NCBI GenBank assembly: GCA_964540105.1
Contig: CAZILL010000001.1
Coordinates: 1,034,063-1,098,062, forward strand
Direction of reading: 5' to 3'
DNA: 64,000 nt
Origin: an uncultured Ignavibacteriales bacterium
Lineage (GTDB): Bacteria > Zixibacteria > MSB-5A5 > GN15 > FEB-12
Part shown: positions 1 to 64,000 of the stretch, piece after piece
How the letters are laid out: every line of letters starts with the position of its first letter
Numbering within the stretch: the stretch's first letter is position 1
Made by a program: the position numbers and the translations under genes
Notes under the pieces: generated by a model
Databases searched by the model: none
What the model was told of the DNA's origin: nothing
What the model saw: only the letters and a program-made list of their open reading frames with translations

Positions 1-455
1 ACGCAGAAATCCATCCCACCGTTCCGCAGATGATTCATCGCCTCAACCGTCCTGCGGAAACTATCCGGCCGCTTGCGAATGAAATTGTGCACCTCTTCGG
101 TGCCGTCGATGCTGACCCCTACGCGGCCAATCTCCAGTCGGACAAAATCAGCGACAACCTGGGGCGTTACGGCATAGCCATTTGTAATCAGGTTCACGAT
201 CAGGCCGTTTTCTCTAAGATGGGCCGCCAACTCGCGCCAATCATCGCGAAGAAGCGGCTCACCTCCCGACAGCGTGACATGCTTGCACCCCAGTGCTGTA
301 AGGTCATCGATCAATTTCAGCGCTTCAGCAGTCGTCAATTCATCAGGCCGACGTTTCCCTGCCGCCGTACCGCAGTGGATGCAGCGCATATTACACGCGA
401 AGGTTATCTCCCAGACAACCATCTCGGGATAAAATTTGAAACCGTTGCCGCTCAT
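1..455 (-). CDS. Radical SAM enzyme, N-terminal part (gene runs off the left edge)
   Basis: Absent from the ORF track because it has no in-window stop. Reverse translation from the ATG at 455..453 gives MSGNGFKFYPEMVVWEITFACNMRCIHCGTAAGK...VTLSGGEPLL. This contains the CxxxCxxC cluster motif (CNMRCIHC) and the GGEPLL SAM motif. Its start and the upstream gene's stop overlap as ATGA. Confidence 0.8.
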   Translation of the reverse strand, partial: MSGNGFKFYPEMVVWEITFACNMRCIHCGTAAGKRRPDELTTAEALKLIDDLTALGCKHVTLSGGEPLLRDDWRELAAHLRENGLIVNLITNGYAVTPQVVADFVRLEIGRVGVSIDGTEEVHNFIRKRPDSFRRTVEAMNHLRNGGMDFC

Positions 456-1804
456 TTCTGGGTCTCCTGTGTGGTTACGGGATTCGATTGCTGGCGTGAC
501 TGCGCAACCAATTCGAGCATCGGGCGTAAATTGTATTTCCAGCTGTCGCAAAATTCAGATTCGTCTATCGAGCGGTCTGACCGCCTCGACGGACACCCCC
601 CCATGCAGATTGGAAGGATCTCGCAATCGCGACAACTCCCCACCTCGAACGGATCGAAGGAAAACAGGCGAAGAAATTCCTCGTTCTTGTAGTCGACATC
701 CTGAAGGATGTTACCTGTGACTTTCGTCTTATCCCCCACATAGTTGAAACAGCGGTACAGATCACCGTCGGGGTCAATCAGGAACGAATTCCTCCGCTGC
801 GCGAGGCAGAAGGTCAGTATTGGCTGCGGAAGCTTCTCGACGCGGAATCCCTCATCCAGCAGAATCCGGTAGTACTCCAATTCGGCCTGCGAATATGCCT
901 TTGTCTCGAAGCAACTTTCAGCGATGTTGGCGCACGCCACTGTCGCAGGCTCGAGATGCCCAAAATAGATGCAGGTTTTGTTCTTCAGTCCGGCCGCATC
1001 GAGTTCGACCAACAATTCTCTGATCGTTTCAGGCGTAAACGACCTATCGACATTGACGCGGATCACAGTCGGAATCTGTGCGCAGGCGTAAGCGAGATTC
1101 GTTAGTATCACGTCGAAACTATCCTTGCCGTTCTTCAAGGGACGTTTACGATTGTGTACCCTCGCAGGCCCATCGATTGTTACCTGAATTTCCCCCAATC
1201 GCAGGTTCGCAAATCGGTCGACTTTCTCTTTCGTGAGAAGATAACCGTTGGTCATGACGCCACCAGCACTGAACTTGAACTTGTATTGCTTCTCAAGATC
1301 TACAAAGGACGCCGTCAGATCTTCAATAATGTCCATCGCCAGCAAGGGTTCACCGCCATACCAGGTAACCTGGAAATCTTCGAGCTTTGGCGCGCGCCTT
1401 TCGATGAATTCTATCAACCCCTCTACCACTTTGGGCGTCATGCGGCCACTCTTGTTGGCCTCAAAGCAATAGTCGCATCCCATGTTGCATGCCATCGTCG
1501 GCGCGACCACCAGACCGAGTGATGACATGTCGTACCGCGAATCACGGTACCGGAATTTCAGTCGTTCCAGTTCACTCCCATCGGCTTCGGTGACAAACCC
1601 GCCGTAGCCAAGTTGACTAAGCAACAGCTTCTCTTCTTCCGTCAATTGAACCGGCTGGCCGTCGGACAGCATGACACATAGCCGCTCATAGACGGCGAAG
1701 TTTTCCGCGGTCATCATTCCGACCGCACCCGTCAGGGCGTTGAAAGCTAGGCAGTTTCCGTCACGCAAAGGGTGTATGTGGTTGTATCGTGATATGTACG
1801 GCAT
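452..1804 (-). CDS. Radical SAM/SPASM-domain peptide-modifying enzyme (maturase-like)
   Basis: CNMGCDYC (CxxxCxxC) and GGEPLL are present. The C-terminal SPASM signature is exact: GDLYRC (Gx4C) followed by CRDCEILPICMGGC (Cx2Cx5Cx3C). About 105 aa precede the cluster, which could be an RRE-like peptide-binding domain. AAGGA lies 7 nt upstream of the ATG. Confidence 0.85.
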   Translation of the reverse strand: MPYISRYNHIHPLRDGNCLAFNALTGAVGMMTAENFAVYERLCVMLSDGQPVQLTEEEKLLLSQLGYGGFVTEADGSELERLKFRYRDSRYDMSSLGLVVAPTMACNMGCDYCFEANKSGRMTPKVVEGLIEFIERRAPKLEDFQVTWYGGEPLLAMDIIEDLTASFVDLEKQYKFKFSAGGVMTNGYLLTKEKVDRFANLRLGEIQVTIDGPARVHNRKRPLKNGKDSFDVILTNLAYACAQIPTVIRVNVDRSFTPETIRELLVELDAAGLKNKTCIYFGHLEPATVACANIAESCFETKAYSQAELEYYRILLDEGFRVEKLPQPILTFCLAQRRNSFLIDPDGDLYRCFNYVGDKTKVTGNILQDVDYKNEEFLRLFSFDPFEVGSCRDCEILPICMGGCPSRRSDRSIDESEFCDSWKYNLRPMLELVAQSRQQSNPVTTQETQK

Positions 1805-1879
1805 TGGATATCCTTCGCTTGTAACGCCCGGTCAGTACTTTCTACACTACATCGCTTTTGTCGCATTCTCAATCTTCAT

Positions 1880-1909
1880 GCGGGCGTTCCCCCGAAAGGG
1901 AGCGCCCGC
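1880..1909 (-). promoter_or_regulatory. Intercistronic stem-loop between the small ORF and the radical SAM gene
   Basis: The transcript reads GCGGGCGCUCCC-UUUCGG-GGGAACGCCCGC. That gives 11 of 12 paired positions and a 6-nt loop. No U-tract follows, so it is not a classical intrinsic terminator. Confidence 0.4.
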
Positions 1910-1922
1910 GTAACTATGGTCA

Positions 1923-2015
1923 TCAGATGATGATGCCATACAGAGGCTTGATGTGACAGTACACCTTGCACCCCTGCAATTCGATCACATCTTTAGGGTC
2001 GACCAAATAGATCAT
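1923..2015 (-). CDS. 30-aa small ORF, candidate RiPP precursor (MIYLVDPKDVIELQGCKVYCHIKPLYGIII)
   Basis: Hand-translated; it is too short for the ORF track. GAGGAGGTGA ends 5 nt upstream of the ATG. It lies on the same strand as the SPASM radical SAM gene and 118 nt upstream of it. It has two Cys residues in its C-terminal half. Confidence 0.5.
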   Translation of the reverse strand: MIYLVDPKDVIELQGCKVYCHIKPLYGIII

Positions 2016-2498
2016 GAATCTCACCTCCTCGGGTCTCTTAGGGTTTTGGATTGAACGATCATATCCGTGTACCACACATCAGAACTATGATACACATGCA
2101 ACATGAAGATTTACAGACGCTTCTGCAGACAATGAAGATACTCATACAGCAGACTCTCAATTGTCGTTCGTGAACTGCGTACTAACTGCAAGTACCGCCT
2201 GTTCGCGAGAACAGTACTATTAGTGTATTATTCGTAGAACATCTTGTCAAGGACGATCTGCACGACATTCCCCGTCGGGTAGTAACTACATCGAGGTCCT
2301 GATCTGTGCGGGTTTAGCTAATGTCGGACACGGACAGTCTTTTTGTCAAGGCGCAGTCCTGATAATCTAGTCTTGCTGAAAGGGGCAAACCACGCGCACC
2401 AAAAGGAGCCATTGTCCCGAAGAAGAGTCCTCTTCTGAAGTGTCAGTCGATGAAAGAAAGTCTGATGCGCTCGCTCGCGACGATGCGTACTTTGCGGT

Positions 2499-3344
2499 AT
2501 GGCATCGGGCAGAATTCGCATCGGCACGTCATCGTTCTCGGAGACCGACTGGGTCGGCCCGTTCTACCCACCCGGGACTAGGCCCAGAGATTTCTTCAAA
2601 TTCTACGCCACGCAATTCTCGACCGTGGAGATCGATGCGTCATACTATGCCATACCGACCATTCGTACCGTAGAACGATGGTGTCAGCTTGCCCCCTCAG
2701 AGTTCATTGTAGGCGCGAAGTTTCCCCGCGAGATTGTCCACGGCGGCGAGGCCGCGACGCCGGATGGTTCGACAGTGCTGGACCCAGACCGGACTTATCC
2801 CGTGCGCGACAAGTTCCTGAGCGTGATGGAGCGACTCGGAACGCGCCTCGGCGTGCTGGTTCTTCAGTTTCCGTACTTCAACAGATCCATCTTCCCGGAG
2901 CCTGAAGCATTCCTCAATCGGTTAGATCGATTTCTCAATGACCTTCCAAGGCAGTTTCGATACGCGGTTGAAATTAGGAACCCAAAATGGCTTACCGCCG
3001 ATTTTGCTGATCTTCTCCGTAGGTACGATGTCGCACTGGTGCTGGTAGATCAGGAGTGGATGCCACCGATCGCAGAAGTTACTCAGCGCTTTGATCCGTT
3101 TACGACTGATTTCGCGTATGTGCGCCTGCTTGGGGAACGGAAGCGCATCGAAGCGATTACGACGACGTGGGAGAAGGAGGTCATCGACCGAACCGACTCC
3201 CTCGAGATCTGGAGCACATTCCTGACCAAGTCCCTCTCCGTCAACACCAATGCCTATATCTACGTCAACAATCACTTCTCGGGGCATGCGCCGTCAACCG
3301 CCCGAAAGCTCGAAGCACTCATCCAAGAGAAACTGTCGCTCTGA
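2499..3344 (+). CDS. DUF72 (YecE/UPF0759) family protein
   Basis: The N-terminus reads IRIGTSSFSETDWVGPFYPPG...FFKFYATQFSTVEIDASYYAIP, which is characteristic of DUF72. The length (281 aa) is typical for the family. Confidence 0.85.
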   Translation: MASGRIRIGTSSFSETDWVGPFYPPGTRPRDFFKFYATQFSTVEIDASYYAIPTIRTVERWCQLAPSEFIVGAKFPREIVHGGEAATPDGSTVLDPDRTYPVRDKFLSVMERLGTRLGVLVLQFPYFNRSIFPEPEAFLNRLDRFLNDLPRQFRYAVEIRNPKWLTADFADLLRRYDVALVLVDQEWMPPIAEVTQRFDPFTTDFAYVRLLGERKRIEAITTTWEKEVIDRTDSLEIWSTFLTKSLSVNTNAYIYVNNHFSGHAPSTARKLEALIQEKLSL

Positions 3345-3437
3345 GGTGATCTCGCGACAGCGAATGTCGTTGGACCCCCAAATTGTTCTCCGGGACGATG
3401 GCGAACGATCACGGCTGATCGCGAGCTATCTCCCCCA

Positions 3438-3466
3438 TTGACACAATCCCCAGATGTGGGTATACT
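3438..3466 (+). promoter_or_regulatory. Near-consensus sigma70-type promoter
   Basis: TTGACA (3438-3443), a 17-nt spacer, then TATACT (3461-3466). It sits about 35 nt upstream of the GGAGG-preceded ATG at 3503. Confidence 0.5.
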
Positions 3467-3502
3467 GATACATAATTATCAGTTACGCCCGTTGGAGGCG
3501 AA

Positions 3503-3739
3503 ATGAAATCATTGCTCAATCTCATCGCAGTTCTTGGCATAGCCATAAGTGTTTCCGCCACCACAATTCATGTTCCCGCCGATCAGCCGACGATACAAGC
3601 CGGCATCAATGCGGCTTCAAACGGTGATACAGTGCTGGTGGCGCCGGGGACGTATTATGAGAATGTAGATTCCGTTGGGAAGCCCGTGGTCTTGCTCTCT
3701 TCCGATGGAGCGGCGGTCACAACCATAATTCAAGGTTGA
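3503..3739 (+). pseudogene. Truncated N-terminal stub of a secreted right-handed beta-helix-type protein
   Basis: A signal peptide (MKSLLNLIAVLGIAISVSA) is followed by TIHVPADQPTIQAGINAASNGDTVLVAPGTYYENV, the usual opening of large pectate-lyase-fold surface proteins. The ORF stops after 78 aa, 41 nt from the convergent aqpZ stop. Confidence 0.45.
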
Positions 3740-3780
3740 ACGACTACCAGTCCGAGTTGCTATGCTACCAAATCCAAGAC

Positions 3781-4470
3781 CTACGATTTATGCGAACCAA
3801 TGAAGCGGTATACTGCTGCTCCCAATATGGCCCCGACAATCGGGGCTACCCAGAATAACCATAGCTGTTCAACTGCCCAGCCGCCTACAAACAGAGCCAC
3901 GCCTGTACTCCGCGCAGGGTTGACCGACGTGTTTGTTACGGGGATACTGATTAGATGGATCAACGTGAGTCCTAAGCCTATAGCTATTGGGGCGAAGCCT
4001 TGGAGTGCACGTTTGTCCGTTGCCCCAAGAATGATGAGCAGGAACATCATTGTCATTACAACTTCCGTAAGCAGTGCGGCAAGGAATGAGTAACCGCCGG
4101 GAGAATGGGTTCCATAGCCGTTTGATGCGAAACCAGCTGATACATCGAAATCGGCCTTGCCGGTGGCGATGAGGTAGAGAACTCCACCTGCCACAACTGC
4201 TCCGAGCACTTGAGCAATGATGTAGGGCAGGAGTTTATTGGCCGGGAAACGCCCCCCAGCCCAAAGTCCGATCGACACGGCCGGGTTGAGGTGACAGCCG
4301 GAAATGTGGCCGATGGCATAGGCCATGGTCAGAACGGTCAGACCGAACGCAAGGGCCACCCCAAGCAATCCTATGCCAACACCTGGAAATGCAGCGGCCA
4401 AAACAGCGCTTCCGCAACCTCCAAGAACCAACCAGAATGTTCCAAAGAATTCAGCACCATACTGTTTCAT
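3781..4470 (-). CDS. aqpZ: Aquaporin Z
   Basis: Two NPA boxes are present (HLNPAVS and VNPARS). The N-terminus [23 protein letters not shown] and the 229-aa six-TM layout fit the family. AAGGAG lies 8 nt upstream of the ATG. Confidence 0.95.
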
Positions 4471-4978
4471 TGTTCTACTCCTTTCTAAAGCAATGACACA
4501 TAGATGTTGTTGTGCGCCTGCAAGCTATCAGCACGCGGTGATGCTCCAAGTAAGAGTACACTTCGCGTCATGGCAACGACTTTCCGACAGTCGGGTCTCC
4601 TTCGATCGATTGTCCCTGATTTGATCCGAAAGGATCATGTGCGAGCTGCCCCGGCTAAGATTCTTTCGACCGACCATTCCAACTTCCCCTCCTTCGCTCG
4701 CGTCAGTCCAATCGCTGTTTCTGACATATCTGCCCCCTCCAGTGGTCACTGTGCAGACTTCCACAGTTCAACAGAAGGCTCCATCGCCGCCGTCCGCAGA
4801 ATGCCAATCCGCCCCCACCGTCACATCGCACGACTGACTCGACGTGATGAGCACCCGCGCCTTGCCACCCATACCGAACCGGGGGAGGGTCACAATTCCA
4901 TTGCGAGACCAGCCAATCTGCGTATATTATGATCGATACTATGGGAATTAATATCTGCTACACTGCTCCGGTTGACCT

Positions 4979-7900
4979 GTGAAGGCGCTCACGCTTGCTG
5001 CTTTGTGGTCGGTTGGCCTCTGCCTGTTTGCGGCTCAGTCCTTTGCGTTCCACCCGATCTTTTATACTCGCATCGACTTTCCGGTAGGCGGCAGGGAACC
5101 ACGCTCGATGTGCACCGCAGATTTCGATGGGGATGGCGCACTGGACTTGGCAACGTCGAATTTCGACAACGGCAATGTCTCGATTCTCCGCAACAATGGG
5201 AATGGAACCTTCGGCGTCGCTGACAATTATGGCGTGGGAAGCGGACCTCTTACAATATTTGCTACCGATGTTGACAAGGATGGCCATCCTGACATCGTGG
5301 TGGCTAACTACAGCTCCAATGACATTTCAGTGCTGAAGAACAACGGTAACGGCACGTTTGGGACCGCCACGAACTATGGAGTTGGTATTAGCTGGCCTTA
5401 TTCTCTTTGTTCAGCCGACTTTGACGCCGACGGATGGCCGGACATAGCCGTTGCTAATTCGGGCACAAATACTGTGTCCATGTTGAAGAATCACGGCGAT
5501 GGAACTTTCGCTGATGGTGTCAGCTACACTTGTGGCAGCAACCCGCATTCGGTCTGTGCTGCTGACTTTGATGGGGACGGAAGTTTCGATCTGGCCGTGG
5601 CCGATTATGCTGCAGACAGCGTTTCGATTCTCAAGAACAATGGCAACGGTACTTTTGCAGCTCTGGTAAGTTATAAAGTTGGGTCCGGTCCGTGGTATGT
5701 GCTTGCAGCGAATTTCGGCGCAGACGCAAAGCTTGATCTTGTGGCTGTAAACTATGGTTCAAACACGGTATCCGTCCTTATCAATGACGGTTCCGGTGCA
5801 TTTGGGACAGCTGTTGACTACCCGTCAGGAGGTAGGTCACTTTGTGCCAGTTCTGGCGATCTGGACTCAGACGGAGACATCGACCTGATAGTACCGAGCA
5901 TCGACGTACAAAGTGTCTCAATCCTGAAGAACAACGGAGTCGGCACATTTGCTGCACCGGTTAGCTATGCGATTGAGAATGAAGGGTGGGCCGCTTGTGT
6001 TGGTGATCTTGATGGGAATGGAAAACCTGACGTTGCAGTGGGAAACCGATGGCCGATGCCCAGTGTCTCGGTTTTCATGAACGATGGAAATGGAGGACTT
6101 CGAACCCCACCAGAATATGGGGTTGACAATCCTCAATCTATCACTTCAGCAGATTTCAATGGCGATGGACAATTTGACGTAGCCACGGCAAACTGGAATT
6201 CCAACGCGATATCCACATTGAAGGGTAATGGCGACGGGACTTTTGAGCCTGCTATCAACTACGCTGTGGGCAGCCACCCGATTTCAATAGCTACAGCGGA
6301 TGTGACTAGCGACGGGAAGCCCGATTTGGCAGTCGTGAACTACTCCTCAGGCACAGTATCCGTCCTAAGGAACAACGGTAACGGTGAATTCGGAAATCGA
6401 CTTGACTACTTTGTAGGATCTTGTCCGATTTCAATCGCTGCCGGAGATCTGGATGGAAACGGATCGACTGACCTGGCGGTCGCCAACTTCTGCTCCAATA
6501 ACATCTCTATCCTACTCAATGACGGTGCTGGCACTTTTAACGCTTCAGCTAACTACTCTGCCGGACTCAACCCCTACTCTTTACAGATCGCTGATATCGA
6601 TGGTGACGGAAAGAAGGACGTAATAGATGTCTGCACCGGAGATGCAGGGGCATACTTCTTCAAGAACAACGGAAACGGCACTTTCTCTTCGGGAGTGTAT
6701 TCTGCGATAGGAGGTTCGCCACGCTTCGTGTGTGTTCATGATGTGAACATGGATGGAAAGCCTGACTTGATTATAGCTAATGGATCTAACAATCCCTATA
6801 ACTGGGGGGCCGGTGTCCGAGTATTGATAAACAGTGGCAGCGGTACATTTTCAACTCTCGCTGTTTACTCACCTGGCTACAATCCGTATTCACTTGCTGT
6901 AACGGATTTTGACGGCGACGGCCTATCAGAAGTGGCTGTGGGAAATGCAGGTTCTGCTAACATCTCGATAATGGAAATCAATGGCGACGGCACACTTACC
7001 TTGAGAAACAACTACGGGGTGAATGGTGGAATGCTCTCTATTTGCGCAGCAGACTTCAATGGTGATGGCAAGACCGACTTGGGAGTAGCTTTGTATGCAA
7101 AGAATGCGATCACCGTTCTCCTGAACCAATCCGTACCGAGCATACCTCTATTCGATACTACTTCGACTACCGACACAGCCAACGTTTTCTTTGTCAAACA
7201 GGCGGATATGGATTTGGACAATAACCCGGATATTGTATTCACCGGCAATAGTTCAGACAGTCTGTTTATCATTTACGGGAAACCAAACGGCACGCTGGAA
7301 AAACAGCGATCTTACTTGAACATCAAGAACGCCGCCATCGCGATTGACTTCATCAACGGTGATACTCTACTGGATATCGCGGCCCGGACAATGACGAAAC
7401 TGTATGTGCTCTTGAATCTGGGAGGCCGCAATTTCAGCATCGATTCAATGACTACAGGCGCTTCGCCGATGGTGTATTCGCCGAACGTGGCGACGTTTCC
7501 GACAATCACCACCGGCTACTTTGACGGAGATGCCAAGAAAGATATCGTTGTCAATCCCGGTGTACTCTTGTCAGGCAATGGTCTTGGTCAGTTCCCATCT
7601 AATCAGACACTGCCGTTCACGCTCGATTTTGTCGGCACAGCTGATTTCAACGGAGACGGCAGAGATGACATTATTGCTACGAACGGCGACTCCGCCCGAA
7701 TCTATCTGAACAACGGAACGGGGGCCTTCACTCTGTCGGCAGCCACTCGGATCGGGTATCGGGCGTATGATGTGGTATCGCTTGCCTCAGACATCGATTT
7801 GAACAATGACGGCAAACCTGATGTGGCGTTGGTGACGGGCATTTCCACAGGAACTAATGACACGAGTGTGGTAACGCTGATTGTAGGGAATGGAACCGGT

Positions 7901-9091
7901 GGGGTTGCCAGTTCGCAGGCGATTCCGATTGTGGGGAGCGCCTTGAGCCTGTCGGTGGCAGACATTGACAAAGACAAGAATCTGGATATCAGTGTGGTCA
8001 ACAGCACGACCAAGGACTTGACCATATATTCAGGGAACGGTTTAGGGGGTGTAATTGCTACGCTCAAAGAATCGATGGGAGCTAATCCAGTACTTTCATT
8101 AGTGGCGACGGATTTGAACCGGAGCGGAAGTGTTGATTTTGTGGTTGGTGGTCAGGCGGGGAGCCCGATTCTGACGGCCCTTAACCAACTGCCGCCTGAT
8201 CCGATTCGACCTGAGGAGATGGTCGCCACGGGGTATGGGAATATCTCCATCTCCGAGATCAACCCGCAGGGAAGGACGATCTCAAGAGGATTGAGCACGG
8301 TGGCCGGTTCGGCCTTTGGCCGGTCTGATTTCGACGGGGACGGCGTGATTGACCAGCGAACCTGGGACTACAATCTGCAGGACGGCGAGTACATGATTGT
8401 GATACGCCCCAATCCGGGAACCACCCCTCCTGGTCCGGTGTTTTCGACCGACATTCGAATTAATGGTTCTGATCAATTGCAGTCACGTGTGTTTCATGAC
8501 TATCGCGATGCCTGGGGGAGTCTACAGAAAACAGCCGATGCTGCCGCCTTTGACAGCCTCATCTTCTATTTCAAGGTGGAATCGGTGTCCTCGATCAAGC
8601 CGAACAACGGCGTCAGGACGCACAGTCCACGTCCCGGCTTTGCGTGGGATCGTTTGATCGACTCGTCTGGAGTGCTCAAATATCAGTTTCAGCTGGATCG
8701 CTATTATGACTTGCGAGCCCCGATCTACGACGATTCGAGTCTGACGGCACCGAGATTCTTTGTCAATGCGTCCCTGGGTCTTGATTCGGTCTATTACTGG
8801 CGGGTGCGTGCTAAACGAGCGGGGGGGTGGGACTTATACTCTCGCACTTTTGCGGCGTACATAGGACCTGGCTGTTGCCTGAGTACCACCGGCAACACCG
8901 ACGGCTCACCCGACGACGTGGTTGACATTTCGGATGTGTTTGCGGTAGTCGATTATCTGGGCGCGAGCATTCCGCTTTCAAGCTGTTCGCCTGAGAATGA
9001 TGTCAATATCGATGGCACCATAGATATTTCCGATCTGTTCGCTCTGATCGATTACTTGAGTGGGACAGCGCAGCTGCCACCGTGCGCATAA
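4979..9091 (+). CDS. Secreted FG-GAP/VCBS-repeat protein (1370 aa) with a C-terminal 72-aa dockerin-like module
   Basis: GTG start with a signal peptide (LCLFAAQSFA). There are 21 repeats of about 47 aa, each with a DxDxDG Ca-loop (for example DFDGDGALD and DVDKDGHPD) and an SVLxNNGNGTF strand. The last 72 aa read CCLSTTGNTDGSPDDVVDISDVFAVVDYL...ENDVNIDGTIDISDLFALIDYL...PPCA. Confidence 0.9.
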   Translation: MKALTLAALWSVGLCLFAAQSFAFHPIFYTRIDFPVGGREPRSMCTADFDGDGALDLATSNFDNGNVSILRNNGNGTFGVADNYGVGSGPLTIFATDVDKDGHPDIVVANYSSNDISVLKNNGNGTFGTATNYGVGISWPYSLCSADFDADGWPDIAVANSGTNTVSMLKNHGDGTFADGVSYTCGSNPHSVCAADFDGDGSFDLAVADYAADSVSILKNNGNGTFAALVSYKVGSGPWYVLAANFGADAKLDLVAVNYGSNTVSVLINDGSGAFGTAVDYPSGGRSLCASSGDLDSDGDIDLIVPSIDVQSVSILKNNGVGTFAAPVSYAIENEGWAACVGDLDGNGKPDVAVGNRWPMPSVSVFMNDGNGGLRTPPEYGVDNPQSITSADFNGDGQFDVATANWNSNAISTLKGNGDGTFEPAINYAVGSHPISIATADVTSDGKPDLAVVNYSSGTVSVLRNNGNGEFGNRLDYFVGSCPISIAAGDLDGNGSTDLAVANFCSNNISILLNDGAGTFNASANYSAGLNPYSLQIADIDGDGKKDVIDVCTGDAGAYFFKNNGNGTFSSGVYSAIGGSPRFVCVHDVNMDGKPDLIIANGSNNPYNWGAGVRVLINSGSGTFSTLAVYSPGYNPYSLAVTDFDGDGLSEVAVGNAGSANISIMEINGDGTLTLRNNYGVNGGMLSICAADFNGDGKTDLGVALYAKNAITVLLNQSVPSIPLFDTTSTTDTANVFFVKQADMDLDNNPDIVFTGNSSDSLFIIYGKPNGTLEKQRSYLNIKNAAIAIDFINGDTLLDIAARTMTKLYVLLNLGGRNFSIDSMTTGASPMVYSPNVATFPTITTGYFDGDAKKDIVVNPGVLLSGNGLGQFPSNQTLPFTLDFVGTADFNGDGRDDIIATNGDSARIYLNNGTGAFTLSAATRIGYRAYDVVSLASDIDLNNDGKPDVALVTGISTGTNDTSVVTLIVGNGTGGVASSQAIPIVGSALSLSVADIDKDKNLDISVVNSTTKDLTIYSGNGLGGVIATLKESMGANPVLSLVATDLNRSGSVDFVVGGQAGSPILTALNQLPPDPIRPEEMVATGYGNISISEINPQGRTISRGLSTVAGSAFGRSDFDGDGVIDQRTWDYNLQDGEYMIVIRPNPGTTPPGPVFSTDIRINGSDQLQSRVFHDYRDAWGSLQKTADAAAFDSLIFYFKVESVSSIKPNNGVRTHSPRPGFAWDRLIDSSGVLKYQFQLDRYYDLRAPIYDDSSLTAPRFFVNASLGLDSVYYWRVRAKRAGGWDLYSRTFAAYIGPGCCLSTTGNTDGSPDDVVDISDVFAVVDYLGASIPLSSCSPENDVNIDGTIDISDLFALIDYLSGTAQLPPCA

Positions 9092-9215
9092 GAACAATCC
9101 CCTTGTAGAATGAGGAAGAGCCTCTGACAGCAATGCCAGAGTCTCCCGTGTTGTTACGGCCAATATGAGTATGTAGAGATTTGCCGTTCCGAGCGCGGCG
9201 AGAGATTTGCTTGCT

Positions 9216-9307
9216 CGTCCGCTGCGTCAAGGACTGATCGCCCCCCTTTGCCCATGTGACGCGCTCTGCGGGCTCGAGAGGGCGACTGAGAGGTTCGTAG
9301 GGGGGAT
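9216..9307. repeat. Copy A of a roughly 92-bp direct repeat (remnant gene 3' end plus downstream structured element)
   Basis: About 85% identical by eye to 10101..10191. It begins with cgtccgctgcgtcaaggactga, which encodes VRCVKD*, the same C-terminal end as the FISUMP gene at 9430..10122. Confidence 0.7.
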
Positions 9308-9358
9308 ATTGAAAGACGAGAAGGCACGAGGGCTGCCGCCCGACGGGTGTTCTTCGCC

Positions 9359-9387
9359 TTGACAAAACGGGGACTGTGATGTATTCT
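9359..9387 (+). promoter_or_regulatory. Sigma70-type promoter candidate for the FISUMP gene
   Basis: TTGACA (9359-9364), a 17-nt spacer, then TATTCT (9382-9387). It sits about 45 nt upstream of the GGAGGT-preceded ATG at 9430. Confidence 0.45.
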
Positions 9388-9429
9388 TTTATGTAATTCA
9401 GGTCAAACAATCTCGGTGGAGGTAATCGT

Positions 9430-10122
9430 ATGGGTAAACAGTGGCTCTTTATCGGCTTCTTGACAGCTTCTTTGTTTCTGACATCATCTTGTTCGAAAAA
9501 ATCCACTGAACCTGATGCAAAGACTGGCACAGTAACCGACATTGACAACAATGTTTACAAGACGGTGAAAATAGGTAATCAGTGGTGGATGGGGGAGAAC
9601 TTGAAAGTGACCCATTATCGCAATGGCGAAGCGATCCCCGACATAACAGACGTTCCCGCATGGGTAGGCCTTACCACTGGCGCTTACTGCGAATACAACA
9701 ACGACGTTCAGAATGTAACCACCTATGGCAGATTATATAACTGGTATGCTGTAGCTGACGGCCGGAACATAGCGCCAGCAGGGTGGCATTTGCCGACGGA
9801 CTCCGAGTGGACGACCCTCACTGACTATCTTGGTGGTAATGCTGTTGCCGGTGGCAAGATGAAAGAAGCAGACACAACTCATTGGGCAGACCCCAACACG
9901 AGTGCTACGAATGAAAGCGGATTCTCCGGGTTGCCTGGTGGTTACCGTAACTACTATGATGGCACCTACTTCGGCATAGGGCACAGCGCCAACTTCTGGT
10001 CCTCTACGGAAGGCAGCAGTGGGGACGCCAGGTACCGAAGCCTGAATTTCTACGATTCAACCGTCGACCGTAACTACTTCAATAAGGGAGACGGTTTCTC
10101 CGTCCGCTGCGTCAAGGACTAA
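9430..10122 (+). CDS. Fibrobacter succinogenes major paralogous domain (FISUMP) lipoprotein
   Basis: A lipobox-like LTSSC is present. The motifs GTVTDIDNNVYKTVKIGNQWWMGENLKV...YGRLYNWYAV...APAGWHLPTDSEW...AGGKMKE...SGFSGLPGGYR...FWSST...GFSVRCVKD match the hallmark motif string of this family. Confidence 0.85.
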   Translation: MGKQWLFIGFLTASLFLTSSCSKKSTEPDAKTGTVTDIDNNVYKTVKIGNQWWMGENLKVTHYRNGEAIPDITDVPAWVGLTTGAYCEYNNDVQNVTTYGRLYNWYAVADGRNIAPAGWHLPTDSEWTTLTDYLGGNAVAGGKMKEADTTHWADPNTSATNESGFSGLPGGYRNYYDGTYFGIGHSANFWSSTEGSSGDARYRSLNFYDSTVDRNYFNKGDGFSVRCVKD

Positions 10123-10191
10123 TCGCCCCCTTGCCCCGCGCGACGCTCTCTGCGGGCCCGAGACGGCTGCTGTGAAGGTCGTAGGGGGGAT
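10101..10191. repeat. Copy B of the roughly 92-bp direct repeat (3' end of the FISUMP gene plus downstream element)
   Basis: It pairs with 9216..9307. The post-stop part has C-run and G-run ends (tcgccccc ... ggggggat) and an inner CCCGC/GCGGG stem, so it is likely structured or terminator-like. Confidence 0.7.
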
Positions 10192-10194
10192 CGT

Positions 10195-10659
10195 CTACGC
10201 TTTGCGGAGGTCGACGCCGAATTTCAGGTAGGCTTTGAGGCCGGTATGAAATTCCGTCCAGCCTTCGCACATCATGAAGGCCATCTTGATATCCTTGGGA
10301 TCATAGCCGCTTTCATGGATGCGGAAGATAGTCTTGCCATTTTTGCGTACGAATTCAAAGCGGATCGTAGTCTGATAAGTCCCCATCATGTTGGAGCCGC
10401 GGACGATGATTTCCTTGTGCTTGACGAACTTGATGACTTCGAGGTGGATGGCACCGTGTTCCTTCCAGACCCATTCGACCGGAGTTTTCTTAGTGCCAAA
10501 TTCCCCAATGACATCATCGACAAAGTGTTTCACCAGATGCTTCTTCATGGTAACGCCGTCCCATACTTTCTGGAGCGGGGCGTTGAACACATTTGAGGTA
10601 GTGTACCCGAGTTTTCCCTTACCTATTTTGATCTTGGTGGGTTTCTTTGCTGTGGCCAT
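10195..10659 (-). CDS. SRPBCC/AHSA1-like domain protein
   Basis: It is 154 aa long and shows the FNAPLQKVWDGVT...IRFEF...G.T...HESGY...GWTEFHTGLKAYLE-type pattern typical of Aha1/SRPBCC ligand-binding folds. AGGAGA lies 9 nt upstream of the ATG. Confidence 0.75.
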   Translation of the reverse strand: MATAKKPTKIKIGKGKLGYTTSNVFNAPLQKVWDGVTMKKHLVKHFVDDVIGEFGTKKTPVEWVWKEHGAIHLEVIKFVKHKEIIVRGSNMMGTYQTTIRFEFVRKNGKTIFRIHESGYDPKDIKMAFMMCEGWTEFHTGLKAYLKFGVDLRKA

Positions 10660-11006
10660 GGAACTTGTTCTCCTGCGTTTGTCGTGTTGTTATGGTGGAC
10701 AACTTATGGAGCGTAATGAGTTTGGTCAACGCAATTCGGAGCGTCACTGTGGGAGTGATTGCACAGAGGCCACAAATTGCAGGGCTGATCCGCTGGGCCG
10801 AGCAAATCTGATGTCGGGTATCAGGTGTGCCAGGAGAGTCTCCCGTAACTTGAATGAGTTCTGCTCGAAGTGGGGACAGAACGGCGTAAGGATAAGTCGT
10901 GGTCTTGGCACGAGGTTCTAGTCGAAGAAGCATCCTGCCATCGACGCTCAGACTACTATATCCATGTTCGATCAGCGAATTTGTGCCTTTCTTGTGCCTT
11001 GTTTCG

Positions 11007-11052
11007 TTCAAAACTATTCAAAACAGTTCAAAAGGACTTGAACCAATTCAAA
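11007..11052. repeat. Helically phased TTCAAA(A) repeats in non-coding DNA
   Basis: TTCAAA starts at 11007, 11017, 11027 and 11047, with TTGAAC at 11038, giving a 10-bp register. A TTGTGCCTT x2 repeat (10981 and 10992) precedes it. Confidence 0.3.
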
Positions 11053-11194
11053 GATCGAACCTGATCGACGACAGGCGGTTAGATTGTAAGGTTATGGTGT
11101 CGAGCGGGTTACAAAAGTCGGCTACGCGTATCCCTGTCTCCCAGCTTATTCCCCGAATCATCGCCTTCAGCAAAATACCTTGAGTCTGCCGCTA

Positions 11195-11308
11195 TCCGGT
11201 CGTCCCGCGGAGAATGACGTTAATAGGGACGGGTCGGTATACATTTCTAATCTGTTTGCCATCATTGACTACTTGCACGGAACGACTCTGCTGCCGGCGT
11301 GTCCGTGA
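11195..11308 (+). pseudogene. Orphan remnant of the dockerin-like C-terminal module
   Basis: It translates to LSGRPAENDVNRDGSVYISNLFAIIDYLHGTTLLPACP*, matching positions about 35-72 of the 72-aa module found on three intact genes. The open frame reaches back only to 11090, with no start codon and no upstream domain. Confidence 0.7.
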
Positions 11309-11403
11309 GTATTGGCGTCACGCCACCCGTGTTGAAGCTGGGGCGGGCACTTCTCGCCAATGGCGAGCGCAAGACGTAACGCAGTGTTTGAACTCACTTC
11401 ACG

Positions 11404-14400
11404 TCATTGATTTGATAAGCCCGGCACGCTCGGAGCCACTGAATCTTTGACAATAGCAACCTCTGACCGTTCCGTCTCGCCTGTAGTCCGTTCCTTTGTG
11501 AGGCGCGCGAGAAGGGTATAGACGACGGGCACGACCAGCAAGGTGAGGAAGGTAGAGAAAATCATTCCGCCCACTACGGCGATGCCCAGAGGGCGACGCG
11601 ATTCGGCGCCGGCCCCGAGTCCAATGGCGATCGGCAGGACGCCAAAAATAGTCGCGAAGGAAGTCATCAGAATCGGTCTGAGTCGGATTGACGCAGCCGT
11701 GCAGACAGCGTCGACGACCTGCTTCCCCTGGTGTCGGAGCTGATTTGCGTATTCTACGATCAGGATTGAGTTCTTGGTTACCAACCCGATCAGCATGATC
11801 AGGCCAATCTGTGAGTAGATATTGAGGCTCTGCTTGAAGACGAGCAGGGAGACGAAAGCGCCCACAACTGCCAGCGGCACAGAGAGCAGAATGGTCAGGG
11901 GGTGAATGAAACTCTCGAACTGAGCCGACAGCACCAGGAAGATGAAGACAAGAGCGAAGAGGAACAGGAAGTACAGAGCGGAACTGGAATCGCGGAAGTC
12001 TCGCGATTGTCCGGACAGATCGGTCTTGATGGTATTGGGCAGGTCAGCAACGGCGATCTTGCCGAAGTCATCGAGAGCCTGCCCAAGACTGAAGCCCGGT
12101 GCGAGGTTTGCGGATACGGTTGCCGAGCGAACGCGATTGAAGTGATTCAGCTCCTTGGGCGCAACGGTTTCGTTAGTTTTCACTACTGTTGCGAGCTGCA
12201 CCAGACCACCCTTGCCGCGAACGTACAATTCATCGATTGCCCCCGGCGTGGCGCGTTCAGTCGGTTTCAACTGGGTAATCACATCATACTGTTTTGCGCC
12301 ACGTTTGAAATTCCCCACCACGCGCCCCCCAAGATAAGTCTCCAAGGCGGTGCCGACATCAGTCACCGAGACCCCGAGTCCTGCCGCTCGTTCCCGGTCG
12401 ATGCTGACGTCGAGTTGCGGCTTGTTGAGGCGAAGATCAGTGTCGAGATTTACGAGATACCCAAGGGCGCTCGCTTTTGAGATCATGATACCGACCCCCT
12501 TCTGAAGTTCCTCGTAGGTGTCCGCTTGCAGGACAAACTGCACCGGTGCGCTGAATCCCTGTCCAAGGGAGGGGGGATTGATGAGGAACGCCAGGACACC
12601 GGGGATGCCCAGCAGGCGTGGGAACAATTGCTGTACGATCTCCTGCTGAGAGCGGGTTCGCTCGTCGCGAGGCTTGAGCGCAAAGAACACGAACCCGTTG
12701 GTCACCCGACCGGGTCCGCCGAATCCGAGTCCAGTGGCGGTGAACAGCCCCTGGCGCTCGGGGACGTTCATGAGCACCTCTTCAATCTGGCGCATGTAGC
12801 GGTCGGTGTACGCCAGGGTTGCTCCTTCAGGGGCGAGGACGATTCCAAACGCGGTGCCTCGATCCTCGGTGGGAACTAATTCCCGGGGAAGGAAGCGCAG
12901 TGTGGCAACTCCCACTGCGACCAGTATCGCGACACTGGATAGTGTGATCACCCGATGGTGTATGACATATTCCAGAGAACTGTTATAGACGCGATCAAGG
13001 CGGACGAAGAAGGCGTCGAACGAGCGGGAGGCCCAGGTGTTGCGTCCACTGTGCAGGGGCTGGAGGATGCGCGAGCAGAGCATTGGAGTTAAGGTGAGAG
13101 CGACGAAGCCGGAGATCAGAACTGAAACGGCGACGGTCAATCCGAATTCATTGAACAGCCGCCCGACACTCCCTTGAAGAAAGGCCAGGGGCACAAAGAC
13201 CGTTACCAGCGAGATGGTCGTTGCGATGACGGCGAAGCCAATCTCCTTCGAGCCGTCGAAGGCAGCCCGCCATCGTGATTTCCCCATCTCCATGTGACGG
13301 TAGACGTTTTCGAGAACGACGATGGCGTCGTCGACTACCAGTCCAATGGCCAGTACCAGAGCGAGCAGGGTCAGAATGTTGATCGTGAACCCCAGGAAAT
13401 ACGCAATCGCGAAGGCACCGATGATCGATGTTGGGATCGCGAAAGTTGGGATGATTGTCGCTCTGAAACTCTTGAGAAACAGCAGAATGACCAGAACGAC
13501 GAGGACGATGGCAAGCGCCAGGGTCAGACCGACTTCGTGAATTGATTCCTTGATAAACGTCGCGGAATTGTAGGCAACGTCGAGCCGCATTCCTTCAGGA
13601 AGAAGCTTCGAGAGCTCCGGTAGATCGACGATTACGCGATCCGCAACCTCCAGCGTGCTGGCCTTGGATTGTTTGACGATCCCCAGACCAACTGCCGGCT
13701 GGCCGTTATAGCGCACGGCGGTACGTTCGTCGGCAGCTCCGAGGGTAACTTGGGCAACATCGCCGAGCTTTACAAAGTCGTCGCCGCTCTGCTTTACTAC
13801 GATCGCTGCAAATTGCTCCGGAGTGGCCAGCTCACCTCGCGTTCGGACCGAGAACTCGCGTCCCTCGCCCTCGACTCGGCCGGCGGGGATCTCAACGTTT
13901 TCGCGACGTATCGCCTGCTCGATGTCGGCAGTCGTAAGGCCGAGGCCTGCCATCTTTTGCGCATCGAGCCAGACTCGCATGGCATAACGCCGCTGACCGC
14001 CGATAATAATCGAGCCGACCCCTGGGAGCCGCTGGATATGATCCTTCAGAATTCGGTCCGCGACATCGGTCAGCTCCAGATTCGAGTGGCGAGTGCTTGA
14101 AAGGGCCAGCCAAACGATAGCCTGGGCGTTGGCATCGACCTTCTGTATGATCGGATCGTCCGCCTCTCGCGGCAGCTGGCCACGAATACGGGAGACGCGA
14201 TCGCGAACATCATTGGCGGCCTCATCGACATTGCGCCCCAGTTCGAATTCAATCGTGATGACCGATCCTTGTTCCTGGCTCGAAGAAGTGAGCGTCTTCA
14301 CTCCAGGGATGGTCGAAATCTGCTCTTCCAGAAGATCGGTGATCTCGGTTTCCACAACGTTCGGGCTCGCTCCACGGTAGAATGTTGAGATAGAGACGAT

Positions 14401-14529
14401 AGGTGGGTCGATGTCGGGGTACTCGCGGACGGGAAGGCGAGTGTAGGCAATCAGGCCGAACAGAATGATTACGAGCGTGAAGACAATCGCCAGAACCGGT
14501 CGATTGATGGAAAGTTCGCTCAACCTCAC
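11404..14529 (-). CDS. RND efflux transporter permease (AcrB/HAE1-like)
   Basis: It is 1041 aa. The N-terminus LSELSINRPVLAIVFTLVIILFG, the 12-TM plus two large-loop architecture and typical AcrB-family blocks all fit. Its GTG start overlaps the adaptor gene's stop as GTGA. Confidence 0.9.
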   Translation of the reverse strand: MRLSELSINRPVLAIVFTLVIILFGLIAYTRLPVREYPDIDPPIVSISTFYRGASPNVVETEITDLLEEQISTIPGVKTLTSSSQEQGSVITIEFELGRNVDEAANDVRDRVSRIRGQLPREADDPIIQKVDANAQAIVWLALSSTRHSNLELTDVADRILKDHIQRLPGVGSIIIGGQRRYAMRVWLDAQKMAGLGLTTADIEQAIRRENVEIPAGRVEGEGREFSVRTRGELATPEQFAAIVVKQSGDDFVKLGDVAQVTLGAADERTAVRYNGQPAVGLGIVKQSKASTLEVADRVIVDLPELSKLLPEGMRLDVAYNSATFIKESIHEVGLTLALAIVLVVLVILLFLKSFRATIIPTFAIPTSIIGAFAIAYFLGFTINILTLLALVLAIGLVVDDAIVVLENVYRHMEMGKSRWRAAFDGSKEIGFAVIATTISLVTVFVPLAFLQGSVGRLFNEFGLTVAVSVLISGFVALTLTPMLCSRILQPLHSGRNTWASRSFDAFFVRLDRVYNSSLEYVIHHRVITLSSVAILVAVGVATLRFLPRELVPTEDRGTAFGIVLAPEGATLAYTDRYMRQIEEVLMNVPERQGLFTATGLGFGGPGRVTNGFVFFALKPRDERTRSQQEIVQQLFPRLLGIPGVLAFLINPPSLGQGFSAPVQFVLQADTYEELQKGVGIMISKASALGYLVNLDTDLRLNKPQLDVSIDRERAAGLGVSVTDVGTALETYLGGRVVGNFKRGAKQYDVITQLKPTERATPGAIDELYVRGKGGLVQLATVVKTNETVAPKELNHFNRVRSATVSANLAPGFSLGQALDDFGKIAVADLPNTIKTDLSGQSRDFRDSSSALYFLFLFALVFIFLVLSAQFESFIHPLTILLSVPLAVVGAFVSLLVFKQSLNIYSQIGLIMLIGLVTKNSILIVEYANQLRHQGKQVVDAVCTAASIRLRPILMTSFATIFGVLPIAIGLGAGAESRRPLGIAVVGGMIFSTFLTLLVVPVVYTLLARLTKERTTGETERSEVAIVKDSVAPSVPGLSNQ

Positions 14530-15617
14530 TTGGGACCTCCCTGATCACGCGCTACGCCTGAGGCTGATTCGTGCGCAATTGGCACCACCTTGCTCCCTTC
14601 TCTCAGTTTCTGATGCCCCGCCCGCACCACAATCATACCGGGCTCGAGTCCCTTCAGAATCTCCACCATCCGACTTTGCCGAACGCCCAGCTCTACCGGA
14701 ACTCGCGTTACGCTGCTGTCAGGATTGACGGCGAAGACCAGCGTCTGACTTCCTTCGGCGAAGATCGCCTCGTCCGGGATCATCAGCGCGTGATCGCGCT
14801 TGCTCAGCACGGCGGAGACATTCGCGGACATACCCGGGCGGAGTTTCAGTTCCTGGTTCCGCACGTGAGCGATAACGCGAACGCTGCGAGTGGCTTTATC
14901 GACGACAGGCTCGATCACTGCAATGGTACCCTCGAATTCACGGTCCGGGAAGGCGGTGGTTGTGATTGACACAGGCGAATGCATCCGAAGCATCGGGTAG
15001 TAGCGCTCTGGCGCGGCGAACGTGACCTTGAGTTCATTGATCTGTGTCAAATCAGTGATGGAGGCGCCAGCGCGGACGAACGCCCCAGCGCTGACTCGAC
15101 GCGATCCGGTCACTCCCGCGAAAGGGGCAGTAATTTTCAGTTTGGCGAGTCTCGCTTGAATAATCCCCATTTCCGCCATCGCGACTTTCAGGCCGGCGGT
15201 GGCGTCGTCGAATTCCTGCGGGGCGACGGCTCCCTTGTCGGCGAGTGACTTGACCCGATCAAAAGTAGCCTGCTTCTGATCGCGAACCGCTTCCGCACGC
15301 GCCAGTTCAGCCTGAAGCTGCGTGTCGTCAAGCTGAGCGATGACAACGCCTCGCTGGATGGACGCCCCTTCCTGAAACGGCAGTTCTTTCACCAGTGCAT
15401 CGACTTCAGAAACAACGACAATGGCGTCAATAGCGTCGATTGAACCAACCGCTTCAAAACGATCGGTAACTGTCGCTTCGTTCACATTGGTCTGCTCTAC
15501 GGGCATCGGCGGAGGGGTGAACCGTTCCGCGGCTTGATTTCGGGAGCATCCGAGCAGCGCCGCTAAAGACAGCAGGGTGGCTGACCAGATGAATCGAGTA
15601 AGAATCTTGTGAGTCAC
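14526..15617 (-). CDS. RND efflux periplasmic adaptor (membrane fusion protein), lipoprotein
   Basis: A lipobox (LAALLGCS) is present. The coiled-coil hairpin region (QLQAELARAEAVRDQKQATFDRVKSL) and beta-barrel C-terminus are typical of the HlyD/AcrA family. It is coupled to the downstream permease. Confidence 0.85.
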   Translation of the reverse strand: MTHKILTRFIWSATLLSLAALLGCSRNQAAERFTPPPMPVEQTNVNEATVTDRFEAVGSIDAIDAIVVVSEVDALVKELPFQEGASIQRGVVIAQLDDTQLQAELARAEAVRDQKQATFDRVKSLADKGAVAPQEFDDATAGLKVAMAEMGIIQARLAKLKITAPFAGVTGSRRVSAGAFVRAGASITDLTQINELKVTFAAPERYYPMLRMHSPVSITTTAFPDREFEGTIAVIEPVVDKATRSVRVIAHVRNQELKLRPGMSANVSAVLSKRDHALMIPDEAIFAEGSQTLVFAVNPDSSVTRVPVELGVRQSRMVEILKGLEPGMIVVRAGHQKLREGSKVVPIAHESASGVARDQGGPK

Positions 15618-15801
15618 TGTAAACCTCTCAGTTAGCTTTCAAATCGCCAGGGTTCGGATCCCCTGCCGCCGGCATTAGTCGACTGTTGTTGTCTATTATC
15701 TCACTATAATGCGCCAGACGGCGGACGGTTCCCGAGGAATTCGGTCAGGCTGTCGGCCGAGAGCTCTTAACGGCTAATGGGGGGGGATAGGGACAGGCTT
15801 C

Positions 15802-17124
15802 TCATTCCTGATCGGCGAACGGCGCCTTTGCTGGAGAGAGCGCATATCCCTCCGAACGGGCAACGTAGGTGGCCGCAGTGATATCCCCGGTGACATTGAG
15901 TGTAGTGCGGCACATGTCGAGGATTCGGTCCACGCCCAGGATAACCGCGATCAGCGCCGGGTTCACACCGATTGTCGACAAGACAACAATAATGAACGGC
16001 ATCGATCCGGATGGTACGCCGGCGGTTCCGATTCCGCCGAGGATAGCCAGGTAGGCGACGACGATCTGCTGCCCCACGCTCAGATCGACCCCCGATAACT
16101 GAGCCAGGAACAGCACGGTCACCCCTTCATAGAGGGCGGTTCCGTTCTGATTGGCGGTGGCGCCGATAGTGAGAACGAAGTTGTTGATCTCCTTGGGTAC
16201 GCCGAGATTCCGCTCGGTTTCGGCAAGTGCAGTGGGGAGGGTAGCGTTAGAGGATGACGTCGAGAAGGCGGTCAGCATGACGGTCTTGATCCGCCGGAAA
16301 AAATCGATTGGGTTCAGTCGCGACAAGAAATAGACAGAGAGAGAGTAGACTCCGAACATATGCAGCGATAGCCCCAGCAGAACAGTCAGAATGAACCAGC
16401 CCAGGGCGGCGAGAAGGTCGACCCCGAACTGGGCCACGTTGTTGAACAACAGGCAGGCGACCGCGAATGGCGCGAACCGCATGATCAGATCGATCAGTTT
16501 GGCGGAGAGCGCAAAGAGGGCCTCCATGGCGCCCACAAACGGCGCTGCCACGCCCGCTGACACCAGTGTCGCCGCGATTCCGAGCGCCAACGCGAAGAAC
16601 ATCAAGTGCAGCATATTGGGCGTTTCGCTTGCGATGGCGGATAGCGGGTTGGATGGCACTATGGTCTTTACGGCCTGCATGAACGGAGATTCGTCTGATA
16701 ACTTGCTCAGAGCCCCTATGCGGCGGGACGCCTCAGTGCCATAGCGTTGCTCCAAAGCTTCAGCTGTGCTCTGGTCGACTCGTGAGCCGGGTTTGATTGT
16801 GTTCGCGAGGGTCAGACCGATCACGACGGAAATAGCCGAGATGACGAGAGTGTAGAGAAAGGACTTTAGTCCGACCCGACCCAGGGTTCGCAAGCTGCCA
16901 ATCCCAGCCACGCCGACTACAAGGGAGGAAAACACGAGCGGCACAACGATCATCAGGAGCAGGCGCAGGAAGAGCTGACCGATCGGTTCGGTTATCTGGC
17001 GGATAATCCAGATCACCGAGGAATTGCCGCCCCCCGCTGTCAGATTGACAGTGAGGCCGGCCGCAACGCCAACGACAAGTCCATAGAAGATTTTGGCATG
17101 GAGCGGACGTTTCGGGACAGACAT
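15802..17124 (-). CDS. Dicarboxylate/amino acid:cation symporter (DAACS family)
   Basis: The conserved blocks STSSSNATLPTAL and ATANQNGTALYEGVTVLFLAQ are present. I placed the start at MSVPKRPLHAKIFYGLVVG (ATG 17124). The ORF-track extension to 17340 adds 72 non-hydrophobic residues atypical for the family. Confidence 0.8.
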   Translation of the reverse strand: MSVPKRPLHAKIFYGLVVGVAAGLTVNLTAGGGNSSVIWIIRQITEPIGQLFLRLLLMIVVPLVFSSLVVGVAGIGSLRTLGRVGLKSFLYTLVISAISVVIGLTLANTIKPGSRVDQSTAEALEQRYGTEASRRIGALSKLSDESPFMQAVKTIVPSNPLSAIASETPNMLHLMFFALALGIAATLVSAGVAAPFVGAMEALFALSAKLIDLIMRFAPFAVACLLFNNVAQFGVDLLAALGWFILTVLLGLSLHMFGVYSLSVYFLSRLNPIDFFRRIKTVMLTAFSTSSSNATLPTALAETERNLGVPKEINNFVLTIGATANQNGTALYEGVTVLFLAQLSGVDLSVGQQIVVAYLAILGGIGTAGVPSGSMPFIIVVLSTIGVNPALIAVILGVDRILDMCRTTLNVTGDITAATYVARSEGYALSPAKAPFADQE

Positions 17125-17363
17125 CTGTGGAAGATCATTCGACTCTGAGCGGTCAGTCAAGAGATATTGCGTGAGCGGACATCTGGATTGAAGACAAGAC
17201 TCCCGATAGAGTGTCTGCTTCGGGAGCATGATCCCCGAGGTATTCGCGGCGCAGCTTCTGCCCTTGACATGAGCGACCATGATCATATATTGGATTGATT
17301 GCTCCAAGAGACATATGTCTCTGTTAGGTAAAGACGACAACCGCAGAACGAGAGGACTTTCCT

Positions 17364-19721
17364 ATGCGCTTGAGATTAATCCTGATCGCTACGGCAACAC
17401 TGGCCTTAGCCGGTCCCGCGATAGCCGATGATCTGTACAAGGTGTCTGTCAGCAACGCAAATGAGGCTCGTCGCCTTGCGGCCACCAGCGCCGAGGCGCT
17501 GATTCGGTTAGATGACGGATATCTGGTGCTAATTTCTCCTGACGATCTCGGGTCGATCGGCGAGAGCGGCCTTACTTTTGCGCTGATCGCCCGCAACGTC
17601 GATCGGGAGAGGCTGGCAGTTGATAACCGGCTTGATCGGGCCAATGTTTCGCGGTTTACACTTCTCCATGAACAGGGGAATTTCCGGCTGTACTCTCTGG
17701 ACCGGCCACTTTCGTTCTACCGTGGGATTGAGCCTGAAGTGTCCGCAATATCAGCGGAGCCGCTTGCGATCAGCTTCCCGCAACCGGGAGCCTCACCCGC
17801 GGAGTTGATAGCACAGCTGTCGACGACCGATATTCCGCTCCTGACCTTGATTTCCGGCGTGCGCCAGGACTCCTTAACGTCGTATGCCAGCCGCCTTCAG
17901 GCCTACTACCGACGACCGGCAGGCACCGATTCGAACTATGCATCGCGAGATTGGATCGCCGCCCGATTCACGGCGTTCGGCTATGATTCGGTTGTGGTAG
18001 ATAGCTTCACGACGACCATCGGCGGGCTCTCGACCCCGTGCCAGAATGTGCTGGCGTATAAGATTGGGACAGTCTATCCAAATCATCAAGTGATCATTGG
18101 GGCGCATCGGGATGGCGTAGCGGCGTCCCCCGGCGCCGATGACAACGGCTCCGGAACGGCGGCTGTTCTTGAGGTGGCGCGTGTACTCAAAGATGTTCCC
18201 ACCGATGTCACTGTGATCTTTTCGCTGTACGATGCCGAGGAGAATGGGCTACTCGGTTCGGCGGATTATGTGCGACGCGCCTACACCCGCGAGGACAGCA
18301 TCGTGTATATGCTCAACATGGATATGATCGCTCAGGCAACCAACCTCGATTCGGCCAATATCTACCACGGCGCCGCGCTCCAGTACTCGAATCTTTGGAT
18401 AAAGCTGGCTGACTCGCTTGCGGGCATCACCAAGGGGGTCCTCAAAGGGACCAGCGGCGGCTCGGATCATTATCCGTTTCAACAGAAGGGGTACGAAGTC
18501 AGCTTTGTGCAGGAGGGAGTCTTTTCGACCGTTTATCATACCTACCGGGACAGCACGTCGTTCATGGATTTCGAATACATGACGCGCATGGTTCAGGCAT
18601 CACTGGCCACCGCCTATACGGTCAGCCAGTCATTTGCACCCGCGGCAACCCTGGTACTCAATTATTCAGCGGGGTATCCGGTCATGCTTACCCCCGGCGC
18701 AGCAGCCGCGGTCGAAATCAACATAGCCGCCTTCTATGGGGCGTCTGTCGCTCCCGGGTCGGTCACGTTGAACTACAGAATCGAGAATGGATCATGGCTG
18801 CAAAGCGCAATGAACCCGGGGGGGATCGGCTATTCTGCCTCGTTACCGGGACTCGCCTGTCTTGAACGAGTTCAGTACTATGTCAGCGCTCAGGATCAGA
18901 CCACGAGCCAGATGTACTACGCTCCCTCAGCCAACGATCCGATCAAGGCCTGGGCCGCTTCGAGCAAGACGACAATCTTCTCCGATAACTGTAACACCGA
19001 TCTCGGATGGACTGTCGGGGGGTACTGTGTCGACGGACCCTGGACTTTGGGGGTGCCGGTTGGTCTGGGGGACCGCGGGGATCCGCCCACAGCGTTTGGG
19101 GGCGCCGGTTCCTGCTGGCTGACGGACAATGTCTATGGCAACTCCGACGTCGACAATGGAAACACGACGCTGATGTCGCCCAAGTTTTCGGCTGACGTGA
19201 CAACCCGAGTTGAATATGCAGTCTGGTATTCGAATGATTTCGGGGCGGCTCCACTCACCGACGCCTTCAAGGTATACATCTCCAACAATAACGGCATGTC
19301 ATGGACATTGGCCAACTCGATCGGTCCGGTCTTTCACGCCAGCGGGGGGTGGTATGTCTATTCGCTCTGGGTGAAGGACTATCTCACGCCGACTTTGGAC
19401 ATGCGTTTGATGTTCGAGGCGGACGATCTTGGTTCTGGTTCAGTGGTCGAAGCTGGACTGGATAACATTATAGTCGAGAAATTCGCCTGTGCCCCCCCGC
19501 CGTGCTGTGTTGGCACAACGGGCAACACCGACGGTTCGACCGACGACGTAGTTGATATCTCCGATGTCTTTGCGCTCGTCGACTACCTGGGGGCGAGCAT
19601 TCCGCTTGCCGATTGCCCAGAGGAAAATGATGTCAATACTGACGGTCCCGTGGACATCTCTGATATGTTTGCCTTGATCGATTATCTTGGCGGAACAGCG
19701 GTATTGCCCCCATGTCCGTAA
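17364..19721 (+). CDS. Secreted M28-family zinc aminopeptidase with a C-terminal 72-aa dockerin-like module
   Basis: A signal peptide is present. The M28 metal-ligand blocks GAHRDGV..GADDNGSGTAAVLE, YDAEENGLLGS and GGSDHYPF are all present. The terminal sequence reads CCVGTTGNTDGSTDDVVDISDVFALVDYLGASIPLADCPEENDVNTDGPVDISDMFALIDYLGGTAVLPPCP. Confidence 0.85.
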   Translation: MRLRLILIATATLALAGPAIADDLYKVSVSNANEARRLAATSAEALIRLDDGYLVLISPDDLGSIGESGLTFALIARNVDRERLAVDNRLDRANVSRFTLLHEQGNFRLYSLDRPLSFYRGIEPEVSAISAEPLAISFPQPGASPAELIAQLSTTDIPLLTLISGVRQDSLTSYASRLQAYYRRPAGTDSNYASRDWIAARFTAFGYDSVVVDSFTTTIGGLSTPCQNVLAYKIGTVYPNHQVIIGAHRDGVAASPGADDNGSGTAAVLEVARVLKDVPTDVTVIFSLYDAEENGLLGSADYVRRAYTREDSIVYMLNMDMIAQATNLDSANIYHGAALQYSNLWIKLADSLAGITKGVLKGTSGGSDHYPFQQKGYEVSFVQEGVFSTVYHTYRDSTSFMDFEYMTRMVQASLATAYTVSQSFAPAATLVLNYSAGYPVMLTPGAAAAVEINIAAFYGASVAPGSVTLNYRIENGSWLQSAMNPGGIGYSASLPGLACLERVQYYVSAQDQTTSQMYYAPSANDPIKAWAASSKTTIFSDNCNTDLGWTVGGYCVDGPWTLGVPVGLGDRGDPPTAFGGAGSCWLTDNVYGNSDVDNGNTTLMSPKFSADVTTRVEYAVWYSNDFGAAPLTDAFKVYISNNNGMSWTLANSIGPVFHASGGWYVYSLWVKDYLTPTLDMRLMFEADDLGSGSVVEAGLDNIIVEKFACAPPPCCVGTTGNTDGSTDDVVDISDVFALVDYLGASIPLADCPEENDVNTDGPVDISDMFALIDYLGGTAVLPPCP

Positions 19722-19817
19722 ACTAAAAGTAGTTGCGACACGCGCATGATGGAGCATATTTGTCTCCAGTCTCAGCGATTGGAAGTCGATAATAGACAGA
19801 GATAAGGAGATGAGAAT

Positions 19818-20489
19818 ATGTCCATGAACAGAGTTGTGTTACTTTGCCTGCCGCTCTTGTTGGCGGTTACGGCCAAGGCTCAGGTTTCGGCGGGGATTTC
19901 GATCACCGATGAAGGTGTCAAGAGCTTCTACCTCGCCATCGGTCAGACCTACCGCGTTCCGGAGCGGGAAGTAGTGGTCATCCGTGAGCGCCGAATTCCC
20001 GATGAGGAATTACCGGTTGTCTTCTTCATAGCTTCTCGGGCTCGTGTAAAGCCGGAAGTTGTGGTGGACCTTCGTCTTTCCGGGAAATCCTGGATGGACA
20101 TTACTCTTCATTACCATCTGCGTCCGTCAGTCTACTACATCGCTCTGGATTGCGATCCGGGGCCGGAATACGGGCGAGCCTACGGACACTGGAAACGTCC
20201 TCGAAAGGAATGGAACAGAATCCGATTTGAGGATGATGACATTGTCAAGATGGTCAACCTGCGGTTTGTCACAAATCACTATGGTCTCAAGCCGTCAGAA
20301 GTGATTCGACTTCGCGGCGAACATCGCGATTTTGTCAGGGTGAACCATGAGGTCTCAAGCGCGGAATACCGTTCCCGCCACGGGAAGTCGGAGAAACAGA
20401 GCGAGGGACGAGGTCACGACCGAGAGAACAAACATGGCAAAAAGAACGGCCATGGCAACGGTCATAAGGGGGAGAAGCACGACGACTAA
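19818..20489 (+). CDS. Secreted hypothetical protein with a His/Lys/Gly-rich tail
   Basis: AAGGAG RBS and a signal peptide (LLLAVTAKAQ). I recognised no family. The tail reads RHGKSEKQSEGRGHDRENKHGKKNGHGNGHKGEKHDD. Confidence 0.55.
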   Translation: MSMNRVVLLCLPLLLAVTAKAQVSAGISITDEGVKSFYLAIGQTYRVPEREVVVIRERRIPDEELPVVFFIASRARVKPEVVVDLRLSGKSWMDITLHYHLRPSVYYIALDCDPGPEYGRAYGHWKRPRKEWNRIRFEDDDIVKMVNLRFVTNHYGLKPSEVIRLRGEHRDFVRVNHEVSSAEYRSRHGKSEKQSEGRGHDRENKHGKKNGHGNGHKGEKHDD

Positions 20490-20570
20490 AGTCCGGCGCG
20501 ATCAATAAGCAGGGCTCTTGAAGCTTCCGGGCCGCGTTACGTAGAGCGCCGCCTTGGGGTCGTTACGGAG

Positions 20571-20896
20571 GGCCCGACCGAACGACGAATCTCCCCCTCA
20601 CCCGTCGCTCCGCGCCACCCTCTCCCTGACAGGGAGAGGGGAAGGGTGCGTGGGCGTTTTTCCTAACAGCTCCGTCACGCCTGCCCTTATTTCAACAGGG
20701 ATCAAGGCCCGACCGAACGACGAAGCTCGTCCCGACGGTGCGGGTCAGGTCACCCCAGTTGAAGCTGGGGCAGGCATTCCCATTTGAAGAAGGGACAGGA
20801 CCTGACCAAACGGTAAAGTTTCAACTGTGATGCCGTGACCCTCTCTCGATAATCTCAAGCTTCTTCCCCTCGCCCCGCTTGTGTGCGGGGAGAGGG
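20571..20896. repeat. Intergenic GC-rich hairpin / short direct-repeat cluster (REP-like)
   Basis: A 19-mer, ggcccgaccgaacgacgaa, occurs at 20571 and 20706. One hairpin is CCCTCTCCC-tgaca-GGGAGAGGG (20618-20640). A related hairpin is CCCTCGCCCCGC-ttgtgt-GCGGGGAGAGGG (20867-20896). Each hairpin is followed by AAGGGTG. The cluster lies between convergent genes. Confidence 0.55.
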
Positions 20897-20918
20897 ACCA
20901 AGGGTGAGGATCTGTCGA

Positions 20919-23423
20919 CTACGGACAGGCGGGAAGCGGTCTGCCGAGTACGAGATAGTTGACCAGAATGATGATGTCTATGATATCAACTCTCCCATCC
21001 CTGTTCACGTCTTCTTCCGCGACGCAGGATGACAATGGCCCCGATCCGAGAAGATATGACACCAGCGCCATAACATCCGAAAGGTCAGCAGTTTCCGCGA
21101 GATCGCCGTCGACGTTTCCGGTGACACCCACACAGCAGGAAGTATCAGCTCTGACCGGACTTAGCGCGTAGGGTGTCTCGAGAGGACCAAGTCCGACCTT
21201 GAGCGACCCGTAGTCGAATGCTGTCACGTTCACATAATATGGGACTAAGGGCAATAGGCCATCGATGGTGTAGTTATATTCGTAGTATTTCAGATAATTG
21301 TCATCGGTGAAATACATGGCTCGAGTGACTGAGTCGAGGATAGGAAATGAGAACGAAGTCGGGTCCCACCTCGCCTGCAGGAATGAGTCCGGCGGCTTCG
21401 GATGTGCCACGGTGTCAGGATAGATTTTGTGAATCCGTGTTGCCGACGGAGTAGATCGATTCGCTCCCTCGGGTTCGAAGTAAAAAACCGAATCCGCAAG
21501 GCCGATTCTGTTGTACGGATTGTTCTCATAGCGATGGGTCGAGTCATTGAAGAGCAGCATCGGATCCCAGTTGGGGTCACCGATCGGTCCATACAGATCG
21601 CGCAGCTGTTGGAGTGTGAACGGTGAGTCGCGCAGGACCCATTGCCCGTTCCCGAATGTCCATTTCCTGAAATCGAGTCTGTCGTAGCTTTCCAGTTTGC
21701 TGAAACTGGAGGGTTGAAGGTCACGAGACAGATAGACGTTGTACCCCTCAAAATCCCGCTCTCGGGAGAACTCGTCGAGGCCAGTTTCCGATTTTGCACC
21801 GTTGAACCTAACCCGTATTCTCCAGTAGAGACTTCCGTCTATGTATGTCGAGCCGTTGCCCCACACTTTGGGGGCATTCGGCGGTCGGGGACCTTTGAAA
21901 TCCGGTACGCCGTCCCCCTCCTGCCACAAAGTGTCATATCTGGCAGATACAGAATCGTAACAGATTCGATACTTACCGGCATACCCGTCGCTGTCGGTGT
22001 CGACTCCCGGATTGTCGTACATCCATGACGCCCACGCGGAGTTAAGACCAAGATCGGTGAAGTCGAGATTATCGTAATATGCTGACGGATTTCCCGCGAG
22101 GAGGTTGATCCTGTAGTTGTTGGGATCGGTATGAAAATCCTCTCCGGCTATGTATACAAAAGAGAGCGGCAGCTCCTGTCCCGGACTGATATCGAACGGA
22201 CCAACCGAGAGCAGGTAGCGAACGTCTGCGCCCAGGGCAGCCCCGAGGGTAACAGGTGAACTCGGAGGGACCCAGATGGAATCAGTGGGTGAGATGGTTC
22301 CAGTCATTATCTGGTCATAGTCGATTTCCCGGTTACGCAGCAGGTGGTATTTGTTTGCATCACCTGCTGGAACGCCCAACCCCCCTGTGGGTCCCATGGG
22401 ACGTAATTTCGCCCGTGTCTGGGGACCGAAATCACCCAAATCGGGAAACCACCAGTTAAAGGAGAGAGCAGATGATTCGAGGGGAGTGCGTATGAAACGG
22501 GTAGCTGTCACGTGAGGCACTGACCTGGATGCATGAAGGTCCCCACCTACCGGATCGCCGTCATTGTCAAAGATATACGCGATGTTCACAGTATCTTGGA
22601 AGTTACAGCTTCCCGAAAATCCGCTGGGAGTCGGGAGATCGCGGCGGAAACCGGCGTGGTCATCGTGGGCACCTAAACTGCCGTCAACCCCCCGCCCGTA
22701 CACGTCGCCATCGACGCAGATCCCCATGTAGAAATCGCGAAGTTCGTTCTGCTGAATGTTCCTGATACGATAGTCGAAAAGAACAAAGTCCTCGGCGTAA
22801 GGGAGGGCCCAAGCGTAGCTGCTCTGCGTGATTTCGATCCCCAGTGGTCTGTGACGTCGCCCCGAGACTGCGTCAGGTTGGAGTGAAACACCGTTTCTCG
22901 ACACTGTAAAGGTATCAGTGTGTTTCGAAATAAAATCCTGATCCGAGACAGCTTGAGGGTGGTAGGAAGGATCGCTCGGATTCGAAGAGCGCTTCACTAT
23001 ACTGCCGAAAGGACTCTCGTCGGGGTAAACCTCGAACATATTAGGTGTCCAGCCGTCGGCGCCGGTCGATACGAGCGTATCTTGGCCGACCAGAGCCCCA
23101 AACCAAAAGAGCCCCGCAAACAGATAGCGTGATCCGGATCCCTTGGGGAACTCGCAGGGGGGAACCTTCAAGCCAGTGAATGGATCGATATCTCCGCCGC
23201 CACTGCCGTACGCTCCAAACAGACCGTGGTTCGAAATCGTCAAGACGATCCTGCCGACATTGTGGACTGCCGATTGGAGCAGGATCGACGCCGGAGACAT
23301 GACCGCCTCGTTCGTCAGTTTCTCTCGTAGGTCCTCGAATTTGGCGCGGGCCGATACAGTGCCGACACATGGCAGAAAGATTAGCGCCGCGAGCATGCTG
23401 AGTCGAACTGTTCTGAAAACCAT
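20919..23423 (-). CDS. Secreted hypothetical protein (834 aa) with a C-terminal 72-aa dockerin-like module
   Basis: GGAGGA RBS and a signal peptide (LIFLPCVGTVSA). I recognised no catalytic family in the body. The terminal sequence reads CCVGVTGNVDGDLAETADLSDVMALVSYLLGSGPLSSCVAEEDVNRDGRVDIIDIIILVNYLVLGRPLPACP. Confidence 0.75.
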   Translation of the reverse strand: MVFRTVRLSMLAALIFLPCVGTVSARAKFEDLREKLTNEAVMSPASILLQSAVHNVGRIVLTISNHGLFGAYGSGGGDIDPFTGLKVPPCEFPKGSGSRYLFAGLFWFGALVGQDTLVSTGADGWTPNMFEVYPDESPFGSIVKRSSNPSDPSYHPQAVSDQDFISKHTDTFTVSRNGVSLQPDAVSGRRHRPLGIEITQSSYAWALPYAEDFVLFDYRIRNIQQNELRDFYMGICVDGDVYGRGVDGSLGAHDDHAGFRRDLPTPSGFSGSCNFQDTVNIAYIFDNDGDPVGGDLHASRSVPHVTATRFIRTPLESSALSFNWWFPDLGDFGPQTRAKLRPMGPTGGLGVPAGDANKYHLLRNREIDYDQIMTGTISPTDSIWVPPSSPVTLGAALGADVRYLLSVGPFDISPGQELPLSFVYIAGEDFHTDPNNYRINLLAGNPSAYYDNLDFTDLGLNSAWASWMYDNPGVDTDSDGYAGKYRICYDSVSARYDTLWQEGDGVPDFKGPRPPNAPKVWGNGSTYIDGSLYWRIRVRFNGAKSETGLDEFSRERDFEGYNVYLSRDLQPSSFSKLESYDRLDFRKWTFGNGQWVLRDSPFTLQQLRDLYGPIGDPNWDPMLLFNDSTHRYENNPYNRIGLADSVFYFEPEGANRSTPSATRIHKIYPDTVAHPKPPDSFLQARWDPTSFSFPILDSVTRAMYFTDDNYLKYYEYNYTIDGLLPLVPYYVNVTAFDYGSLKVGLGPLETPYALSPVRADTSCCVGVTGNVDGDLAETADLSDVMALVSYLLGSGPLSSCVAEEDVNRDGRVDIIDIIILVNYLVLGRPLPACP

Positions 23424-23704
23424 ACTATCCTCCGCGTACTTCGTTCACCGACAATACTAAGGTCGGTTGAAGAGTATCCCAGGGAGCGGTCGCAACGTGT
23501 ACCGACCTATCTTACATTATCCATGAACTGACGAATTGTCAAGGAATCTTGTGCAATGCTTGGTGTGAGATCGGGGTAGTAACAAATGTCATCGACCGGC
23601 GTCGGAGCTGCTCGCACCACTTCTAAACAGCAAGAAGAGCGCAGAAAACAAGTTGAACAATCCTGACCCGGATATATCTTGAAGGATAGAAAGAGGTATT
23701 CAGC

Positions 23705-24799
23705 ATGACCAAAGCTATCGAGGACAGATTTCGATCCTTGTCGTTTCTGATCGGCAATACGCCTTTGCTTGAAATTCAGTTTCGGCGAGCCGGTGTTGGA
23801 CGGCGCGTTTTCGCCAAGGCCGAGCATCTCAACATGACTGGAAGCATCAAGGATCGGATGGCGTTGCACATCCTGGAACGAGCTTATTCTGCAGGAACGC
23901 TCAAACCGGGGGACACGATTGTCGAGGCGACCAGTGGAAACACCGGAATTTCCTTTGCTGCCATCGGGCGCGCCTTAGGGCATCCGGTTACTATCTTCAT
24001 GCCGGACTGGATGAGCCGGGAGCGGGTGGACCTGATTCAGAGTCTGGGGGCGAGGATTCGTCCGGTGACGAAGGAAGAAGGGGGCTTTCTGGGGAGCATT
24101 CGTCAGGCCGAGGAGTTAGCCAAAGGATCGCAGAATCATTTCCTCCCCAGGCAATTCTCCAATAGCGGCAACACCGAGGCACACGAACTGACCACCGGTC
24201 CCGAGCTCTGGTGGCAGTTGAATTTCAATGACCTGATTCCCGATGCCTTCGTGGCCGGAGTAGGCACCGGGGGGACAGTTATGGGGGTAGGCAACTATCT
24301 TCGTACCCAGAACCCGTCAACGCGAGTTCACCCGATGGAGCCCTCCAACTCACCCACGCTTCGCACCGGGCGCAAGATCGGGCATCATCGGATTCAGGGA
24401 ATTTCTGATGAGTTCATTCCACCCATTCTGGACCTGAACGCGCTCGATCCGGTTATTGACGTAGCTGACGGCGACGCCATTCTGATGGCACAAAAACTCG
24501 CACAGAACCTCGGGCTGGCGGTTGGCATTTCATCGGGGGCGAACTTTCTCGCGGCAGTGTTGATTCAGGACGAATTGTCGCCGTCGTCAGTAGTGGTGAC
24601 CGTCTTCCCCGACGACAACAAGAAGTACTTGAGCACGGATTTGCTGCGTGAAGAACCAATCAAGCCGGACTACATCTCGCCAGAAATAGAGCTGACTGGG
24701 TTTCTTGCTCATAAGAGGGTATGCCACACTTGCTGTGATTACCGGAATTGTGCCGAGCGAAAGAACGCGGGCCTGATTACGCTGACCGGCTGCAAATGA
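23705..24799 (+). CDS. Cysteine synthase / PLP-dependent beta-substituting enzyme (CysK/CysM/CBS family) with a Cys-rich tail
   Basis: IGNTPLLEI, the PLP-lysine block [17 protein letters not shown] and GVGTGGT are all present. An extra C-terminal segment of about 45 aa ends [29 protein letters not shown]. Confidence 0.8.
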
Positions 24800-24881
24800 T
24801 CGGGTTTTGCGCAGGCGTGTGAGCTGTGTGAGCGGGAACGTTTTTGTTGAACTGCGTCCACACGTGTCATAGACTCACCAA

Positions 24882-26114
24882 GTGAAAAGTCGCTATGTGT
24901 CTTCAACGACTCCAGCTAATGTTGTCGCAGTCCCCCGCGACGAGAGACCGAGCAAGGTCCTGCCGTATGGGCGCCAGCAGATAACCGAGGAGGATGTACA
25001 GGCGGTTGTCGAGGCGCTTCGATCTGACTGGTTGACCCAGGGGCCGACCATTGAACGTTTTGAGCGCGCCGTTGCCAAGTACTGTGGTTGCAAGCATGCC
25101 GTGGCCACCAATAGCGCCACCTCGGCGCTCCATATTGCCGCGCTGGCAAGCGGACTTGGTGGTGGCGACAGGCTCTGGACTTCCCCAAATACGTTTGTCG
25201 CGTCGGCCAATTGCGCCCTCTACTGCGGGGCGGAAGTGGACTTCGTCGACATAGACCCGCGCACTTACAACCTCAGTGTCAACGACCTCTCGGCAAGACT
25301 GGCGGGCGCCTCACGCAATGGCACGCTGCCGAAAGTGATCGTCCCGGTTCACTTTGCCGGTCAATCGTGTGAGATGTTGAAAATCGCCGAATTGGCCAGG
25401 GAGTACGGTGTCGTCCTCATCGAGGATGCCTCGCATGGTATTGGCGGGAGTTACTTGCGGACCAAAGTGGGGAGCTGCGCCTATTCGGATCTGGCCGTCT
25501 TCAGTTTCCATCCGGTCAAAATCATTACCACCGGCGAAGGGGGGCTGGTCCTCACGAATCGCGATGATCTCTCTACCAAGCTTCGGCTGTTGCGAAGTCA
25601 CGGCATTACTCGTTCCGAGGCGGAAATGGTCGGGTCGAGTCACGGTCCTTGGTACTATGAGCAGGTCGCCCTCGGCTACAACTATCGTATGACCGACATC
25701 GAGGCCGCTTTAGGGCTGAGTCAATTGCAACGAATCGACCAGATTGTGACACGCCGACAGGTCCTCGCGAAGCGATATGACGAGCTACTGTCGTCGTTAC
25801 CGGTCACGACTCCGTGGCAGCACCCGGACACGTGTTCTGCGTTTCATCTCTATGTCATCAGGCTAAGACGTGATTTGATCGAGAAGTCACATCGACAGGT
25901 GTTCGAAGAACTGCGAGCGGCCGGTATACTTGTCAATCTTCACTACATTCCGGTCCACACCCAGCCCTACTACCAGCGGCTTGGTTTCAAGGCGGGTCAG
26001 TTTCCGAACGCCGAGAATTACTATGCTGAAGCGATAACGCTTCCGCTGTACTTCGGTCTGACCGACTCGGAACAGGATTTCGTGGTAGCGCAACTGTCTC
26101 GTATACTCCTATGA
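24882..26114 (+). CDS. pseC: UDP-4-amino-4,6-dideoxy-N-acetyl-beta-L-altrosamine transaminase (DegT/DnrJ/EryC1 family)
   Basis: LPYGRQQITEEDVQAVVEALRSDWLTQGPTIERFE is the PseC-type N-terminus. The PLP-lysine block is FSFHPVKIITTGEGG. The other pse genes lie in the same locus. A GTG start is used (alternative GTG at 24897). Confidence 0.85.
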   Translation: MKSRYVSSTTPANVVAVPRDERPSKVLPYGRQQITEEDVQAVVEALRSDWLTQGPTIERFERAVAKYCGCKHAVATNSATSALHIAALASGLGGGDRLWTSPNTFVASANCALYCGAEVDFVDIDPRTYNLSVNDLSARLAGASRNGTLPKVIVPVHFAGQSCEMLKIAELAREYGVVLIEDASHGIGGSYLRTKVGSCAYSDLAVFSFHPVKIITTGEGGLVLTNRDDLSTKLRLLRSHGITRSEAEMVGSSHGPWYYEQVALGYNYRMTDIEAALGLSQLQRIDQIVTRRQVLAKRYDELLSSLPVTTPWQHPDTCSAFHLYVIRLRRDLIEKSHRQVFEELRAAGILVNLHYIPVHTQPYYQRLGFKAGQFPNAENYYAEAITLPLYFGLTDSEQDFVVAQLSRILL

Positions 26115-26848
26115 AGACAGCCATCATTGTCCAGGCACGGATGACTTCGAGCCGTCTCCCGGGCAAAGTCCTCAGGAGCGTCCTGGGCAAGCCGCTTCTG
26201 GAGTACCAAATCGAGCGTTTGCGCCGAGTGAAGGGCGCTCAGGCCCTGGTCGTCGCGACCACCACCAACGCCACCGACGATGTGATCTGTGAATTCTGCA
26301 CGCGACTCGATCTGCCTGTCTTCCGTGGCTCTGAGGAAGATGTTCTGGGACGTTACTATCAGGCCGCGGTGATAACGAACGCCGATCATATTGTCAGAGT
26401 GACGTCGGATTGCCCGCTGATTGATCCTGACGTCATCGACAAGGTCATTGCGCTCTACAATGCTGGCGAGAGATTCGATTACGTCAGCAACACTATCGAA
26501 CGGAGTTACCCCAGAGGGCTGGATGTTGAAGTGTTCTCAATGAAAGCACTTGGCGAGATGCATAGGGAGGCGAAGCGCGCGCATCAGAGGGAACATGTGA
26601 CGCCGTTTATTCAGGATCAGCAAGAGCGCTATCGCGTCGGGCAGGTGCATCATGAGCTCGACCTGAGCAGTCATCGTTGGACAGTCGACACAATCGAAGA
26701 CTTCGAGCTGATCAGGCTGATTCTCGAAGCGCTCTATCCTGTGACGCCACGCTTTGGGATGCAGGATGTTCTTGACCTCTGTGCGAAGCACCCGACCTGG
26801 ATCACGCTCAACCAGCACGTGCACCAGAAAGAGCTCTCCGGGCGCTGA
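26111..26848 (+). CDS. Cytidylyltransferase (SpsF/PseF-like), putative CMP-pseudaminic acid synthetase
   Basis: IIVQARMTSSRLPGKVL...GKPLL...VVATTTNATDDVI...FRGSEEDVLGRYY...RVTSDCPLIDP...DYVSN...PRGLDVEVF...EHVTPF matches the CTP_transf_3/SpsF pattern. Its start overlaps the pseC stop as ATGA. Confidence 0.65.
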   Translation: MKTAIIVQARMTSSRLPGKVLRSVLGKPLLEYQIERLRRVKGAQALVVATTTNATDDVICEFCTRLDLPVFRGSEEDVLGRYYQAAVITNADHIVRVTSDCPLIDPDVIDKVIALYNAGERFDYVSNTIERSYPRGLDVEVFSMKALGEMHREAKRAHQREHVTPFIQDQQERYRVGQVHHELDLSSHRWTVDTIEDFELIRLILEALYPVTPRFGMQDVLDLCAKHPTWITLNQHVHQKELSGR

Positions 26849-26881
26849 TGCCCTGAAGCTTCATGCCGTTTCATGAGGTGA

Positions 26882-28027
26882 ATGACCTTGCCCGACCGCA
26901 GCAAACGATCTCGTCCATCGGTTGTGTTCCGGGTTGATTCCTCCACGGAAATCGGCACCGGTCATGTTATGCGCTGCCTTACTCTGGCCGACCAGCTTCG
27001 TCGCGCCGGGCGCGAGTGCCTCTTCGTCTGCCGCGAGCTGCCGGGAAACCTGGGCCGTGTCATCAGGAAACAGGGGTTCGCTCTCAGTCTCCTAAAGGAC
27101 TCGGGGCAGGGCACGGAGTGTTCCGCCTCTATAGAGAATGAGTATGCTCGCTGGCTTGGCGTGAGCTGGTCAGATGATGCCGCCCAGGCCCTCCAGGCGA
27201 TAGTCTCGGCAGGATGCAGTTGCGAGCTGCTCGTTATCGATCACTACGGGATAGACTACCGATGGGAGGAGATCCTGCAGCCGGCTGTCGGTCGGCTGAT
27301 GGTGATTGATGATCTGGCCAATCGACGCCACACCTGCGATCTCCTTCTTGACCAGAATCTCCACAGGGACATGAAGGATCACTATCGCGGCCTGGTTCCT
27401 TCTGCCTGCCTGACTTTTCTTGGCCCAAGCTACGCCCTGCTCCGACCGCAGTTTGAAGTCGCATACCAGAGCCTGCCGCGCCGCGACGGTACCGTACGAC
27501 GGATGTTCATCTTCATGGGAGGCGCGGACCCTTCGAACGAGACCTCCAAGGCTCTCGACGCCATTGGAATTCTCAATCGACCTGAGATAGCCGTTGACGT
27601 GGTGGTCGGCGAGAGTAACCCCCATCGACACGACATAAACCAAATCGTGAGTGGCATGCGATCCACCACGTTCCACTGTCAGGTCGACAATATCGCTGAG
27701 CTCATGGCGAAGGCAGATCTGGCGATCGGAGCCGGGGGCACTTCCGCATGGGAGCGATGCTATCTAGGCCTGCCGTCGCTCATGATGGTTCTCGCCCAGA
27801 ATCAGGAAGAGCTTGCGCTGTCCATTGCAGAGGCAGGCGCCGGTTGGAATTTGGGATGGGCACATGCCGTAACTGCCGATCAGATCGTAAGGGCACTCGT
27901 CGACGTCATGAGTCGTCCGGACGAACTCCTATCTGTCGCTCAGAGAGCCGAGAGCCTCATGCATGGGGAATCAGATTGGCACACTCCGCATCTGTTGTCA
28001 GCGCTGCTGTCCGGCGCTTTAATATAG
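26882..28027 (+). CDS. pseG: UDP-2,4-diacetamido-2,4,6-trideoxy-beta-L-altropyranose hydrolase
   Basis: VVFRVDSSTEIGTGHVMRCLTLADQLRRAG is the PseG signature N-terminus. The layout is GT-B-like, and the gene follows pseC and the pseF-like gene. Confidence 0.8.
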   Translation: MTLPDRSKRSRPSVVFRVDSSTEIGTGHVMRCLTLADQLRRAGRECLFVCRELPGNLGRVIRKQGFALSLLKDSGQGTECSASIENEYARWLGVSWSDDAAQALQAIVSAGCSCELLVIDHYGIDYRWEEILQPAVGRLMVIDDLANRRHTCDLLLDQNLHRDMKDHYRGLVPSACLTFLGPSYALLRPQFEVAYQSLPRRDGTVRRMFIFMGGADPSNETSKALDAIGILNRPEIAVDVVVGESNPHRHDINQIVSGMRSTTFHCQVDNIAELMAKADLAIGAGGTSAWERCYLGLPSLMMVLAQNQEELALSIAEAGAGWNLGWAHAVTADQIVRALVDVMSRPDELLSVAQRAESLMHGESDWHTPHLLSALLSGALI

Positions 28028-28049
28028 GGGAGAGATCAGGTGATCGGAT

Positions 28050-29243
28050 CTACTTCTGGGAAGTGTCGGCTGCAGTTAGCCGTAATTTTCGCACCGCACG
28101 CATTCGATCAATCATTCTCCAGCCGCGAGGAAACGAGCTCCTTACGGTATCGCGAAGGGATTCAAAATCAGCACGATTTCCCCCCGAGGTCCCCTGTCGG
28201 GCGATGTCGGACCCAATGATGACCAACGCGACTACAAAGAATGCCAGAACGCCAGACAGGATGATCACCTGCCTTCTAAATGGGCCGGACTTGATGGTCG
28301 GCAGCGATGGGGTGTCGAGAATCCGTACGATCGGAACATCCTTCTGCGCGTCCAGTTTTGCTGATTCGTACTGGTGACAAAGCGTTGTGTATGTGTTTGA
28401 CTTAATTTCTACATCGCGCTGAAGGCGGCTCAGCTCCTTAAGAATCTCAGGGCTGGAAGTGTTATTCCAGTCCATGTTCTGGTTCTGGAACTGTTCCAGC
28501 TGGTCTTCGGCGCCGCGAAGTTCCAGACCCACAAGTTCCATCTGGTGGGAAAGGAATTGGGCGTTGTTCTTTGCCGACGAACGTCGTTTGTTAAGATTGT
28601 AGTCTTCGAGCTGTGTCAGGTACTCGGCCACGATCAGCTGCGAAAGCTGCGGGTGGGAAGTCTCCACGCCGACGCTGATTTCTCCGGTTCTCTTGTCGGA
28701 TTCAATGCTCGTCTGATCACGGAGGTTCCTGCGGAGGAGATCAGGGTTCTCTTCATCGAAATACTGGCCCAGCGTCTGAGAATTTCGCCGCTCACCATCA
28801 GAGAATTCATAGGTCTTCTCCAGAACGGCGTTGACGATGAGATTGGACTTGAGGATGACCGGAAACAGGGCCGAGGAATTCTCGTCGGACAACGCCAGAG
28901 GGTCGGCCAGCCCGACCAAGCTCTTCACGGAGTTCAAACCGTCGTTCATCGATTTCCCCGATGGCAATATGCTCGCCTTCGACGTATACATGTTCGGTTT
29001 CAGGAACATGTAACCTGCCGTGACTACCATCACGGCGCTAACGACGCTAACGATTAGCCGTCTCCTGTGAACCAGAAGCCGGGCAAGTTCGAACAAGTTT
29101 ATGTCGAACTTGAAAGAGGACGAATCTTGTTCGATATTCCGGTCTTCCTGTTCTATTCCGGATGGAATGTGTTCTCTTTTTGCCGTCTGGTCCAATCTCA
29201 GTGTGTCTTTCAATATGACGCGTCCTTGCATGCCCTTCTCCAA
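28050..29243 (-). CDS. Polysaccharide chain-length determinant (Wzz/PCP family, no kinase domain)
   Basis: The Wzz N-terminal block is LFELARLLVHRRRLIVSVVSAVMVVTAGYMFLKPNMYTSKASIL. A long coiled-coil periplasmic region and a second TM segment near the C-terminus (VIILSGVLAFFVVALVIIG) follow. Confidence 0.7.
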   Translation of the reverse strand: MEKGMQGRVILKDTLRLDQTAKREHIPSGIEQEDRNIEQDSSSFKFDINLFELARLLVHRRRLIVSVVSAVMVVTAGYMFLKPNMYTSKASILPSGKSMNDGLNSVKSLVGLADPLALSDENSSALFPVILKSNLIVNAVLEKTYEFSDGERRNSQTLGQYFDEENPDLLRRNLRDQTSIESDKRTGEISVGVETSHPQLSQLIVAEYLTQLEDYNLNKRRSSAKNNAQFLSHQMELVGLELRGAEDQLEQFQNQNMDWNNTSSPEILKELSRLQRDVEIKSNTYTTLCHQYESAKLDAQKDVPIVRILDTPSLPTIKSGPFRRQVIILSGVLAFFVVALVIIGSDIARQGTSGGNRADFESLRDTVRSSFPRGWRMIDRMRAVRKLRLTAADTSQK

Positions 29244-29501
29244 TTCAATGATGTATTATATCAAATAGCATGCCGCGAGATCAACCAAAACATTGAAGTG
29301 AAGTCATTGTATAGCAATGAATTAACGATGATCGACTCGGGCGGTCGAGTAGAATCTCAGGAAACTCCGGAAAACAGGAAAGACTTTCTCCAAGGTCATG
29401 GATAATTCTTCAAATCATCCACCTCAACGAAATATACAAAAGAGGTGTTATTGGTGTAAACTGGTCGTGCCAATGTGGCGCGCTGAAGGCTGCCATGCCT
29501 T

Positions 29502-30668
29502 TCATCCTGCGTTGGGTGAAAGGGCTTCGGGGTAAGAGGCAAGTGAGCTCGTTACGAATTCCGTCAGTTCGTTTCGGAACCGATCCTGAGAGAAGCGTAG
29601 CGCGTTTTTCCGAATCTCGATTGGGTCAAAGTGATCTTGCATCTGCTCGAATTTGCGAACGGCATCGACGATCTCAGCGGTCTGCTGTTGCTCAAAAAGG
29701 AGGCCTGTCTTGCCGTTGATAATGGTCTCGAGCGCTGCGCCTTTGCCGTAGGCGATAACTGGTGTGCCGCAGGCCTGTGCTTCGATAAGGACAATCCCAA
29801 AGTCCTCTTCTGCGGCGAACAGGAATCCTCTGGTGCGCTGAAGGTGATCTTTCACCACTTCGAAAGGCTGGTAGCCGAGTAGAGTAACATTCGCTCCGGC
29901 CTTCGAACGTATTTTCGCGAAATCCGGGCCGTCGCCGATTACTATCAGCTTCTTATCCGGCATCAGCTGAAACGATTCAACAATCAGATCGATTCTCTTG
30001 TAAGGGACCATGCGGGAAACCGTCAGATAGAAATCTTCCTTCTTCTGACAGAGATCGTACGCGTTCACATCCACGGGTGGATAAATAACGCTCGATTTTC
30101 GACGGTAGGTTTTCAGGATTCTTCGGGCTATGTAGTGCGAGATCGCAATGAACTCGTCAACACGGTTGGCCGAAATCACATCCCAGCTGCGCATACGATG
30201 GAGCATCCGTTGGGCGAGAACCCCCCGCGGACCATCGGAGAGACCGGACTCACGCAGGTACTGATGGGTCAAATCCCAGGCATAGCGCATCGGTGAATAG
30301 CACATGCAAATGTGAAGCTGGTCGGGTCCGGTGATAACGCCCTTAGCGACGGCGTGCGAACTGGAGATGACCAGTTCATAACTCGAAAGATCGAAGCGTT
30401 CTATCGCGAACGGCATTACGGGGAGGTAGTTCCGATACTTGCTCCGTGCCATCGGAAGCCGCTGTACAAAGCTGGTCGTCACCGATCTGCCGCGCAGGTG
30501 TTTTCTGTCCTGATCTGGAAGAAAGTCCACTATCGAAAAGAGATCGGCGTTCGGAAACAGAATCAGCATCTGCTCGAGGACCCGTTCGGCTCCTCCGTAC
30601 GTAACCAGCCAGTCGTGTACGATGGCGACTCGAAGCCCGCTCAGCATGTCTGGGGCAGGCGAATTCAC
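29502..30668 (-). CDS. Glycosyltransferase family 4
   Basis: The N-terminus VAIVHDWLVTYGGAERV and the C-terminal EX7E-type block FLFAAEEDFGIVLIEAQACGTPVIAYGKGAALETI are both present. Confidence 0.8.
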   Translation of the reverse strand: MNSPAPDMLSGLRVAIVHDWLVTYGGAERVLEQMLILFPNADLFSIVDFLPDQDRKHLRGRSVTTSFVQRLPMARSKYRNYLPVMPFAIERFDLSSYELVISSSHAVAKGVITGPDQLHICMCYSPMRYAWDLTHQYLRESGLSDGPRGVLAQRMLHRMRSWDVISANRVDEFIAISHYIARRILKTYRRKSSVIYPPVDVNAYDLCQKKEDFYLTVSRMVPYKRIDLIVESFQLMPDKKLIVIGDGPDFAKIRSKAGANVTLLGYQPFEVVKDHLQRTRGFLFAAEEDFGIVLIEAQACGTPVIAYGKGAALETIINGKTGLLFEQQQTAEIVDAVRKFEQMQDHFDPIEIRKNALRFSQDRFRNELTEFVTSSLASYPEALSPNAG

Positions 30669-31951
30669 CGTCGCACCAGGCTCTCTCTTGCCGGTTGCGA
30701 TTTCACAGCGTTCGAAGGGGTGTGCGAGGCATTTCCCATGACACTCGAATAAACTTCTTCAAGAAGTTGCAAGTGTTTGTCCATCGTCGGAGGATCTGCC
30801 CAGAATTTGTCGTACGCAGCTTGTCCCATGTGCGTCGCTGTTTCCTTGTCTTTCAGTTTCCGCATCTTGTCGGCCAGGTCATCGCTGTTTCCTGTCTCGA
30901 ACCAAAGGCCAGTCAATCCGTCGATGACGCTGTCACGCGCTGCGCAGTTATCCGGCACAATCGCCGGAATTCCCAGAGCCGCCGCCTCAAGGACAACCAT
31001 CCCCTGGGTTTCATACCAGAGCGAAGGGAGGACCAGCGCCCGGGCTTGTTTCATTTGAGCTCTGACATCGTCATCCGACAGCCACCCAGTCACAACGATC
31101 TCAGGGAAACGCGACTCCAGACTCCGCCGGCCTTCTCCATCTCCGACGACCACAGGCGCTGTTCCATTCTTACGGCCAGCCTGAGCGAACAAATCGAGTC
31201 CTTTTTCAGGCGAAACGCGACCGACCGCAACGAACCGGTGGTTCTCTCCGCAGCTGGCCGGAGACTCCTGCAATCCGGGTACCGGATTCGGGATGTCATA
31301 GGTGGCTGCACCATAGGGAAGGTATGGTCCGAGAATGTTCCGACTGAACCGAGAGATCGTGATGAAGTGGCTGATCCCTGAAGGGACTCTGCCCCATGTT
31401 CTTTGAATTCCCTGGCGCCCAACACGCCAAACCTTGTGAAGATATCCATTCTTGTCGCAGTTTGTGGCAAGGCAAGCGGAAGACATCGCACGCAGGGCAC
31501 AGATGTTGTTGGTTCGATAGTTGAAGAATCCACCGTTCGGACAGGCGATGAAGTAGTCATGCAATGTGCAGACTATAGGGAACCGCCGTTTGACGGCCTC
31601 ATATATGACACTCGTTGACAGGCTTTTGGTCCACGCGTGCACGTGGATGATGGTGCATGAGGGGTCACAGGAATCCAGAAGCTGGGCAATTCGACGCCCG
31701 GCAGTCGCGTTCCAGAGTCCCTGTCGAGCGGCTCGAAACCGATTGGGATCAGCACGTATCTCCTGTTGATCAGTGCAGATCAGCTTGATCTTCATGCCGC
31801 TCAGCTCGGCCATTACCGGTGCGACTGCAGAGAAGAGCGTCACGTCATGTCCTCGACGCGCAAGACCGAGTGCCGAAAGCAACGCAACTTTGCCCGCACC
31901 GCCGTTGATGTGCGCGAAGTCGTTTATGATTATGAGATTGTAAGCTCCCAT
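30665..31951 (-). CDS. Glycosyltransferase family 4
   Basis: The N-terminus INDFAHINGGAGKVALLSALGLARRGHDV and the C-terminal block LVLPSLWYETQGMVVLEAAALGIPAIV are both present. It overlaps the downstream GT by 4 nt. Confidence 0.75.
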   Translation of the reverse strand: MGAYNLIIINDFAHINGGAGKVALLSALGLARRGHDVTLFSAVAPVMAELSGMKIKLICTDQQEIRADPNRFRAARQGLWNATAGRRIAQLLDSCDPSCTIIHVHAWTKSLSTSVIYEAVKRRFPIVCTLHDYFIACPNGGFFNYRTNNICALRAMSSACLATNCDKNGYLHKVWRVGRQGIQRTWGRVPSGISHFITISRFSRNILGPYLPYGAATYDIPNPVPGLQESPASCGENHRFVAVGRVSPEKGLDLFAQAGRKNGTAPVVVGDGEGRRSLESRFPEIVVTGWLSDDDVRAQMKQARALVLPSLWYETQGMVVLEAAALGIPAIVPDNCAARDSVIDGLTGLWFETGNSDDLADKMRKLKDKETATHMGQAAYDKFWADPPTMDKHLQLLEEVYSSVMGNASHTPSNAVKSQPARESLVRR

Positions 31952-31960
31952 CAGAGTGGC

Positions 31961-32503
31961 TCAGGCCTCATAGACAGAGGGCGCGAGTCTCTTCTCCCCA
32001 TCGGCCACCTTGATCACTCTGGCCGGATTGCCGACGACGGTCGCGTATGCCGGAACATTGCTGATGACCACGCTTCCCGCGCCGATCCTGGCGTAATCAC
32101 CGACCTGAATGCCCCCAAGGATGACGCTATTGGCCCCGACTTCGACATTGTCTCCGATTACCGGACTCGGTCCCTGTGAGCCATCAGCGAGTTTAACACA
32201 GCCGATCGTCGTGCAGTGACGCACGTGAACGTTGCGCCCGATAACAGTGCGATCGTTGATGACCAGGGCATAGCCGTGCTCGATCTTCAGTCCAGCCCCG
32301 ACGCTGGTCGAAGCGCGCAGTTCCACGCACAGGATGTACTCGACCATCACACGGTAGGCAATCATGAATGGAATGCCGAGCCACCACAGGATCGAACCGC
32401 GTCGCCGGGCGAACAGATTGACGAAGCGGAAGAACACGAGAATGAGTATGATCTTGACCTGCCCCCTGTTGTTGACGTAATCCTGAAACAGATATCGAAT
32501 CAT
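31961..32503 (-). CDS. Hexapeptide-repeat O-acetyltransferase (serine acetyltransferase-like)
   Basis: The left-handed beta-helix repeats read VGAGLKIEHGYALVINDRTVIGRNVHVRHCTTIG...PVIGDNVEVGANSVILGGIQVGDYARIGAGSVV. Confidence 0.75.
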   Translation of the reverse strand: MIRYLFQDYVNNRGQVKIILILVFFRFVNLFARRRGSILWWLGIPFMIAYRVMVEYILCVELRASTSVGAGLKIEHGYALVINDRTVIGRNVHVRHCTTIGCVKLADGSQGPSPVIGDNVEVGANSVILGGIQVGDYARIGAGSVVISNVPAYATVVGNPARVIKVADGEKRLAPSVYEA

Positions 32504-33801
32504 GTCGACACTATGCCTCTTCGCGCTCCGAAGCTTCCCATCTCGAGCGTCAGCAATATGAGAATCTTCACAATCATGCCAAAAGTAAAAAACACTTCGA
32601 AGTTGCCGGTGAACAGGACGGTGGTGAACGGCATCAGGATGACCATGGCGATAATCGAGCGAAACGCGTGATTATAGACGACGGAGTAGTAGAGATAGTA
32701 GAGCATAAGGAAGTAGACCGCGCCGACCAGAAATTGCAGGATCGCTGTGATCCAGAACGGGAACATGGCGATGAGGATGGCGGGATAGGCCATCGTGTAA
32801 AGATATCCCCTCGCAATGATGGTCGATGCCACCTGCGGACCGAGAATCTTGATCATGAGATACTTCATTCCGACCTCCTCAGCGGGGACAGCGCCGCGAT
32901 GTAAGAGGTTGGTCAATTCGACCTCGCTATGATCATCATCGTACCGTCCCCGTGATGCGATATCGTTGTCGACGGCCCACCAAATCTCCCCCTGGAAAGT
33001 CAGGGTGCGATTGAGAAGATAGTTGTACGCTATGCTCGTATTACCGATGACGACGGAATAGGTCGTGAGGGCGAAGGCTCCGACCACGACCGCGGCCGCA
33101 CCGACGAGCAGGGCGTGTCGCATTCTGAACAATCGTAGGTCCGGATGTTGATAGTGATACCGGATATAGACGGCGACATAGTAATGCACAAAAACGCTCA
33201 CAAGCATCGAGAACTTGTTTCCGATCATCACCGCATAGGCGAGGAAGACGAACAGGATGATGCCGTTGACCGATATCCGACCTGCTTTCCTGCGGAAATA
33301 CCCCAAGGCGAAGGCGATGAGATTTCCGTAGATCAGCAGCGCGCGCTGCATCGGATCGGCGGCCTGAAAAAATTCATACTTTCCGAAGCCCGATAGCACT
33401 GGAATCCCCTCGACCGTAAAGACGTAGGCGATATAGATAACCACCAGCCCGATCGCGGCGTATGCCGACGCCTTCAGATTTCCGAGCTGAAGGGATCCGG
33501 GGGAGACGGTAAAGTCGACTCGGGAGAGCGGCACCTTGTCGAGCAGCGCGGCCACAGCAAGAAATCCGGTGTTGAAGACAATGTACAAGAACGCCAACTT
33601 CGACGTCGCGAGAGTTGGGAAAGTAAACCGGAGCAGTTCGACGTTGTAAGTACCCAGATCGTTATAGAAACAGGAGACCAGCGCCCAAGCCTGGGAAAAG
33701 AAGAGATAGCCGAAGAGAATGAAATGCTTCTTGTGGCGTCGCAACGCATAGAGACTGAGACTCACATACGCGACGATCGACAAGGCGTTAAGAAGAATCA
33801 C
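32500..33801 (-). CDS. Polytopic membrane protein, putative O-antigen/repeat-unit polymerase (Wzy-like)
   Basis: It is 433 aa with at least 10 hydrophobic segments and one larger loop. It is embedded among glycosyltransferase, acetyltransferase, Wzz and Wzx genes. I saw no diagnostic motif, so the call is contextual. Confidence 0.45.
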   Translation of the reverse strand: MILLNALSIVAYVSLSLYALRRHKKHFILFGYLFFSQAWALVSCFYNDLGTYNVELLRFTFPTLATSKLAFLYIVFNTGFLAVAALLDKVPLSRVDFTVSPGSLQLGNLKASAYAAIGLVVIYIAYVFTVEGIPVLSGFGKYEFFQAADPMQRALLIYGNLIAFALGYFRRKAGRISVNGIILFVFLAYAVMIGNKFSMLVSVFVHYYVAVYIRYHYQHPDLRLFRMRHALLVGAAAVVVGAFALTTYSVVIGNTSIAYNYLLNRTLTFQGEIWWAVDNDIASRGRYDDDHSEVELTNLLHRGAVPAEEVGMKYLMIKILGPQVASTIIARGYLYTMAYPAILIAMFPFWITAILQFLVGAVYFLMLYYLYYSVVYNHAFRSIIAMVILMPFTTVLFTGNFEVFFTFGMIVKILILLTLEMGSFGARRGIVST

Positions 33802-35191
33802 GCGACACCACGCTTAGAAAGGCGTTCTGCAGTTTGACTACATTCTCTTGAGAGAGCACACTGGGGAAGAGAAGGGGATCGGACCAGAACGCGTCGTGGG
33901 AGTTTGCCATCAGGCGTTCCATAAACCTGCAGTCGGCGTCATAATCGCGATGAAAGCGTCGCAGGAGGTCATGGGTCAATTCGCGGAGTTTGGTCATATC
34001 GCTGCAATAGTGAATGGAAGAGAAACCGTTGAAAAACATCTTGCAGAATACGATGGCCGGTTTGCCGAGCATCCCCGCCTCAAGTGCAGCGGTACCGGAT
34101 ATTGTGAATACGATCGCAGAACGCTTGAGTATCTCCATGCTGGAGACGCTGTGGTGAATCAGCTTTACATTCGGTATTCGGCGCATTTCGTGGAAGAGTG
34201 AGAGCTTCTTGGTTCCGAGGAAATTGGGATGCTCCTTGACAATCAGTGTGACATCAAACGGCAGCGCCCGCCTGATGTCTTTCACGAGCTTCAATTGATC
34301 GCTGAAATAGGCTCCCAGAACGTCGATAGATGATTCCGGTTGCACATGGAGTGGGTAGTACGCGATGGCCCCGTTGACGTCATTCAGTCGATCGTAGCGA
34401 AACAGATGCCGCAGCGAAAAGCCGTTCACCAATCGTCTGGTCAGCAGGCTGATCCGTCCTGAAAGATCATGATGGGTCAGGTTTTGGCGGGTAAACATGG
34501 CCTTTCGGGTTACCCGATTGCTGATCGAATTCAACAGCTTCATCGGGCTCAAAACGCGCTGCTTGTTCAATTCCCCGAAGTAGAGGGGTGGGGGACTGTC
34601 TACAGCGAACCTCTCAAGCAGCGTCTTTCCGTCCGCCGTTTCTCGACTCTCTGGACAGGGGATCGTCCTCTCCTGCCGATAGCTGTCAAAGAAGACAACC
34701 CGACGGGGAGGGTGCCGCATGTCGCTTGGTGAAATAAACGTGATCCCCAGGCGTCGACAGAGCAGATGGGCAACCATCTCGTTAGTGTTTGTTGGTTCCG
34801 CAAAGAGGTGAGTGATTCCGCGGCTCGAAAGGAACTCCTTCATGTGATAGTAATACAAGAAGGCATACTCATTGATATCCGGCTTGTTCTTCCTCATGAC
34901 AAACTGATCCATCATGAAGATCTGGTTGATGGTCAGATCACATTCATTCTCGCTGGCTACGATTTCCTCCATAAGGCGCTCTTTGAGCTTCGCGTCAAGA
35001 AAATCTCTCGTTGAAAACACGAGCTCAAGGATGACGGTGCGTGGCACTCCCTGTTTCACCAGCCATCCAGTCCAGAAGTTGTTCGTCGTGATCCAGAAGA
35101 CCTCGTGACCGGCGGCGGACAGGGCTGTCGAGATTTCGTACAATACCCGGGTCAGATCAAAAATTGAAACAATGGCAATCTTCCTGCCCAT
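33788..35191 (-). CDS. Capsule-synthesis (KpsS/TagF-like GT-B) family protein
   Basis: YYPLHVQPESSIDVLGAYFSDQLKLVKDIRRALPFDVTLIVKEHPN...TISGTAALEAGMLGKPAIVF matches the Capsule_synth-type HxQPE ... VKxHP ... GK pattern. Confidence 0.55.
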   Translation of the reverse strand: MGRKIAIVSIFDLTRVLYEISTALSAAGHEVFWITTNNFWTGWLVKQGVPRTVILELVFSTRDFLDAKLKERLMEEIVASENECDLTINQIFMMDQFVMRKNKPDINEYAFLYYYHMKEFLSSRGITHLFAEPTNTNEMVAHLLCRRLGITFISPSDMRHPPRRVVFFDSYRQERTIPCPESRETADGKTLLERFAVDSPPPLYFGELNKQRVLSPMKLLNSISNRVTRKAMFTRQNLTHHDLSGRISLLTRRLVNGFSLRHLFRYDRLNDVNGAIAYYPLHVQPESSIDVLGAYFSDQLKLVKDIRRALPFDVTLIVKEHPNFLGTKKLSLFHEMRRIPNVKLIHHSVSSMEILKRSAIVFTISGTAALEAGMLGKPAIVFCKMFFNGFSSIHYCSDMTKLRELTHDLLRRFHRDYDADCRFMERLMANSHDAFWSDPLLFPSVLSQENVVKLQNAFLSVVSRDSS

Positions 35192-35477
35192 CCTTCAGGC
35201 CTCCTTGCCTGAGTAAGGTCCATTCCGTCTCTTTCCCTTGTTTCTTCAACAGGAGCAGGAGACCGGTTTCTCGCGCTCTGGTTGCGTGCATGCGAGCGGA
35301 TTCAGACCGGTATGTAGCATAGGCTTCGCGTGCCACTGCCCGCAATTACAATTTTCCCTGTTGAATGTTGTTTTCGGTCGCGCCGAATCAAATGCTTGTT
35401 GACTTCGGAGGGAGAGGAATCTTGGTTACTCCCGTCAGGAGCCTCTGCAAGGCAATTCTGGAAGAGAGGTAGAATTT

Positions 35478-36689
35478 TTGGATAAGATAACGCTCAAAAA
35501 GGAAATTGCTCGCGACTCGATATCGCATGCTGCCAAGTCGATCGTCTATTGCGTTCGGTGCGTGATGCCAGAAACCAAACCCGATCTGCTCATCGATGAA
35601 GCGGGTGTCTGCAACGCCTGTCGCAGTTATGAGCGTCGCAAGCAGATCGACTGGCCGGCCCGAAAGACGGAACTACATGCGATTCTCGACCGCTTCCGGA
35701 GCAAGAACCACAGCAACTACGACTGCATCATTCCGGTCAGCGGCGGCAAGGATAGCACCTACCAGACGGTTAAGGTCCTGGAAATGGGAATGAACCCTCT
35801 GTGTGTGACTGCCACAACCTGCAAGCTGTCCGCAATCGGTCGGGCGAACATCGAGAATCTGAAGATGCGGGGCGTTGACTATGTCGAAGTGACCACCAAC
35901 CCGATCATCCGACGCCGAATAAATCGACTTGCCCTCAGACAGATCGGCGATATCTCCTGGCCGGAACACCTAACCATCTTCACGATTCCGGTTCGAGTCG
36001 CCGTGCAGATGAATATCCCACTCCTGGTCTGGGGTGAGAACTCACAGAATGAGTACGGCGGCCCGGCTGGCGACGTGGAAAACAACGTGCTGACCCGTCG
36101 CTGGCTTGAAGAATTCGGCGGTTTGCTGGGGCTTCGCGTAACCGATCTGATCGGGCAGGAAGAGATCGAGGCCAGGCATCTGATTAGCTACACGTATCCT
36201 TCTGACGAAGAGCTGAAGCGGATCGGTGTCACAGGAATATTCCTCGGGTACTATCTGCCCTGGGACGGCTACTCCAATGCGTTGTTTTCACAGGCTCACG
36301 GCATGGCGACCTATCACAAGACCATCGAAGGCTCGATGGTCAATTATGAAAATCTCGATAACCTGCATACCGGTATACACGACTACTTCAAGTTCCTCAA
36401 GTATGGCTTCGGACGGGCGACCGATTTCGCCTGCCTGCATCTTCGCCGTGGCCGACTCACGCGCGAGGACGCACTTCAATTGGTGAAGATGCACGACGGG
36501 AAGTTTCCCTGGACCTACCTTGGCACTCCGATTGATGAAATCCTTGACGATCTCGATGTGACAATTGACGAATTCATATCGATTTGCGATCGATTTACCA
36601 ACAAACGGTTGTTTGTCTGCGATTCTCGCGGGAATCTCCTGAAGGACCGCAACGGCAATCTGACCAAGATCAACTACGATAATATATGA
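35478..36689 (+). CDS. N-acetyl sugar amidotransferase (PP-loop ATPase; PseA/WbuX-like)
   Basis: The N-terminal Zn-ribbon is CVRCVMPETKPDLLIDEAGVCNAC. The PP-loop is IPVSGGKDSTYQ. A TTG start follows AGAGGT. The HisH/HisF-like pair lies immediately downstream. Confidence 0.85.
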   Translation: MDKITLKKEIARDSISHAAKSIVYCVRCVMPETKPDLLIDEAGVCNACRSYERRKQIDWPARKTELHAILDRFRSKNHSNYDCIIPVSGGKDSTYQTVKVLEMGMNPLCVTATTCKLSAIGRANIENLKMRGVDYVEVTTNPIIRRRINRLALRQIGDISWPEHLTIFTIPVRVAVQMNIPLLVWGENSQNEYGGPAGDVENNVLTRRWLEEFGGLLGLRVTDLIGQEEIEARHLISYTYPSDEELKRIGVTGIFLGYYLPWDGYSNALFSQAHGMATYHKTIEGSMVNYENLDNLHTGIHDYFKFLKYGFGRATDFACLHLRRGRLTREDALQLVKMHDGKFPWTYLGTPIDEILDDLDVTIDEFISICDRFTNKRLFVCDSRGNLLKDRNGNLTKINYDNI

Positions 36690-37303
36690 GCGTCGTAGCC
36701 ATCGTTGATTACGGCATGTGTAATCTGGATTCGATGGCACGAGCGGTCGAAGAGAACGGAGGGCGTCCGCTGGTTACCAGCGATCCGGCCGACCTGAAGG
36801 ACGCAACTCATATTATTCTCCCCGGCGTTGGGTCGTTCGCGGAGGCGATGAAGAACCTCTCGGAGCGAGAACTTGATCAGGCTCTGACTGAGCAGGCGCT
36901 CAACCGAGGGATTCCGTTTCTCGGAGTCTGCCTTGGGATGCAGCTTCTCGCGACTGTCGGCTTTGAGGGGGGTGAAACAGCCGGGCTGGGGTGGATTCGC
37001 GGTGAGGTGCGGCGATTGACTCCTGCCAAGGGCGACCTCCGCATTCCCCACATCGGGTGGAACGAAGTGTTTCCGGACAAAGAGGATGCTCTGTTTGCGG
37101 ATATCACACCCGGTACCGACTTCTACTTTGTCCACAGCTACCACTGTTGTTGCTATGATCCGAACGACATCGCTGCCAGTACTCCTTATGCCGATGGCTT
37201 TACCTCCGCGATCAGCCATGAAAACATCCGCGGAGTCCAGTTTCATCCCGAAAAGAGCCAGCGACCGGGTTTTCAGGTATTGAAGAACTTTCTCTCCATG
37301 TAG
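36686..37303 (+). CDS. Glutamine amidotransferase, HisH-like (WbuY-type)
   Basis: The class-I GATase catalytic block GVCLGMQLL is present, together with PHIGWN...FVHSY...GVQFHPEKS. Its start overlaps the upstream stop as ATGA. Confidence 0.9.
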   Translation: MSVVAIVDYGMCNLDSMARAVEENGGRPLVTSDPADLKDATHIILPGVGSFAEAMKNLSERELDQALTEQALNRGIPFLGVCLGMQLLATVGFEGGETAGLGWIRGEVRRLTPAKGDLRIPHIGWNEVFPDKEDALFADITPGTDFYFVHSYHCCCYDPNDIAASTPYADGFTSAISHENIRGVQFHPEKSQRPGFQVLKNFLSM

Positions 37304-37312
37304 AGGTCAGTC

Positions 37313-38074
37313 GTGTCCTTGAAGATCAGAGTCATGCCGACGCTCCTTTATAAGGACTTGGGGCTTGTGAAGGGGAAAGGCTTCGACTCGTGGCGGCGGG
37401 TCGGGAGCGTCATGCAGGCCATCAAGGTGTACAACATGCGTGGAGTCGACGAACTTGTTTTCCTTGATATCTCCGCGACTCAGCAGGGGAGAGAGCCGGA
37501 CTATGCTCTGATCGATGAAATCGCCGACGAGTGTTTTATGCCGCTGACGGTTGGCGGCGGCATACGATCGGTCGAGCATGTTCGATCTTTGCTTGGTGTC
37601 GGCGCTGATAAAGTTGCCCTCAATTCAGCCGCGGAAGAATCGCCCGAGTTGATCCGTGAGATTGCCCGACGATTTGGATCGCAATGCGTGGTCATATCGA
37701 TAGATTTCCGTCGTTCTCCGGACGGTCGCTATGAGGTGTTCACGCGGTCAGGGACACATCCGACCGGACGCGATCCGGTGGAATGGGCGAAAGAAGCGGA
37801 AGGGCACGAGGCGGGAGAGATTCTTCTGACCTCGATTGACCGTGATGCCACAATGGCCGGCTACGATGTTGATGTGACGCGCCGCGTAAGCGAAGCGGTG
37901 TCGATTCCGGTGATCGCTTCGGGTGGAGCGGGAGAGTATGAACATATGGCGCTCGCCCTTCGCGAGGGAAAGGCGTCGGCGGTCGCCGCTGCTGCTATGT
38001 ACCACTACACCGAAAGAACGCCGCTGGAGGCTAAGCGATACCTCAGGAATCACGGCTTCAATGTTCGCGTGTGA
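37313..38074 (+). CDS. Imidazole glycerol phosphate synthase cyclase-like subunit, HisF-like (WbuZ-type)
   Basis: GVDELVFLDISAT, PLTVGGGIRS, GADKVALNSAA and IASGGAG are the (beta-alpha)8 HisF blocks. It lies within a glycan locus rather than a his operon. Confidence 0.9.
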   Translation: MSLKIRVMPTLLYKDLGLVKGKGFDSWRRVGSVMQAIKVYNMRGVDELVFLDISATQQGREPDYALIDEIADECFMPLTVGGGIRSVEHVRSLLGVGADKVALNSAAEESPELIREIARRFGSQCVVISIDFRRSPDGRYEVFTRSGTHPTGRDPVEWAKEAEGHEAGEILLTSIDRDATMAGYDVDVTRRVSEAVSIPVIASGGAGEYEHMALALREGKASAVAAAAMYHYTERTPLEAKRYLRNHGFNVRV

Positions 38075-39600
38075 TCGAGCATCCCATTTGAGGCAGGAAT
38101 CCCGCGTGATCTGAGAACCTGGTTCAAGTACGATCGTTCGTTATCATGGAGCAGGAAACGGTAATTGACTCCGGCGTGAATCACAAGAATGATTCCGGCG
38201 CAGGAGCCCATTGCGACGTAGTTGTCGGACAGCAGAAGACGCACCAACAGATAACTACCCACGGCTACTACGCTGACAGCGACAATAGGCACGAGGGGCT
38301 TCACCAGCGCTTCGACTTCCATCTCAAGAAACTTCTTCATTGAAAGTGAGTAAGGAGCGAGGTAGAAGACCTCTGCCAGCAGAGTCCCTATCATGAGGCC
38401 GGCCAGCCCGATCACGTTCAGCAAGATTAGGCTCCCGACAATTTTGACGAGGGTATACGCTATTGAAATCCACATCGTCTGCTTCACCTTCTCCATGCCG
38501 ACGACCATCGTGGATGCAATCGATGGAATCGGCAGCACGAGGTAGGCGGAGAGCAGTATCAGGGCCAGGTACGAGCTCGAGGCAAACAGTTCGCCGACCC
38601 ATGCGCGCAGAAGATAATCCATGAACACAAACAGGACGGCGAGCAGGGGGAGGAGGATCAGATATGCATAGCGGACGAGATCGACGAACAATCGGCGCAG
38701 CGACGAAAGATCGTTGATTTGATGCAGGCGCGCCACCTCGGGAATAATGGCAGAATTGAGCACGCTAAGCACGAGACGCAACAGATTGGCGGGGCGGGTG
38801 ACGACGTCATAGATCGTCATGCCGGCTACGGCTTGGAAGAACCAGATCAGAAACTTGTCGACCTGATTACAGAGCAACCCGATCAGGCGATTGACGAACA
38901 GTATGCCGCTGTAGCTGAAGAGACGTCTCAAGAGTGTCAGATTGAAGCGCGGTCGCATGCCGCGAAACGCGGTACGTCTTAGAAAGAACACCCCGACATA
39001 GACGATCAGAGTCACACCCGATAGACACATGATGACGAGAAAAGCCAGGTCAATTCGATGAAACTTCACCGCGATGACAATCAAGAGAATATACCGGCCG
39101 ATATTCATGATCGAATTGATCGACTTCGTGAGAACAAATTGTCGAAGCCCCTGCAGAATCGCCGCGAAGGGTAACGTCATGAATTGGATGACAATATTTA
39201 CCGACACATATGTCATCGCCGTCAGCGCTTCCTCTTTGTTCAGCGCCGAGTGTTCGCCGAGCATCCGTGACGCAATGATATCTCCGCACAGGTAGAGCAC
39301 TACTCCGAGAATGCTCCCTAACGCGGCGTAATAAGCCAGCGAAACGGAGAGGGCATCTTCAAGTTCAGTGGTGGCGCCATTGGCATCGATGCGCGCCACG
39401 TGATTCATCAGCGATCCCTCCATCCCCAGATCGAAGAACGAGAGCATGCCGTAGATGCTGAAAACGCTGAGAAAGACAAATGCGCCGTAGCCATCGACGC
39501 CGAAATTGTGAATCAGGACTGGCGTGGCAAGAAAACTGAGGATAATCAATATGATCAAGTCGAGACCGGAGAAGACAGTATTCCTGAAAAGAGCGTTCAT
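38050..39600 (-). CDS. Oligosaccharide flippase (Wzx; MOP/Polysacc_synt family)
   Basis: It is 516 aa with about 14 TM segments. The N-terminus FRNTVFSGLDLIILIILSFLATPVLIHNFGVDGYGAFVF is typical of Wzx. Its 3' end overlaps the convergent HisF-like gene by 25 nt. Confidence 0.75.
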   Translation of the reverse strand: MNALFRNTVFSGLDLIILIILSFLATPVLIHNFGVDGYGAFVFLSVFSIYGMLSFFDLGMEGSLMNHVARIDANGATTELEDALSVSLAYYAALGSILGVVLYLCGDIIASRMLGEHSALNKEEALTAMTYVSVNIVIQFMTLPFAAILQGLRQFVLTKSINSIMNIGRYILLIVIAVKFHRIDLAFLVIMCLSGVTLIVYVGVFFLRRTAFRGMRPRFNLTLLRRLFSYSGILFVNRLIGLLCNQVDKFLIWFFQAVAGMTIYDVVTRPANLLRLVLSVLNSAIIPEVARLHQINDLSSLRRLFVDLVRYAYLILLPLLAVLFVFMDYLLRAWVGELFASSSYLALILLSAYLVLPIPSIASTMVVGMEKVKQTMWISIAYTLVKIVGSLILLNVIGLAGLMIGTLLAEVFYLAPYSLSMKKFLEMEVEALVKPLVPIVAVSVVAVGSYLLVRLLLSDNYVAMGSCAGIILVIHAGVNYRFLLHDNERSYLNQVLRSRGIPASNGMLDHTRTLKP

Positions 39601-40883
39601 CGGATATACCTTCCCACCGAATCGAAGAACCGCTCACACACGTGCCCGTCGGGTCGATAAAGGTACTCGTTGACGAATCGGTCGCGCGCCGCGAGAGTCT
39701 CTTGCGAGAACTCGAACATCGATTTGTCGCCAGTCAGAACCCGCTCGCACGTCTGTCGAAATTCCTGCAGTGATCGGGCGATGCGAATTCCTGGAGCATT
39801 ATGGAACGGAAGCAGATCACTTTCCAGCCGGGGAAGAAGTTCACTCCAATACGTATAGACCACTCTCTTCCCCATGAACATGGCCTCAATGACAGCCGTC
39901 GTCTGAAAGGCGATTATCAGCGTTGAGCGTTGGATGAGCTCATTGGCGATTGAAGAACCACCAACCACGCGCAGATTGTCTCGTTCGTATCTGTCTTTCA
40001 GGAGTTGTCGGTCGGGTTGCTGAGGGTGAGCCTTTACCACGAAGTTATAGTTCGGAAATTGCTGGGCCAAACGAGAGACCTCTTCGTGGGTCTCGTCCCG
40101 CATAACCGTCCAGGTCAATCCCTCTGCGGTAGCCAGCTCAATTGGTATATATGCGTCGTGCATGTACGTAAAGAAGACAATCGTGGGCTGTGATCTCGGA
40201 AAGAGCGCATCGACTTCGTTCGTTGCTTCGCAATAGAACAAGTCCGAGCGCGGCTGCCCGATGACAGATATGTTCTCGTTGGAAACCCCGATTCTGTTCC
40301 AGAACACTCGCTGCCGTTCGCTCCAGACATACAGGTGGTCCGACATGAACGGCGCCATCATGCGAATCCTGTTAGCAGCGGCCTCAAAATCGTACGGGGA
40401 GATGATCCCCTCCTTGTCAATCACGACCGTCTTGAAACCTCTCTCGTGCCCGACGTCGATCATTTCACGAATCCACCAGAAGCAATCCGCAGGGGTGATC
40501 ATCAGATCAATCCCAAACCGTTTGTCAACACGGTCCAGAAGCCGCCGACATTCGTTCTGCCAGGCAGCCCGTTTGGATGGCGAGGAAGAGTCGTACGGAG
40601 CGTTCAGTTGAATGACGTCGTCATCGAAGAACAATTTTGCCCCGCGCACCAGTCGAGGAGCATCAACGACGACGAAATTGTAATCGCGGCAAGCCTGCGA
40701 CAGGGCGCGCAGGTCCTGCTCGTAGAAATGATTTAGCGCCAGAATCGTCTTTTTCGCCGGGTCGTGCGAGGGAGTAAGACTGTCGATATACCGTTCGGCC
40801 AGCCGCCGATAGATTCGAATGAGAATTGAGGGTGGGAGGAAGGATCTGATTGTACGCTTAGTCGATGTCGTCATTTCAACCAA
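39597..40883 (-). CDS. Hypothetical GT-B-like protein related to the KpsS/TagF-like protein at 33788..35191
   Basis: It shares a C-terminal pattern with that protein: FVVKAHPQQPD vs LIVKEHPNFLG, and QTTAVIEAMFMGKRVVY vs SGTAALEAGMLGKPAIVF. It sits between wzx and pseI. Confidence 0.4.
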   Translation of the reverse strand: MVEMTTSTKRTIRSFLPPSILIRIYRRLAERYIDSLTPSHDPAKKTILALNHFYEQDLRALSQACRDYNFVVVDAPRLVRGAKLFFDDDVIQLNAPYDSSSPSKRAAWQNECRRLLDRVDKRFGIDLMITPADCFWWIREMIDVGHERGFKTVVIDKEGIISPYDFEAAANRIRMMAPFMSDHLYVWSERQRVFWNRIGVSNENISVIGQPRSDLFYCEATNEVDALFPRSQPTIVFFTYMHDAYIPIELATAEGLTWTVMRDETHEEVSRLAQQFPNYNFVVKAHPQQPDRQLLKDRYERDNLRVVGGSSIANELIQRSTLIIAFQTTAVIEAMFMGKRVVYTYWSELLPRLESDLLPFHNAPGIRIARSLQEFRQTCERVLTGDKSMFEFSQETLAARDRFVNEYLYRPDGHVCERFFDSVGRYIR

Positions 40884-41928
40884 GCAGATCCCAGCTCGCC
40901 GGAGTACCGCGCTTTACGTCGCGACTCACTCTCTTCCCCAAGAGCACGTCGTAGAACTTCGGAGCAAGGCCGTACCCCGGGCGGATCGCTCTCAGGTTAT
41001 CCGGAGTCAGCGCATCTCCCGTACTCATATCGTCGACTATGTAGAGACTCCTGCGAAATTGCAGGGACCTCTTCTCATTTTCTGATACCCCGTAGAGAAT
41101 CGTCCCCAGGGCCTGCCAGGCGCGGTCGGTTTCATCGACCAGTGCACGCAGTTCACTGGGTTCAAGCGAAAAGGCGGCGTCGACGCCGCCATCGGCGCGC
41201 GCCAATGTGAAGTGCTTCTCAATGACTGTCGCCCCAAGGGCAACTGCCGCCAGCGGTACTCCCAGCCCCAGCGTGTGATCCGACAGCCCGACCTCAACGC
41301 CAAACAGATCCCGCATATGCGGAATGGTGCGAAGATGAATGTCGGTCGGCGGCGCAGGGTAGCTGCTCGTGCATTTCAGCAAGACAATGTCCCTTGCTCC
41401 GGCCTCGCGGGCGGTACGAATCGCGTCGTCCAATTCGGCAAGAGAGGCCAAGCCCGTCGAAATGATCATCGGTTTGCCGGTAGCGGCGATGTGGCGGATC
41501 AGGGGTAGGTCAGTGTTTTCAAACGACGCCACTTTATACGCCGGTACCTTCAGCGATTCCAGAAAATTCACCGCGCTCACGTCGAATGGCGTGGAAAAAC
41601 CGGTCATACCGAGTTTCTGGCACCGCTCAAAGATTGGCTCGTGCCATTCCCAGGGCGTGTGCGCCCTTTCGTACAACTGATACAGATTTGTCCCGTTCCA
41701 AAGACTCGATTGATCGTCTATCGAGAACCCATCCCCTTCAATATCGAGCGTCATCGTGTCGGCGGTATACGTTTGGATCTTCAGCGCATGCGCGCCTGCC
41801 TGAGCGGCTGCATCCACGATCGTCAGGGCTCTCTCAAGGGATTGATTGTGATTGCCCGACATCTCGGCGATTATGAACGGCTTACGATCCAGACCAATCT
41901 GGCGGCCGCCGATGGTCACTCCGGACAC
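40876..41928 (-). CDS. pseI: Pseudaminic acid synthase (NeuB family)
   Basis: FIIAEMSGNHNQSLERALTIVDAAAQAGAHALKIQTY, GLSDHTLG and a C-terminal SAF domain (IRPGYGLAPKFYDVLLGKRVSRDVKRGTP) are all present. Confidence 0.9.
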   Translation of the reverse strand: MSGVTIGGRQIGLDRKPFIIAEMSGNHNQSLERALTIVDAAAQAGAHALKIQTYTADTMTLDIEGDGFSIDDQSSLWNGTNLYQLYERAHTPWEWHEPIFERCQKLGMTGFSTPFDVSAVNFLESLKVPAYKVASFENTDLPLIRHIAATGKPMIISTGLASLAELDDAIRTAREAGARDIVLLKCTSSYPAPPTDIHLRTIPHMRDLFGVEVGLSDHTLGLGVPLAAVALGATVIEKHFTLARADGGVDAAFSLEPSELRALVDETDRAWQALGTILYGVSENEKRSLQFRRSLYIVDDMSTGDALTPDNLRAIRPGYGLAPKFYDVLLGKRVSRDVKRGTPASWDLLG

Positions 41929-42488
41929 ACAGCCTCCGTTGTGCGAAAGAAACGTTGCTCCAGCTCCGGTTTGATCCGAAGCCAGTTATCGCGGAAAATC
42001 GCCATAACCAGCACGTCTTCGTATCGTCCCCCTTTCAATACATGACCGACCAGTCGTCCCTCCTCGACAAAACCCAGTCGCTTGTGGAACTTCAAACTCT
42101 CGGTGTTGAATGCGAACGCTTCACCGGTAACTTTGCGAAGGCCGAGCGATTCAAAGAGATATTCCAAAGCCATAAAACCCATGATCGAACCGCTCCCCTT
42201 GGGCGCTTCGGTCGCACCGATGTAGAACCCCCAACAGCACTTGCTGTTAACGGGGTCAATATCGGTAACGTGGACAACGCCAAGCGGCTGGCTGCCGTGT
42301 TCGAGGATAAAATGCTGTGAGGTAGTTCCGGCCGAAACGCGACGAAACCAGCTCCGATGTTCTTCCATCGAAATGATATGATCGGTATACGAGACATTCC
42401 TGATCCGTTCGGAATTGCGCCAAGCCAGAATGATCTCAAGATCAGTCTCGCGGATCGGCCGTAATATGAAATCCTCACGTCTGGGGAT
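41916..42488 (-). CDS. pseH: UDP-4-amino-4,6-dideoxy-N-acetyl-beta-L-altrosamine N-acetyltransferase (GNAT)
   Basis: The first ATG (42368) cuts into the conserved N-terminus. The in-frame upstream sequence EDFILRPIRETDLEIILAWRNSERIRNVSYTDHIISMEEHRSWF is the PseH-type start. No ATG, GTG or TTG is available upstream. GGAGGT lies 5 nt before an in-frame ATC at 42488. The 5' boundary is uncertain. Confidence 0.65.
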   Translation of the reverse strand: MPRREDFILRPIRETDLEIILAWRNSERIRNVSYTDHIISMEEHRSWFRRVSAGTTSQHFILEHGSQPLGVVHVTDIDPVNSKCCWGFYIGATEAPKGSGSIMGFMALEYLFESLGLRKVTGEAFAFNTESLKFHKRLGFVEEGRLVGHVLKGGRYEDVLVMAIFRDNWLRIKPELEQRFFRTTEAVCPE

Positions 42489-42622
42489 GTGGCACCTCCA
42501 TCATCGATGATGACAACGCTGCTAACGGTCTACGCTCTGCAAATCAGAGTATAGACCGTCACATTCGCGCTTGGCAATATAAATTCAAGCTTGGGAGAAT
42601 TGCACCGCAGAAGCGCCGTGCG

Positions 42623-43765
42623 TTAGAGTTCCACTCCGACCGGATCGACCTCCGCGACAAATCGAGACGTGCTCTCGCTTTGCTCAGGCCCGCGCTCGAG
42701 AACTATCCGCCGCGTTGCTTTCAGGCGGACCGATGGCCGCAGAGCGCTACCCACCGGATTGAAATCCGGGTCCACATGAATCCTGATCAGCGATCGCAGC
42801 TGCTCGACCGATAACCACTCGGTATTGCTGCCGCTGGAATAATTGAAACCATCAGCGCAACTCCGTCCGTCGAAAGCCGAGGCCAAGTTTTTTACGTCCC
42901 ACATTGGGGTTGGCGGGATTATCACGAAATATCGATCGAACTCAAGCGTGCTGAGCGCGTCGGTCTGGGTAATCATCTCTTCGTGAAGTTTCTCGCCGGC
43001 TCGGATACCGACATGAACCTGCTTGCAACCCGGCGCGATCGCCTCGGCCAGATCGGTGATATGATAGCTCGGAATCTTCGGCACGAAAATCTCGCCGCCC
43101 CACATGTGAGTGATCGCATGGAGGACGAGATTCACGCCCTCTTCGAGCGTGATATTGAACCGCGTCATACGCGGGTCGGTGATCGGCAGAGTAGATCTCT
43201 CGCGCGATTTGCTGAGATAGAACGGGATTACGCTTCCACGGCTCCCCATGACATTGCCATAGCGCACGACGGAAAACCGGATATTGTGGCGTCCGCGAAA
43301 ATTGTTAGCCGAAACAAACAATTTGTCGGAGCAGAGCTTGGTGGCTCCATAGAGATTCACCGGCGCGGCTGCCTTGTCGGTACTAAGCGCCACCACTCGG
43401 CTCACGCCCTGATCAATTGCCGTTTCAATCACATTCTGCGCGCCGACGATGTTGGTCTTGATGAATTCGAACGGATTGTATTCGGCCGCCGGAACCTGTT
43501 TCAGCGCCGCCGCATGCACGACGATATCGACATCTTCCATCGCACGCCGCAGGCGATCCTTGTCGCGAACGTCGCCAAGGAAATAGCGAATCGCTGGATA
43601 TTTCGACTCCGGAAACAGCTGGCTCATTTCGTATTGCTTGAGTTCGTCGCGCGAGTAGATGATGAGCCGCCGCACGGACGGAAACCGCGAAAGAACCATG
43701 GCGGTGAATTTCTGCCCGAGCGATCCGGTCCCGCCGGTGATGAGAATTGATTTACCTGACAGCAT
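42623..43765 (-). CDS. pseB: UDP-N-acetylglucosamine 4,6-dehydratase (inverting)
   Basis: ILITGGTGSLG, IIYSRDELKQ, FLGDVRD, HAAALKQVP and the catalytic LYGATKLCSDK block match the PseB/FlaA1 signature. It carries about 45 extra C-terminal residues. Confidence 0.9.
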   Translation of the reverse strand: MLSGKSILITGGTGSLGQKFTAMVLSRFPSVRRLIIYSRDELKQYEMSQLFPESKYPAIRYFLGDVRDKDRLRRAMEDVDIVVHAAALKQVPAAEYNPFEFIKTNIVGAQNVIETAIDQGVSRVVALSTDKAAAPVNLYGATKLCSDKLFVSANNFRGRHNIRFSVVRYGNVMGSRGSVIPFYLSKSRERSTLPITDPRMTRFNITLEEGVNLVLHAITHMWGGEIFVPKIPSYHITDLAEAIAPGCKQVHVGIRAGEKLHEEMITQTDALSTLEFDRYFVIIPPTPMWDVKNLASAFDGRSCADGFNYSSGSNTEWLSVEQLRSLIRIHVDPDFNPVGSALRPSVRLKATRRIVLERGPEQSESTSRFVAEVDPVGVEL

Positions 43766-44188
43766 AATCCCTTACTTCCCTGTTACTCTTCCTTGAGTAG
43801 CATCGTGCTGGCCGCACGGTCATTGTGCGCCACACGGTATTTTCGCTTCTGTAAGTGCACGCGCGATGCCAAGCGCCGACGAAAAGCCGTAAGTGATTAA
43901 CGGACAACGCAATTGCATCACACACTGCCCGCACAATCGCACACATCAGCGGATCAAAGGGGAATTATTTGATGCACGAAGGGGAAGGAGATTCCGAGAT
44001 GATGGTGGCTGATGCATCGCTTTGGCAGTCTCATGGATTCGGATCCCTATGGACGTCACCTTAGTCAAAGCAGAAGAACCAATGAAACATAAGAAAACAG
44101 TAGAAAACACTTATAAACACAAAGAAACTGCTTGCTCAATGGGAGCCTTCTTGTTATCCTTCTGATGAATGTTAGTAAGGAGGTGACC

Positions 44189-44980
44189 ATGCGAATTGGC
44201 TCTTTATTCTCGCCGGACGCTTTTCCATCACTGTTGAATACCGATGCTTACTTCGAGAAACTGATGAGGGCAGAAGGTGCGAAAGCGCTCGTTGCAAACC
44301 AAATGATCCTACTCGCTTTGTTCTTGTTCATCTATGGTGCAGTGATGGGGGCGTATCACAGTCTCCTGCAAGCAGTCGTGGCAGGCGTGAAGCTCTCCAC
44401 GCTGTTCACACTCGCCCTGCTCATTTGCTTCCCGGCCTTCTTCATCGTCCAGTTCATTCTGGGATCTCGCCTGAAACTGCTTCAGATGATCCCAATGGTG
44501 CTGTCGGGGTTTCTGCTGATGGCTGCCATCATGCTCTCCTTTGTGCCCATTGTAGTAATCTTCCTGCTAACCGGCAGCAACTACTACTTTCTGCATCTAT
44601 TGCATCTCGCGGTGATGCTCTTCGCCGGCATATTCGGCATGAATACGATCGTTCAGGCGTTGAAGTACTCCTGCGAGAAGAAGGACATTTACCCGAGAAA
44701 CGGAGTGATCGTCTTTCGTGTCTGGGTAGTCATCCTGGCATTTGTCGGAGTCCAGCTTGCGTGGAGCCTAAGGCCGTTCATAGCAAAACAGAACCAGCCG
44801 TTTGAGTTGTTCGGCACATACGAAGGGAACTTCTACGCTGCTGTGATTTACTCAGCCAAACATCTGGTCGAACTTGATCAAGGGGCGCCGGCTACAGGGA
44901 ACGCAAGGCAGCCCGACTCCAGCTGCGTCGACACTTTGCAAACGCCTGGGGGGTGGCTTGACAGCCTTTATGGACGATGA
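44189..44980 (+). CDS. Polytopic membrane protein, unknown function
   Basis: I preferred the ATG at 44189, which follows TAAGGAGGTGACC, over the ORF-track start at 44132. There are six or more hydrophobic segments. I recognised no family. Confidence 0.55.
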   Translation: MRIGSLFSPDAFPSLLNTDAYFEKLMRAEGAKALVANQMILLALFLFIYGAVMGAYHSLLQAVVAGVKLSTLFTLALLICFPAFFIVQFILGSRLKLLQMIPMVLSGFLLMAAIMLSFVPIVVIFLLTGSNYYFLHLLHLAVMLFAGIFGMNTIVQALKYSCEKKDIYPRNGVIVFRVWVVILAFVGVQLAWSLRPFIAKQNQPFELFGTYEGNFYAAVIYSAKHLVELDQGAPATGNARQPDSSCVDTLQTPGGWLDSLYGR

Positions 44981-45197
44981 TGTCATGACGCTCGAAGAAG
45001 TGGCTGCGTATCTGAAACTTAAGCCCCAGACGATCTACACGTGGGCCAAGGAGAACCGCATCCCAGCCGCCAAATTGGGCAAAGAGTGGCGCTTTCGGAA
45101 ATCGATTATAGATAGATGGTTTGCGTCACACATCGACGCCAGGTTCAGTGATTTCATTGACTCTGATGAAAGTGAAGCCGCTTCTCGAGATGAATGA
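44970..45197 (+). CDS. Excisionase/MerR-superfamily helix-turn-helix DNA-binding protein
   Basis: MTLEEVAAYLKLKPQTIYTWAKENRIPAAKLGKEWRFRKSIIDRW is the HTH_17-type motif, followed by an acidic tail. I took the start at ATG 44970 (or 44985). It overlaps the upstream membrane-protein gene. Confidence 0.7.
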   Translation: MDDDVMTLEEVAAYLKLKPQTIYTWAKENRIPAAKLGKEWRFRKSIIDRWFASHIDARFSDFIDSDESEAASRDE

Positions 45198-48100
45198 CTA
45201 AGGCGAAGTGACTTTGCCTGCAAATCCACGATACCCCCCCCTATGTATCTCCTGCAGCGAGCAAATCGAAATCTCATGTGTGCGAAGGGCGACGACAGCT
45301 TCCTCCGCAGCGACAGCCCCGGAAAGAGTCGTGATACACGGAACTCCGTGCTGGATCGCCGCCGTTCGAATCGCCCAGCCATCTTGAGCTGACGTTGCCC
45401 CAAGCGGCGTGTTGATCACCATTGCCACATCGCCGCTCTTGATCAGATCGACACAGTTCGGACGCCCTTCGCTGACTTTGAGCACACTCTCCGCCATGAC
45501 CCCCATATCCTGCAGGAAGGTGGCTGTGCCGGTGGTGGCCAGAATGCGGAACCCAAGCGCGCTGAAACGCCGCGCCACCCGCAACATCCCTTTCTTGTCC
45601 CGGTCATTGACACTGATCAAGATCGCTCCCTCGTTCGGCAACCTGATTCCCGCCGCCAGCTGGGCTTTGTAGAAAGCAGTGCCGAAATCGGCGCCAATTC
45701 CGAGCACTTCGCCCGTCGAACGCATCTCAGGGGAGAGTTTGGGATCGACCCCCGGGAATTTGATGAACGGGAAAACCGGCGTCTTGACAAAGAAACGGCC
45801 GACTTTCAAATCTTCAGTCAGGCCGAGATCTCGTAGTTTGCTTCCGAGCATCAGACGGGTCGCGATCTTCGCCAGCGGGACACCGGTCGATTTCGCGACA
45901 AATGGCACCGTGCGCGAAGCGCGGGGGTTCACTTCAAGAACATACAATTCGTCATCCGCAATCGCGTACTGGATGTTCATCATGCCGACCACTTTCAATT
46001 CTCGCGCCAGCACACGGGTCACATCCGCAATCTCTTCAAGGTGTTTCGGCGCAATCAGAAACGTCGGCAGCACCGAACTCGAATCGCCGCTGTGCACACC
46101 CGCCTCTTCGATATGCTGCATGACACCCGCGAGAATACACTCTTCGCTGTCAGAAAGCGCGTCGACGTCGACCTCGAAGGCATCCTCAAGAAACTTGTCG
46201 ATCAGCACCGGCTGTCCGGGAGCAGCGTCGAAAGCAGCATTGAGATAGCTGTGAAGCTGGCGGGTGCCGTAGACAATAGCCATACCGCGCCCGCCAAGCA
46301 CGTAGGATGGCCGCAGAAGCAGCGGAAAGCCAAGATTCCGCGCAGCTGCATCCCCTTCATCGATGTTTCGTCCGATCGCGTGCGCCGGATGCCGGATCGC
46401 GAGCCGATCCAGAAACGCCGCGAATCGTTCGCGATCTTCGGCTAGATCGACCGAATCAGGTGGAGTCCCCAGAATCTTTACCCCCGCTTTCGCCAGCGGC
46501 AGCGTCAATTTGAGCGGCGTTTGACCGCCGAACTGCACAATGACTCCATCGGGTTGTTCGCGATGATACACTTCGAGTACATCTTCGAGTGTGAGCGGCT
46601 CGAAGTACAAACGATCGCTCGTGTCATAATCGGTGGAGACGGTTTCCGGGTTACAATTGACCATAATGCTCTGCATCCCGGCCTCGCGAATGGCATACGA
46701 CGCATGGCAGCAGCAGTAATCGAATTCGATCCCCTGCCCAATCCGATTCGGCCCGCTCCCGAGGATGATGACTTTTTTGCCCGGTTGAGGATCGCTCTCG
46801 TCTTCCTCGTCGTAGGTCGAATAGAGATACGGTGTGAATGATTCGAACTCCGCAGCGCAGGTGTCGACCCGCTTATAGACGGGCCTGATTTTGGCATCAA
46901 AGCGGCGTTGTCGGACTAAGTCTTCTTCGGTGTTGGTCAGGTAGCCGATGCGGCGATCAGAGAAGCCGTATTCCTTGGCCAGTCGCAACTCGGCGTCGGC
47001 TATGTCGGCCAGCGGTCTGCCCCGCAGCTGTTGTTGCAGAGCGGCGAAGTGAGAAATCTGATCGAGAAACCAGGGATCGATCTGGGTCAGCCGATTTATA
47101 TCACCGACATTCCATCCCGAGTCAAGCGCATGGACAATGTAGTGAAGGCGGAATTCGTTTGGAGTCGCAAGTGCGGCAGAGAGCTGCTCGCGGGTCATGG
47201 CGCTCGGACGGAACGGCTTTACGGCTTCGAGCGAGCGAAGCGCCTTGAAGAGTGACTCCTTGAACGTGCGGCCGATAGCCATCACCTCGCCGACCGATTT
47301 CATCTGGATTCCGAGTGCGGCGTCGGCCCCGGGAAATTTTTCAAACGCGAATTTGGGCATCTTCGTTACCACATAGTCAATCGCCGGTTCGAACGCCGCG
47401 GGTGTCTTTCGAGTGATGTCGTTGGGAATCTCATCAAGCGTATAGCCGATAGCCAGCTTGGCCGCGATCTTGGCGATCGGAAAGCCGGTCGCCTTGGAAG
47501 CGAGCGCCGACGAGCGCGAAACGCGCGGATTCATTTCGATCACGACCAGCCTTCCACTCTGCGGGTTCACCGCAAACTGGACATTCGCGCCGCCGGTTTC
47601 CACCCGGACACGGCGCAGAATAGCCGCCGCTGCATCACGCATGCGCTGATATTCACGGTCGGTCAATGTCTGAGCGGGTGCGACCGTCAAGGAATCACCG
47701 GTATGCACACCGAGCGAATCGAAATTTTCAATTGAGCAGACCACGACGAAGTTGTCGCTACGATCCCGCATGACTTCCAGCTCGTATTCTTTCCATCCGA
47801 TCAACGACTCTTCGACGAGCGCCTGACGAACAGGGGAGAGGCCGAGCCCGCGATTGACAATGGTTTCGAGCTCTTCGAGATTGTACGCGACGCCCCCTCC
47901 GGATCCGCCGAGTGTGAATGAAGGCCGCACAATGATCGGGAAGCTGTTTTCATCGGCAAAGGCTTTGGCTTGTTGGAAATCCGAGACCAGAACGCTCAGT
48001 GGTACCTCGAGCCCGATACCCTGCATCGCCTGTTTGAACAGTTCTCGATCTTCGGCCACTCTGATCGCCTCGGCGCTGGCGCCGATCAACTCGACACGAT

Positions 48101-48431
48101 AGCGGTCAAGGATGCCGGATTCCTGCAGAGATAGGGCCAGATTGAGCGCAGTCTGGCCGCCGACACTGGGCAGGACGGCATCGGGCCGTTCGCGCGCGAT
48201 AACCTGCTCAAGAAACTCCACCGTCAGCGGTTCGATGTAAGTGCGGTCGGCGAGATCGGGGTCGGTCATAATCGTGGCTGGGTTGGAGTTGACCAACACA
48301 ACTTCGATCCCCTCAGCGCGGAGGGCTTTGATAGCCTGCGTTCCAGAATAGTCGAATTCGCACGCCTGCCCGATAACAATCGGACCGGAACCGATCACCA
48401 ACACCCGTTTGAGATCAGCGCGCTTTGGCAT
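45198..48431 (-). CDS. carB: Carbamoyl-phosphate synthase large subunit
   Basis: It is 1077 aa. It has the N-terminus [26 protein letters not shown], a duplicated ATP-grasp halves layout and an MGS-like C-terminal domain. Confidence 0.97.
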
Positions 48432-49602
48432 GAGTGTCGCTTCCGCGCCAGAGTTTGATCATCTCGACAAAATCGGTGAAGAAATCCAGTGAGTCGTGCG
48501 GCCCCGGTGACGCCTCAGGATGATACTGTACGCTGAACGCAGGCAGATCGCGAAGCCGCAGTCCTTCGACCGTATTGTCATTCAGATTGATATGAGTGAT
48601 TTCAGTTGTCCTGTTGGGGAGAGAATCGGCATCGACGGAGAAACCGTGATTATGCGCAGTGATGCGGACCTGTCCGGTGCGCGTTTCCAGCACAGGATGA
48701 TTGCTTCCGCGGTGGCCGAATTTGAGCTTGTATGTTTTGCCTCCCGAGGCGAGGGCGAGCAACTGGTGCCCAAGACAGATACCGGCGACTGGCACCCGAC
48801 CGAGCAGACTCTGGATATTTCGCACAGCGTACTGTAGCGGATCCGGATCACCAGGACCATTTGAGAGCACAACGCCATCAGGCCGGAGCGCGAGAATGTC
48901 TGAGGCCGCAATCTCAGGGGGAACAACGGTCACCCGGCAACCGACTTTGACCAGGCAGCGCAGGATGTTCCATTTCGTTCCGTAATCGTACACCACGACG
49001 TGGAATTGCGACGACTGCCCGAAGGTAAAGAGGCTCTGCTGTGTCCATGTGCCACTGACCGTCACCGCTTGCTCCGCCCACGAATAGATATCCCCGCGCG
49101 CGACGCCGCTCGCCAGATCAGTACCGGCCATCGACGGATGCGCGCGCGCCCGGCTCAAAAGCTCCAGATCGTCAACGTTGAGGTCCGCGAGAATTCCGCG
49201 CAGTGCTCCTTGCGAGCGCAGATGCCGAACCAGTGCGCGCGTATCGATCCCTTCAAGACCGGGGATACCGTTCTCAGCGAGATACTCATCGAGCCCCTGC
49301 ACCGCTCGCCAGTTACTCGCAATGCGACTGCGTTCTTTGACGACGAGGGCACTCAGGAAAAGCTTTCGAGACTCTGCGTCGTCGCGGGTGATGCCGTAGT
49401 TGCCGATTTGGGGATAGGTCATCACGATGATCTGACCGGCATAGGACGGATCGGTGAGAATTTCCTGGTAACCGCTCATCGCGGTGTTGAAAACGACCTC
49501 CCCGATCCCGTCAGAACGCGCCCCGAACCGTCGACCCAAATAGACTCGACCATCCTCGAGGAGGAGTTTTGCGTTGTATTCTCTTTGCAGCGCTCTCGTC
49601 AA
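48415..49602 (-). CDS. carA: Carbamoyl-phosphate synthase small subunit (glutaminase)
   Basis: [13 protein letters not shown], the GATase block GICLGHQLL and HNHGF...QYHPEA are present. It overlaps carB by 17 nt. Confidence 0.95.
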
Positions 49603-49714
49603 GATTCCATCGCACGGAAGTTTTGGTTGTGAGAGATGAACAATCCCTTGTTCAATGTCGCGCGAACATAGCGGAACGCGACAGCGCTGTCAAGGGGTCT
49701 CTAAGAGAGGTGGT

Positions 49715-51628
49715 TCAGACCGCGGGCAGAGCGGGTGCAGCGGCAAGACCGGGAATGAGACCAACCTGAATCTTTTGCGCCCGCTTCCTCTGTTCGGAGT
49801 CGAGGATAGCCTTGCGCATCCGAATCGATTTGGGGGTTACTTCCACCAACTCGTCGGATCGGATCCACTCCATGGCCTGTTCCAGCGTCATTTTGCGTGG
49901 GACATTGAGCGTGACCGCGATATCCTTGGTCGATGAGCGATGATTGGTCAGATTTTTGCGTTTGGTCGGGTTGCACGGCAGATCGTCGGGTCGGGAGTTT
50001 TCTCCCACAATTTGGCCGGAGTAGATTCGCTCGGTCGGTTCGACAAAGATCACGGCGCGTTCCTGAAGTCCCTCAATCGCGTACGCTGTCGCCGGACCGG
50101 TTTCAATACTGACCACCGACCCCCGATTTCGCGAGGCAATTTCTCCCCGCCATGGACCGTAACCGACGAAGCGCGACGACATGATCCCGAGCCCGCGTGT
50201 GTCGGTCAGGAACTCGGTGCGATAGCCGCTTAACCCCCGGGTTGGTATGGCGAACTCGATCCTGATAACATTCGTGCCGGCATTTTCGACCGTTCGCAGT
50301 TCCCCCTTGCGCCCCGCCAGCTTCTCGATCACGATTCCCTGATACTCTTCAGGGACATCAATGATCAACTGTTCCATCGGCTCAAGGGTGTTGCCATCAT
50401 CGTCTTTGTGCGTAATAACTTCGGGGCGTGAAATGCAGAACTCGAGCCCTTCGCGCCGCATCTCTTCAATCAGGATAGCCAGATGTAATTCACCTCGCCC
50501 GGAGACTTTGACTCCATCGGATCGTCCCAGATCTTCCATCCGCAAAGCGACGTTGGTGCGAAGCTCTCGCAGCAGCCGTTCTTTCAACTGGCGCAGCATG
50601 ATGGCCGTGCCATCGCCGCCGGAGAAAGGACCATTGTTAACGAGGAAGAACATGGAGACGGTCGGCTCCTCGATTTCGAGCGGCGGCAGAGCCGCCGATT
50701 GATCTTCAAGAGCTGAAAAAGTGTCGCCGATCCCGATTTCATTCGGTCCGGCCAGCCAGACAATATCGCCGGCGCTGATCTTGTCGGCCTCGACCCGCTG
50801 CAGACCGCGCGTCACCCACAGATGCACACCCTTTTCCTTCGACGAGTTGACAAACTCCCACCCGGCTTCCTGATCCGACGAATCCTTCCAGCGCATCACG
50901 AGCCGCGTGAAATCTTCCCCTTTGTCGAGTGTGCCACGGAGCACTCTTCCTCCACCGATCTGTCCAATGTAGTCGTTCCACGCCAGCGTGCTAATCTGCA
51001 TAAGGAACGGCCCCTCCTGGTCAACTTTCGGCGGGGGAACATGCTCGATCACCGTTTCAAACAGAGCTTCCATTCCCTCGCGCGCGTCTGTTTCAAGATT
51101 TCGTACAAACCAGCCGTCGAGTCCGGAGCCATAGAGTACCGGGAAATGCGCCTGCTCGTCAGTTGCCCCAAGATCGATAAACAGGTCAAAAGTCTTGTTC
51201 AAGGCGTAATCGGGTCGCGCGTTCGGTCGATCGACCTTGTTGATAATGACGATCGGTCGTAGGCCGAGCCGCAAGGCGCGCATCAGTACATACCGCGTTT
51301 GCGGCATTGGCCCTTCGTTAGCATCCACCAGGAGGAGAACAGAGTCGACCATCGAGAGCACGCGTTCAACTTCACCTGAGAAATCGGCATGCCCCGGCGT
51401 GTCGATAATGTTGATGAGATACTCGTTCCAGCTAACTGTGCAGTGCTTGGCCCGAATCGTTATGCCGCGCTCCCGCTCCAGATCATTGTTGTCCATCAGG
51501 CGCTCTGCGACCTGCTGATTATCCCGAAACGTGCGCGTTGCACGAAAGACAGAATCGATCAGAGTCGTTTTCCCGTGGTCGATGTGGGCAACAATGGCCA
51601 GGTTGCGAATGCGGTCAACTGGTATCAT
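49715..51628 (-). CDS. typA: Translational GTPase TypA/BipA
   Basis: The G-motifs [18 protein letters not shown] and NKVDR are present, with EF-G-like domain order. It has a short Ala/Pro-rich C-terminal tail. Confidence 0.95.
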
Positions 51629-52025
51629 ACGACAATCAAACCTTTCGTGGGGCGGATAAGTTTCCGCCTCGTTAGAAACTCCGCATCTGAGTCATTGATC
51701 AAACCATTGACGGGAAGATCATCCAAAAGAAACCCGGGTTCGACAATTGCCGCCCGGGTCAATGCAGATTCTAACAAGAATAACATGGAATGTTGAATTC
51801 TACAAGCCCTTTCTTGGACTTCTATGGAGAATGTCGGTCGTGGAGTCGGCCCCGCCGGAAGCAAGAGGTGAGTTGGCAGCAGATTGCCCTGCATTGACTT
51901 ACCAGTAGGAGTTGACGTCGTGAAGAGGATCAGCCTTTCAGTTTTTGTCGTTGACTTTCACTATCTATGATCGCAATTTGCTTAGAAACTACGAACCAGC
52001 AAAACCTGATATCGATGTAACCAAT

Positions 52026-53087
52026 ATGGGCAAACCAGCGGCTCGGATGGGAGATACAACAGTCCACGGCGGGACCATAGTGGTTGGGGCGCCGACGGTC
52101 CTGATCGGCGGCATGATGGCGGCTCGCGTGGGGGACATGCATGTCTGCCCCATGCTCAATCCCGGAGTGCCGCCACCACCCCACGTGGGAGGACCGATTA
52201 TGCCGCCCGGTGTTCCGACAGTCCTGATCTGTGGAACTCCGGCAGCCTGTGTCGGAGACATGGTCACCTGTGCCGGACCGCCTGACACGATCGCGCCTCC
52301 CGGTTGTCCGACCGTCATGATTGGAAGTGGCGGCGGCGGGGGCGGTGGAGCGGGCGCTGGCAGTGGTGGTCTTGACGTGGGACAGGGAGATAAGTCAAAA
52401 AGCTCCGAGCCGCCCAAAGGGCATTTCCTTGACGTCAGATTTGTCGACAAGGCGGGATTGCCAGTTGGCGGTGTCGAGTACGTGATCAAAGACCCAACAG
52501 GCGCCGTGACCACCGGCACCCTGTCGGGTCAACTGCGCAAAGGGGGAGTGCCCGAAGGGAACCATGAGATCATTCTGAAAGGGATCACGAAGGCGGAATG
52601 GTCGGTCAAGTCGGCTCGGGTCGGCGATACGGTGAAGCTCAAGGCGGAAACATCGGGAATCGATGACGGCGAAAAGGGGAGCTTCGACATCTTTATCAGG
52701 GAGTCGCGCTTCGCGCATACACTCTTGAAGACCATCGAGACCACAGTGCAGGGGGATAAGGTAGAGGCCGAATGGGAACTGCAAGTCGACGAAAAGTACC
52801 TCAACCTGCAGCGCGACAAACTTCAGAAAGGGGGTTATTCTTCCCCCACATTCTATTTCGTGGTCAAGACTCCCTACGGCGTTCGCCGCTCAGCCACGCT
52901 CGAGTATAAGGATTGGATCGAGCTGGAATATAAGAATGCCGAGGGGAAGCCGATGGCCAATAAAGAATACAAGCTCTTTCTCCCCAACGGGGAAGTGCGC
53001 AAAGGAAAGCTCGATGGCAACGGTTATGCCAAGATCAACAACGTTCCCCCCGGCCTGATCAAGGTGGTTGTGGATCCCCGGAAATAG
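52026..53087 (+). CDS. PAAR-domain spike-tip protein with a Gly linker and a roughly 240-aa C-terminal extension
   Basis: There are three PAAR motifs (KPAARMGD, MMAARVGD and TPAACVGD), each followed by a ...PTVLIGG/PTVLICG/PTVMIGS strand. A G-rich linker (GSGGGGGGGAGAGSGG) follows. The extension ends in short beta-rich segments, for example YKLFLPNGEVRKGKLDGNGYAKINNVPPG. I preferred the start at MGKPAAR (52026) over the TTG at 51945. Confidence 0.85.
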   Translation: MGKPAARMGDTTVHGGTIVVGAPTVLIGGMMAARVGDMHVCPMLNPGVPPPPHVGGPIMPPGVPTVLICGTPAACVGDMVTCAGPPDTIAPPGCPTVMIGSGGGGGGGAGAGSGGLDVGQGDKSKSSEPPKGHFLDVRFVDKAGLPVGGVEYVIKDPTGAVTTGTLSGQLRKGGVPEGNHEIILKGITKAEWSVKSARVGDTVKLKAETSGIDDGEKGSFDIFIRESRFAHTLLKTIETTVQGDKVEAEWELQVDEKYLNLQRDKLQKGGYSSPTFYFVVKTPYGVRRSATLEYKDWIELEYKNAEGKPMANKEYKLFLPNGEVRKGKLDGNGYAKINNVPPGLIKVVVDPRK

Positions 53088-53117
53088 AATCTTTTCGCTG
53101 ACGGATTGTGACCTCAG

Positions 53118-56100
53118 ATGACCTTGCCGCCATCCAAAGTGAAGTTCGCCGTGACTTCAAAGGGAGCCCTGCCTCCGACGCATCAGAAATTCGAGGTGCA
53201 GCAGGAACGAACTGTGGTCCATATTCTCGAAATGGAAGACGTGCTGTTCCACCACGACAGCGCGGTCATGATGCCCGAGAATCCGGAGGGAACCTCTTCC
53301 ACACAAGGAGGGGGCGCCACCCCTGAGCAGACGAAGATCAGCGGCGTCAAAGCGCTGGCGCTTGTGTTTAAGCAGTTCGAGTTCAATCCAAAGCAGAAGA
53401 TCATCATCGCCGGTCACACCGATACCTCCGGCGGTGCGACCTACAATTTCAAGCTTTCGGACCTGCGCTCGAAGAATGTTCTCTATCTATTGATCGGTTC
53501 GCAGAACGACTGGGCGAAGATCTGCCACGAGAAGCAGAAGATTGAAGACCACAAGCAGATTCTGACCTGGGTGTTCAAGAAACGTCACTGGCCCTGTAAT
53601 CCCGGGTCAATCGATAACAATTGGGATAGTCCGCTCGAACAGGCGCTGACGGCCTTCGTCAACTACTATAACATGGAGTACGCCGACAAGAAGAAAGTGG
53701 CTCGTCTCGACGACAACATGGTCACAATCGTGAAAGCGGACGGCCAGAAGCGCTGGCCCGTCCAGCTTTGGGAAGCGGTATATAATCTGTATAACGACGA
53801 ATTGTGCGAGGTCCTTGCGGACACGCCGGAACAGCTGGACAAGCGCCGCCTTGACACCCTTAGGTTCGTCGAAGACTCCAAGCCCTATGTGGCGTGCGGT
53901 GAGTCCTTTCCGATTCAGGCCAAGGACAAGAGCGACTATCGTTCCCAGACCAATCGCCGCGTCGAGATACGCTTCTTCGATGAGGGAGAAGCGCCGGCGC
54001 TCGACTGCCCCAAGGATGTCAGCGCTGTTCACAAGGAGAAAGATTGCCCGCTCTATCACCCTGATCTCTACGACCCGAAGTATATCTCCCCAAGCGATCT
54101 CTATGCGGTCATGTACCATGTCTGCTTTCGATTCTATGATCGGATCGCCAAGAAGCTTCGAGATGTCCCGAGAGGAATCACGATCAAGGCTTTCGAGAAC
54201 GATACAGTTCCCGTCGACATCGTGCAGGAAGAGGTCGTCAAATCGAATGACTCCTGCGTCTATGCCCTCAAACTGCAATTCAAGACAGCCCTCAACGACC
54301 CGAACCGAAAGAAGCTTCATTTTGAATTCACCACCGACAGCCAGTGGGTTTTCACTGACAGCGACAAAGTCGCCCCGACCGTTGTCACCAAGAAAGTGGA
54401 TGAAGTTAAGAAACTCGCTCTGCCGGACCGGTTCAAGTATTACGACCTGCCATTGCGCTGGTCATCGCGGAATTACTGGACACGCTATGACGGAGACATG
54501 GCCACGGGAGAACGATTTGAAAACGTACTCACAGTACAGAAGAAGCTCAAGCCCTTTGGCGGGAATGTCACTGCCCCCGACACGCCCTTGATCTTCTGCC
54601 TGGACGACCTCGTACTTCTTGATGTCAAGGATGGCACTCAGAACATATATGACTGCGACCATATCCACCCCAACTGCGATGTTGTCGCTGTCGACAAGGG
54701 GAAACCGCTCTCGGAGAAGTCGCGCGTGAAGATTTTCTTCGTCGATCAGACCAAGGGACTGCTGAATCTGTATCAGCCCGATGCAACCAAGCCGATGTCA
54801 AGCCGCATTCCGTTCAAAGTCAACCTGCTGCCGACGAAGGCCGACGACTCAGCTAACGCCAGGATTGTCTTCTTCCGGGACGGTTTCTATACAATCGGCG
54901 ACAAGCGAGCTGTGGCCGACGCCTCCTACGATCCGGCGAAACATGTTCTTGGGGCGCGGGCAGCAGTCAGAAACGACACCGACTTTCATCTCCATTGGCC
55001 GATGGGATACAATCACACCGAGTTCGGCTCAACCGGTGATTACGATCTGCATTATTTCCATCACCAGCATCTTGACGGCAAACATCCGGTCTCGTACACC
55101 ATCTCCTATGTGTCGATCAGTTTCATGATTGACTCGAGGAGACAGCCCGCGAATCCTCCGGCTCCTGCCGCCCCCATTAATCCCAAACCTTCGAAGGCCG
55201 ATGTCAAGCAGTTCGTCGATGAATTCGTCTACGACGCTGTCCGTCATTGGAACAAGAAGCAATACTTCCTCGAAGAAAAACCGGTGACGGAGACCTCGGT
55301 CGTCATTCGCCCCTTCTACTTTTTCGATGAACGCGAGACCTTTGTCGTCCCCGATCCGCAGCCGGACAACATCGACTTCGACACCAGACCCGACCCCGCT
55401 CATCCGGCTGTCTCGAATTTCACGGAACTGTTCTCAAACGTCAAAGCCCCGTCCATTCTCAAAGCGCGCCAAGATGCGCTCGGGGGAAAGTCAAAGTTCC
55501 TGGCGCTGGTGTGTCGTGATGAAAACGGACACTGGGGACCCGCGTATCAGTGGGCGATCCGCACCGAAGGGTATCTCTACTCATTGTTCAAACTCAACAA
55601 GTCGGGAGGTACTGACCAGAACGACGTCTTCAATCCCAAGGTACCCGTCACCGAACACGGGGACTCTTTCGGGGCGCACACGATGGCTCATGAACTGGGG
55701 CATGCTACAGGACAGCCCGATGAGTATGTCAAGACGCTCTACAAGCCGGACCCCAACGACAACTATGCGTCCCCGGATTTCGACCAATTCATGATCCAGT
55801 TATCGATGCCGGAGAACGTGACCTCAATGATGTTCCATAATGGTGCGCCTCGCTTGCACCATTTATGGTATCCGATGCACCAAATAATGGAAGCGACCAA
55901 AGCGGCCCCGCTGAAAACGCTCCTTCCCGACAAGACTTTTGTGGCTCGCCTGAAACGGGACACCTGGGATATCACCTACACGCGTTCGCTGACGGCCGTC
56001 GGTCCCTCGACCCGTCCCGCCGACATGGCTCTGCCAATGGCTCAAACGGCACAGTTTGAAGTCGCCCACTCGCCGCTCAAACGCCTGAATCTGGCGCTCT

Positions 56101-56651
56101 ACGATGTGGGGAAAGACGAATCGTCAATCAAGTACTTCCACCCCAACCAGGACGCCGCGCCAAGCCCTATTCAGTATCAGGCTGTGCTGGTTGTTCGATT
56201 GCTGCTGAGCTGTCAATTCACTCACGGCGCCTGGACCGGCAATCAACAGGCCGTTCGCGTGTTCCGGCTTCAACAACAATGGGAGTCATACGAGACCCCC
56301 TCAAACCCACCAGCCGGCAAGGGTTACTTTCGATTGGTGGGCGGATCCGGTGAGATCAAGAACATTTTCGTGCATTTTATGGCCGGCTTTCTCCCTTCGA
56401 ATTCCACGAGCGCCGCCTTGGCCAACAACAACTACGCCCTTGACTTCCATCACGCCAACGCGCCTGCGACCGGGACGAGAATCCCGAACACGGGCGGTTC
56501 CGTCATTATCTATGACAATGTAACGGCGGACGAATTTGTGCGCTATGCGCTGAACATAATCAATCCGGCGGCGCCGCTGGGTCAAATGAGCTATCTTAAG
56601 ACATGGACCGACGCCCGCCTGGGCGATTCCTATACTCTGGAGCAGTTCTGA
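53118..56651 (+). CDS. Leaderless 1177-aa protein: interrupted OmpA-like peptidoglycan-binding domain plus C-terminal HExxHxxGxxD zinc-metallopeptidase motif (candidate T6SS cargo effector)
   Basis: The OmpA_C blocks VLFHHDSAVMMPE, IIIAGHTDTSGGATYNFKLSDLRSKNV and RSQTNRRVEIRFF are separated by an insert of about 130 aa. That insert contains PGSIDNNWDSPLEQALTAFVNYYN, which resembles PG_binding_1. HTMAHELGHATGQPDEY lies at nt 55689-55727. There is no signal peptide or TM segment. Confidence 0.7.
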   Translation: MTLPPSKVKFAVTSKGALPPTHQKFEVQQERTVVHILEMEDVLFHHDSAVMMPENPEGTSSTQGGGATPEQTKISGVKALALVFKQFEFNPKQKIIIAGHTDTSGGATYNFKLSDLRSKNVLYLLIGSQNDWAKICHEKQKIEDHKQILTWVFKKRHWPCNPGSIDNNWDSPLEQALTAFVNYYNMEYADKKKVARLDDNMVTIVKADGQKRWPVQLWEAVYNLYNDELCEVLADTPEQLDKRRLDTLRFVEDSKPYVACGESFPIQAKDKSDYRSQTNRRVEIRFFDEGEAPALDCPKDVSAVHKEKDCPLYHPDLYDPKYISPSDLYAVMYHVCFRFYDRIAKKLRDVPRGITIKAFENDTVPVDIVQEEVVKSNDSCVYALKLQFKTALNDPNRKKLHFEFTTDSQWVFTDSDKVAPTVVTKKVDEVKKLALPDRFKYYDLPLRWSSRNYWTRYDGDMATGERFENVLTVQKKLKPFGGNVTAPDTPLIFCLDDLVLLDVKDGTQNIYDCDHIHPNCDVVAVDKGKPLSEKSRVKIFFVDQTKGLLNLYQPDATKPMSSRIPFKVNLLPTKADDSANARIVFFRDGFYTIGDKRAVADASYDPAKHVLGARAAVRNDTDFHLHWPMGYNHTEFGSTGDYDLHYFHHQHLDGKHPVSYTISYVSISFMIDSRRQPANPPAPAAPINPKPSKADVKQFVDEFVYDAVRHWNKKQYFLEEKPVTETSVVIRPFYFFDERETFVVPDPQPDNIDFDTRPDPAHPAVSNFTELFSNVKAPSILKARQDALGGKSKFLALVCRDENGHWGPAYQWAIRTEGYLYSLFKLNKSGGTDQNDVFNPKVPVTEHGDSFGAHTMAHELGHATGQPDEYVKTLYKPDPNDNYASPDFDQFMIQLSMPENVTSMMFHNGAPRLHHLWYPMHQIMEATKAAPLKTLLPDKTFVARLKRDTWDITYTRSLTAVGPSTRPADMALPMAQTAQFEVAHSPLKRLNLALYDVGKDESSIKYFHPNQDAAPSPIQYQAVLVVRLLLSCQFTHGAWTGNQQAVRVFRLQQQWESYETPSNPPAGKGYFRLVGGSGEIKNIFVHFMAGFLPSNSTSAALANNNYALDFHHANAPATGTRIPNTGGSVIIYDNVTADEFVRYALNIINPAAPLGQMSYLKTWTDARLGDSYTLEQF

Positions 56652-56657
56652 AAAGAG

Positions 56658-57860
56658 ATGATGCACGCAAAGCGATGGCTGCTGTTGTTTGGAGTGGCGC
56701 TGATGCCCGCAGCTTCATGCCATTCGGGCAAACAGGAGGTAACCGTGGCTAACCCCGTCTTACTTAACACAACCTTGTATGGCGATCGCCAGAATAGCTC
56801 CTCGCTTCCCGTCGACGGCCGACCGGACGGCGAAGCGGTCTGGGAGAAGCCGTCGATCCTGGCCGATCAGCCGCGCCCGGCTCTTCATTTGGCGATTGCC
56901 GATTCACTTCTCCTGGTATCGTACGGGGGAGTGATCGACGCTCGTCGGCTCGACAACGGTGAGCCGATCTGGCGCCGCCAGGTAGGTGGAAACGCACTCT
57001 TTGATCTGAGGCCAGAAGGGCTCGTGACCCTCGATCCTGGCGGCTTCTATCAACTCATCGCCATGAACCAGAAACTGACAGAACCGATCTCTTTGCCGTT
57101 TCTCTCATCAAAGGCAATTCTCCACTATAGCCGCCGTCTTGGGGATGAAATGCTTTATTGCTACGAGAGTATCCCTACGCCCACCAACAGCCCGGGCGAT
57201 GAATTCGGCGGCCCCAACTTCTCTCTGTATCGTTTCAATCTCAAAACCGATGATTTCGCGTGGCAATTCCGGCGACCTGAGAATGTTGTCACAGTCATAG
57301 AATCACCTGATGGCGCGCAGGTTGGGGTAGCAACCGGCCAGAATCTGTATCTACTCCCTGCTGAGGCTCGCTCAGACAGCGCAGTCTCGACGATCAGCTT
57401 CACACGTCTGGTTTCCTGTTCATGCGACCACGCCGCACGGATTCTCGCAGTCGTGGAGTTCCCGCAGGAAGAAGGTGGGCTCACCCTGCAGGCAATCAAC
57501 GCCAAGCACGAAGTGGAGTGGAAATTACCTCTTGGTGAGACGGTCCCGTCCCTGCAGCCGCCATCCGTCGGTCCCGGGGATGCCATCTACTTGATAGTAG
57601 ATGCCAAATTGCTGAGCGTAAGCGCTGGGGCAATCACGTGGACAGCGCCTATTCCGGGTAACGCCAACGAAGCTCGACTGACCGTGCTGAAAGATGGCTC
57701 GGTCCTCTGTGCCGCAGGAAGAACCCTGCTGCACATTTCATCACGAGGCGACATCCAGATGAACAAGCCGCTCAAAGAGGCGGCAACCTGTCGACCGATC
57801 ATGGACTCTCGCGGTCGAGTGATTGTCGCGGGACTGAACAGTGTAATCTGTATTGAGTGA
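56658..57860 (+). CDS. Lipoprotein with a BamB/PQQ-like beta-propeller appearance (candidate immunity protein)
   Basis: A signal peptide plus lipobox-like MPAASC is present. Repeated roughly 40-aa strand-rich units have W/G patterns (GEPIWRRQVGG, DFAWQF, EVEWKLPLG and ITWTAPIPG). The function is contextual inference. Confidence 0.55.
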   Translation: MMHAKRWLLLFGVALMPAASCHSGKQEVTVANPVLLNTTLYGDRQNSSSLPVDGRPDGEAVWEKPSILADQPRPALHLAIADSLLLVSYGGVIDARRLDNGEPIWRRQVGGNALFDLRPEGLVTLDPGGFYQLIAMNQKLTEPISLPFLSSKAILHYSRRLGDEMLYCYESIPTPTNSPGDEFGGPNFSLYRFNLKTDDFAWQFRRPENVVTVIESPDGAQVGVATGQNLYLLPAEARSDSAVSTISFTRLVSCSCDHAARILAVVEFPQEEGGLTLQAINAKHEVEWKLPLGETVPSLQPPSVGPGDAIYLIVDAKLLSVSAGAITWTAPIPGNANEARLTVLKDGSVLCAAGRTLLHISSRGDIQMNKPLKEAATCRPIMDSRGRVIVAGLNSVICIE

Positions 57861-58309
57861 GGATTCAAGATATGGCGCAAACGACCACCATGCCCACTTT
57901 CTCTCTCCTCCCTCCCAATGGTTGGGAGGATCAGACTGTCTATACGTTTAGGGGTCCCGACGACAGCGGGCATCAGCACTTTGTGACCTTGACCATCGAC
58001 CCCTCACCGGGCTCCGATGATGTCGCTGAATTCGCCCGAGTGCGGATCGATGCCACCCTCACCACTCTGCAGGGAGCTGAAACCCTCAAAGACGAGCCGA
58101 AAGAGCTTCCGAACGGTAATCCGGCTCATGAGTGTGTCTATAAGTGGATACCGGTTGACGGGACGGTGCGGTTCGTGAAGATTGTCTTTCTGTTGATTGG
58201 CGGTCGCGGGTACACATTCTCGGGGACTTTCTCCAGAAAGACCATCAAGACCATTGCCCTCGAGATGGATCAGATGGTGAACAGCTTCACTCCAACGCTT
58301 TCCAAATGA
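57857..58309 (+). CDS. DUF1795 (DcrB/Eag-type effector chaperone family)-like protein
   Basis: PTFSLLPPNGWEDQTVYTFRGP...FVTLTIDP...L..F...RIDATLTTLQG...YTFSGTF fits the DUF1795 F-x-LP-x-GW-x-D-x-T/S-V opening and size (about 145 aa). The GTG at 57857 overlaps the upstream stop; an alternative ATG lies at 57872. Confidence 0.6.
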   Translation: MRIQDMAQTTTMPTFSLLPPNGWEDQTVYTFRGPDDSGHQHFVTLTIDPSPGSDDVAEFARVRIDATLTTLQGAETLKDEPKELPNGNPAHECVYKWIPVDGTVRFVKIVFLLIGGRGYTFSGTFSRKTIKTIALEMDQMVNSFTPTLSK

Positions 58310-58325
58310 GTGAACGAAGATAGCC

Positions 58326-59192
58326 ATGGAACTGAAATTCTCCAAAGCCACTGACACGCCGCATAAGATCAAACTGGAATCGGACCTGATCGAAACCAGC
58401 TGGGCGAGTGGCGTCGCATATATGGGACTGCCGGCCGCATTTGTCGTTCGGACCTCCTTTGTCGGCAATGGCGCATCGGTCGAAGTCACGGGTAAGTCCG
58501 ATAAGGGGAAGAAGTGCGGTAAAGTCAAGGGTGAGATTTCCAACAACGCCTTCATGGGCGCTCTGGATATTCCCGACAATCTTGACCCAAAGGACAAGGT
58601 CTATTTCGAAGTGAAGCTCCCCAAGCATGGCCTGAACGGGGATTCGGACCTCATCCCGGTCAAGCCTGGTGTGCTCGTGACGAACATGAAGTGGAGCGCC
58701 AAAGAGGCGCGGCGTGGAGAGATTCTCACCCTTTCGGCCGACGTCCGTGGGGCTGCCGACGATACCGAGGTTCTGGTCACGATATACGAGTTTGATCGGG
58801 ACAGTATCCACGACAAGATTGCCGAGCTGAAGGCGGTGGTGAAGAACCAGCAGATCAGGTTGGACTGGGAGTATCAGTACTTCGAGGACACCGACGAAAT
58901 CCCGTCCGACGCCGAGCTGCAGCGATACGGTCGCAGCTACAACCCGCCGGAGTACTTTTTCACGGTGAAAGTGGAGAAGCAGGAATTCGGCAAGAAGCAA
59001 CAGGACTCCGGCCTGCTGGAGTTCAAAGACTGGATCGAGATTGAGGCTATTGATGACAGCGGACAGCCGATCAAGAATGCCAAATACAAAGTAACCCTCC
59101 CCGATGGAACTGAGCGAGAAGGTAGTCTCGATCAAAACGGACGGGCGCGCCTGGAGGATATTCCTCCCGGTGAATTCACCGTGGATCTCTGA
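58326..59192 (+). CDS. Hypothetical protein paralogous to the C-terminal extension of the PAAR protein (candidate adaptor)
   Basis: Residues about 122-288 align by eye with PAAR-protein residues about 217-380 (ORF-track numbering). Matching pairs are KWSAKEARRGEILTLSADVRG/EWSVKSARVGDTVKLKAETSG, RLDWEYQ/EAEWELQ, YFFTVKV/FYFVVKT, LEFKDWIEIE/LEYKDWIELE and KYKVTLPDGTEREGSLDQNGRA/EYKLFLPNGEVRKGKLDGNGYA. Confidence 0.6.
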   Translation: MELKFSKATDTPHKIKLESDLIETSWASGVAYMGLPAAFVVRTSFVGNGASVEVTGKSDKGKKCGKVKGEISNNAFMGALDIPDNLDPKDKVYFEVKLPKHGLNGDSDLIPVKPGVLVTNMKWSAKEARRGEILTLSADVRGAADDTEVLVTIYEFDRDSIHDKIAELKAVVKNQQIRLDWEYQYFEDTDEIPSDAELQRYGRSYNPPEYFFTVKVEKQEFGKKQQDSGLLEFKDWIEIEAIDDSGQPIKNAKYKVTLPDGTEREGSLDQNGRARLEDIPPGEFTVDL

Positions 59193-59369
59193 TGGATTTT
59201 ACGAATAGCTCGACGATTGGCGATTTGTGAATGATGCTCACAAGGGACGCTCATGTGTGATGGCAGCAGAGGCCGTGCCAGAGGCCGGAGCGGCGGGCGA
59301 ACCCGCGTAACGGTCGAACCGCAACTCGTGGAGCCAGCGGTCAGAGTGTCGCGCGTCTCCGTGCAGGAC

Positions 59370-60485
59370 ATGGCCGAGACGCATCATGTCGGCACACTCA
59401 CAAACACCTTTCATGGCGAGAATTTCAGCCAGGAAGAACAGCGCATCGCATTGGAGGCTAACGCTCTTTTCGAAGTCGCTCTCAACGTCCGAACCGTGAA
59501 TTACGTGACCGTTGTTCGACCACGCCGAGCGGGGGCAGCCGCCGCTGCCGGTGAGTTTATGCTCTTTAATGTCGTGCCCAACACCAATACCGGCACACTT
59601 GATATCTTCAAAATTGGCACCCCTCCGACCGCCCTCCCGAGTGACAACGACGTAGCGACCGTCACGCGGCGCTTGAATAGTTATGGAATCGCTTTCGACA
59701 ACGCCTGGCGAGACCAGGATAAGCGCGTCGCCTTGATGGCTCTCAACATATTGACCGATCAGGAACTTGAGCGTGTTCGGGGGCTTCACTTTCGGCGCAG
59801 AGGTACCGCGCCTCCTGAGGTTCATCAAAACGAATCTGAGCAAGAGGGGGGCGCCTATTGGGATAGCCAGCACACGGTGGACATATATAACCTCGGTATG
59901 GTTAATGGCGCGCTCATGTCGCTTGGCACGAATTCGACGAATCTCCTGCCGGGCTGTGCGCAGACAGTCCTGCATGAGGTAGGGCATGCTCTCGCGTTTG
60001 CCGAAGTCCGGCTCGCCGGCGAACGAAATCGTGAGGCACGGGCAAACCTCTTGAGGGAACGCGAGCGAATTTCTAATCGCTGGCCCGACTATTTCAGGGT
60101 CCGAAACCCGGATCCCGACCACTACGAGTATCAGTACGAGCAACCAAGCACGGTGCCGACCAGCGATCGGCCTGCCTATAGTTCTGACCTACAGAGCCTC
60201 AGGAGTGCAGAGAATGCCTTTTCAACAGCCAATCGCAGTTACACCGGCATGGACCAAAGCCACATGGCTGCAGATTTCCAGCGGATCCAGCGTCAGTTGG
60301 CTCCAGTGACTCCGTACAGCCGAACACGGCGCGCCAATATGGGGCGAGATGCCGAGCGCGTCCGGGCTGCATCGGAAGAGTTCCTGGCCGACAGCTTTGC
60401 CATATACCGATGGAATCCGGAGTGGCTTCGTGCCAATCGCCGAACCGTTTTTGACTTTTTCGACCAGAACCGTCATCTTCGATGA
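59370..60485 (+). CDS. Leaderless HExxH zinc-metallopeptidase-like protein (candidate second effector)
   Basis: TVLHEVGHALAFAE (HEVGH at nt 59973-59987) is present, with possible downstream ligand or stabilising Glu residues (EEFLADSFAIY). There is no signal peptide. I preferred the start at MAETHH (59370). The ORF-track start at 59253 adds an Arg/Gly-rich low-complexity leader. Confidence 0.55.
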   Translation: MAETHHVGTLTNTFHGENFSQEEQRIALEANALFEVALNVRTVNYVTVVRPRRAGAAAAAGEFMLFNVVPNTNTGTLDIFKIGTPPTALPSDNDVATVTRRLNSYGIAFDNAWRDQDKRVALMALNILTDQELERVRGLHFRRRGTAPPEVHQNESEQEGGAYWDSQHTVDIYNLGMVNGALMSLGTNSTNLLPGCAQTVLHEVGHALAFAEVRLAGERNREARANLLRERERISNRWPDYFRVRNPDPDHYEYQYEQPSTVPTSDRPAYSSDLQSLRSAENAFSTANRSYTGMDQSHMAADFQRIQRQLAPVTPYSRTRRANMGRDAERVRAASEEFLADSFAIYRWNPEWLRANRRTVFDFFDQNRHLR

Positions 60486-60647
60486 ATCAGCGAAATGGGC
60501 TATCGACAGGTATACTCCAGAACAAACCGCTTGACATAGTAGGTCGGTAATGCGGATATTTCTGATCGCACAGTCCGGCCCTTTGGGATGAATGCCGGAA
60601 GGTAACTGTTCCAGAAGATATAAGAGGCAAGGATTGCGGTATAACGA

Positions 60648-62105
60648 ATGGATATAGCTAATTACTCTTCCGACGCTCGCGCAGTGATCAAGAATGCCCG
60701 CGAAGTTGCGGCCAGCTTCCGGCACCCGGAAATCTACATCGAACATCTGCTCATGGCGACCATCCGCCATGAAGGCTCAGAAGTTGAGTCAATCCTCAAC
60801 CAGCTTGGCAAGAGCAAAGTGTTCGTCGAATCAATCATCGAAGAACATCTCAAATCTCAACCCTCCAAGATGTCAGCTCGTGACAATCTCACTATCGCGC
60901 CACCGGTGCAGGATGTGCTCATTCAGGCGATCGAGGAAAAGGCCAAGCTGTTCGATGCTCTCGTTGAACCACATCATATCTTCATCGCGATTCTCGACCC
61001 GAAATCGCATCTCTCCGGTTACATTCGCGAGAAAATCGACATTACGAAGGAAGATATCTATCGCGGCATCGCGGAAAGCAAGTCGGTGGCCGAAATCACG
61101 TCGAAAACGACCGTTGCTGGAGCCACGGGTGGTTCCGAAGCCACAGGAGAGGTGGCCGGAACCCTGCGCTATTGCATCGATCTGACCAACCAGGCGGCCG
61201 CCGGTGAGTTCGACGTGTGCGTGGGGCGCGAAAAGGAAGTTCAGCAGGTCATCCAGATTCTTCTTCGCCGCCGGAAAAACAGCCCGATCCTCGTCGGGGG
61301 AGCTGGTGTCGGGAAAACCGCCATTGTCGAAGGATTTGCGCGGGCGATCATCGATAAGAAAGTTCCCGCCGCCCTGTGTGATGCTAAAGTCATGGGGGTC
61401 GACATGGGGGCGTTGGTCGCTGGGGCCAAGTACAAAGGGGAATTCGAAGAGCGCTTCAAGAGTTTGGTCAGCGAAGTGGTCAAGACGGCGGGCAAGATCA
61501 TCCTGTTCATCGACGAAATCCACACCATCGTCGGCGCCGGTAACGGGGGAGGCGGCATGGACGCTGCTAATCTGCTCAAGCCCGCGCTGGCGCGCGGTCA
61601 GATTCGGCTGGTAGGCGCAACCACCGAAGAGGAATACATCAAGTACATCGAGAAGGACAAAGCCCTCGACCGGCGTTTTGAAAAGGTCAAGGTCGCTCCT
61701 CCGAATTACGATGAAGCTGTCCGTATTGTCAGCGGAGTCATTCCCAAGTACGAAACCCACCACAAGATTGTCTACTCCGCGGAAGCCATTACCGGATCGG
61801 TTCGTTACGCCCAGCGATACCTCAGCGAACGAAATCTCCCTGATATCGCGCTTGATATCATCGACGAAGCCGGGTCGGAGTTCAGCGTGAAAGAGGAGTT
61901 CGCCCGAGTAATCGTGCCGACGATCTCAACGCAGATCACGGAAATCGAGAAACTGGTTGCCGCGTGTGAAGGCAAGAGGGTGGCGACGGACAAGGAACCG
62001 TTTGACAAACTAAACATGGCCTACACCGAATTCACCCGCCTGGTTGACCGTCTTCAAGGTTACTGGGGACATCGTGCCGAAGTGGCGAAGGAGGCGAAGT
62101 CATGA
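60648..62105 (+). CDS. clpV: ClpV/ClpB-type AAA+ ATPase, N-terminal half (Clp_N domain, D1 ring, first part of middle domain)
   Basis: Clp_N repeats (ARAVIKNAREVAASFRHPEIYIEHLL) are present. D1 Walker A is GGAGVGKTAIVEG and Walker B is IILFIDEIHTIVGAG. KPALARGQIRLVGATT and a coiled-coil tail follow. It stops inside the middle domain. Confidence 0.85.
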   Translation: MDIANYSSDARAVIKNAREVAASFRHPEIYIEHLLMATIRHEGSEVESILNQLGKSKVFVESIIEEHLKSQPSKMSARDNLTIAPPVQDVLIQAIEEKAKLFDALVEPHHIFIAILDPKSHLSGYIREKIDITKEDIYRGIAESKSVAEITSKTTVAGATGGSEATGEVAGTLRYCIDLTNQAAAGEFDVCVGREKEVQQVIQILLRRRKNSPILVGGAGVGKTAIVEGFARAIIDKKVPAALCDAKVMGVDMGALVAGAKYKGEFEERFKSLVSEVVKTAGKIILFIDEIHTIVGAGNGGGGMDAANLLKPALARGQIRLVGATTEEEYIKYIEKDKALDRRFEKVKVAPPNYDEAVRIVSGVIPKYETHHKIVYSAEAITGSVRYAQRYLSERNLPDIALDIIDEAGSEFSVKEEFARVIVPTISTQITEIEKLVAACEGKRVATDKEPFDKLNMAYTEFTRLVDRLQGYWGHRAEVAKEAKS

Positions 62106-63208
62106 CCGCCGCTCCATTGGATTTCAAGGGTATCAAGCAGGACTTTGAACAGAGAATTGCCCAATTCAATCGACTGCGGGGGGTTGTTGAGAAGCTCGAG
62201 AAGAAGATCGAAGACGCGGACATCGCCGCCGTTGTCGCTCGCCGGACCGGCATCCCGCTTTCCAAGATGCTGACGGCCGAGAAAGATCGGCTGGTCAACA
62301 TGGAGTCGTTCCTGTCGGCCAAAATCATAGGTCAGGACAAAGCGATCAGCGCGATTGCCAATGCCGTCCGCAAAGCAAGAGCCGGACTGAAGATGCCGAA
62401 CCGACCCGTGGGGAGTTTCCTCTTCCTCGGTCCGACCGGTACCGGCAAGACGTATCTGCCGAAACTGCTCGCCGAATTCCTCTTCGACGATAAGAACGCG
62501 ATGGTACGCTTTGATATGTCCGAGTACATGGAAACCCATTCCGTCGCCAAGATGATCGGCGCTCCGCCCGGGTATGTCGGCTACGAAGCCGGGGGCATGC
62601 TGACCGAGGCCGTGCGCAAGAAGCCGTTCTCGATTGTCCTGTTCGACGAGGTCGAAAAGGCGCACCCCGACGTCTTCAATATACTGTTGCAGTTGCTTGA
62701 TGACGGCCGTCTTACGGACGGTCAGGGACGCACCGTCGATTTTTCCAACTGTCTGGTCGTCCTCACCTCGAATTATGCCGCCGACAAAATTCTCGACGCC
62801 GACCGTGAGGGGCGCGACCTCGACATGGATGAGGTTCGGGCGTTCCTCTTCACCAAGTTCCGCCCGGAACTGCTGAACCGTCTGAACGACATCATTATTT
62901 ATCACTCATTCAAGATGGAACAGATCGAGGTTATCGCCGGACTGGAATTCGATTCTCTGGTGAAACTGCTGAAAGATCAGAACATCAACGCCACCCTGAG
63001 CACCGAAGCGCGCAAGAAACTCGCCCGCGATGGCTACACGTTCGAACTGGGGGCGCGCCCCATTCAACGCATCATCGAGAAGGAGGTCATCAACAAGCTC
63101 TCGGTCGATATCATCACGGGAACTGTTGAACCGGGTGATCACGTTATGGTTGATATCGTAAACGACGCGTACGTGTTCACAAAGAAACCGAAAACGACCA
63201 TCGAGTAG
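62102..63208 (+). CDS. clpV: ClpV/ClpB-type AAA+ ATPase, C-terminal half (rest of middle domain, D2 ring, C-terminal domain)
   Basis: IAAVVARRTGIPLSKM and IIGQDKAISAIANAVRKARAGL are present. D2 Walker A is FLGPTGTGKTYL and Walker B is IVLFDEVEKAHPDVFN; sensor-2 is GARPIQR. The ATG overlaps the upstream stop as ATGA, and AAGGAGG ends 7 nt upstream of it. Confidence 0.85.
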   Translation: MTAAPLDFKGIKQDFEQRIAQFNRLRGVVEKLEKKIEDADIAAVVARRTGIPLSKMLTAEKDRLVNMESFLSAKIIGQDKAISAIANAVRKARAGLKMPNRPVGSFLFLGPTGTGKTYLPKLLAEFLFDDKNAMVRFDMSEYMETHSVAKMIGAPPGYVGYEAGGMLTEAVRKKPFSIVLFDEVEKAHPDVFNILLQLLDDGRLTDGQGRTVDFSNCLVVLTSNYAADKILDADREGRDLDMDEVRAFLFTKFRPELLNRLNDIIIYHSFKMEQIEVIAGLEFDSLVKLLKDQNINATLSTEARKKLARDGYTFELGARPIQRIIEKEVINKLSVDIITGTVEPGDHVMVDIVNDAYVFTKKPKTTIE

Positions 63209-63228
63209 ACATAAAACCGGAGGTAAGT

Positions 63229-63669
63229 ATGGGAAAATTTATGCTCGGCGCCTCGGAACGAATCCAGAAGGATGATTCAATACCCGTTGAACTCCTTCCC
63301 TCGAACAAGATCTTGTACGCCGCAAAACTCAACAGTGATCAGGACGCCGATGTCACTCCGACACGGTGCAACAACCTCAAAGACGTGTTTGAGAAATTCC
63401 GCCCAGAGTTTTCCGTAGAAATGGAAAATACGCAGGGGGAACAGGTGAACGCATCATTCGAAATTCGCGCAATGAAGGATTTCACCTCGAAAGAACTGAT
63501 CGAAAAGAACGACCATCTGTCCAAGACCTATTATGGCAAATCGATGATGGACGATCTCGAGACCCAGTTGAAGAAGAACAACGCTCTGAAGAAAACGCTT
63601 GAAGACAAGCAGAAGAAAGAAGCTCTCCTAAAGGTCGCCAAGTACTATATCGACCTGCTGAGCGAATAA
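63229..63669 (+). CDS. tssB: T6SS contractile sheath small subunit-like protein (TssB/VipA-like)
   Basis: It is 146 aa with GGAGGT 6 nt upstream. By-eye resemblances to VipA blocks are VELLPSNKILYAAKL (cf. ELPLKTLVVGDF), NLKDVFEKFRPEFSVEMEN and FEIRAMKDFTSKELIEKNDHL (cf. LNFKSLADFAPDAV). It lies between clpV and a probable tssC. Confidence 0.6.
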   Translation: MGKFMLGASERIQKDDSIPVELLPSNKILYAAKLNSDQDADVTPTRCNNLKDVFEKFRPEFSVEMENTQGEQVNASFEIRAMKDFTSKELIEKNDHLSKTYYGKSMMDDLETQLKKNNALKKTLEDKQKKEALLKVAKYYIDLLSE

Positions 63670-63688
63670 GGGAAAGAGGTGAATGATC

Positions 63689-64000
63689 ATGGGTGAAGAA
63701 GAAAAAAGAGAGCTTCAGCCTCAGGCCGCGCAGGCCATGGAGGCACAGCGCGAAAAGCCGGCTGCCGAAAAGATATCTGACAAGGATTTTGCTTCTCTGA
63801 TTGGTGACTCCTTTGGCGACTTCAGCAAACTGGCGGCGTTGTTGCCGTCATTCAAGACCGCCGACGGCGATCTGGTCCGCGGCGTCGAGTGGCTCGACCC
63901 GAAGAAAGACTTCCAGCGCAAGGAGTTCCTGACCAAGAAAGAGTTCGCCAAGCAGCGCGCCTTGCTGGCCGAACGCCTGAAAATCTGGACCGAGCATTTG
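63689..64000 (+). CDS. Probable T6SS sheath large subunit (TssC/VipB-like), N-terminal 104 aa; runs off the right edge
   Basis: Absent from the ORF track because it has no in-window stop. It reads MGEEEKRELQPQAAQAMEAQ...KKEFAKQRALLAERLKIWTEHL, with GAGGTG 7 nt upstream of the ATG. The call rests on its position right after the tssB-like gene. I recognised no diagnostic motif in the part visible. Confidence 0.4.
   Translation, partial: MGEEEKRELQPQAAQAMEAQREKPAAEKISDKDFASLIGDSFGDFSKLAALLPSFKTADGDLVRGVEWLDPKKDFQRKEFLTKKEFAKQRALLAERLKIWTEHL

What the first reader, a model, noticed from the sequence alone, without database searches (positions are those of the whole stretch)
52593..53087. The roughly 165-aa C-terminal module of the PAAR protein is duplicated as the C-terminus of a free-standing protein 5.6 kb downstream
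PAAR-protein residues about 217-380 (nt 52593..53087) and residues about 122-288 of the 288-aa protein (nt 58689..59192) align block by block:
- EWSVKSARVGDTVKLKAETSGIDDGE / KWSAKEARRGEILTLSADVRGAADDTE
- VEAEWELQ / IRLDWEYQ
- PTFYFVVKT / PEYFFTVKV
- LEYKDWIELEYKNAEGKPMANKEYKLFLPNGEVRKGKLDGNGYAKINNVPPG / LEFKDWIEIEAIDDSGQPIKNAKYKVTLPDGTEREGSLDQNGRARLEDIPPG

The terminal roughly 55 aa look like a small prealbumin/transthyretin-like or carboxypeptidase-regulatory-like beta-sandwich. Transthyretin-like extensions on PAAR and VgrG are known effector-docking adaptors.

A fused copy plus a free copy, each placed directly before a different HExxH protein, suggests a modular, swappable adaptor that matches cargo to the spike.
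Basis: partly seen in the sequence, partly recalled or inferred. Interest (0 to 1): 0.55.

Follow-up and report, generated by a model that had tools for sequence, protein, structure and literature searches.

The report
Shared cargo-carrier cassette on T6SS spike proteins
The repeated segment is real, but it is not a local duplication: it is an ancient two-domain beta-sandwich cassette carried by two conserved type VI secretion proteins (a PAAR spike tip and a free protein paired with an Eag-like chaperone), each sitting just upstream of a variable toxin gene, which most likely makes it an undescribed toxin-loading adaptor of uncultivated Zixibacteria and Ignavibacteria.

Summary
PAAR residues 214-374 align with residues 118-286 of the 288-aa protein (33% identity, BLASTP E=1e-27; profile-profile E=2e-25 and 2e-33). 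There is no DNA-level repeat.

It is not a recent duplication. Both proteins belong to large conserved families (50-77% identity, hundreds of members). They co-occur in 39 of 40 related T6SS loci of Zixibacteria, Ignavibacteria and Krumholzibacteriota, in the order PAAR+cassette, variable cargo, DcrB/DUF1795, 288-family protein, variable cargo, split ClpV, TssB, TssC, TssD, VgrG.

The shared unit has two domains: an Ig/macroglobulin-like sandwich (D2) and a small TTR/CarboxypepD_reg-like sandwich (D3).

Evidence for a cargo-carrier or adaptor role:
- Both carriers are followed within about 20 nt by highly variable, effector/immunity-like genes (67/78 and 46/51).
- Orphan copies outside T6SS clusters show the same pattern.
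- Several independent fusions join carrier and cargo in one polypeptide.
- D3, but not D1, covaries with the downstream cargo family.
- The cassette also occurs on Hcp and after an Rhs core.

HExxH is incidental, and direct binding is untested. I rate this a new variant of a known kind (TTR-type spike adaptors), of moderate interest.

The parts
52026..53087 (+). PAAR spike-tip protein with a C-terminal extension. It is 353 aa from ATG 52026 (MGKPAARMGD...). The open frame reaches back to TTG 51945, and other gene callers start at 52047 or later.
   Evidence: Pfam PAAR_motif E=9e-22. PDB sequence hits to PAAR proteins SalCis10, 8gra and 4jiw. More than 1000 homologs of ~350 aa at 50-67% identity.
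52026..52328 (+). PAAR cone domain
   Evidence: Model m3ec49f5666fb residues 1-101, pLDDT about 85-94.
52332..52415 (+). Gly-rich disordered linker
   Evidence: pLDDT below 50 for residues 103-130; sequence GSGGGGGGGAGAGSGG.
52416..52559 (+). TTR1, an extra small sandwich homologous to D3
   Evidence: hhalign TTR1 vs D3: probability 97%, E about 1e-11 against both families.
52560..52904 (+). D2 of the PAAR protein, an Ig/macroglobulin-like sandwich with an inserted helix
52905..53084 (+). D3 of the PAAR protein, a TTR/CarboxypepD_reg-like sandwich
53118..56651 (+). Slot-1 cargo: 1177-aa protein with an OmpA-like peptidoglycan-binding domain and an HELGH zincin motif at residue 858
   Evidence: Pfam OmpA E=2e-6. 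Weak M6 metalloprotease domain hit. HExxH position. Homologs follow PAAR+cassette in 31 loci.
56658..57860 (+). 400-aa protein, a putative lipoprotein and likely immunity partner of the 1177-aa protein (inferred)
   Evidence: Co-occurs with the 1177 family in 29 of 31 loci. Weak PQQ_2/BamB-like hit. N-terminal signal-like sequence with a Cys at position 21.
57857..58309 (+). DcrB/DUF1795 (Eag-like) protein
   Evidence: Pfam DcrB 31.1 bits, above the 27.2 cut-off. Lies immediately upstream of the 288-family gene in 64 of 77 cases.
58326..59192 (+). Free-standing 288-aa carrier: N-terminal peptide, D1, D2, D3
   Evidence: At least 688 homologs at 55-77% identity over the full length. 177 GTDB species hits. 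Model pLDDT 87.6.
58326..58382 (+). Conserved N-terminal peptide (residues 1-19), predicted non-globular
   Evidence: Near-invariant K7, T9, D10, H13 and L17. pLDDT 59-71.
58383..58670 (+). D1 sandwich, specific to the free family and possibly a distant D2 relative
   Evidence: hhalign D1 vs PAAR D2: probability 38%, E=3e-4.
58671..59012 (+). D2 of the free protein, strongly acidic
   Evidence: Mean net charge -11.7 across the family.
59013..59189 (+). D3 of the free protein, TTR/CarboxypepD_reg-like
   Evidence: Pfam CarboxypepD_reg E=4e-4 and SpaA E=5e-4. Covaries with slot-2 cargo.
59253..60485 (+). Slot-2 cargo: 410-aa protein with an HEVGH motif at residue 241
   Evidence: No Pfam or NCBIfam family. 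Only one homolog among the loci, L032, in the same slot.
60648..63208 (+). ClpV encoded as two ORFs (60648..62105 and 62102..63208)
   Evidence: The split is conserved in 37 loci and the gene is fused in 6.
63229..63669 (+). TssB-like small sheath subunit. TssC, TssD, VgrG and TssE follow beyond the window.
   Evidence: L085 is the same locus in another assembly.

Best explanation
The shared ~165-aa segment is a two-domain cassette: D2, an Ig/macroglobulin-like sandwich, followed by D3, a small TTR/CarboxypepD_reg-like sandwich. It most likely works as the cargo-holding arm of two parallel effector carriers in a T6SS-iii-like system.

Carrier 1 is the spike tip itself: PAAR, Gly linker, TTR1, D2, D3. 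It carries the product of the next gene. Here that is the 1177-aa OmpA-like/HExxH protein, which is neutralised in the producer by the 400-aa lipoprotein.

Carrier 2 is the free 288-aa protein: conserved N-terminal peptide, D1, D2, D3. It is made next to an Eag-like DcrB/DUF1795 protein and carries the next gene's product, here the 410-aa HExxH protein. The N-terminal peptide and D1 would attach carrier 2 to an ejected part of the machine, with the DcrB protein acting as chaperone.

By analogy with VgrG TTR domains, cargo would dock on D3 (and perhaps D2) by edge-to-edge beta-strand pairing.

Shown here: the homology, the predicted folds, the conserved synteny, the variable cargo slots, the carrier-cargo fusions and the D3-cargo covariation. 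Inferred: physical binding, which surface binds what, the DcrB chaperone role, and secretion itself.
For: 1. Homology is robust, and the models show matching sandwich domains.

2. In 80 GTDB loci the order PAAR+cassette, X, DcrB, 288-family, Y, ClpV, TssB, TssC, TssD is conserved. 39 of 40 main loci with enough upstream sequence have both paralogs.

3. X and Y are hypervariable. There are more than 30 BLAST-unrelated families, often as large+small gene pairs like effector-immunity pairs. 67 of 78 288-family genes and 46 of 51 PAAR+cassette genes are followed within 200 nt (median gap about 20 nt) by a same-strand ORF of at least 150 aa.

4. Orphan 288-family genes among housekeeping genes, without DcrB or T6SS genes nearby, are still followed directly by a large variable ORF (L031, L040, L074, L079, L084).

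5. Independent fusions join carrier and cargo:
- P0378 = PAAR, TTR1, D2, D3 plus OmpA-like effector.
- P0362 = TTR1, D2, D3 plus a 1177-like protein (E=7e-34).
- P0290 and P0364 = N-terminal peptide, D1, D2, D3 plus OmpA-like effector.
- P0359 = 288-family plus a slot-2 cargo family (E=1e-11).
- P0325 = 288-family plus a metallo-beta-lactamase fold.

6. One cargo family occurs in slot 1 in L018 and in slot 2 in L027 and others (E=3e-26), so the slots are interchangeable.

7. After regressing on TssC identity, D3 of the free protein is more similar between loci with the same slot-2 cargo (+0.067, permutation p=0.002). The N-terminal peptide and D1 show no such effect (-0.005, -0.008), and D3 does not track slot-1 cargo (+0.014, n.s.). 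In the PAAR protein, D2 and D3 track slot-1 cargo (+0.08, +0.07, p=0.002) more than the PAAR domain does (+0.018, p=0.10).

8. The cassette also sits on other ejected components: Hcp (P0345) and after an Rhs core (P0303). The PAAR+cassette/OmpA-effector pair also occurs in a T6SS-i type locus (L003).

9. There is precedent. TTR domains of VgrG dock cargo in EAEC VgrG1-Tle1 and P. aeruginosa VgrG2b-Tle3 (PMC7376260). A TTR plus Ig-like edge-to-edge strand pairing is described for A. baumannii VgrG17-Tae17 (PMC11796386).
Against: - No binding data exist, and no complex prediction was possible.
- The carriers are well conserved while cargo is extremely diverse. I found no shared N-terminal docking motif in cargo by BLAST or by eye. 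There is only a mild basic bias in the first 30 residues.
- D3 does not move with cargo between the two families: the PAAR D3 of L018 clusters with other PAAR D3s.
- D3-cargo covariation could reflect recombination tracts that include the 3' end of the carrier gene, rather than co-adaptation. A control also behaved badly: PAAR domains correlate with slot-2 cargo, which shows residual relatedness in the data.
- In fused proteins no docking is needed, yet the cassette is kept.
- Slot 2 is nearly empty in L019, L059 and L072.
- Tandem arrays of up to 6-7 cassettes (P0253) and a Dit-like fusion (P0274) look more like stalk or adhesin modules.
- An Rhs protein carries TTR1, D2, D3 where the toxin normally sits.
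Confidence: 0.6

Rival explanations
1. The cassette is a passive structural or adhesive decoration. It would be a rigid Ig-like/TTR-like stalk or a weak surface-glycan or peptidoglycan binder on ejected T6SS parts and on some cargo, comparable to Ig-like decorations on phage virion proteins. It would not recognise cargo specifically. Cargo would instead be recruited by other parts, such as the PAAR cone, VgrG or the DcrB protein.
For: - Foldseek finds only generic tandem sandwich proteins: complement/alpha-2-macroglobulin MG domains, pilins, and phage Big/FN3 virion proteins. TM-scores are 0.2-0.35 and identity about 10%.
- Tandem arrays of 2-7 cassettes occur (P0253, P0254, P0259).
- There is a fusion to a Dit-like/DUF6046 tail protein (P0274).
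- The cassette is retained between carrier and toxin in single-chain fusions where docking is unnecessary.
- No common cargo motif was found.
Against: - The effect is domain-specific: D3 covaries with the adjacent cargo while D1 and the N-terminal peptide do not.
- Free carrier genes are tightly and near-universally adjacent to variable cargo, including orphan copies.
- The free family is strongly conserved (55-77% identity), which is unusual for a mere spacer.
Confidence: 0.2
2. The 288-aa family, together with its DcrB partner, is a lineage-specific core or assembly component of this T6SS, or is itself a delivered non-enzymatic factor. The variable genes downstream would simply occupy the locus's hypervariable region without depending on it.
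For: - It is present in essentially every main locus, at a fixed position next to clpV.
- Conservation across phyla is high.
- It is retained where slot 2 is almost empty (L019, L059, L072).
- An Rhs protein carries TTR1, D2, D3 in the payload position.
Against: - Orphan copies far from T6SS genes always bring their own variable downstream ORF.
- There are repeated gene fusions with cargo families that are elsewhere encoded separately.
- It is less conserved than the sheath: D2 about 61% against TssC about 78% identity for the same locus pairs.
Confidence: 0.15
3. The similarity comes from a recent local duplication or gene conversion within this genome and has no functional meaning.
For: The only support is that the two copies lie 5.6 kb apart on the same strand.
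Against: - Amino-acid identity is 33% and there is no DNA repeat.
- Each copy is closer (55-77% and 50-67%) to orthologs in other phyla than to its paralog.
- Both are syntenic in 39 of 40 loci.
Confidence: 0.01

Closest known systems
TTR (transthyretin-like) C-terminal extensions of VgrG/PAAR that dock cargo effectors (EAEC VgrG1-Tle1; P. aeruginosa VgrG2b-Tle3 and VgrG2a-Tle4; A. baumannii VgrG17-Tae17)
   Same: In both cases a small beta-sandwich is appended to a spike protein, the cognate cargo is encoded next to it, and the C-terminal part of the carrier is tied to cargo identity. An Ig-like domain and a TTR domain acting together through edge-to-edge strand pairing is described for VgrG17-Tae17 (PMC11796386; PMC7376260).
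   Different: - Here the unit has two domains (Ig-like D2 plus TTR-like D3), with an extra TTR1.
- It sits on PAAR after a long Gly linker, not on VgrG. The VgrG of this locus is only 578 aa.
- It also exists as a free-standing three-domain protein.
- Binding has not been demonstrated.
- The system is T6SS-iii-like, in uncultivated FCB phyla.
Eag (DUF1795/Pfam DcrB) chaperones of prePAAR effectors
   Same: A DcrB/DUF1795 gene lies immediately upstream of, and is probably co-translated with, a T6SS-delivered client. Pfam DcrB is the HMM used to define Eag chaperones (PMC7773334).
   Different: Known Eag clients are evolved PAAR effectors with N-terminal transmembrane helices. Here the adjacent client has no PAAR domain and no hydrophobic segment (max KD19 1.23). 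The PAAR protein of the locus is not adjacent to the DcrB gene.
RIX-domain 'secreted adaptors' of Vibrionaceae (Kanarek et al. 2023, PMC10435454)
   Same: A conserved N-terminal module is found either fused to diverse toxins or as a stand-alone protein that enables delivery of a cargo effector encoded downstream.
   Different: There is no sequence or fold relationship. RIX is a short arginine-rich domain, whereas this carrier is three beta-sandwich domains. The taxon and T6SS subtype also differ.
BtapC/Ate3 adaptors of Bacteroidota T6SS-iii (Li et al. 2025, PDB 9jg8; PMC13402684)
   Same: Both are accessory proteins of T6SS-iii that load cargo onto a PAAR or PAAR-like/VgrG spike. Both are encoded beside variable effectors.
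   Different: [quoted passage not shown] The proteins here are tandem closed sandwiches. Only a weak Foldseek match to 9jg8_C was found (E=7e-4, TM 0.24/0.32).

Membership tests
PAAR (Pfam PF05488) | PAAR-repeat cone domain detected by the family HMM | tested here: met
   77.5 bits against a cut-off of 27, E=9e-22. The family profile hits solved PAAR proteins 9rce_c, 8gra_J and 4jiw_D.
CarboxypepD_reg (PF13620) / prealbumin-like SpaA (PF17802), i.e. 'TTR-like' D3 | Score at or above Pfam's gathering threshold | tested here: inconclusive
   The window 288-aa protein scores 21.0 bits (cut-off 32.3) and 20.5 bits (cut-off 23.1). The window PAAR protein has no hit. Relatives with several cassettes pass clearly (P0254 113.7 bits, P0272 58.3 bits).
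CarboxypepD_reg / TTR-like fold | Small beta-sandwich of about 6-7 strands | tested here: met
   Six strands in residues 231-287 of the 288-aa model and in residues 292-349 of the PAAR model, pLDDT about 90. This is a prediction only.
Spike-borne TTR cargo-docking extension | Located C-terminal to a spike protein, with the cognate cargo gene adjacent | tested here: met
   The order is PAAR, linker, TTR1, D2, D3. 46 of 51 such genes are followed within 200 nt by a large ORF.
Spike-borne TTR cargo-docking extension | Direct physical binding of cargo to the TTR domain | not testable with these tools
   No complex prediction or experiment was available. The indirect support is fusions and covariation.
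Eag/DUF1795 chaperone-effector pair | Chaperone matches the DcrB/DUF1795 HMM | tested here: met
   31.1 bits against a cut-off of 27.2. Precomputed DcrB hits appear in L001, L003 and L004.
Eag/DUF1795 chaperone-effector pair | Client carries prePAAR plus N-terminal transmembrane helices | tested here: not met
   No 19-residue window reaches a typical TM hydropathy in the 288-aa (1.23) or 410-aa (0.95) proteins. The PAAR protein has a contiguous AARxxDxxxH at its very N-terminus but no TMD. Its maximum of 1.60 lies inside the PAAR fold.
BtapC/Ate3 adaptor family | [quoted passage not shown] | tested here: not met
   The models are three (288-aa protein) or three plus PAAR closed sandwiches. The match to 9jg8_C is weak.
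T6SS subtype iii locus | Bacteroidota-type TssC (PF17541) and TssD (PF17642) | tested here: met
   Precomputed Pfam hits in L085, the same locus in another assembly, and in L001. TssN/O/P were not examined.
RIX/MIX/FIX marker domains | Sequence match to the marker domain | not tested
   No profile for these domains was available in the libraries used. The resemblance is functional only (PMC10435454).

The most novel reading that the evidence does not exclude
The T6SS of Zixibacteria, Ignavibacteria and Krumholzibacteriota uses a dedicated two-arm loading system built from one paralogous cassette. One arm is covalently on PAAR. The other is a free protein that an Eag-like chaperone, with no transmembrane client, delivers to the spike, so that two unrelated effectors are co-loaded per firing. 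Under this reading the D1-D2-D3 protein and the D2-D3 cassette act as a general marker domain. That marker would reveal hundreds of unknown effector families in uncultivated FCB phyla, and would give DUF1795 proteins a new type of client.
Probability: 0.2. Interest if true: 0.7.

Novelty: new variant of a known kind. Interest (0 to 1): 0.55.

Why it matters
T6SS effector loading is well mapped in Proteobacteria and is only starting to be mapped in gut Bacteroidota. Nothing is described for Zixibacteria, Ignavibacteria or Krumholzibacteriota: my literature searches found no relevant paper.

If the cassette is a loading adaptor, the 288-aa family and the PAAR+cassette family become simple genomic markers. 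The gene immediately downstream of either would be a candidate effector. In about 80 loci alone this already yields more than 30 unrelated families, most without any Pfam annotation.

It would also extend the TTR-docking principle in two ways: from VgrG to a two-domain unit on PAAR, Hcp and Rhs, and to a DUF1795 protein working with a client that has no transmembrane helices.

Tried and rejected
1. A free 155-aa cassette next to a short PAAR in L003 looked like a third, minimal architecture. Translation in three frames shows it is one PAAR, TTR1, D2, D3 gene broken by a frameshift.

2. Charge complementarity. The window PAAR cassette has pI 9.07 and the free cassette pI 4.54, which suggested homotypic pairing of the two arms. 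Across families PAAR D2 is also acidic on average (-4.9), so the complementarity is not conserved. I dropped this as evidence.

3. D3 swapping with cargo between families was not seen. L018 PAAR D3 groups with other PAAR D3s, and only one locus (L004) has a cross-type D3.

4. A shared N-terminal docking motif in cargo was not found by BLAST clustering or by inspection. There is only a mild basic bias (+3.75 and +2.29 over residues 2-31, against +1.33 for later genes).

6. The Cys-rich N-termini of P0257, P0259, P0261 and P0361 look by eye like a DUF4280 PAAR-like domain. Neither Pfam at E<=1 nor a PDB sequence search confirmed this, so I leave it unverified.

7. The PAAR-cassette-only homolog search found just 12 hits because of the word index. 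The full-length query showed that the family is large.

8. The Li et al. 2025 paper on BtapC is not held in the library.
Full report
**1. The observation**

The + strand of window 51.9-63.7 kb carries nine genes in a row:
- a PAAR protein (ORF 51945..53087; likely start ATG 52026);
- a 1177-aa protein with an OmpA-like domain and an HELGH motif (53118..56651);
- a 400-aa putative lipoprotein (56658..57860);
- a 150-aa DcrB/DUF1795 protein (57857..58309);
- the 288-aa protein (58326..59192);
- a 410-aa protein with an HEVGH motif (59253..60485);
- ClpV as two ORFs (60648..62105 and 62102..63208);
- a TssB-like protein (63229..63669).

BLASTP of the PAAR protein against the 288-aa protein gives PAAR 214-374 against 118-286, 33% identity over 169 columns, E=1e-27. 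Profile-profile alignment of the two family alignments gives E=2e-25 for the first shared domain and E=2e-33 for the second. There is no DNA repeat between the two coding regions.

**2. Anatomy**

The 288-aa protein was modelled with 58 homologs (pLDDT 87.6). The model shows:
- a non-globular but highly conserved N-terminal peptide (residues 1-19; K7, T9, D10, H13 and L17 near-invariant);
- three beta-sandwich domains: D1 (20-115), D2 (116-229, with a conserved acidic loop and helix around 183-209) and D3 (230-288).

The PAAR protein was modelled with 59 homologs (pLDDT 84.7). It consists of a PAAR cone (1-101), a disordered Gly-rich linker (103-130), a small sandwich TTR1 (131-178), then D2 (179-293) and D3 (294-353).

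D2 and D3 are the shared unit. TTR1 is itself homologous to D3 (probability 97%, E about 1e-11). D1 is at best a distant relative of D2 (probability 38%).

D3 gives weak CarboxypepD_reg and prealbumin-like Pfam hits in the window protein and strong ones in multi-cassette relatives.

Foldseek against the PDB and against viral models returns only generic tandem Ig/macroglobulin/FN3 proteins, at TM 0.2-0.35. Neither Pfam nor NCBIfam has a family for D1-D2.

**3. Not a local duplication**

- The 288-aa protein has at least 688 full-length homologs at 55-77% identity.
- The PAAR+cassette protein has more than 1000 homologs of ~350 aa at 50-67% identity.
- A scan of GTDB species genomes found 177 loci. 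The 80 I retrieved come from Zixibacteria, Ignavibacteria/Ignavibacteriales, Krumholzibacteriota, GN15 and other FCB-group MAGs.

Annotating those loci with the window's proteins shows one conserved order: PAAR+cassette, variable region, DcrB, 288-family, variable region, ClpV, TssB, TssC, TssD. VgrG and TssE follow. TssC and TssD match the Bacteroidota-type Pfam families PF17541 and PF17642, so the system is T6SS-iii-like.

Of 40 main loci with enough upstream sequence, 39 have both paralogs. The paralogy is therefore ancient and maintained.

**4. Two cargo slots**

The region between PAAR+cassette and DcrB (slot 1) and the region between the 288-family gene and clpV (slot 2) are hypervariable.
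- Slot 1 holds the 1177-like protein plus the 400-like protein in 31 and 29 loci respectively. Elsewhere it holds at least ten other families.
- Slot 2 holds about twenty families. The 410-aa family occurs only in the window and in L032.
- Many slots contain a large gene plus a small gene, as effector-immunity pairs do.

Adjacency is tight:
- 67 of 78 288-family genes and 46 of 51 PAAR+cassette genes are followed within 200 nt (median about 20 nt) by a same-strand ORF of at least 150 aa.
- 64 of 77 288-family genes are preceded directly by DcrB.

One ~800-aa cargo family occupies slot 1 in L018 and slot 2 in L027 and other loci (E=3e-26).

Orphan 288-family genes lie among housekeeping genes, without DcrB or T6SS neighbours. 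These are still followed directly by a large variable ORF.

HExxH is thus incidental to this genome's cargo, not a property of the system.

**5. Fusions and other architectures**

An exhaustive profile search with the D2-D3 cassette found 4850 representatives at E<=1e-3 and 258 at E<=1e-30. I assigned domains to the top 146 with family HMMs. D2 is always followed by D3, which makes this a true two-domain cassette.

Besides the two main architectures there are:
- PAAR, TTR1, D2, D3 fused to an OmpA-like effector (P0378);
- TTR1, D2, D3 fused to a 1177-like protein (P0362; E=7e-34 to slot-1 cargo);
- full 288-family proteins fused to OmpA-like effectors (P0290, P0364), to a metallo-beta-lactamase fold (P0325), to a slot-2 cargo family (P0359; E=1e-11) and to unknown C-terminal regions (P0333, P0335, P0361);
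- Hcp plus D2-D3 (P0345);
- an Rhs protein with TTR1, D2, D3 after the DPIGLLGG core (P0303);
- a Dit-like/DUF6046 protein plus D2-D3 (P0274);
- tandem arrays of up to 6-7 cassettes. One of these (P0253) has an N-terminus homologous to a slot-1 cargo family (E=1e-21).

The PAAR+cassette/OmpA-effector pair also occurs in a canonical T6SS-i locus (L003). There the PAAR gene is frameshifted.

Repeated, independent fusions of carrier and cargo that are elsewhere separate neighbours are classic evidence for a physical or functional partnership.

**6. Covariation**

I regressed pairwise identity of each domain on TssC identity, as a proxy for relatedness, and on whether two loci share the same cargo family.

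For the free protein against slot-2 cargo:
- D3: +0.067, permutation p=0.002;
- D2: +0.018;
- D1: -0.008;
- N-terminal peptide: -0.005.

D3 does not track slot-1 cargo (+0.014, not significant).

For the PAAR protein against slot-1 cargo:
- D2: +0.081 and D3: +0.070, both p=0.002;
- TTR1: +0.033;
- PAAR cone: +0.018, p=0.10.

This points to the C-terminal cassette, and D3 in particular, as the cargo-linked part. There are two caveats. A cross-control (PAAR domains against slot-2 cargo) was also positive, so relatedness is not fully removed. Recombination tracts covering the 3' end of the carrier gene together with the cargo would give the same pattern.

D3 is not exchanged between the two families along with cargo.

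**7. Mechanism proposed**

The most likely reading (confidence about 0.6) is that D2-D3 is the cargo-holding arm of two parallel carriers.

The PAAR protein places one arm at the spike tip, on a flexible Gly linker. The free protein supplies a second arm, and its N-terminal peptide and D1 attach it to an ejected component. The adjacent Eag-like DcrB protein would act as its chaperone.

Docking would resemble the TTR/Ig-like edge-to-edge strand pairing described for VgrG17-Tae17 and VgrG1-Tle1 (PMC11796386; PMC7376260).

In the window, cargo 1 is the 1177-aa OmpA-like zincin, which is probably periplasm-acting given its peptidoglycan-binding domain and lipoprotein partner. Cargo 2 is the 410-aa HEVGH protein.

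The homology, folds, synteny, slot variability, fusions and covariation are shown here. Binding, attachment sites, the chaperone role and secretion are all inferred.

**8. Rivals**

- A passive stalk or adhesive decoration (about 0.2) fits the generic folds, the tandem arrays, the Dit-like fusion and the retention of the cassette in single-chain fusions.
- A lineage-specific core or assembly component (about 0.15) fits the near-universal presence and the retention next to empty slots (L019, L059, L072).
- Recent duplication is excluded.

**9. Comparison with known systems**

The closest kind is the TTR extension of VgrG/PAAR. This case differs in being a two-domain unit, in sitting on PAAR after a long linker (the locus's VgrG is only 578 aa), and in having a free-standing paralog.

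The DcrB gene meets the Eag family HMM (PMC7773334), but the defining client features are absent. The neighbouring client has no PAAR domain and no transmembrane helices.

Functionally the free protein resembles RIX 'secreted adaptors' (PMC10435454). The T6SS-iii adaptors BtapC/Ate3 have a different fold: an 11-strand open barrel (PMC13402684), with only a weak Foldseek match to 9jg8_C.

My literature searches found no description of T6SS loading in these phyla or of this cassette.

**10. Verdict**

The feature is a new variant of a known kind, of moderate interest (0.55). Its main value is as a marker for undiscovered effectors in uncultivated FCB phyla, and as a possible new client type for DUF1795 proteins.

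Noticed in passing
window 60648..63208: ClpV is encoded as two ORFs with an ATGA overlap: Clp_N + AAA D1 + lid (485 aa) and AAA_2 D2 + D2-small (368 aa). The same split is present in 37 related loci, and the gene is fused in 6. It is therefore a conserved gene split, not a sequencing error.
   Followed up: partly
window 59253..60648: The 410-aa HEVGH protein has no immunity-like gene after it, with only about 160 nt to clpV. Its single homolog (L032) is equally alone. It may not be an antibacterial toxin, or its immunity gene may lie elsewhere.
   Followed up: no
window 53118..57860: The 1177-aa OmpA-like/HELGH protein and the 400-aa putative lipoprotein (signal-like N-terminus with Cys21, weak PQQ_2/BamB-like hit) co-occur in 29 of 31 loci. 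This looks like a periplasm-acting effector with its immunity protein.
   Followed up: partly
window 51945..52047: The PAAR start codon is ambiguous. The ORF opens at TTG 51945. ATG 52026 gives the typical MGKPAARxGD N-terminus. One gene caller used 52047 (346 aa, L085), and the database copy P0133 is only 295 aa.
   Followed up: partly
L003 9394..10468: In a T6SS-i type locus (VipB, T6SS_HCP, TssF/G, VgrG) the PAAR, TTR1, D2, D3 gene is interrupted by a frameshift and was called as two genes. It is followed by a 1291-aa OmpA-like protein.
   Followed up: yes
window 58326..58382 and family alignment A1: The first 19 residues of the 288-aa family are nearly invariant at several positions yet modelled with low confidence. 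This suggests a linear binding peptide whose partner is unknown.
   Followed up: no
L031, L040, L045, L074, L079, L084: Orphan 288-family genes sit among housekeeping genes, without DcrB or T6SS genes within 10 kb. Each is followed by a large variable ORF. L040 and L045 have two copies flanking a ~795-aa ORF.
   Followed up: partly
family alignments (D2/D3 of both families): The free family's cassette is always acidic (mean net charge D2 -11.7, D3 -4.6). The window's PAAR cassette is unusually basic (pI 9.07) compared with its own family (D2 mean -4.9).
   Followed up: yes
P0257, P0259, P0261, P0361 (database proteins): These proteins begin with a Cys-rich ~110-aa domain (e.g. AICMCPHGG ... 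GC ... PC) followed by one or two D2-D3 cassettes and sometimes an OmpA-like region. By eye it resembles a DUF4280 PAAR-like domain, but no Pfam or PDB match confirmed this.
   Followed up: partly
window 44874..45197: A 107-aa ORF carries a helix-turn-helix segment of the excisionase/MerR-like kind (TLEEVAAYLKLKPQTIYTWAKENRIPAAKLGKEWRF). It lies just upstream of carB and was seen only in the ORF list.
   Followed up: no

What the first reader, a model, noticed from the sequence alone, without database searches (positions are those of the whole stretch)
53118..56651. Leaderless 1177-aa chimera: OmpA-like domain split by an insert carrying a PG_binding_1-like motif, fused to a metzincin-style HExxHxxGxxD site
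The N-terminal 290 aa contain all the OmpA_C landmarks in order: VLFHHDSAVMMPE ... IIIAGHTDTSGGATYNFKLSDLRSKNV ... RSQTNRRVEIRFF. Between the second and third blocks is an insert of about 130 aa (about nt 53500-53880). It includes PGSIDNNWDSPLEQALTAFVNYYN, which resembles the G-x-DG-x-x-G-x-x-T-x-x-A-x-x-x-FQ core of PG_binding_1.

About 550 aa of unrecognisable sequence follow. Then comes HTMAHELGHATGQPDEY (H858, E859, H862, D868; nt 55689..55727). HExxHxxGxx(H/D) is the extended zinc site of metzincin-clan peptidases, and the Asp variant is known from snapalysin-type enzymes.

There is no signal peptide or TM segment despite the cell-wall-binding domains. This fits a protein that reaches a periplasm by injection. 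The gene sits directly after a PAAR gene and directly before a lipoprotein gene. A peptidoglycan-tethered metallopeptidase effector of this architecture is not something I can match to a described family.

Alternative reading: it could be a wall-anchoring accessory component, like the TagL/TagN-type OmpA-domain proteins of T6SS. In that case the HExxH site would be unexplained.
Basis: partly seen in the sequence, partly recalled or inferred. Interest (0 to 1): 0.65.

Follow-up and report, generated by a model that had tools for sequence, protein, structure and literature searches.

The report
Wall-binding metallopeptidase cargo of T6SS
This 1177-residue protein belongs to a large, undescribed family from uncultured bacteria that looks like a toxin carried on the tip of a bacterial injection machine (type VI secretion system), with modules that grip the victim's cell wall, a zinc protease, and a protective lipoprotein encoded next door.

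Summary
ORF 53118..56651 encodes a leaderless 1177-aa protein. Its OmpA-like peptidoglycan-binding domain is split by a helical insert of about 130 aa. That insert is a degenerate PG_binding_1 domain; distant relatives score as true PG_binding_1 at the same position. HExxHxxGxxD-x-Y and a downstream Met are invariant in the 28-sequence alignment of this domain.

It is not a one-off chimera. There are at least 272 protein clusters of full-length homologues in Zixibacteria, Ignavibacteria, Fibrobacterota and other MAGs, and none of the 120 inspected has a signal peptide or TM segment.

The gene almost always follows a PAAR gene with a prealbumin/transthyretin-like extension. It precedes a BamB-like beta-propeller, usually a lipoprotein. 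It lies inside T6SS clusters or in orphan PAAR modules, with 2-3 copies in some genomes.

Its C-terminal half and the propeller evolve much faster than the T6SS core. In related loci the same slot holds unrelated enzymes, for example an arginine deiminase followed by a HEAT-repeat lipoprotein.

Best reading (0.65): a PAAR-loaded, periplasm-acting, wall-tethered zinc peptidase effector with a propeller immunity protein. Membership of the metzincin clan is not shown at fold level. Secretion, toxicity and substrate are inferred. I rate it a new variant of a known kind, of moderate interest.

The parts
52026..53087 (+). PAAR protein with a C-terminal prealbumin/transthyretin-like extension (353 aa from the MGKPAAR start; the ORF listing gives a longer TTG ORF from 51945). 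Proposed spike tip that carries X.
   Evidence: Pfam PAAR_motif E 9e-22, with weak SpaA/CarboxypepD_reg hits at the C-terminus. Homologues start MGKPAARxGD. It lies directly upstream of X in most loci where the upstream DNA is held.
53118..56651 (+). X: leaderless 1177-aa protein, the finding itself.
   Evidence: AF2 model has mean pLDDT 90.4 and pTM 0.86.
53205..53498 (+). OmpA-like domain, first part (residues about 30-127). It includes GHTD (D102) and NFKLSDLR (R117), the positions that bind diaminopimelate in OmpA-like domains.
   Evidence: Pfam OmpA 78-126. PDB profile alignment to Pal and OmpA-like chains. D102 is invariant and R117 at least 90% conserved. Foldseek probability is 0.94-0.95 to OprF and PorE C-domains.
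53499..53885 (+). Helical insert (residues 128-256) nested in the OmpA-like domain. It is a degenerate PG_binding_1-like module.
   Evidence: Six helices in the model. Conserved DPGxIDDxWGxxTxxATxxF. Colinear with the true PG_binding_1 of L082, residues 140-206, E 9e-15. The window protein itself gets no Pfam hit.
53886..53987 (+). OmpA-like domain, second part (residues 257-290; CGESFP...NRRVEIRFF).
   Evidence: Second matched stretch 264-296 against OmpA-like chain 7rjj. C260, G261, S263, P265, R280, R281 and V282 are invariant.
53988..54062 (+). Short Cys/His-rich linker (residues 291-315; C297, H305, C310 conserved). Role unknown: a disulfide or a small metal site.
   Evidence: H305 and C310 are invariant and C297 at least 90% conserved. 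Not resolved further.
54063..55187 (+). Beta-rich middle region (residues 316-690), with no recognisable family. It is shared with relatives that lack the OmpA module.
   Evidence: Secondary structure of the model. No meaningful Pfam hit. BLASTP to P0175, P0184 and others covers X 334-741.
55188..55937 (+). Putative zinc-metallopeptidase domain (residues 691-940).
   Evidence: G790, H858, E859, H862, G865, D868, Y870 and M905 are invariant in the 28-sequence domain alignment. All 46 PDB sequence hits with E up to 10 are zinc metallopeptidases, the best being MMP-10 at 0.026, serralysin at 0.05 and snapalysin at 0.18. Reprolysin_5 matches 6 of 42 members below threshold.
55689..55727 (+). HELGHATGQPDEY: extended zinc-binding motif HExxHxxGxxD-x-Y (H858..Y870).
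55830..55832 (+). M905, conserved Met 37 residues after D868. Candidate Met-turn.
   Evidence: Invariant in A2 and at least 90% conserved in A1 and A3. The turn geometry was not checked.
55938..56648 (+). C-terminal beta/alpha region (residues 941-1177). This is the fastest-evolving part of X.
   Evidence: Detected by tblastn in only 22 of 84 loci, and in 1 of the 16 loci that share a 74%-identical TssB.
56658..57860 (+). BamB/PQQ-like beta-propeller with signal peptide and lipobox (...MPAASC). Proposed immunity protein.
   Evidence: The family profile hits PQQ-type propellers (3hxj E 2e-34) and BamB (E 4e-10). PQQ_2 matches 22 of 27 members. A signal peptide or lipobox is present in most loci. 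It is the least conserved gene of the module, at 0.21 bits per residue.
57857..58309 (+). DcrB-family (PF08786) protein. From my own knowledge this family was formerly DUF1795, the family of Eag-type T6SS effector chaperones. Constant member of the module.
   Evidence: Pfam DcrB E 2.8e-7. Present in 61 of 84 loci. Retained where the cargo differs, in L096, L097 and L104.
58326..59192 (+). 288-aa protein paralogous to the C-terminal extension of the PAAR protein (called TTR288 here). Possible second adaptor.
   Evidence: BLASTP of PAAR 187-347 against this protein 118-286 gives 33% identity, E 9e-28. It is conserved in the module.
59253..60485 (+). 410-aa leaderless protein with HEVGH. Possible second metallopeptidase cargo. 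Not analysed in depth.
   Evidence: Weak NCBIfam NF038122 metalloprotease hit. Homologues follow TTR288 in L059-L063.
60648..63669 (+). T6SS core genes that fix the context: ClpV split into two genes (60648..62105 and 62102..63208) and TssB (63229..63669). TssC, TssD/Hcp and VgrG follow beyond the window.
   Evidence: Pfam hits. The extension of the same contig shows TssC PF17541, TssD PF17642 and VgrG.

Best explanation
X is the cargo effector of a PAAR-tipped type VI secretion spike. It is made without an export signal and is proposed to be loaded onto the PAAR protein encoded just upstream, probably through that protein's prealbumin/transthyretin-like extension and with help from the DcrB-family and TTR288 proteins. 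The T6SS then fires it into the periplasm of a neighbouring Gram-negative cell. There, the N-terminal OmpA-like domain and the PG_binding_1-like module nested inside it hold the protein on the sacculus. The HExxHxxGxxD zinc peptidase domain then cuts a wall-associated substrate, either envelope proteins close to peptidoglycan or peptide stems. The producer and its kin are protected by the BamB-like beta-propeller lipoprotein encoded 6 nt downstream, which would bind the fast-evolving C-terminal half of X in the periplasm.

Shown here: the domain make-up, the motif conservation, the absence of export signals, the gene linkage, the periplasmic targeting of the partner, the pattern of evolutionary rates, and the exchangeability of the slot.

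Inferred: loading on PAAR, secretion, toxicity, immunity, substrate.
For: 1. **Linkage.**
   - PAAR with its extension lies directly upstream, and a protein of about 370-430 aa directly downstream, in most of 84 genome loci.
   - The arrangements seen are PAAR-X-propeller-DcrB-TTR288-ClpV-TssB-TssC-Hcp-VgrG, TssF-TssG-ClpV-VgrG-PAAR-X, or an orphan PAAR-X-propeller-DcrB module.
2. **No export signal.** None of the 120 homologues has a signal peptide or TM segment. Yet the protein has a wall-binding domain with D102 and R117 conserved.
3. **Periplasmic partner.** The downstream propeller has a signal peptide or lipobox in most loci.
4. **Rates in the 16 loci that share this T6SS type.**
   - Bits per residue: TssB 1.54, ClpV 1.4-1.5, X N-module 0.86, X middle 0.48, X catalytic 0.29, propeller 0.17.
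   - The X C-terminus is detectable in only 1 of the 16.
   - This is the pattern expected of an effector-immunity pair with a conserved targeting end.
5. **Copy number.** Seven MAGs carry 2-3 copies. About 30 modules have no T6SS core gene within 10 kb.
6. **Exchangeable slot.**
   - With a PAAR-extension profile as bait, L096 has an 819-aa arginine deiminase (E 1e-56) plus a HEAT-repeat lipoprotein in place of X and the propeller.
   - L104 has other genes in that slot.
   - DcrB and TTR288 are kept in both.
7. **Active site under selection.** H858, E859, H862, D868 and Y870 are invariant, and M905 is at least 90% conserved.
8. **N-module reused.** The N-module is fused to a different enzyme (Metallophos) in L078.
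Against: - Nothing here shows secretion, toxicity or immunity.
- X-like genes occupy the slot in nearly all related T6SS loci across several phyla. That is unusually stable for a cargo toxin and would also fit a lineage-specific accessory.
- In about 10 loci the first downstream gene has no signal peptide (L036, L042, L043, L047, L050, L076, L068, L071, L075). In the loci listed (L036, L042, L050, L071) a second, signal-bearing gene follows.
- Foldseek gave no peptidase match better than probability 0.28 for the full model, and none for the isolated domain. Catalytic competence therefore rests on motifs.
- From my own knowledge, Eag-type chaperones normally bind transmembrane helices. Neither X nor the PAAR protein has any.
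Confidence: 0.65

Rival explanations
1. X is a lineage-specific accessory or structural part of this T6SS type rather than a toxin. It would be a spike-associated enzyme needed for assembly or for piercing the wall, with the BamB-like lipoprotein as its envelope partner. The wall-binding modules would then anchor or guide the machine.
For: - X-like genes sit in the same slot of main T6SS clusters across Zixibacteria, Ignavibacteria, Fibrobacterota, Aminicenantes and others.
- Even the variants without the OmpA module sit there.
- The clusters read here showed no TssJ/L/M or TssN-R hits, so the envelope complex of this lineage is unknown.
- Spike accessory complexes are known in other T6SSs (PMC13373197).
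Against: - No family member has a signal peptide or TM segment, so X cannot reach the producer's own periplasm by Sec.
- Some genomes carry 2-3 copies, and many modules are orphan.
- The C-terminal half of X and the propeller evolve several times faster than the core genes.
- The slot holds unrelated enzymes in L096 and L104, while PAAR, DcrB and TTR288 stay.
- The TssL-type OmpA model scores 14.9 bits against a cut-off of 139.8.
Confidence: 0.17
2. X is delivered by the T6SS, but the peptidase is not an antibacterial toxin. It could act on eukaryotic or extracellular proteins, or it could process X itself or a partner such as the 410-aa HEVGH protein. The propeller would then be a chaperone or regulator rather than an immunity protein.
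For: - Proteases with the metzincin motif usually cut proteins rather than peptidoglycan (my own knowledge).
- In some loci the first downstream gene lacks a signal peptide.
- A second HExxH protein is encoded in the module.
Against: - Two wall-binding modules specific for bacterial peptidoglycan are conserved, including the Asp and Arg at the diaminopimelate-contacting positions.
- Most partners are lipoproteins or carry signal peptides.
- The closest functional precedent, VgrG2b C-ter/Tpe1, is a periplasm-acting antibacterial toxin (PMC6899460).
Confidence: 0.1
3. X is an ordinary envelope or cytoplasmic protein with no link to the T6SS, and the neighbourhood is coincidental.
For: Public annotations call members only 'OmpA family protein' or 'hypothetical protein'. 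Three distant relatives that share only the N-module (L078, L082, L083) have no PAAR gene upstream.
Against: PAAR lies immediately upstream in most of the loci with enough sequence, across several phyla. Genes in the module are separated by 30 nt or 6 nt or overlap by 4 nt. No family member has an export signal.
Confidence: 0.03

Closest known systems
Tpe/Tpi family: VgrG2b C-terminal metallopeptidase with PA0261 (P. aeruginosa) and Tpe1-Tpi1 (A. baylyi) (PMC6899460)
   Same: Both are T6SS-delivered HExxH zinc metallopeptidases that act in the target periplasm. Both are neutralised by a periplasmic immunity protein (soluble, lipoprotein or membrane-anchored) encoded next to the toxin, and both are encoded with spike genes.
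   Different: - No sequence relationship was detected: the 46 PDB sequence matches of the domain profile up to E 10 are all other zinc metallopeptidases.
- X is a separate cargo protein next to PAAR, not a VgrG fusion.
- X carries nested OmpA-like and PG_binding_1-like wall-binding modules and about 600 further residues of unknown fold.
- Its partner is a BamB-like propeller of about 400 aa.
Metzincin-clan peptidases with an Asp third ligand (snapalysin, M7) and other metzincins (MMPs M10, serralysins, adamalysins M12)
   Same: Extended motif HExxHxxGxxD, a conserved Met downstream, and a helix carrying HExxH preceded by a beta-sheet in the model. Only zinc metallopeptidases, mostly of these families, appear in the sub-threshold PDB sequence hits.
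   Different: No hit reaches significance (best E 0.026). Foldseek finds no metzincin for the isolated domain, and only MMP-20 at probability 0.28 for the full model. The domain is about 250 aa with long insertions. No pro-peptide or signal peptide is present.
OmpA-like peptidoglycan-binding domains (Pal, OmpA C-domain, OprF, PorE, MotB; PF00691)
   Same: Pfam hit above threshold, fold match, and conserved GHTD...LSxLR...NRRVE with the Asp and Arg that contact diaminopimelate.
   Different: The domain is interrupted by a helical module of about 130 aa. It sits at the N-terminus of a leaderless 1177-aa protein rather than on a Sec-exported envelope protein.
T6SS wall-anchoring accessories (TagL, TagN, TagP, long-form TssL with OmpA extension)
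   Same: An OmpA-like domain encoded in a T6SS locus.
   Different: From my own knowledge, those proteins are membrane-anchored or exported and have no enzyme domain. X has no TM segment or signal, scores far below the TssL-type OmpA model (14.9 against 139.8 bits), and sits in an exchangeable cargo slot.
Wall-degrading spike-associated T6SS effectors such as V. cholerae VgrG3 with TsiV3, and Tse1 with Tsi1
   Same: A spike-linked enzyme aimed at the target cell wall with a periplasmic immunity protein. This comparison rests on my own knowledge.
   Different: Those are muramidases or amidases of known families. X has a zincin motif, its substrate is unknown, and it carries dedicated wall-binding modules.

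Membership tests
OmpA-like domain (PF00691) | Sequence score above the curated Pfam threshold | tested here: met
   28.4 bits against a cut-off of 27.2 for residues 78-126. 41 of 42 family members match at E up to 0.05.
OmpA-like domain (PF00691) | Beta-alpha-beta-alpha-beta-beta fold shared with solved OmpA-like domains | tested here: met
   Foldseek gives OprF C-domain probability 0.94, PorE 0.95 and Pal 0.93, with TM-score by target length of 0.33-0.51. Alignments of 257-282 columns span the insert. E-values are only 0.03-0.3 because the domain is split.
OmpA-like domain (PF00691) | Conserved Asp and Arg that bind diaminopimelate (GHxD ... LSxxRA) | tested here: met
   D102 is invariant and R117 at least 90% conserved. 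They are 15 residues apart and align to GHAD...GERRA of Pal. Binding itself cannot be tested here.
PG_binding_1 (PF01471) | Sequence score above the Pfam threshold in this protein | tested here: not met
   No PG_binding_1 hit for residues 128-262 even at E up to 10. Only 2 of 42 family members match, the best at E 0.0013.
PG_binding_1 (PF01471) | Homology of the insert to a bona fide PG_binding_1 domain | tested here: met
   L082 residues 140-206 score E 9e-15, and L083 scores E 5e-13. X 21-328 aligns colinearly with L082 22-312 at 38% identity, E 1e-70, which places X 141-213 on that domain.
Metzincin clan of zinc peptidases | Extended zinc motif HExxHxxGxx(H/D) | tested here: met
   HELGHATGQPD at 858-868. 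H858, E859, H862 and D868 are invariant and G865 at least 90% conserved in 81 sequences. The motif is present in about 110 of 120 homologues.
Metzincin clan of zinc peptidases | Met-turn below the zinc site | tested here: inconclusive
   M905 is conserved 37 residues after D868.
Metzincin clan of zinc peptidases | Catalytic-domain fold similar to solved metzincins | tested here: inconclusive
Metzincin clan of zinc peptidases | Significant profile similarity to a peptidase family (M7, M10, M12) | tested here: inconclusive
   All 46 PDB hits up to E 10 are zinc metallopeptidases, but the best is E 0.026. Reprolysin_5 matches 6 of 42 members, the best at 3.3e-4 and below the cut-off. The M6 domain model scores 20.7 bits against 110.8.
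T6SS cargo effector with adjacent immunity protein | Encoded next to vgrG/PAAR genes and lacking a Sec or Tat signal | tested here: met
T6SS cargo effector with adjacent immunity protein | Adjacent small or medium gene targeted to the compartment where the toxin acts | tested here: met
   The downstream propeller has a signal peptide or lipobox in most loci, with about 10 exceptions.
T6SS cargo effector with adjacent immunity protein | The cassette is exchangeable between related loci, and effector and immunity evolve faster than the apparatus | tested here: met
   Rate gradient. L096 has an arginine deiminase plus a HEAT-repeat lipoprotein, and L104 other genes, in the same slot.
T6SS cargo effector with adjacent immunity protein | T6SS-dependent secretion, toxicity and cognate protection | not testable with these tools
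   Needs experiments. All hosts are uncultured MAGs.
Tpe/Tpi (VgrG2b C-ter type) metallopeptidase effectors | Sequence homology to VgrG2b C-ter or Tpe1 | tested here: not met
   The 46 PDB sequence matches of profile A2 up to E 10 are all other zinc metallopeptidases, with no VgrG2b chain among them. Pfam and NCBIfam gave no such family.
T6SS wall-anchoring accessories (TagL / long TssL) | Membrane anchor or export signal placing the OmpA domain in the producer's periplasm, and a match to the type_VI_ompA model | tested here: not met
   No TM segment or signal in X or in 120 homologues. TIGR03350 scores 14.9 bits against a cut-off of 139.8.
T6SS-iii membrane complex TssN/O/P/Q/R | Transmembrane proteins or lipoprotein of the Bacteroidota complex (PMC10781749) | tested here: not met
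   X has no TM segment or lipobox. Its only Pfam hit is OmpA.

The most novel reading that the evidence does not exclude
X defines an undescribed, near-universal cargo family of a T6SS lineage found in FCB-group and neighbouring phyla. It would be the first 'wall-tethered' T6SS protease, held on the victim's sacculus by two nested peptidoglycan-binding modules. It would be loaded through a PAAR-extension/DcrB/TTR288 platform that also accepts unrelated cargos such as an arginine deiminase. That would make the platform a new effector-loading system, not just a new toxin.
Probability: 0.4. Interest if true: 0.65.

Novelty: new variant of a known kind. Interest (0 to 1): 0.55.

Why it matters
T6SS biology rests almost entirely on Proteobacteria and gut Bacteroidales. 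This locus gives a first look at the effector repertoire and loading logic of T6SSs in uncultured Zixibacteria, Ignavibacteria, Fibrobacterota and relatives.

If the reading is right, three things follow.
- It adds a large new effector family: at least 272 clusters at 90% identity, and 368 at 50% identity for the peptidase domain.
- It shows a new strategy, in which an injected enzyme is tethered to the victim's wall by nested OmpA-like and PG_binding_1-like modules.
- It points to a conserved PAAR-extension/DcrB/TTR288 platform with swappable cargos. That platform could be mined for more toxins and immunity proteins.

The BamB-like propeller would be a new class of protease-neutralising immunity protein.

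Tried and rejected
- **Foldseek, full model against PDB.** It gave only OmpA-like matches and one weak MMP-20 hit.
- **Foldseek, isolated peptidase domain against PDB.** Nothing.
- **Foldseek, full model against viral structures.** Nothing meaningful.
- **phmmer of the 51-residue motif region against PDB.** Uninformative.
- **Pfam on the middle region, the C-terminal region and the insert of this protein.** No significant family.
- **PADLOC.** Only MotB/ZorB-type OmpA matches, so there is no sign of a defence system.
- **Is X a T6SS-iii membrane-complex protein (TssN-R)?** Rejected. Those are TM proteins or lipoproteins, and X has no such features or hits.
- **Is X a TagL/TssL-type anchor?** Rejected.
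- **Are the roughly 900-aa relatives evolved VgrG fusions?** Rejected. They have no Pfam domains and share the middle, peptidase and C-terminal regions of X.
- **Literature searches.** No paper describes this family or a T6SS of Zixibacteria or Ignavibacteria in any detail.

Full report
**1. What is in the window**

ORF 53118..56651 (+) encodes a 1177-aa protein, called X here. The gene order is:
- a PAAR gene ending at 53087, 30 nt before X;
- X;
- a 400-aa gene starting 6 nt after the stop codon of X (56658..57860);
- a DcrB-family gene (57857..58309) that overlaps the previous gene by 4 nt;
- a 288-aa gene (58326..59192);
- a 410-aa gene with HEVGH (59253..60485);
- ClpV split into two genes (60648..62105 and 62102..63208);
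- TssB (63229..63669).

On a public copy of the same contig the cluster continues with TssC (PF17541), TssD/Hcp (PF17642) and VgrG. X therefore lies at the edge of a T6SS cluster. Upstream are housekeeping genes: typA/bipA, carA and carB.

**2.

- **OmpA-like domain.** Pfam finds an OmpA-like domain at residues 78-126, just above threshold.
- **Split.**
  - A profile built from 81 homologues matches solved OmpA-like domains in two stretches, 94-126 and 264-296. The domain is therefore split by about 130 residues.
  - The AlphaFold2 model (mean pLDDT 90.4, pTM 0.86) shows six helices between the two halves.
  - Foldseek alignments to OprF and PorE C-domains run across that insert, with probability 0.94-0.95.
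- **Peptidoglycan contacts.** From my own knowledge, the Asp of GHTD and the Arg of LSxLR contact diaminopimelate in OmpA-like domains. Here these are D102 (invariant) and R117 (at least 90% conserved).
- **The insert.**
  - It gets no Pfam hit in this protein.
  - The family consensus DPGxIDDxWGxxTxxATxxF resembles the PG_binding_1 core.
  - Two distant relatives, L082 and L083, carry a bona fide PG_binding_1 at exactly this place, with E 9e-15 and 5e-13.
  - X 21-328 aligns colinearly with L082 at 38% identity, E 1e-70.
  - The insert is therefore a degenerate PG_binding_1 nested in an OmpA-like domain.
- **Zinc motif.**
  - HELGHATGQPDEY is at 858-870 (nt 55689..55727).
  - H858, E859, H862, D868 and Y870 are invariant in 81 sequences.
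  - G865 and M905 are at least 90% conserved, and M905 is invariant in the 28-sequence domain alignment.
- **No export signal.** There is no signal peptide or TM segment in X or in any of the 120 homologues inspected.

**3. It is a family, not a one-off chimera**

- The protein search returned 272 clusters, nearly all 1080-1250 aa and matching over the full length at 31-54% identity.
- Species-representative genomes with the gene are all MAGs. They come from Zixibacteria, Ignavibacteria, Fibrobacterota (Chitinivibrionales, Chitinispirillaceae), Aminicenantes, Krumholzibacteriota, GN15, a few Desulfobacterota and others.
- A profile of the peptidase domain alone finds 368 clusters at 50% identity.
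- Some of these are proteins of about 860-1030 aa that lack the OmpA module but share the middle, peptidase and C-terminal regions of X. They too are leaderless.
- One such variant sits in the same slot: PAAR, variant, a 412-aa gene, DcrB, split ClpV, TssB, TssC, TssD, VgrG, TssE.
- Conversely, the N-module occurs on other proteins, for example fused to a Metallophos domain in L078.

**4. Is the C-terminal enzyme a metzincin?**

Evidence in favour:
- the extended motif with Asp as third ligand;
- the conserved Met;
- a predicted helix carrying HExxH, preceded by strands and followed by a long helix;
- every one of the 46 PDB sequence hits up to E 10 is a zinc metallopeptidase: MMPs, serralysins, snapalysin, adamalysin, ADAMTS-5, InhA, IgA protease and two Bacteroides peptidases;
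- Reprolysin_5 matches 6 of 42 members below threshold.

Evidence lacking:
- no hit is significant on its own (best E 0.026);
- Foldseek gives only MMP-20 at probability 0.28 for the full model, and nothing for the isolated domain;

I conclude that X is a zincin-type peptidase with metzincin-like signatures. Clan membership is not proven.

**5. Gene context points to a PAAR-borne cargo and an immunity protein**

- **Linkage.**
  - Across 84 genome loci, a PAAR protein of about 350-390 aa lies directly upstream wherever enough sequence is held.
  - A gene of about 370-430 aa lies directly downstream.
  - DcrB and the 288-aa gene are nearby.
- **Three arrangements.**
  - The window type.
  - TssF-TssG-ClpV-VgrG-PAAR-X.
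  - About 30 orphan PAAR-X-propeller-DcrB modules with no core gene within 10 kb.
- **Copy number.** Seven MAGs carry two or three copies.
- **The PAAR extension.** The C-terminal extension of the PAAR protein is paralogous to the 288-aa protein (E 9e-28). It has weak prealbumin/transthyretin-like hits. From my own knowledge, such domains serve as cargo adaptors on VgrG and PAAR proteins.
- **The downstream protein.** It is a BamB/PQQ-like beta-propeller: 3hxj E 2e-34, BamB E 4e-10, and PQQ_2 in 22 of 27 members. It carries a signal peptide or lipobox in most loci.
- **Rates.**
  - In the 16 loci that share a 74%-identical TssB, the bits per residue are 1.54 for TssB, 1.4-1.5 for ClpV, 0.86 for the X N-module, 0.48 for the middle, 0.29 for the peptidase domain and 0.17 for the propeller.
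  - The last 237 residues of X are detectable in only one of those loci.
  - A conserved targeting end, a variable business end and a still more variable partner are what effector-immunity pairs show.

**6. A direct test between 'cargo' and 'structural part'**

I searched metagenome contigs with a profile of the PAAR-extension protein and asked what follows it.
- Ten loci have an X-like gene, two of them the variant without the OmpA module.
- L096 instead has an 819-aa protein-arginine deiminase (PAD, E 1e-56) followed by a HEAT-repeat lipoprotein.
- L104 has VgrG, PAAR, then a 166-aa gene (weak PG_binding_1), a 396-aa gene and a HEAT-repeat gene.
- L097 goes straight to DcrB.
- In all three, DcrB and the TTR288 paralogue are retained.

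The slot occupied by X and the propeller is therefore an exchangeable cassette on a constant loading platform. This argues against X being an obligatory structural component.

**7. Mechanism proposed, with its status**

- **Shown:** the architecture, conserved wall-binding and zinc-site residues, lack of export signals, linkage to PAAR and the T6SS, periplasmic targeting of the partner, the rate pattern, and the exchangeable slot.
- **Inferred:**
  - X is loaded on the PAAR tip, fired into a neighbour's periplasm, and held on the sacculus by the nested OmpA-like and PG_binding_1-like modules.
  - There it cleaves a wall-associated substrate.
  - The propeller lipoprotein protects the producer.
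- **Substrate:** unknown.
  - Zincins with this motif usually cut proteins.
  - For the periplasm-acting T6SS metallopeptidase VgrG2b, no peptidoglycan hydrolase activity was found, and release of lipoproteins was suggested (PMC6899460).
  - I therefore favour envelope proteins near the wall over peptide stems, without evidence from this work.

**8. Unexplained points**

- **Stability of the slot.** X-like genes are unusually stable in this slot across phyla.
- **Partners without a signal peptide.** About ten loci have a first downstream gene with no signal peptide. In the loci listed (L036, L042, L050, L071) a signal-bearing gene follows.
- **The DcrB-family protein.** From my own knowledge, this family is known in T6SS biology for chaperoning transmembrane helices. 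Neither X nor the PAAR protein has any.
- **C160, C260, C297, H305 and C310.** These are conserved, and could form disulfides or a metal site.
- **The middle (316-690) and C-terminal (941-1177) regions.** They have no recognisable relatives.

**9. Comparison and novelty**

- **What it works like.** X most resembles the Tpe/Tpi pairs (VgrG2b C-ter with PA0261, Tpe1 with Tpi1), but no homology to them was detected.
- **What it is not.** It is neither a TagL/TssL-type anchor nor a TssN-R membrane-complex protein.
- **Prior description.** No Pfam, NCBIfam or PADLOC family describes it. No paper in the held library does either. Public annotations read 'hypothetical protein' or 'OmpA family protein'.
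- **Verdict.** I rate it a new variant of a known kind: a T6SS periplasm-acting effector with its immunity protein. The new features are the nested dual wall-binding module, a divergent zincin domain, a BamB-like immunity candidate and a PAAR-extension/DcrB/TTR288 platform. Interest is 0.55, and confidence in the effector reading is 0.65.

Noticed in passing
window 60648..62105 and 62102..63208: ClpV is encoded as two genes overlapping by 4 nt: Clp_N plus the first AAA domain (485 aa), and the second AAA domain plus ClpB_D2-small (368 aa). The same split is seen in L004, L086 and the other window-type loci, so it is a conserved feature and not a frameshift. Other loci of the family have a single 872-aa ClpV.
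   Followed up: partly
window 59253..60485: A 410-aa leaderless protein with HEVGH and a weak NF038122 metalloprotease hit follows the TTR288 gene. Homologues occupy the same position in L059-L063. It may be a second metallopeptidase cargo, paired with TTR288 as its adaptor.
   Followed up: no
window 58326..59192 and 52026..53087: The 288-aa protein is a paralogue of the C-terminal extension of the PAAR protein (33% identity, E 9e-28). It amounts to a free-standing copy of the presumed cargo-binding part.
   Followed up: partly
L096 1488..4959: In a related metagenome locus the slot after the PAAR-extension gene holds an 819-aa protein-arginine deiminase (PAD, E 1e-56; PAD_M E 6e-7) followed by a HEAT-repeat lipoprotein. 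This is a candidate T6SS deiminase effector with its immunity protein.
   Followed up: partly
L078 9899..14266; L082 8666..12628; L083 9449..13684: Three large leaderless proteins (1320-1455 aa) share only the OmpA/PG_binding_1 N-module with X and have no PAAR gene upstream. L078 carries a Metallophos domain instead of the HExxH domain. L082 and L083 have full-scoring PG_binding_1 domains.
   Followed up: partly
L086 10001..12736 (P0184) and P0175, P0186, P0197, P0204 and others: A sister group of about 860-1030 aa lacks the OmpA module but keeps the middle, peptidase and C-terminal regions. It has no Pfam domains at all. P0184 occupies the same PAAR-linked slot in a T6SS cluster.
   Followed up: partly
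window 51945..52047: The start of the PAAR gene is ambiguous. The ORF listing starts at TTG 51945 and a public gene call at 52047, but homologues begin MGKPAARxGD, which corresponds to ATG 52026.
   Followed up: yes
X residues 160, 260, 297, 305, 310 (nt 53595..54047): Four conserved cysteines and an invariant histidine lie in the N-module and the following linker (CPxxxxxxVHxxxxCP). They could form two disulfides or a small metal site.
   Followed up: no
L001 6121..9877; L003 15986..22255: The T6SS clusters of this lineage showed no TssJ/L/M or TssN-R hits in the stretches read. Unknown genes follow TssK (308, 740 and 187 aa). L003 also has an FHA-SLT protein, a PP2C phosphatase and a PG_binding_1 protein. 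The envelope complex of this T6SS type is unidentified.
   Followed up: no

What the first reader, a model, noticed from the sequence alone, without database searches (positions are those of the whole stretch)
60648..63208. ClpV-like AAA+ unfoldase naturally split into D1 and D2 polypeptides with an internal Shine-Dalgarno and ATGA coupling
The first ORF (485 aa) carries Clp_N, the complete D1 ring (GGAGVGKT, ILFIDEIH) and the beginning of the coiled-coil middle domain. The second ORF (368 aa) carries the rest of the middle domain, the complete D2 ring (GPTGTGKT, IVLFDEVEKAH, GARP) and the C-terminal domain. Together they total 853 aa, the size of a single ClpB/ClpV chain.

The junction reads GCGAAGGAGGCGAAGTCATGACC. 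AAGGAGG (62088..62094) lies 7 nt before the ATG (62102), and that ATG overlaps the TGA stop (62103..62105). The same ATGA coupling is used at three other genuine gene junctions in this window (rSAM-rSAM, pseC-pseF-like and amidotransferase-hisH-like).

A well-spaced internal RBS argues for a real two-gene arrangement rather than a random frameshift. A ClpV hexamer assembled from separate D1 and D2 chains would be mechanistically interesting for sheath recycling. I do not know of it as a described T6SS feature.
Basis: partly seen in the sequence, partly recalled or inferred. Interest (0 to 1): 0.6.

Follow-up and report, generated by a model that had tools for sequence, protein, structure and literature searches.

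The report
Naturally two-piece T6SS ClpV-like ATPase
The motor protein that recycles the spring of a bacterial injection weapon is here encoded as two overlapping genes instead of one, an arrangement kept across most of a bacterial phylum, showing that nature tolerates cutting this double-ring machine within its middle domain, between the two ATPase modules.

Summary
The split is real and not an assembly error or pseudogene.

- **The two ORFs.** ORF A (60648..62105, 485 aa) carries Clp_N, the AAA+ D1 module and two middle-domain helices. ORF B (62102..63208, 368 aa) carries the third middle-domain helix, the D2 module and D2-small. They overlap in ATGA, with AAGGAGG 7 nt before the ATG.
- **Conservation.** The same break is present in 78 of 79 species-level genomes, mostly Zixibacteria. 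It always lies directly upstream of tssB-tssC-hcp-vgrG-tssE-tssF.
- **Selection.** Both halves have dN/dS of 0.02-0.09 and invariant catalytic motifs.
- **Internal start.** Every split locus analysed has a start codon at the break. 70 of 76 have a Shine-Dalgarno core, against about 18 of 74 for the first gene.
- **Structure.** The break falls in a disordered loop of the predicted model. ClpB has about 20 more residues at this position (its motif-2 wing).
- **New caveat.** Single-chain orthologues (64-70% identical, same synteny) exist in Krumholzibacteriota and Latescibacterota and sporadically in Zixibacteria. They are nested among split forms, so the state has flipped several times.
- **Family placement.** The clade meets neither the NCBIfam TssH nor the ClpB cut-off.

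I found no published description. An in-vitro precedent exists (Beinker 2005).

The parts
60648..62105 (+). Gene 1: N-half of the split Hsp100/ClpV-like ATPase (485 aa). It contains the Clp_N domain, the AAA+ D1 module, the D1 lid and middle-domain helices A (residues 399-440) and B (449-476). It ends in a variable Gly/Ala/Glu-rich tail.
   Evidence: ORF list. Pfam Clp_N, AAA and AAA_lid_9. ClpB model positions 4-461. More than 120 clusters of 482-489 aa relatives. AF2 helices. dN/dS 0.01-0.09.
61296..61319 (+). D1 Walker A motif GGAGVGKT. The family consensus is GGAGVGK[ST].
   Evidence: Read directly from the sequence. G, G, G and K are invariant in 65 of 65 family members.
61842..62075 (+). 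Middle-domain hairpin encoded by gene 1 (helices A and B). It ends in the family-invariant W-G-H-R motif.
   Evidence: AF2 model with pLDDT 72-92 in this stretch. W473 and R476 are invariant.
62088..62094 (+). Internal Shine-Dalgarno sequence AAGGAGG inside the coding tail of gene 1, 7 nt before the ATG of gene 2.
   Evidence: An SD core is present at 70 of 76 related junctions and the 5-mer at 55 of 76. The spacing is 7 nt in 42 loci. The N-half's own start has an SD core in only 17-18 of 70-74 loci.
62102..62105 (+). ATGA start/stop overlap, the site of translational coupling.
   Evidence: 51 of 79 related loci have the same 4-nt overlap, 15 a 1-nt overlap, 5 a 2-nt gap and 3 an 8-nt overlap.
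62102..63208 (+). Gene 2: C-half (368 aa). It contains middle-domain helix C (residues 8-30), the segment DADIAAVVARRTGIP (residues 38-52) that aligns to the ClpB stretch leading back from the M-domain, the AAA+ D2 module and the D2-small domain.
   Evidence: ORF list. Pfam AAA_2 and ClpB_D2-small. It aligns to E. coli ClpB residues 508-858. More than 120 clusters of 362-371 aa relatives. dN/dS 0.02-0.085.
62429..62452 (+). D2 Walker A motif GPTGTGKT.
   Evidence: Seven of the eight positions are invariant in 65 of 65 members; the Pro is conserved in 64 of 65.
63229..63669 (+). tssB (small sheath subunit), the immediate downstream neighbour. tssC, hcp, vgrG, tssE, tssF, tssG and tssK follow beyond the end of the window.
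   Evidence: Pfam T6SS_VipA and TIGR03358. Downstream genes seen on L001. Of loci with enough downstream DNA, 65 of 65 have TssB and 64 of 65 have TssC.
51945..59192 (+). Upstream part of the same T6SS locus: a PAAR protein (51945..53087), a 1177-aa OmpA-like protein (53118..56651), a 400-aa protein (56658..57860), a DcrB-like protein (57857..58309) and a 288-aa protein (58326..59192).
   Evidence: Pfam. The PAAR, DcrB-like and 288-aa proteins recur upstream in 52-56 related loci.

Best explanation
**What it is.** This is a genuine gene fission of the Hsp100-type AAA+ ATPase that serves this type VI secretion system (the ClpV/TssH role). The two genes are co-transcribed. Ribosomes that terminate on gene 1 at TGA, or ribosomes recruited by the conserved Shine-Dalgarno 7 nt upstream, initiate at the overlapping ATG. 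The two chains are therefore made side by side on one mRNA.

**How the chains most likely assemble.** The cut lies in a flexible loop of the middle domain. ClpB carries about 20 more residues at this position, which is its motif-2 wing. Chain 1 supplies the N-domain, the D1 ring module and two middle-domain helices. Chain 2 supplies the third middle-domain helix, the short segment that in ClpB-type proteins runs back towards the D1 small subdomain, and the D2 ring module. The chains most likely re-associate non-covalently through this shared middle-domain/D1-small module and through D1-D2 stacking. Six such pairs would form a normal double-ring unfoldase that threads and disassembles contracted TssB/TssC sheath.

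**What is shown.**
- The split exists and is conserved.
- The start codon and SD at the break are conserved.
- The gene pair is always linked to T6SS genes.
- Both halves are under purifying selection with intact catalytic motifs.
- The break lies in a loop predicted to be disordered.
- Single-chain orthologues exist.

**What is inferred.** Two separate polypeptides are made, they assemble 1:1 into a hexamer, and that hexamer recycles the sheath.
For: **Conservation of the split**
- More than 120 90%-identity clusters of about 485-aa N-halves and of about 366-aa C-halves exist.
- 78 of 79 GTDB species-level loci are split at the same place.
- Two deeper families, at 41-45% identity, are split at the homologous spot. 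One lies in full T6SS synteny; the other is on a contig that ends at the pair, with FHA and kinase genes upstream.

**Initiation at the break**
- All split loci have a start codon at the break.
- An SD core is present in 70 of 76 loci, mostly 7 nt upstream. The first gene's own start has one in about 18 of 74.

**Function retained**
- dN/dS is 0.01-0.09 for both halves.
- Walker A/B motifs, pore loops, sensors and Arg fingers are invariant in 65 of 65 sequences, and there is no ClpP-binding IGF loop.

**T6SS context**
- 65 of 65 loci have tssB downstream and 64 of 65 have tssC.
- The T6SS genes were identified by Pfam.

**Orthology with single-chain proteins**
- Unsplit proteins 64-70% identical occupy the same position in the same synteny.

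**Structure**
- In an AF2 model (pLDDT 78.9), the junction residues 479-489 are the only low-confidence stretch between two confident helices.
- The alignment to ClpB places the break where ClpB has 44 residues and this protein has 24.

**Precedent and assembly check**
- T. thermophilus ClpB NBD1-M and NBD2 expressed separately are reported to restore chaperone activity. This is Beinker et al. 2005, cited in PMC4239642.
- An independent assembly gives an identical junction.
Against: - There is no protein-level evidence. Nothing here shows that two chains, rather than a recoded fusion, are made, or that they bind each other.
- No model of the two chains as separate molecules could be made. The only usable model treats them as one chain, and its coordinates and PAE were not available, so inter-chain contacts are inferred from homology.
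- 71 of 78 split loci place gene 2 in the -1 frame relative to gene 1. That frame is what a -1 frameshift would need, although it is also the automatic consequence of ATGA, TAATG and TGATG overlaps.
- The existence of single-chain orthologues nested among split forms suggests the split carries little or no functional consequence.
- The role in sheath recycling rests on gene context only. The clade fails the curated TssH threshold.
Confidence: 0.8

Rival explanations
1. Assembly or sequencing error, or a recent pseudogene. On this reading a 1-nt indel broke a normal single clpV gene in this genome.
For: A single-base change at such a junction would be enough to break or join the frames. One related nanopore MAG (L081) does show frameshifts inside the N-half.
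Against: - The same break occurs in 78 of 79 species-level genomes with varied junction types.
- More than 120 clusters of each half exist in public data from many sources.
- dN/dS is 0.02-0.09 in both halves.
- A start codon is present at every split junction, and an SD core at 70 of 76.
- An independent Logan assembly gives the identical sequence.
Confidence: 0.01
2. Programmed recoding. Ribosomes shift by -1 at the end of gene 1, stimulated by the upstream SD-like element, and make a single full-length ~95 kDa chain as the main or an additional product.
For: - Gene 2 is in the -1 frame in 71 of 78 split loci.
- The SD-like element is unusually well conserved for a locus where many genes lack one.
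- From general knowledge, SD-like elements stimulate frameshifting in dnaX and prfB.
Against: - There is no slippery heptamer at the junction, and the bases before the stop are not conserved.
- The frame relation is not universal. Three loci with an 8-nt overlap and one with a 43-nt gap are in the +1 frame. L039 is in frame behind a TAA. The L082 family has a 36-nt gap.
- An ATG, GTG or TTG sits at the break in every split locus, which a frameshift mechanism would not require.
- The SD-ATG spacing of 7 nt is the initiation optimum, not the spacing known for frameshift stimulation.
- The -1 frame follows automatically from ATGA and TAATG overlaps.
Confidence: 0.05
3. The two products no longer work as one machine. 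They could form separate single-ring ATPases, or one could act as an adaptor or regulator with a function different from an intact ClpV.
For: - The SD strengths of the two genes differ, so unequal amounts are possible.
- Isolated ClpB NBD1-M is reported to be an active ATPase on its own (PMC4239642).
Against: - The two genes are always adjacent. They overlap in 69 of the 78 split loci and are within 3 nt in another 6.
- Both halves keep all catalytic and pore-loop residues.
- Orthologues at 64-70% identity are single chains in the same locus position.
- Chain 2 begins with middle-domain and D1-proximal elements that have no obvious role without chain 1.
Confidence: 0.08

Closest known systems
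ClpV / TssH, the T6SS sheath-recycling AAA+ ATPase (NCBIfam TIGR03345)
   Same: It is a class-1 Hsp100 with a Clp_N domain and two AAA+ modules. It has no ClpP-binding loop. It is encoded immediately next to tssB and tssC in a T6SS cluster.
   Different: It is encoded as two overlapping genes. The summed TssH scores of the two halves (376.8 + 308.9) and those of its unsplit orthologues (682-741) fall below the TssH cut-off of 884.95, and the ClpB model scores higher. Whether the N-domain binds TssC was not tested.
ClpB / Hsp104 disaggregase (TIGR03346)
   Same: ClpB gives the best sequence match for the C-half and a near-top match for the N-half, where ClpC scores marginally higher. ClpC and ClpB are the top structural matches. 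A helical middle domain is inserted in the D1 small subdomain. From the literature, Francisella uses ClpB itself for T6SS sheath disassembly (PMC7182274, abstract).
   Different: It scores below the ClpB cut-off (about 857 summed, or 859-970 for unsplit orthologues, against 1232). The middle domain is predicted to have three helices and is about 20 residues shorter, exactly where ClpB has its motif-2 wing, the Hsp70-binding part according to PMC5319980. It sits in a T6SS context rather than a heat-shock context, and it is split.
Engineered split ClpB of Thermus thermophilus (NBD1-M plus NBD2; Beinker et al. 2005, J Biol Chem 280:37965)
   Same: The Hsp100 is divided into a D1-plus-M fragment and a D2 fragment that work together without a covalent link. 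The title and its use are cited in PMC4239642.
   Different: That split is a laboratory construct cut after the whole M-domain. Here the cut is natural, lies inside the M-domain, is maintained by selection across a phylum and is tied to a translational-coupling signal. I could not read the original paper in the library.
Gene fission/fusion pairs with translational coupling (ATGA or TAATG overlaps) in prokaryotic operons
   Same: There is a 4-nt start/stop overlap with an SD inside the upstream coding region. Split and fused states alternate among related lineages.
   Different: The protein concerned is a tandem-ring AAA+ motor. Its two rings must stay in register in a hexamer, and the cut falls inside a regulatory domain rather than between domains.

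Membership tests
ClpV/TssH (T6SS ATPase) | Scores above the curated NCBIfam TIGR03345 threshold (884.95 bits) | tested here: not met
   The halves score 376.8 and 308.9 bits. Unsplit orthologues P0411, P0399 and P0432 score 682, 700 and 741 bits.
ClpV/TssH (T6SS ATPase) | Encoded within a T6SS gene cluster next to the sheath genes | tested here: met
   tssB starts 21 nt downstream. Of related loci, 65 of 65 have tssB and 64 of 65 have tssC, followed by hcp, vgrG, tssE, tssF and tssG.
ClpV/TssH (T6SS ATPase) | Class-1 Hsp100 architecture (N-domain, two AAA+ modules with intact Walker, pore-loop and sensor motifs) and no ClpP-docking IGF loop | tested here: met
   Pfam domains. All motifs are invariant in 65 sequences, and 0 of 64 C-halves have an IG[FLM] loop. 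The architecture is met only by the two chains taken together.
ClpV/TssH (T6SS ATPase) | N-domain binds the N-terminal helix of TssC on contracted sheath, and the ATPase disassembles the sheath | not testable with these tools
   This needs binding and disassembly assays. Only a generic Clp_N match (E = 4e-7) was obtained.
ClpB/Hsp104 disaggregase | Scores above the curated NCBIfam TIGR03346 threshold (1232.1 bits) | tested here: not met
   The halves score 398.9 and 458.5 bits. Unsplit orthologues score 859-970 bits.
ClpB/Hsp104 disaggregase | Four-helix middle domain with two wings (motif 1 and motif 2), motif 2 mediating Hsp70 cooperation | tested here: inconclusive
   The AF2 model shows three helices (399-440, 449-476, 493-515). 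There are 24 residues where E. coli ClpB has 44. The isolated M-domain segment finds no PDB relative by sequence.
ClpA/ClpC (ClpP-coupled unfoldases) | ClpP-binding loop (IGF/IGL) in D2 | tested here: not met
   No such motif is present in 64 C-halves. ClpC chains are about 9 residues longer over the aligned D2 region.
Translationally coupled split gene pair | Same-strand adjacent ORFs with start/stop overlap or a minimal gap, a conserved start codon and an RBS at the break, and both parts under purifying selection | tested here: met
   Junction classes in 78 loci. SD statistics. dN/dS.

The most novel reading that the evidence does not exclude
The split is not neutral but adaptive. Separating the chains at the position of the lost motif-2 wing, and giving chain 2 its own strong ribosome-binding site, would let the cell set the D1:D2 ratio or assemble the two rings conditionally. 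The D2 motor could, for example, be docked onto sheath-bound D1/N-domain rings only after contraction. That would be a new way of gating an Hsp100 unfoldase, replacing the Hsp70/M-domain switch of ClpB.
Probability: 0.1. Interest if true: 0.75.

Novelty: new variant of a known kind. Interest (0 to 1): 0.5.

Why it matters
Tandem-ring Hsp100 motors (ClpB, Hsp104, ClpA, ClpC, ClpV) are always discussed as single chains whose two rings communicate through the covalent D1-D2 connection and the middle domain.

Here a whole bacterial lineage runs its T6SS with the motor cut inside the middle domain, while near-identical single-chain versions exist next door in the tree. This gives matched split and fused pairs made by evolution. 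They could be used to test three things: how much inter-ring allostery needs the covalent link, what holds the rings in register, and whether the middle domain of ClpV-type proteins has any regulatory role.

It also matters for annotation. These genes are currently labelled 'AAA family ATPase' or 'ClpA/ClpB' fragments. T6SS detection tools that expect one ~850-aa TssH may score these loci as lacking TssH or as carrying a pseudogene.

For T6SS biology itself the consequence is probably modest, because the labile split/fused state suggests near-equivalence.

Tried and rejected
1. **Single-sequence AF2 of the concatenated halves.** pLDDT was 38.6, which is unusable except for the helix pattern.
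2. **Deeper alignments for the junction.**
   - MAFFT aligned the N-halves onto D2 (A2).
   - MAFFT stretched the partial rows across the junction (A5 and A6).
   - This was solved only after the third protein search returned natural single-chain relatives (A7).
3. **Two-chain modelling.** Neither model coordinates, PAE nor a two-chain (multimer) prediction was available. Inter-chain contacts could therefore not be measured.
4. **PDB search with the middle-domain segment alone.** There was no meaningful hit.
5. **Remnants of an old SD/ATG/stop in the DNA of fused relatives (L063, L086-L088).** Nothing convincing was found, so the direction of change (fission or re-fusion) is not settled.
6. 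**Taxon names for the two deeper split families.** The cluster members carry no organism names.
7. **Literature searches.** I searched for split ClpV/TssH, T6SS in Zixibacteria and naturally split AAA+/ClpB. Nothing relevant was found.
8. **Programmed frameshifting.** I considered it and rejected it as the main mechanism. The reasons are given under the rival explanations.
9. **Reading the 1.84-billion-representative search as showing that no unsplit close relative exists.** This was rejected after one search showed the opposite.
Full report
**1. The observation**

The window contains two + strand ORFs, 60648..62105 (485 aa) and 62102..63208 (368 aa). The junction reads gcgAAGGAGGcgaagtcATGAcc.
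- AAGGAGG occupies 62088-62094.
- The ATG of the second ORF is at 62102-62104.
- It overlaps the TGA of the first ORF at 62103-62105.
- The spacing between the SD and the ATG is 7 nt.

Pfam finds Clp_N, AAA and AAA_lid_9 in the first ORF, and AAA_2 and ClpB_D2-small in the second. The NCBIfam ClpB model is matched at positions 4-461 by the first ORF and 522-852 by the second.

An independent Logan assembly of run SRR13723394 is identical to the window over 13,353 nt, including the junction. Other ATGA overlaps between long ORFs occur in the window, but none has a comparable Shine-Dalgarno.

**2. Is the split real or an accident?**

Searches of the 5.8-billion-protein collection gave these results:
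- With the N-half, the best 120 clusters are all 479-520 aa long (nearly all 482-489) and 66-77% identical.
- With the C-half, the best 120 clusters are 340-376 aa long (nearly all 362-371) and 76-84% identical.
- Most named hits are Zixibacteria/Zixiibacteriota or GN15 MAGs.

I then scanned one genome per GTDB species with the family-specific last 120 residues of the N-half. This returned 80 loci. Of the 79 that could be analysed, 78 are split at the same place. The junction types are:

| Junction type | Loci |
|---|---|
| 4-nt ATGA overlap | 51 |
| 1-nt overlap (TAATG or TGATG) | 15 |
| 2-nt gap | 5 |
| 8-nt overlap | 3 |
| 3-nt in-frame gap behind a TAA | 1 |
| 43-nt gap | 1 |
| Disturbed by a run of N (L068) or by frameshifts in a nanopore MAG (L081), but with a normal junction | 2 |
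| Single 855-codon ORF (L063) | 1 |

Other evidence points the same way:
- Pairs close enough for synonymous sites not to be saturated give dN/dS of 0.01-0.09 for the N-half and 0.02-0.085 for the C-half.
- Walker A and B motifs, both pore loops, sensor-1, sensor-2 and the arginine fingers are invariant in 65 of 65 sequences.

An assembly error or a recent pseudogene is excluded.

**3. How the second gene is expressed**

Every split locus has ATG (rarely GTG or TTG) at the break. An SD core (GGAG, GAGG or AGGA) lies 4-16 nt upstream in 70 of 76 loci. The 5-mer is present in 55 of 76, and the commonest spacing is 7 nt (42 loci).

This is not a general property of these operons. SD cores occur at the following gene starts:

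| Gene start | Loci with an SD core |
|---|---|
| tssB | 69 of 69 |
| hcp | 63 of 64 |
| tssC | 57 of 63 |
| C-half (subset) | 45 of 49 |
| N-half | 18 of 74 |
| vgrG | 4 of 34 |
| tssE | 1 of 56 |

The internal start is therefore under selection as an initiation site. The SD also explains why the last eight residues of the N-half are enriched in Gly, Ala and Glu and are poorly conserved.

A programmed -1 frameshift would need the -1 frame, which 71 of 78 loci have. I consider it unlikely for four reasons:
- That frame follows automatically from ATGA and TAATG overlaps.
- There is no slippery sequence, and the bases before the stop are not conserved.
- Some loci use the +1 frame, an in-frame stop, or gaps of 36-43 nt.
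- A frameshift mechanism would not need a conserved start codon.

**4. Context**

The pair is followed by tssB (63229..63669). On the longer contig it is then followed by tssC, hcp (TssD), vgrG, tssE, tssF, tssG and a TssK-like gene.

Upstream lie a PAAR protein, a 1177-aa OmpA-like protein, a DcrB-like protein and conserved unknowns.

In the related loci with enough downstream sequence, 65 of 65 have tssB and 64 of 65 have tssC in the same order. By position, the split gene is the TssH/ClpV of this T6SS.

**5. Where the cut falls**

By sequence alignment:
- N-half residues 19-474 correspond to E. coli ClpB 19-463.
- C-half residues 14-362 correspond to E. coli ClpB 508-858.
- The figures for T. 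thermophilus ClpB agree.

The 24 residues around the break therefore replace 44 residues of ClpB. According to PMC5319980, the ClpB M-domain has four helices forming two wings, and motif 2 is the wing that contacts AAA-1 and binds Hsp70. The missing residues fall in the region of that wing. The mapping is approximate, because the coiled-coil parts align weakly. The isolated segment finds nothing in the PDB.

I built an AlphaFold2 model of the concatenated halves, using 41 natural single-chain relatives as the alignment. Its mean pLDDT is 78.9. In the junction region it shows:
- helices at 399-440 and 449-476;
- a low-confidence loop at 479-489, which is exactly the junction;
- a helix at 493-515 (C-half residues 8-30);
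- a short strand, then a helix at 523-534 (C-half residues 38-49, within DADIAAVVARRTGIP).

Foldseek places the model with ClpC, ClpB and Hsp104.

The second chain thus begins with a middle-domain helix and with the segment that in ClpB aligns to the stretch leading out of the M-domain. From my knowledge of ClpB structures, that stretch packs back on the D1 small subdomain. I could not check this on coordinates. It suggests that the two chains are held together by a shared helical module as well as by ring stacking.

**6. Single-chain relatives**

A search with the concatenated sequence found 32 clusters of unsplit proteins. They are 830-854 aa long and 64-70% identical over 99% of the length.
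- P0399 is the L063 protein.
- P0400 is labelled Zixiibacteriota.
- P0411 and P0423 are labelled Krumholzibacteriota.
- P0428 is labelled Latescibacteria.
- Further unsplit groups lie at 50-52% and 46% identity.

Three of these proteins were checked and sit at the same position in the same T6SS synteny. At the junction they read, for example, YWGHRLDREFE-SSLEFEKVK, with no Met or stop.

In a neighbour-joining tree, the ~840-aa unsplit clade is monophyletic in 100 of 100 bootstraps. The split forms are monophyletic to its exclusion in only 1 of 100. P0399 and P0400 are nested singly among split forms.

Two deeper split families break at the homologous spot, 47-53 residues before the TGIP motif:
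- P0244 (45% identity, ATGA overlap, full T6SS synteny);
- P0245 (41% identity, 36-nt gap, FHA and Ser/Thr kinase genes upstream).

The state has therefore changed several times. Re-fusion needs only a small indel in an unconstrained linker and is mechanistically easier than fission. However, I found no sequence remnants that would prove the direction. NJ trees are also a weak basis for counting events.

**7. Family membership**

By context and architecture this is a ClpV-like ATPase. By curated models it is neither TssH nor ClpB:

| | TssH model (cut-off 884.95) | ClpB model (cut-off 1232.1) |
|---|---|---|
| Two halves | 376.8 + 308.9 | 398.9 + 458.5 |
| Unsplit orthologues | 682-741 | 859-970 |

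There is no ClpP-binding loop. The clade is best described as a distinct Hsp100 lineage recruited to this T6SS class. It is comparable in principle to Francisella, where ClpB itself serves the T6SS (PMC7182274, listed).

**8. Known or new?**

Full-text searches found no description of a split ClpV/TssH, of a T6SS in Zixibacteria, or of a naturally split Hsp100. A 2026 review of T6SS accessory factors mentions ClpV only as a hexameric AAA+ ATPase and never uses the word 'split'.

The nearest precedent is experimental. T. thermophilus ClpB NBD1-M and NBD2 can be made separately, and the title of Beinker et al. [quoted passage not shown] That paper is cited in PMC4239642. I could not read the original.

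Public annotations call the halves 'AAA family ATPase' or 'ClpA/ClpB'.

**9. Verdict**

It is a real, selected, translationally coupled two-gene version of the T6SS unfoldase, typical of Zixibacteria.

It is a new variant of a known kind rather than a new kind of system. The interleaving with single-chain orthologues argues that the two forms are close to functionally equivalent. Interest is moderate at 0.5:
- It offers AAA+ mechanists natural matched split and fused pairs.
- It is a caution for T6SS annotation.
- No new mechanism has been demonstrated.

The most novel reading not excluded is that the split is used to gate or dose ring assembly. I give it about 10%.

Noticed in passing
window 59253..60485 (+): A 410-aa ORF with no Pfam match carries an HExxH zinc-metallopeptidase-like motif (…TVLHEVGHALAF…). 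It sits in the slot between the conserved 288-aa gene and the split ATPase. A relative was found in only 1 of the 66 related loci that have at least 1.5 kb of upstream sequence (2 of 79 in all), so this looks like a variable cargo or effector position of the T6SS locus.
   Followed up: partly
related loci L002-L081 (starts of tssB, tssC, hcp, vgrG, tssE and the N-half): Shine-Dalgarno use is strongly gene-specific within this T6SS operon. An SD core is present at tssB in 69 of 69 loci, hcp in 63 of 64 and tssC in 57 of 63. It is present at vgrG in only 4 of 34, tssE in 1 of 56 and the N-half in 18 of 74. This pattern would fit tuning of subunit stoichiometry at the level of translation.
   Followed up: partly
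window 53118..58309 (+): No TssJ, TssL or TssM match was seen. Instead there are a conserved 1177-aa OmpA-like protein, a 400-aa protein with a weak BamB/PQQ_2 hit and a DcrB-like protein, which overlap or abut one another upstream. These may form the envelope-spanning complex of this T6SS class.
   Followed up: no
L082:3348-4836 and L087:5149-8102: FHA-domain and Ser/Thr-kinase genes lie next to the ATPase gene in two more distant branches of the clade, one split and one unsplit. This suggests a threonine-phosphorylation control pathway like that of some proteobacterial T6SSs. No such genes were seen in the stretch of the window examined (about 40000-64000).
   Followed up: no
L063:3191-5759 (CAZGLR010000031.1), also P0400: Single-chain versions of the ATPase are nested among split Zixibacteria forms. 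They have no Met or stop at the junction, and the linker reads …YWGHRADPGSDDAPAKLITHADY…. They are probably secondary re-fusions, but the direction of change is not proven.
   Followed up: yes
alignment A7, window residues about 436-448 (nt about 61953-61991): The unsplit ~840-aa clade (Krumholzibacteriota and Latescibacterota labels) shares a deletion of about 10 residues at the tip of the first middle-domain hairpin, relative to the Zixibacteria forms (…ACEGKRVATDKEPF…).
   Followed up: no
window 61296..61319: The D1 Walker A motif reads GGAGVGK[ST] throughout the family. From memory, ClpA/B/C-type proteins usually have GEPGVGKT. The significance is unknown.
   Followed up: no
L081 (CAVPPI010000002.1) 4905-6360: The N-half of this nanopore-derived MAG is broken by two frameshifts, while the ATGA junction and the C-half are intact. 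This is most likely homopolymer assembly error rather than decay.
   Followed up: partly
window 26111, 36686 (+); 32500-32503, 39597-39600 (-): Four further ATGA start/stop overlaps occur between long ORFs elsewhere in the window. None is preceded by a GGAGG-type SD.
   Followed up: partly
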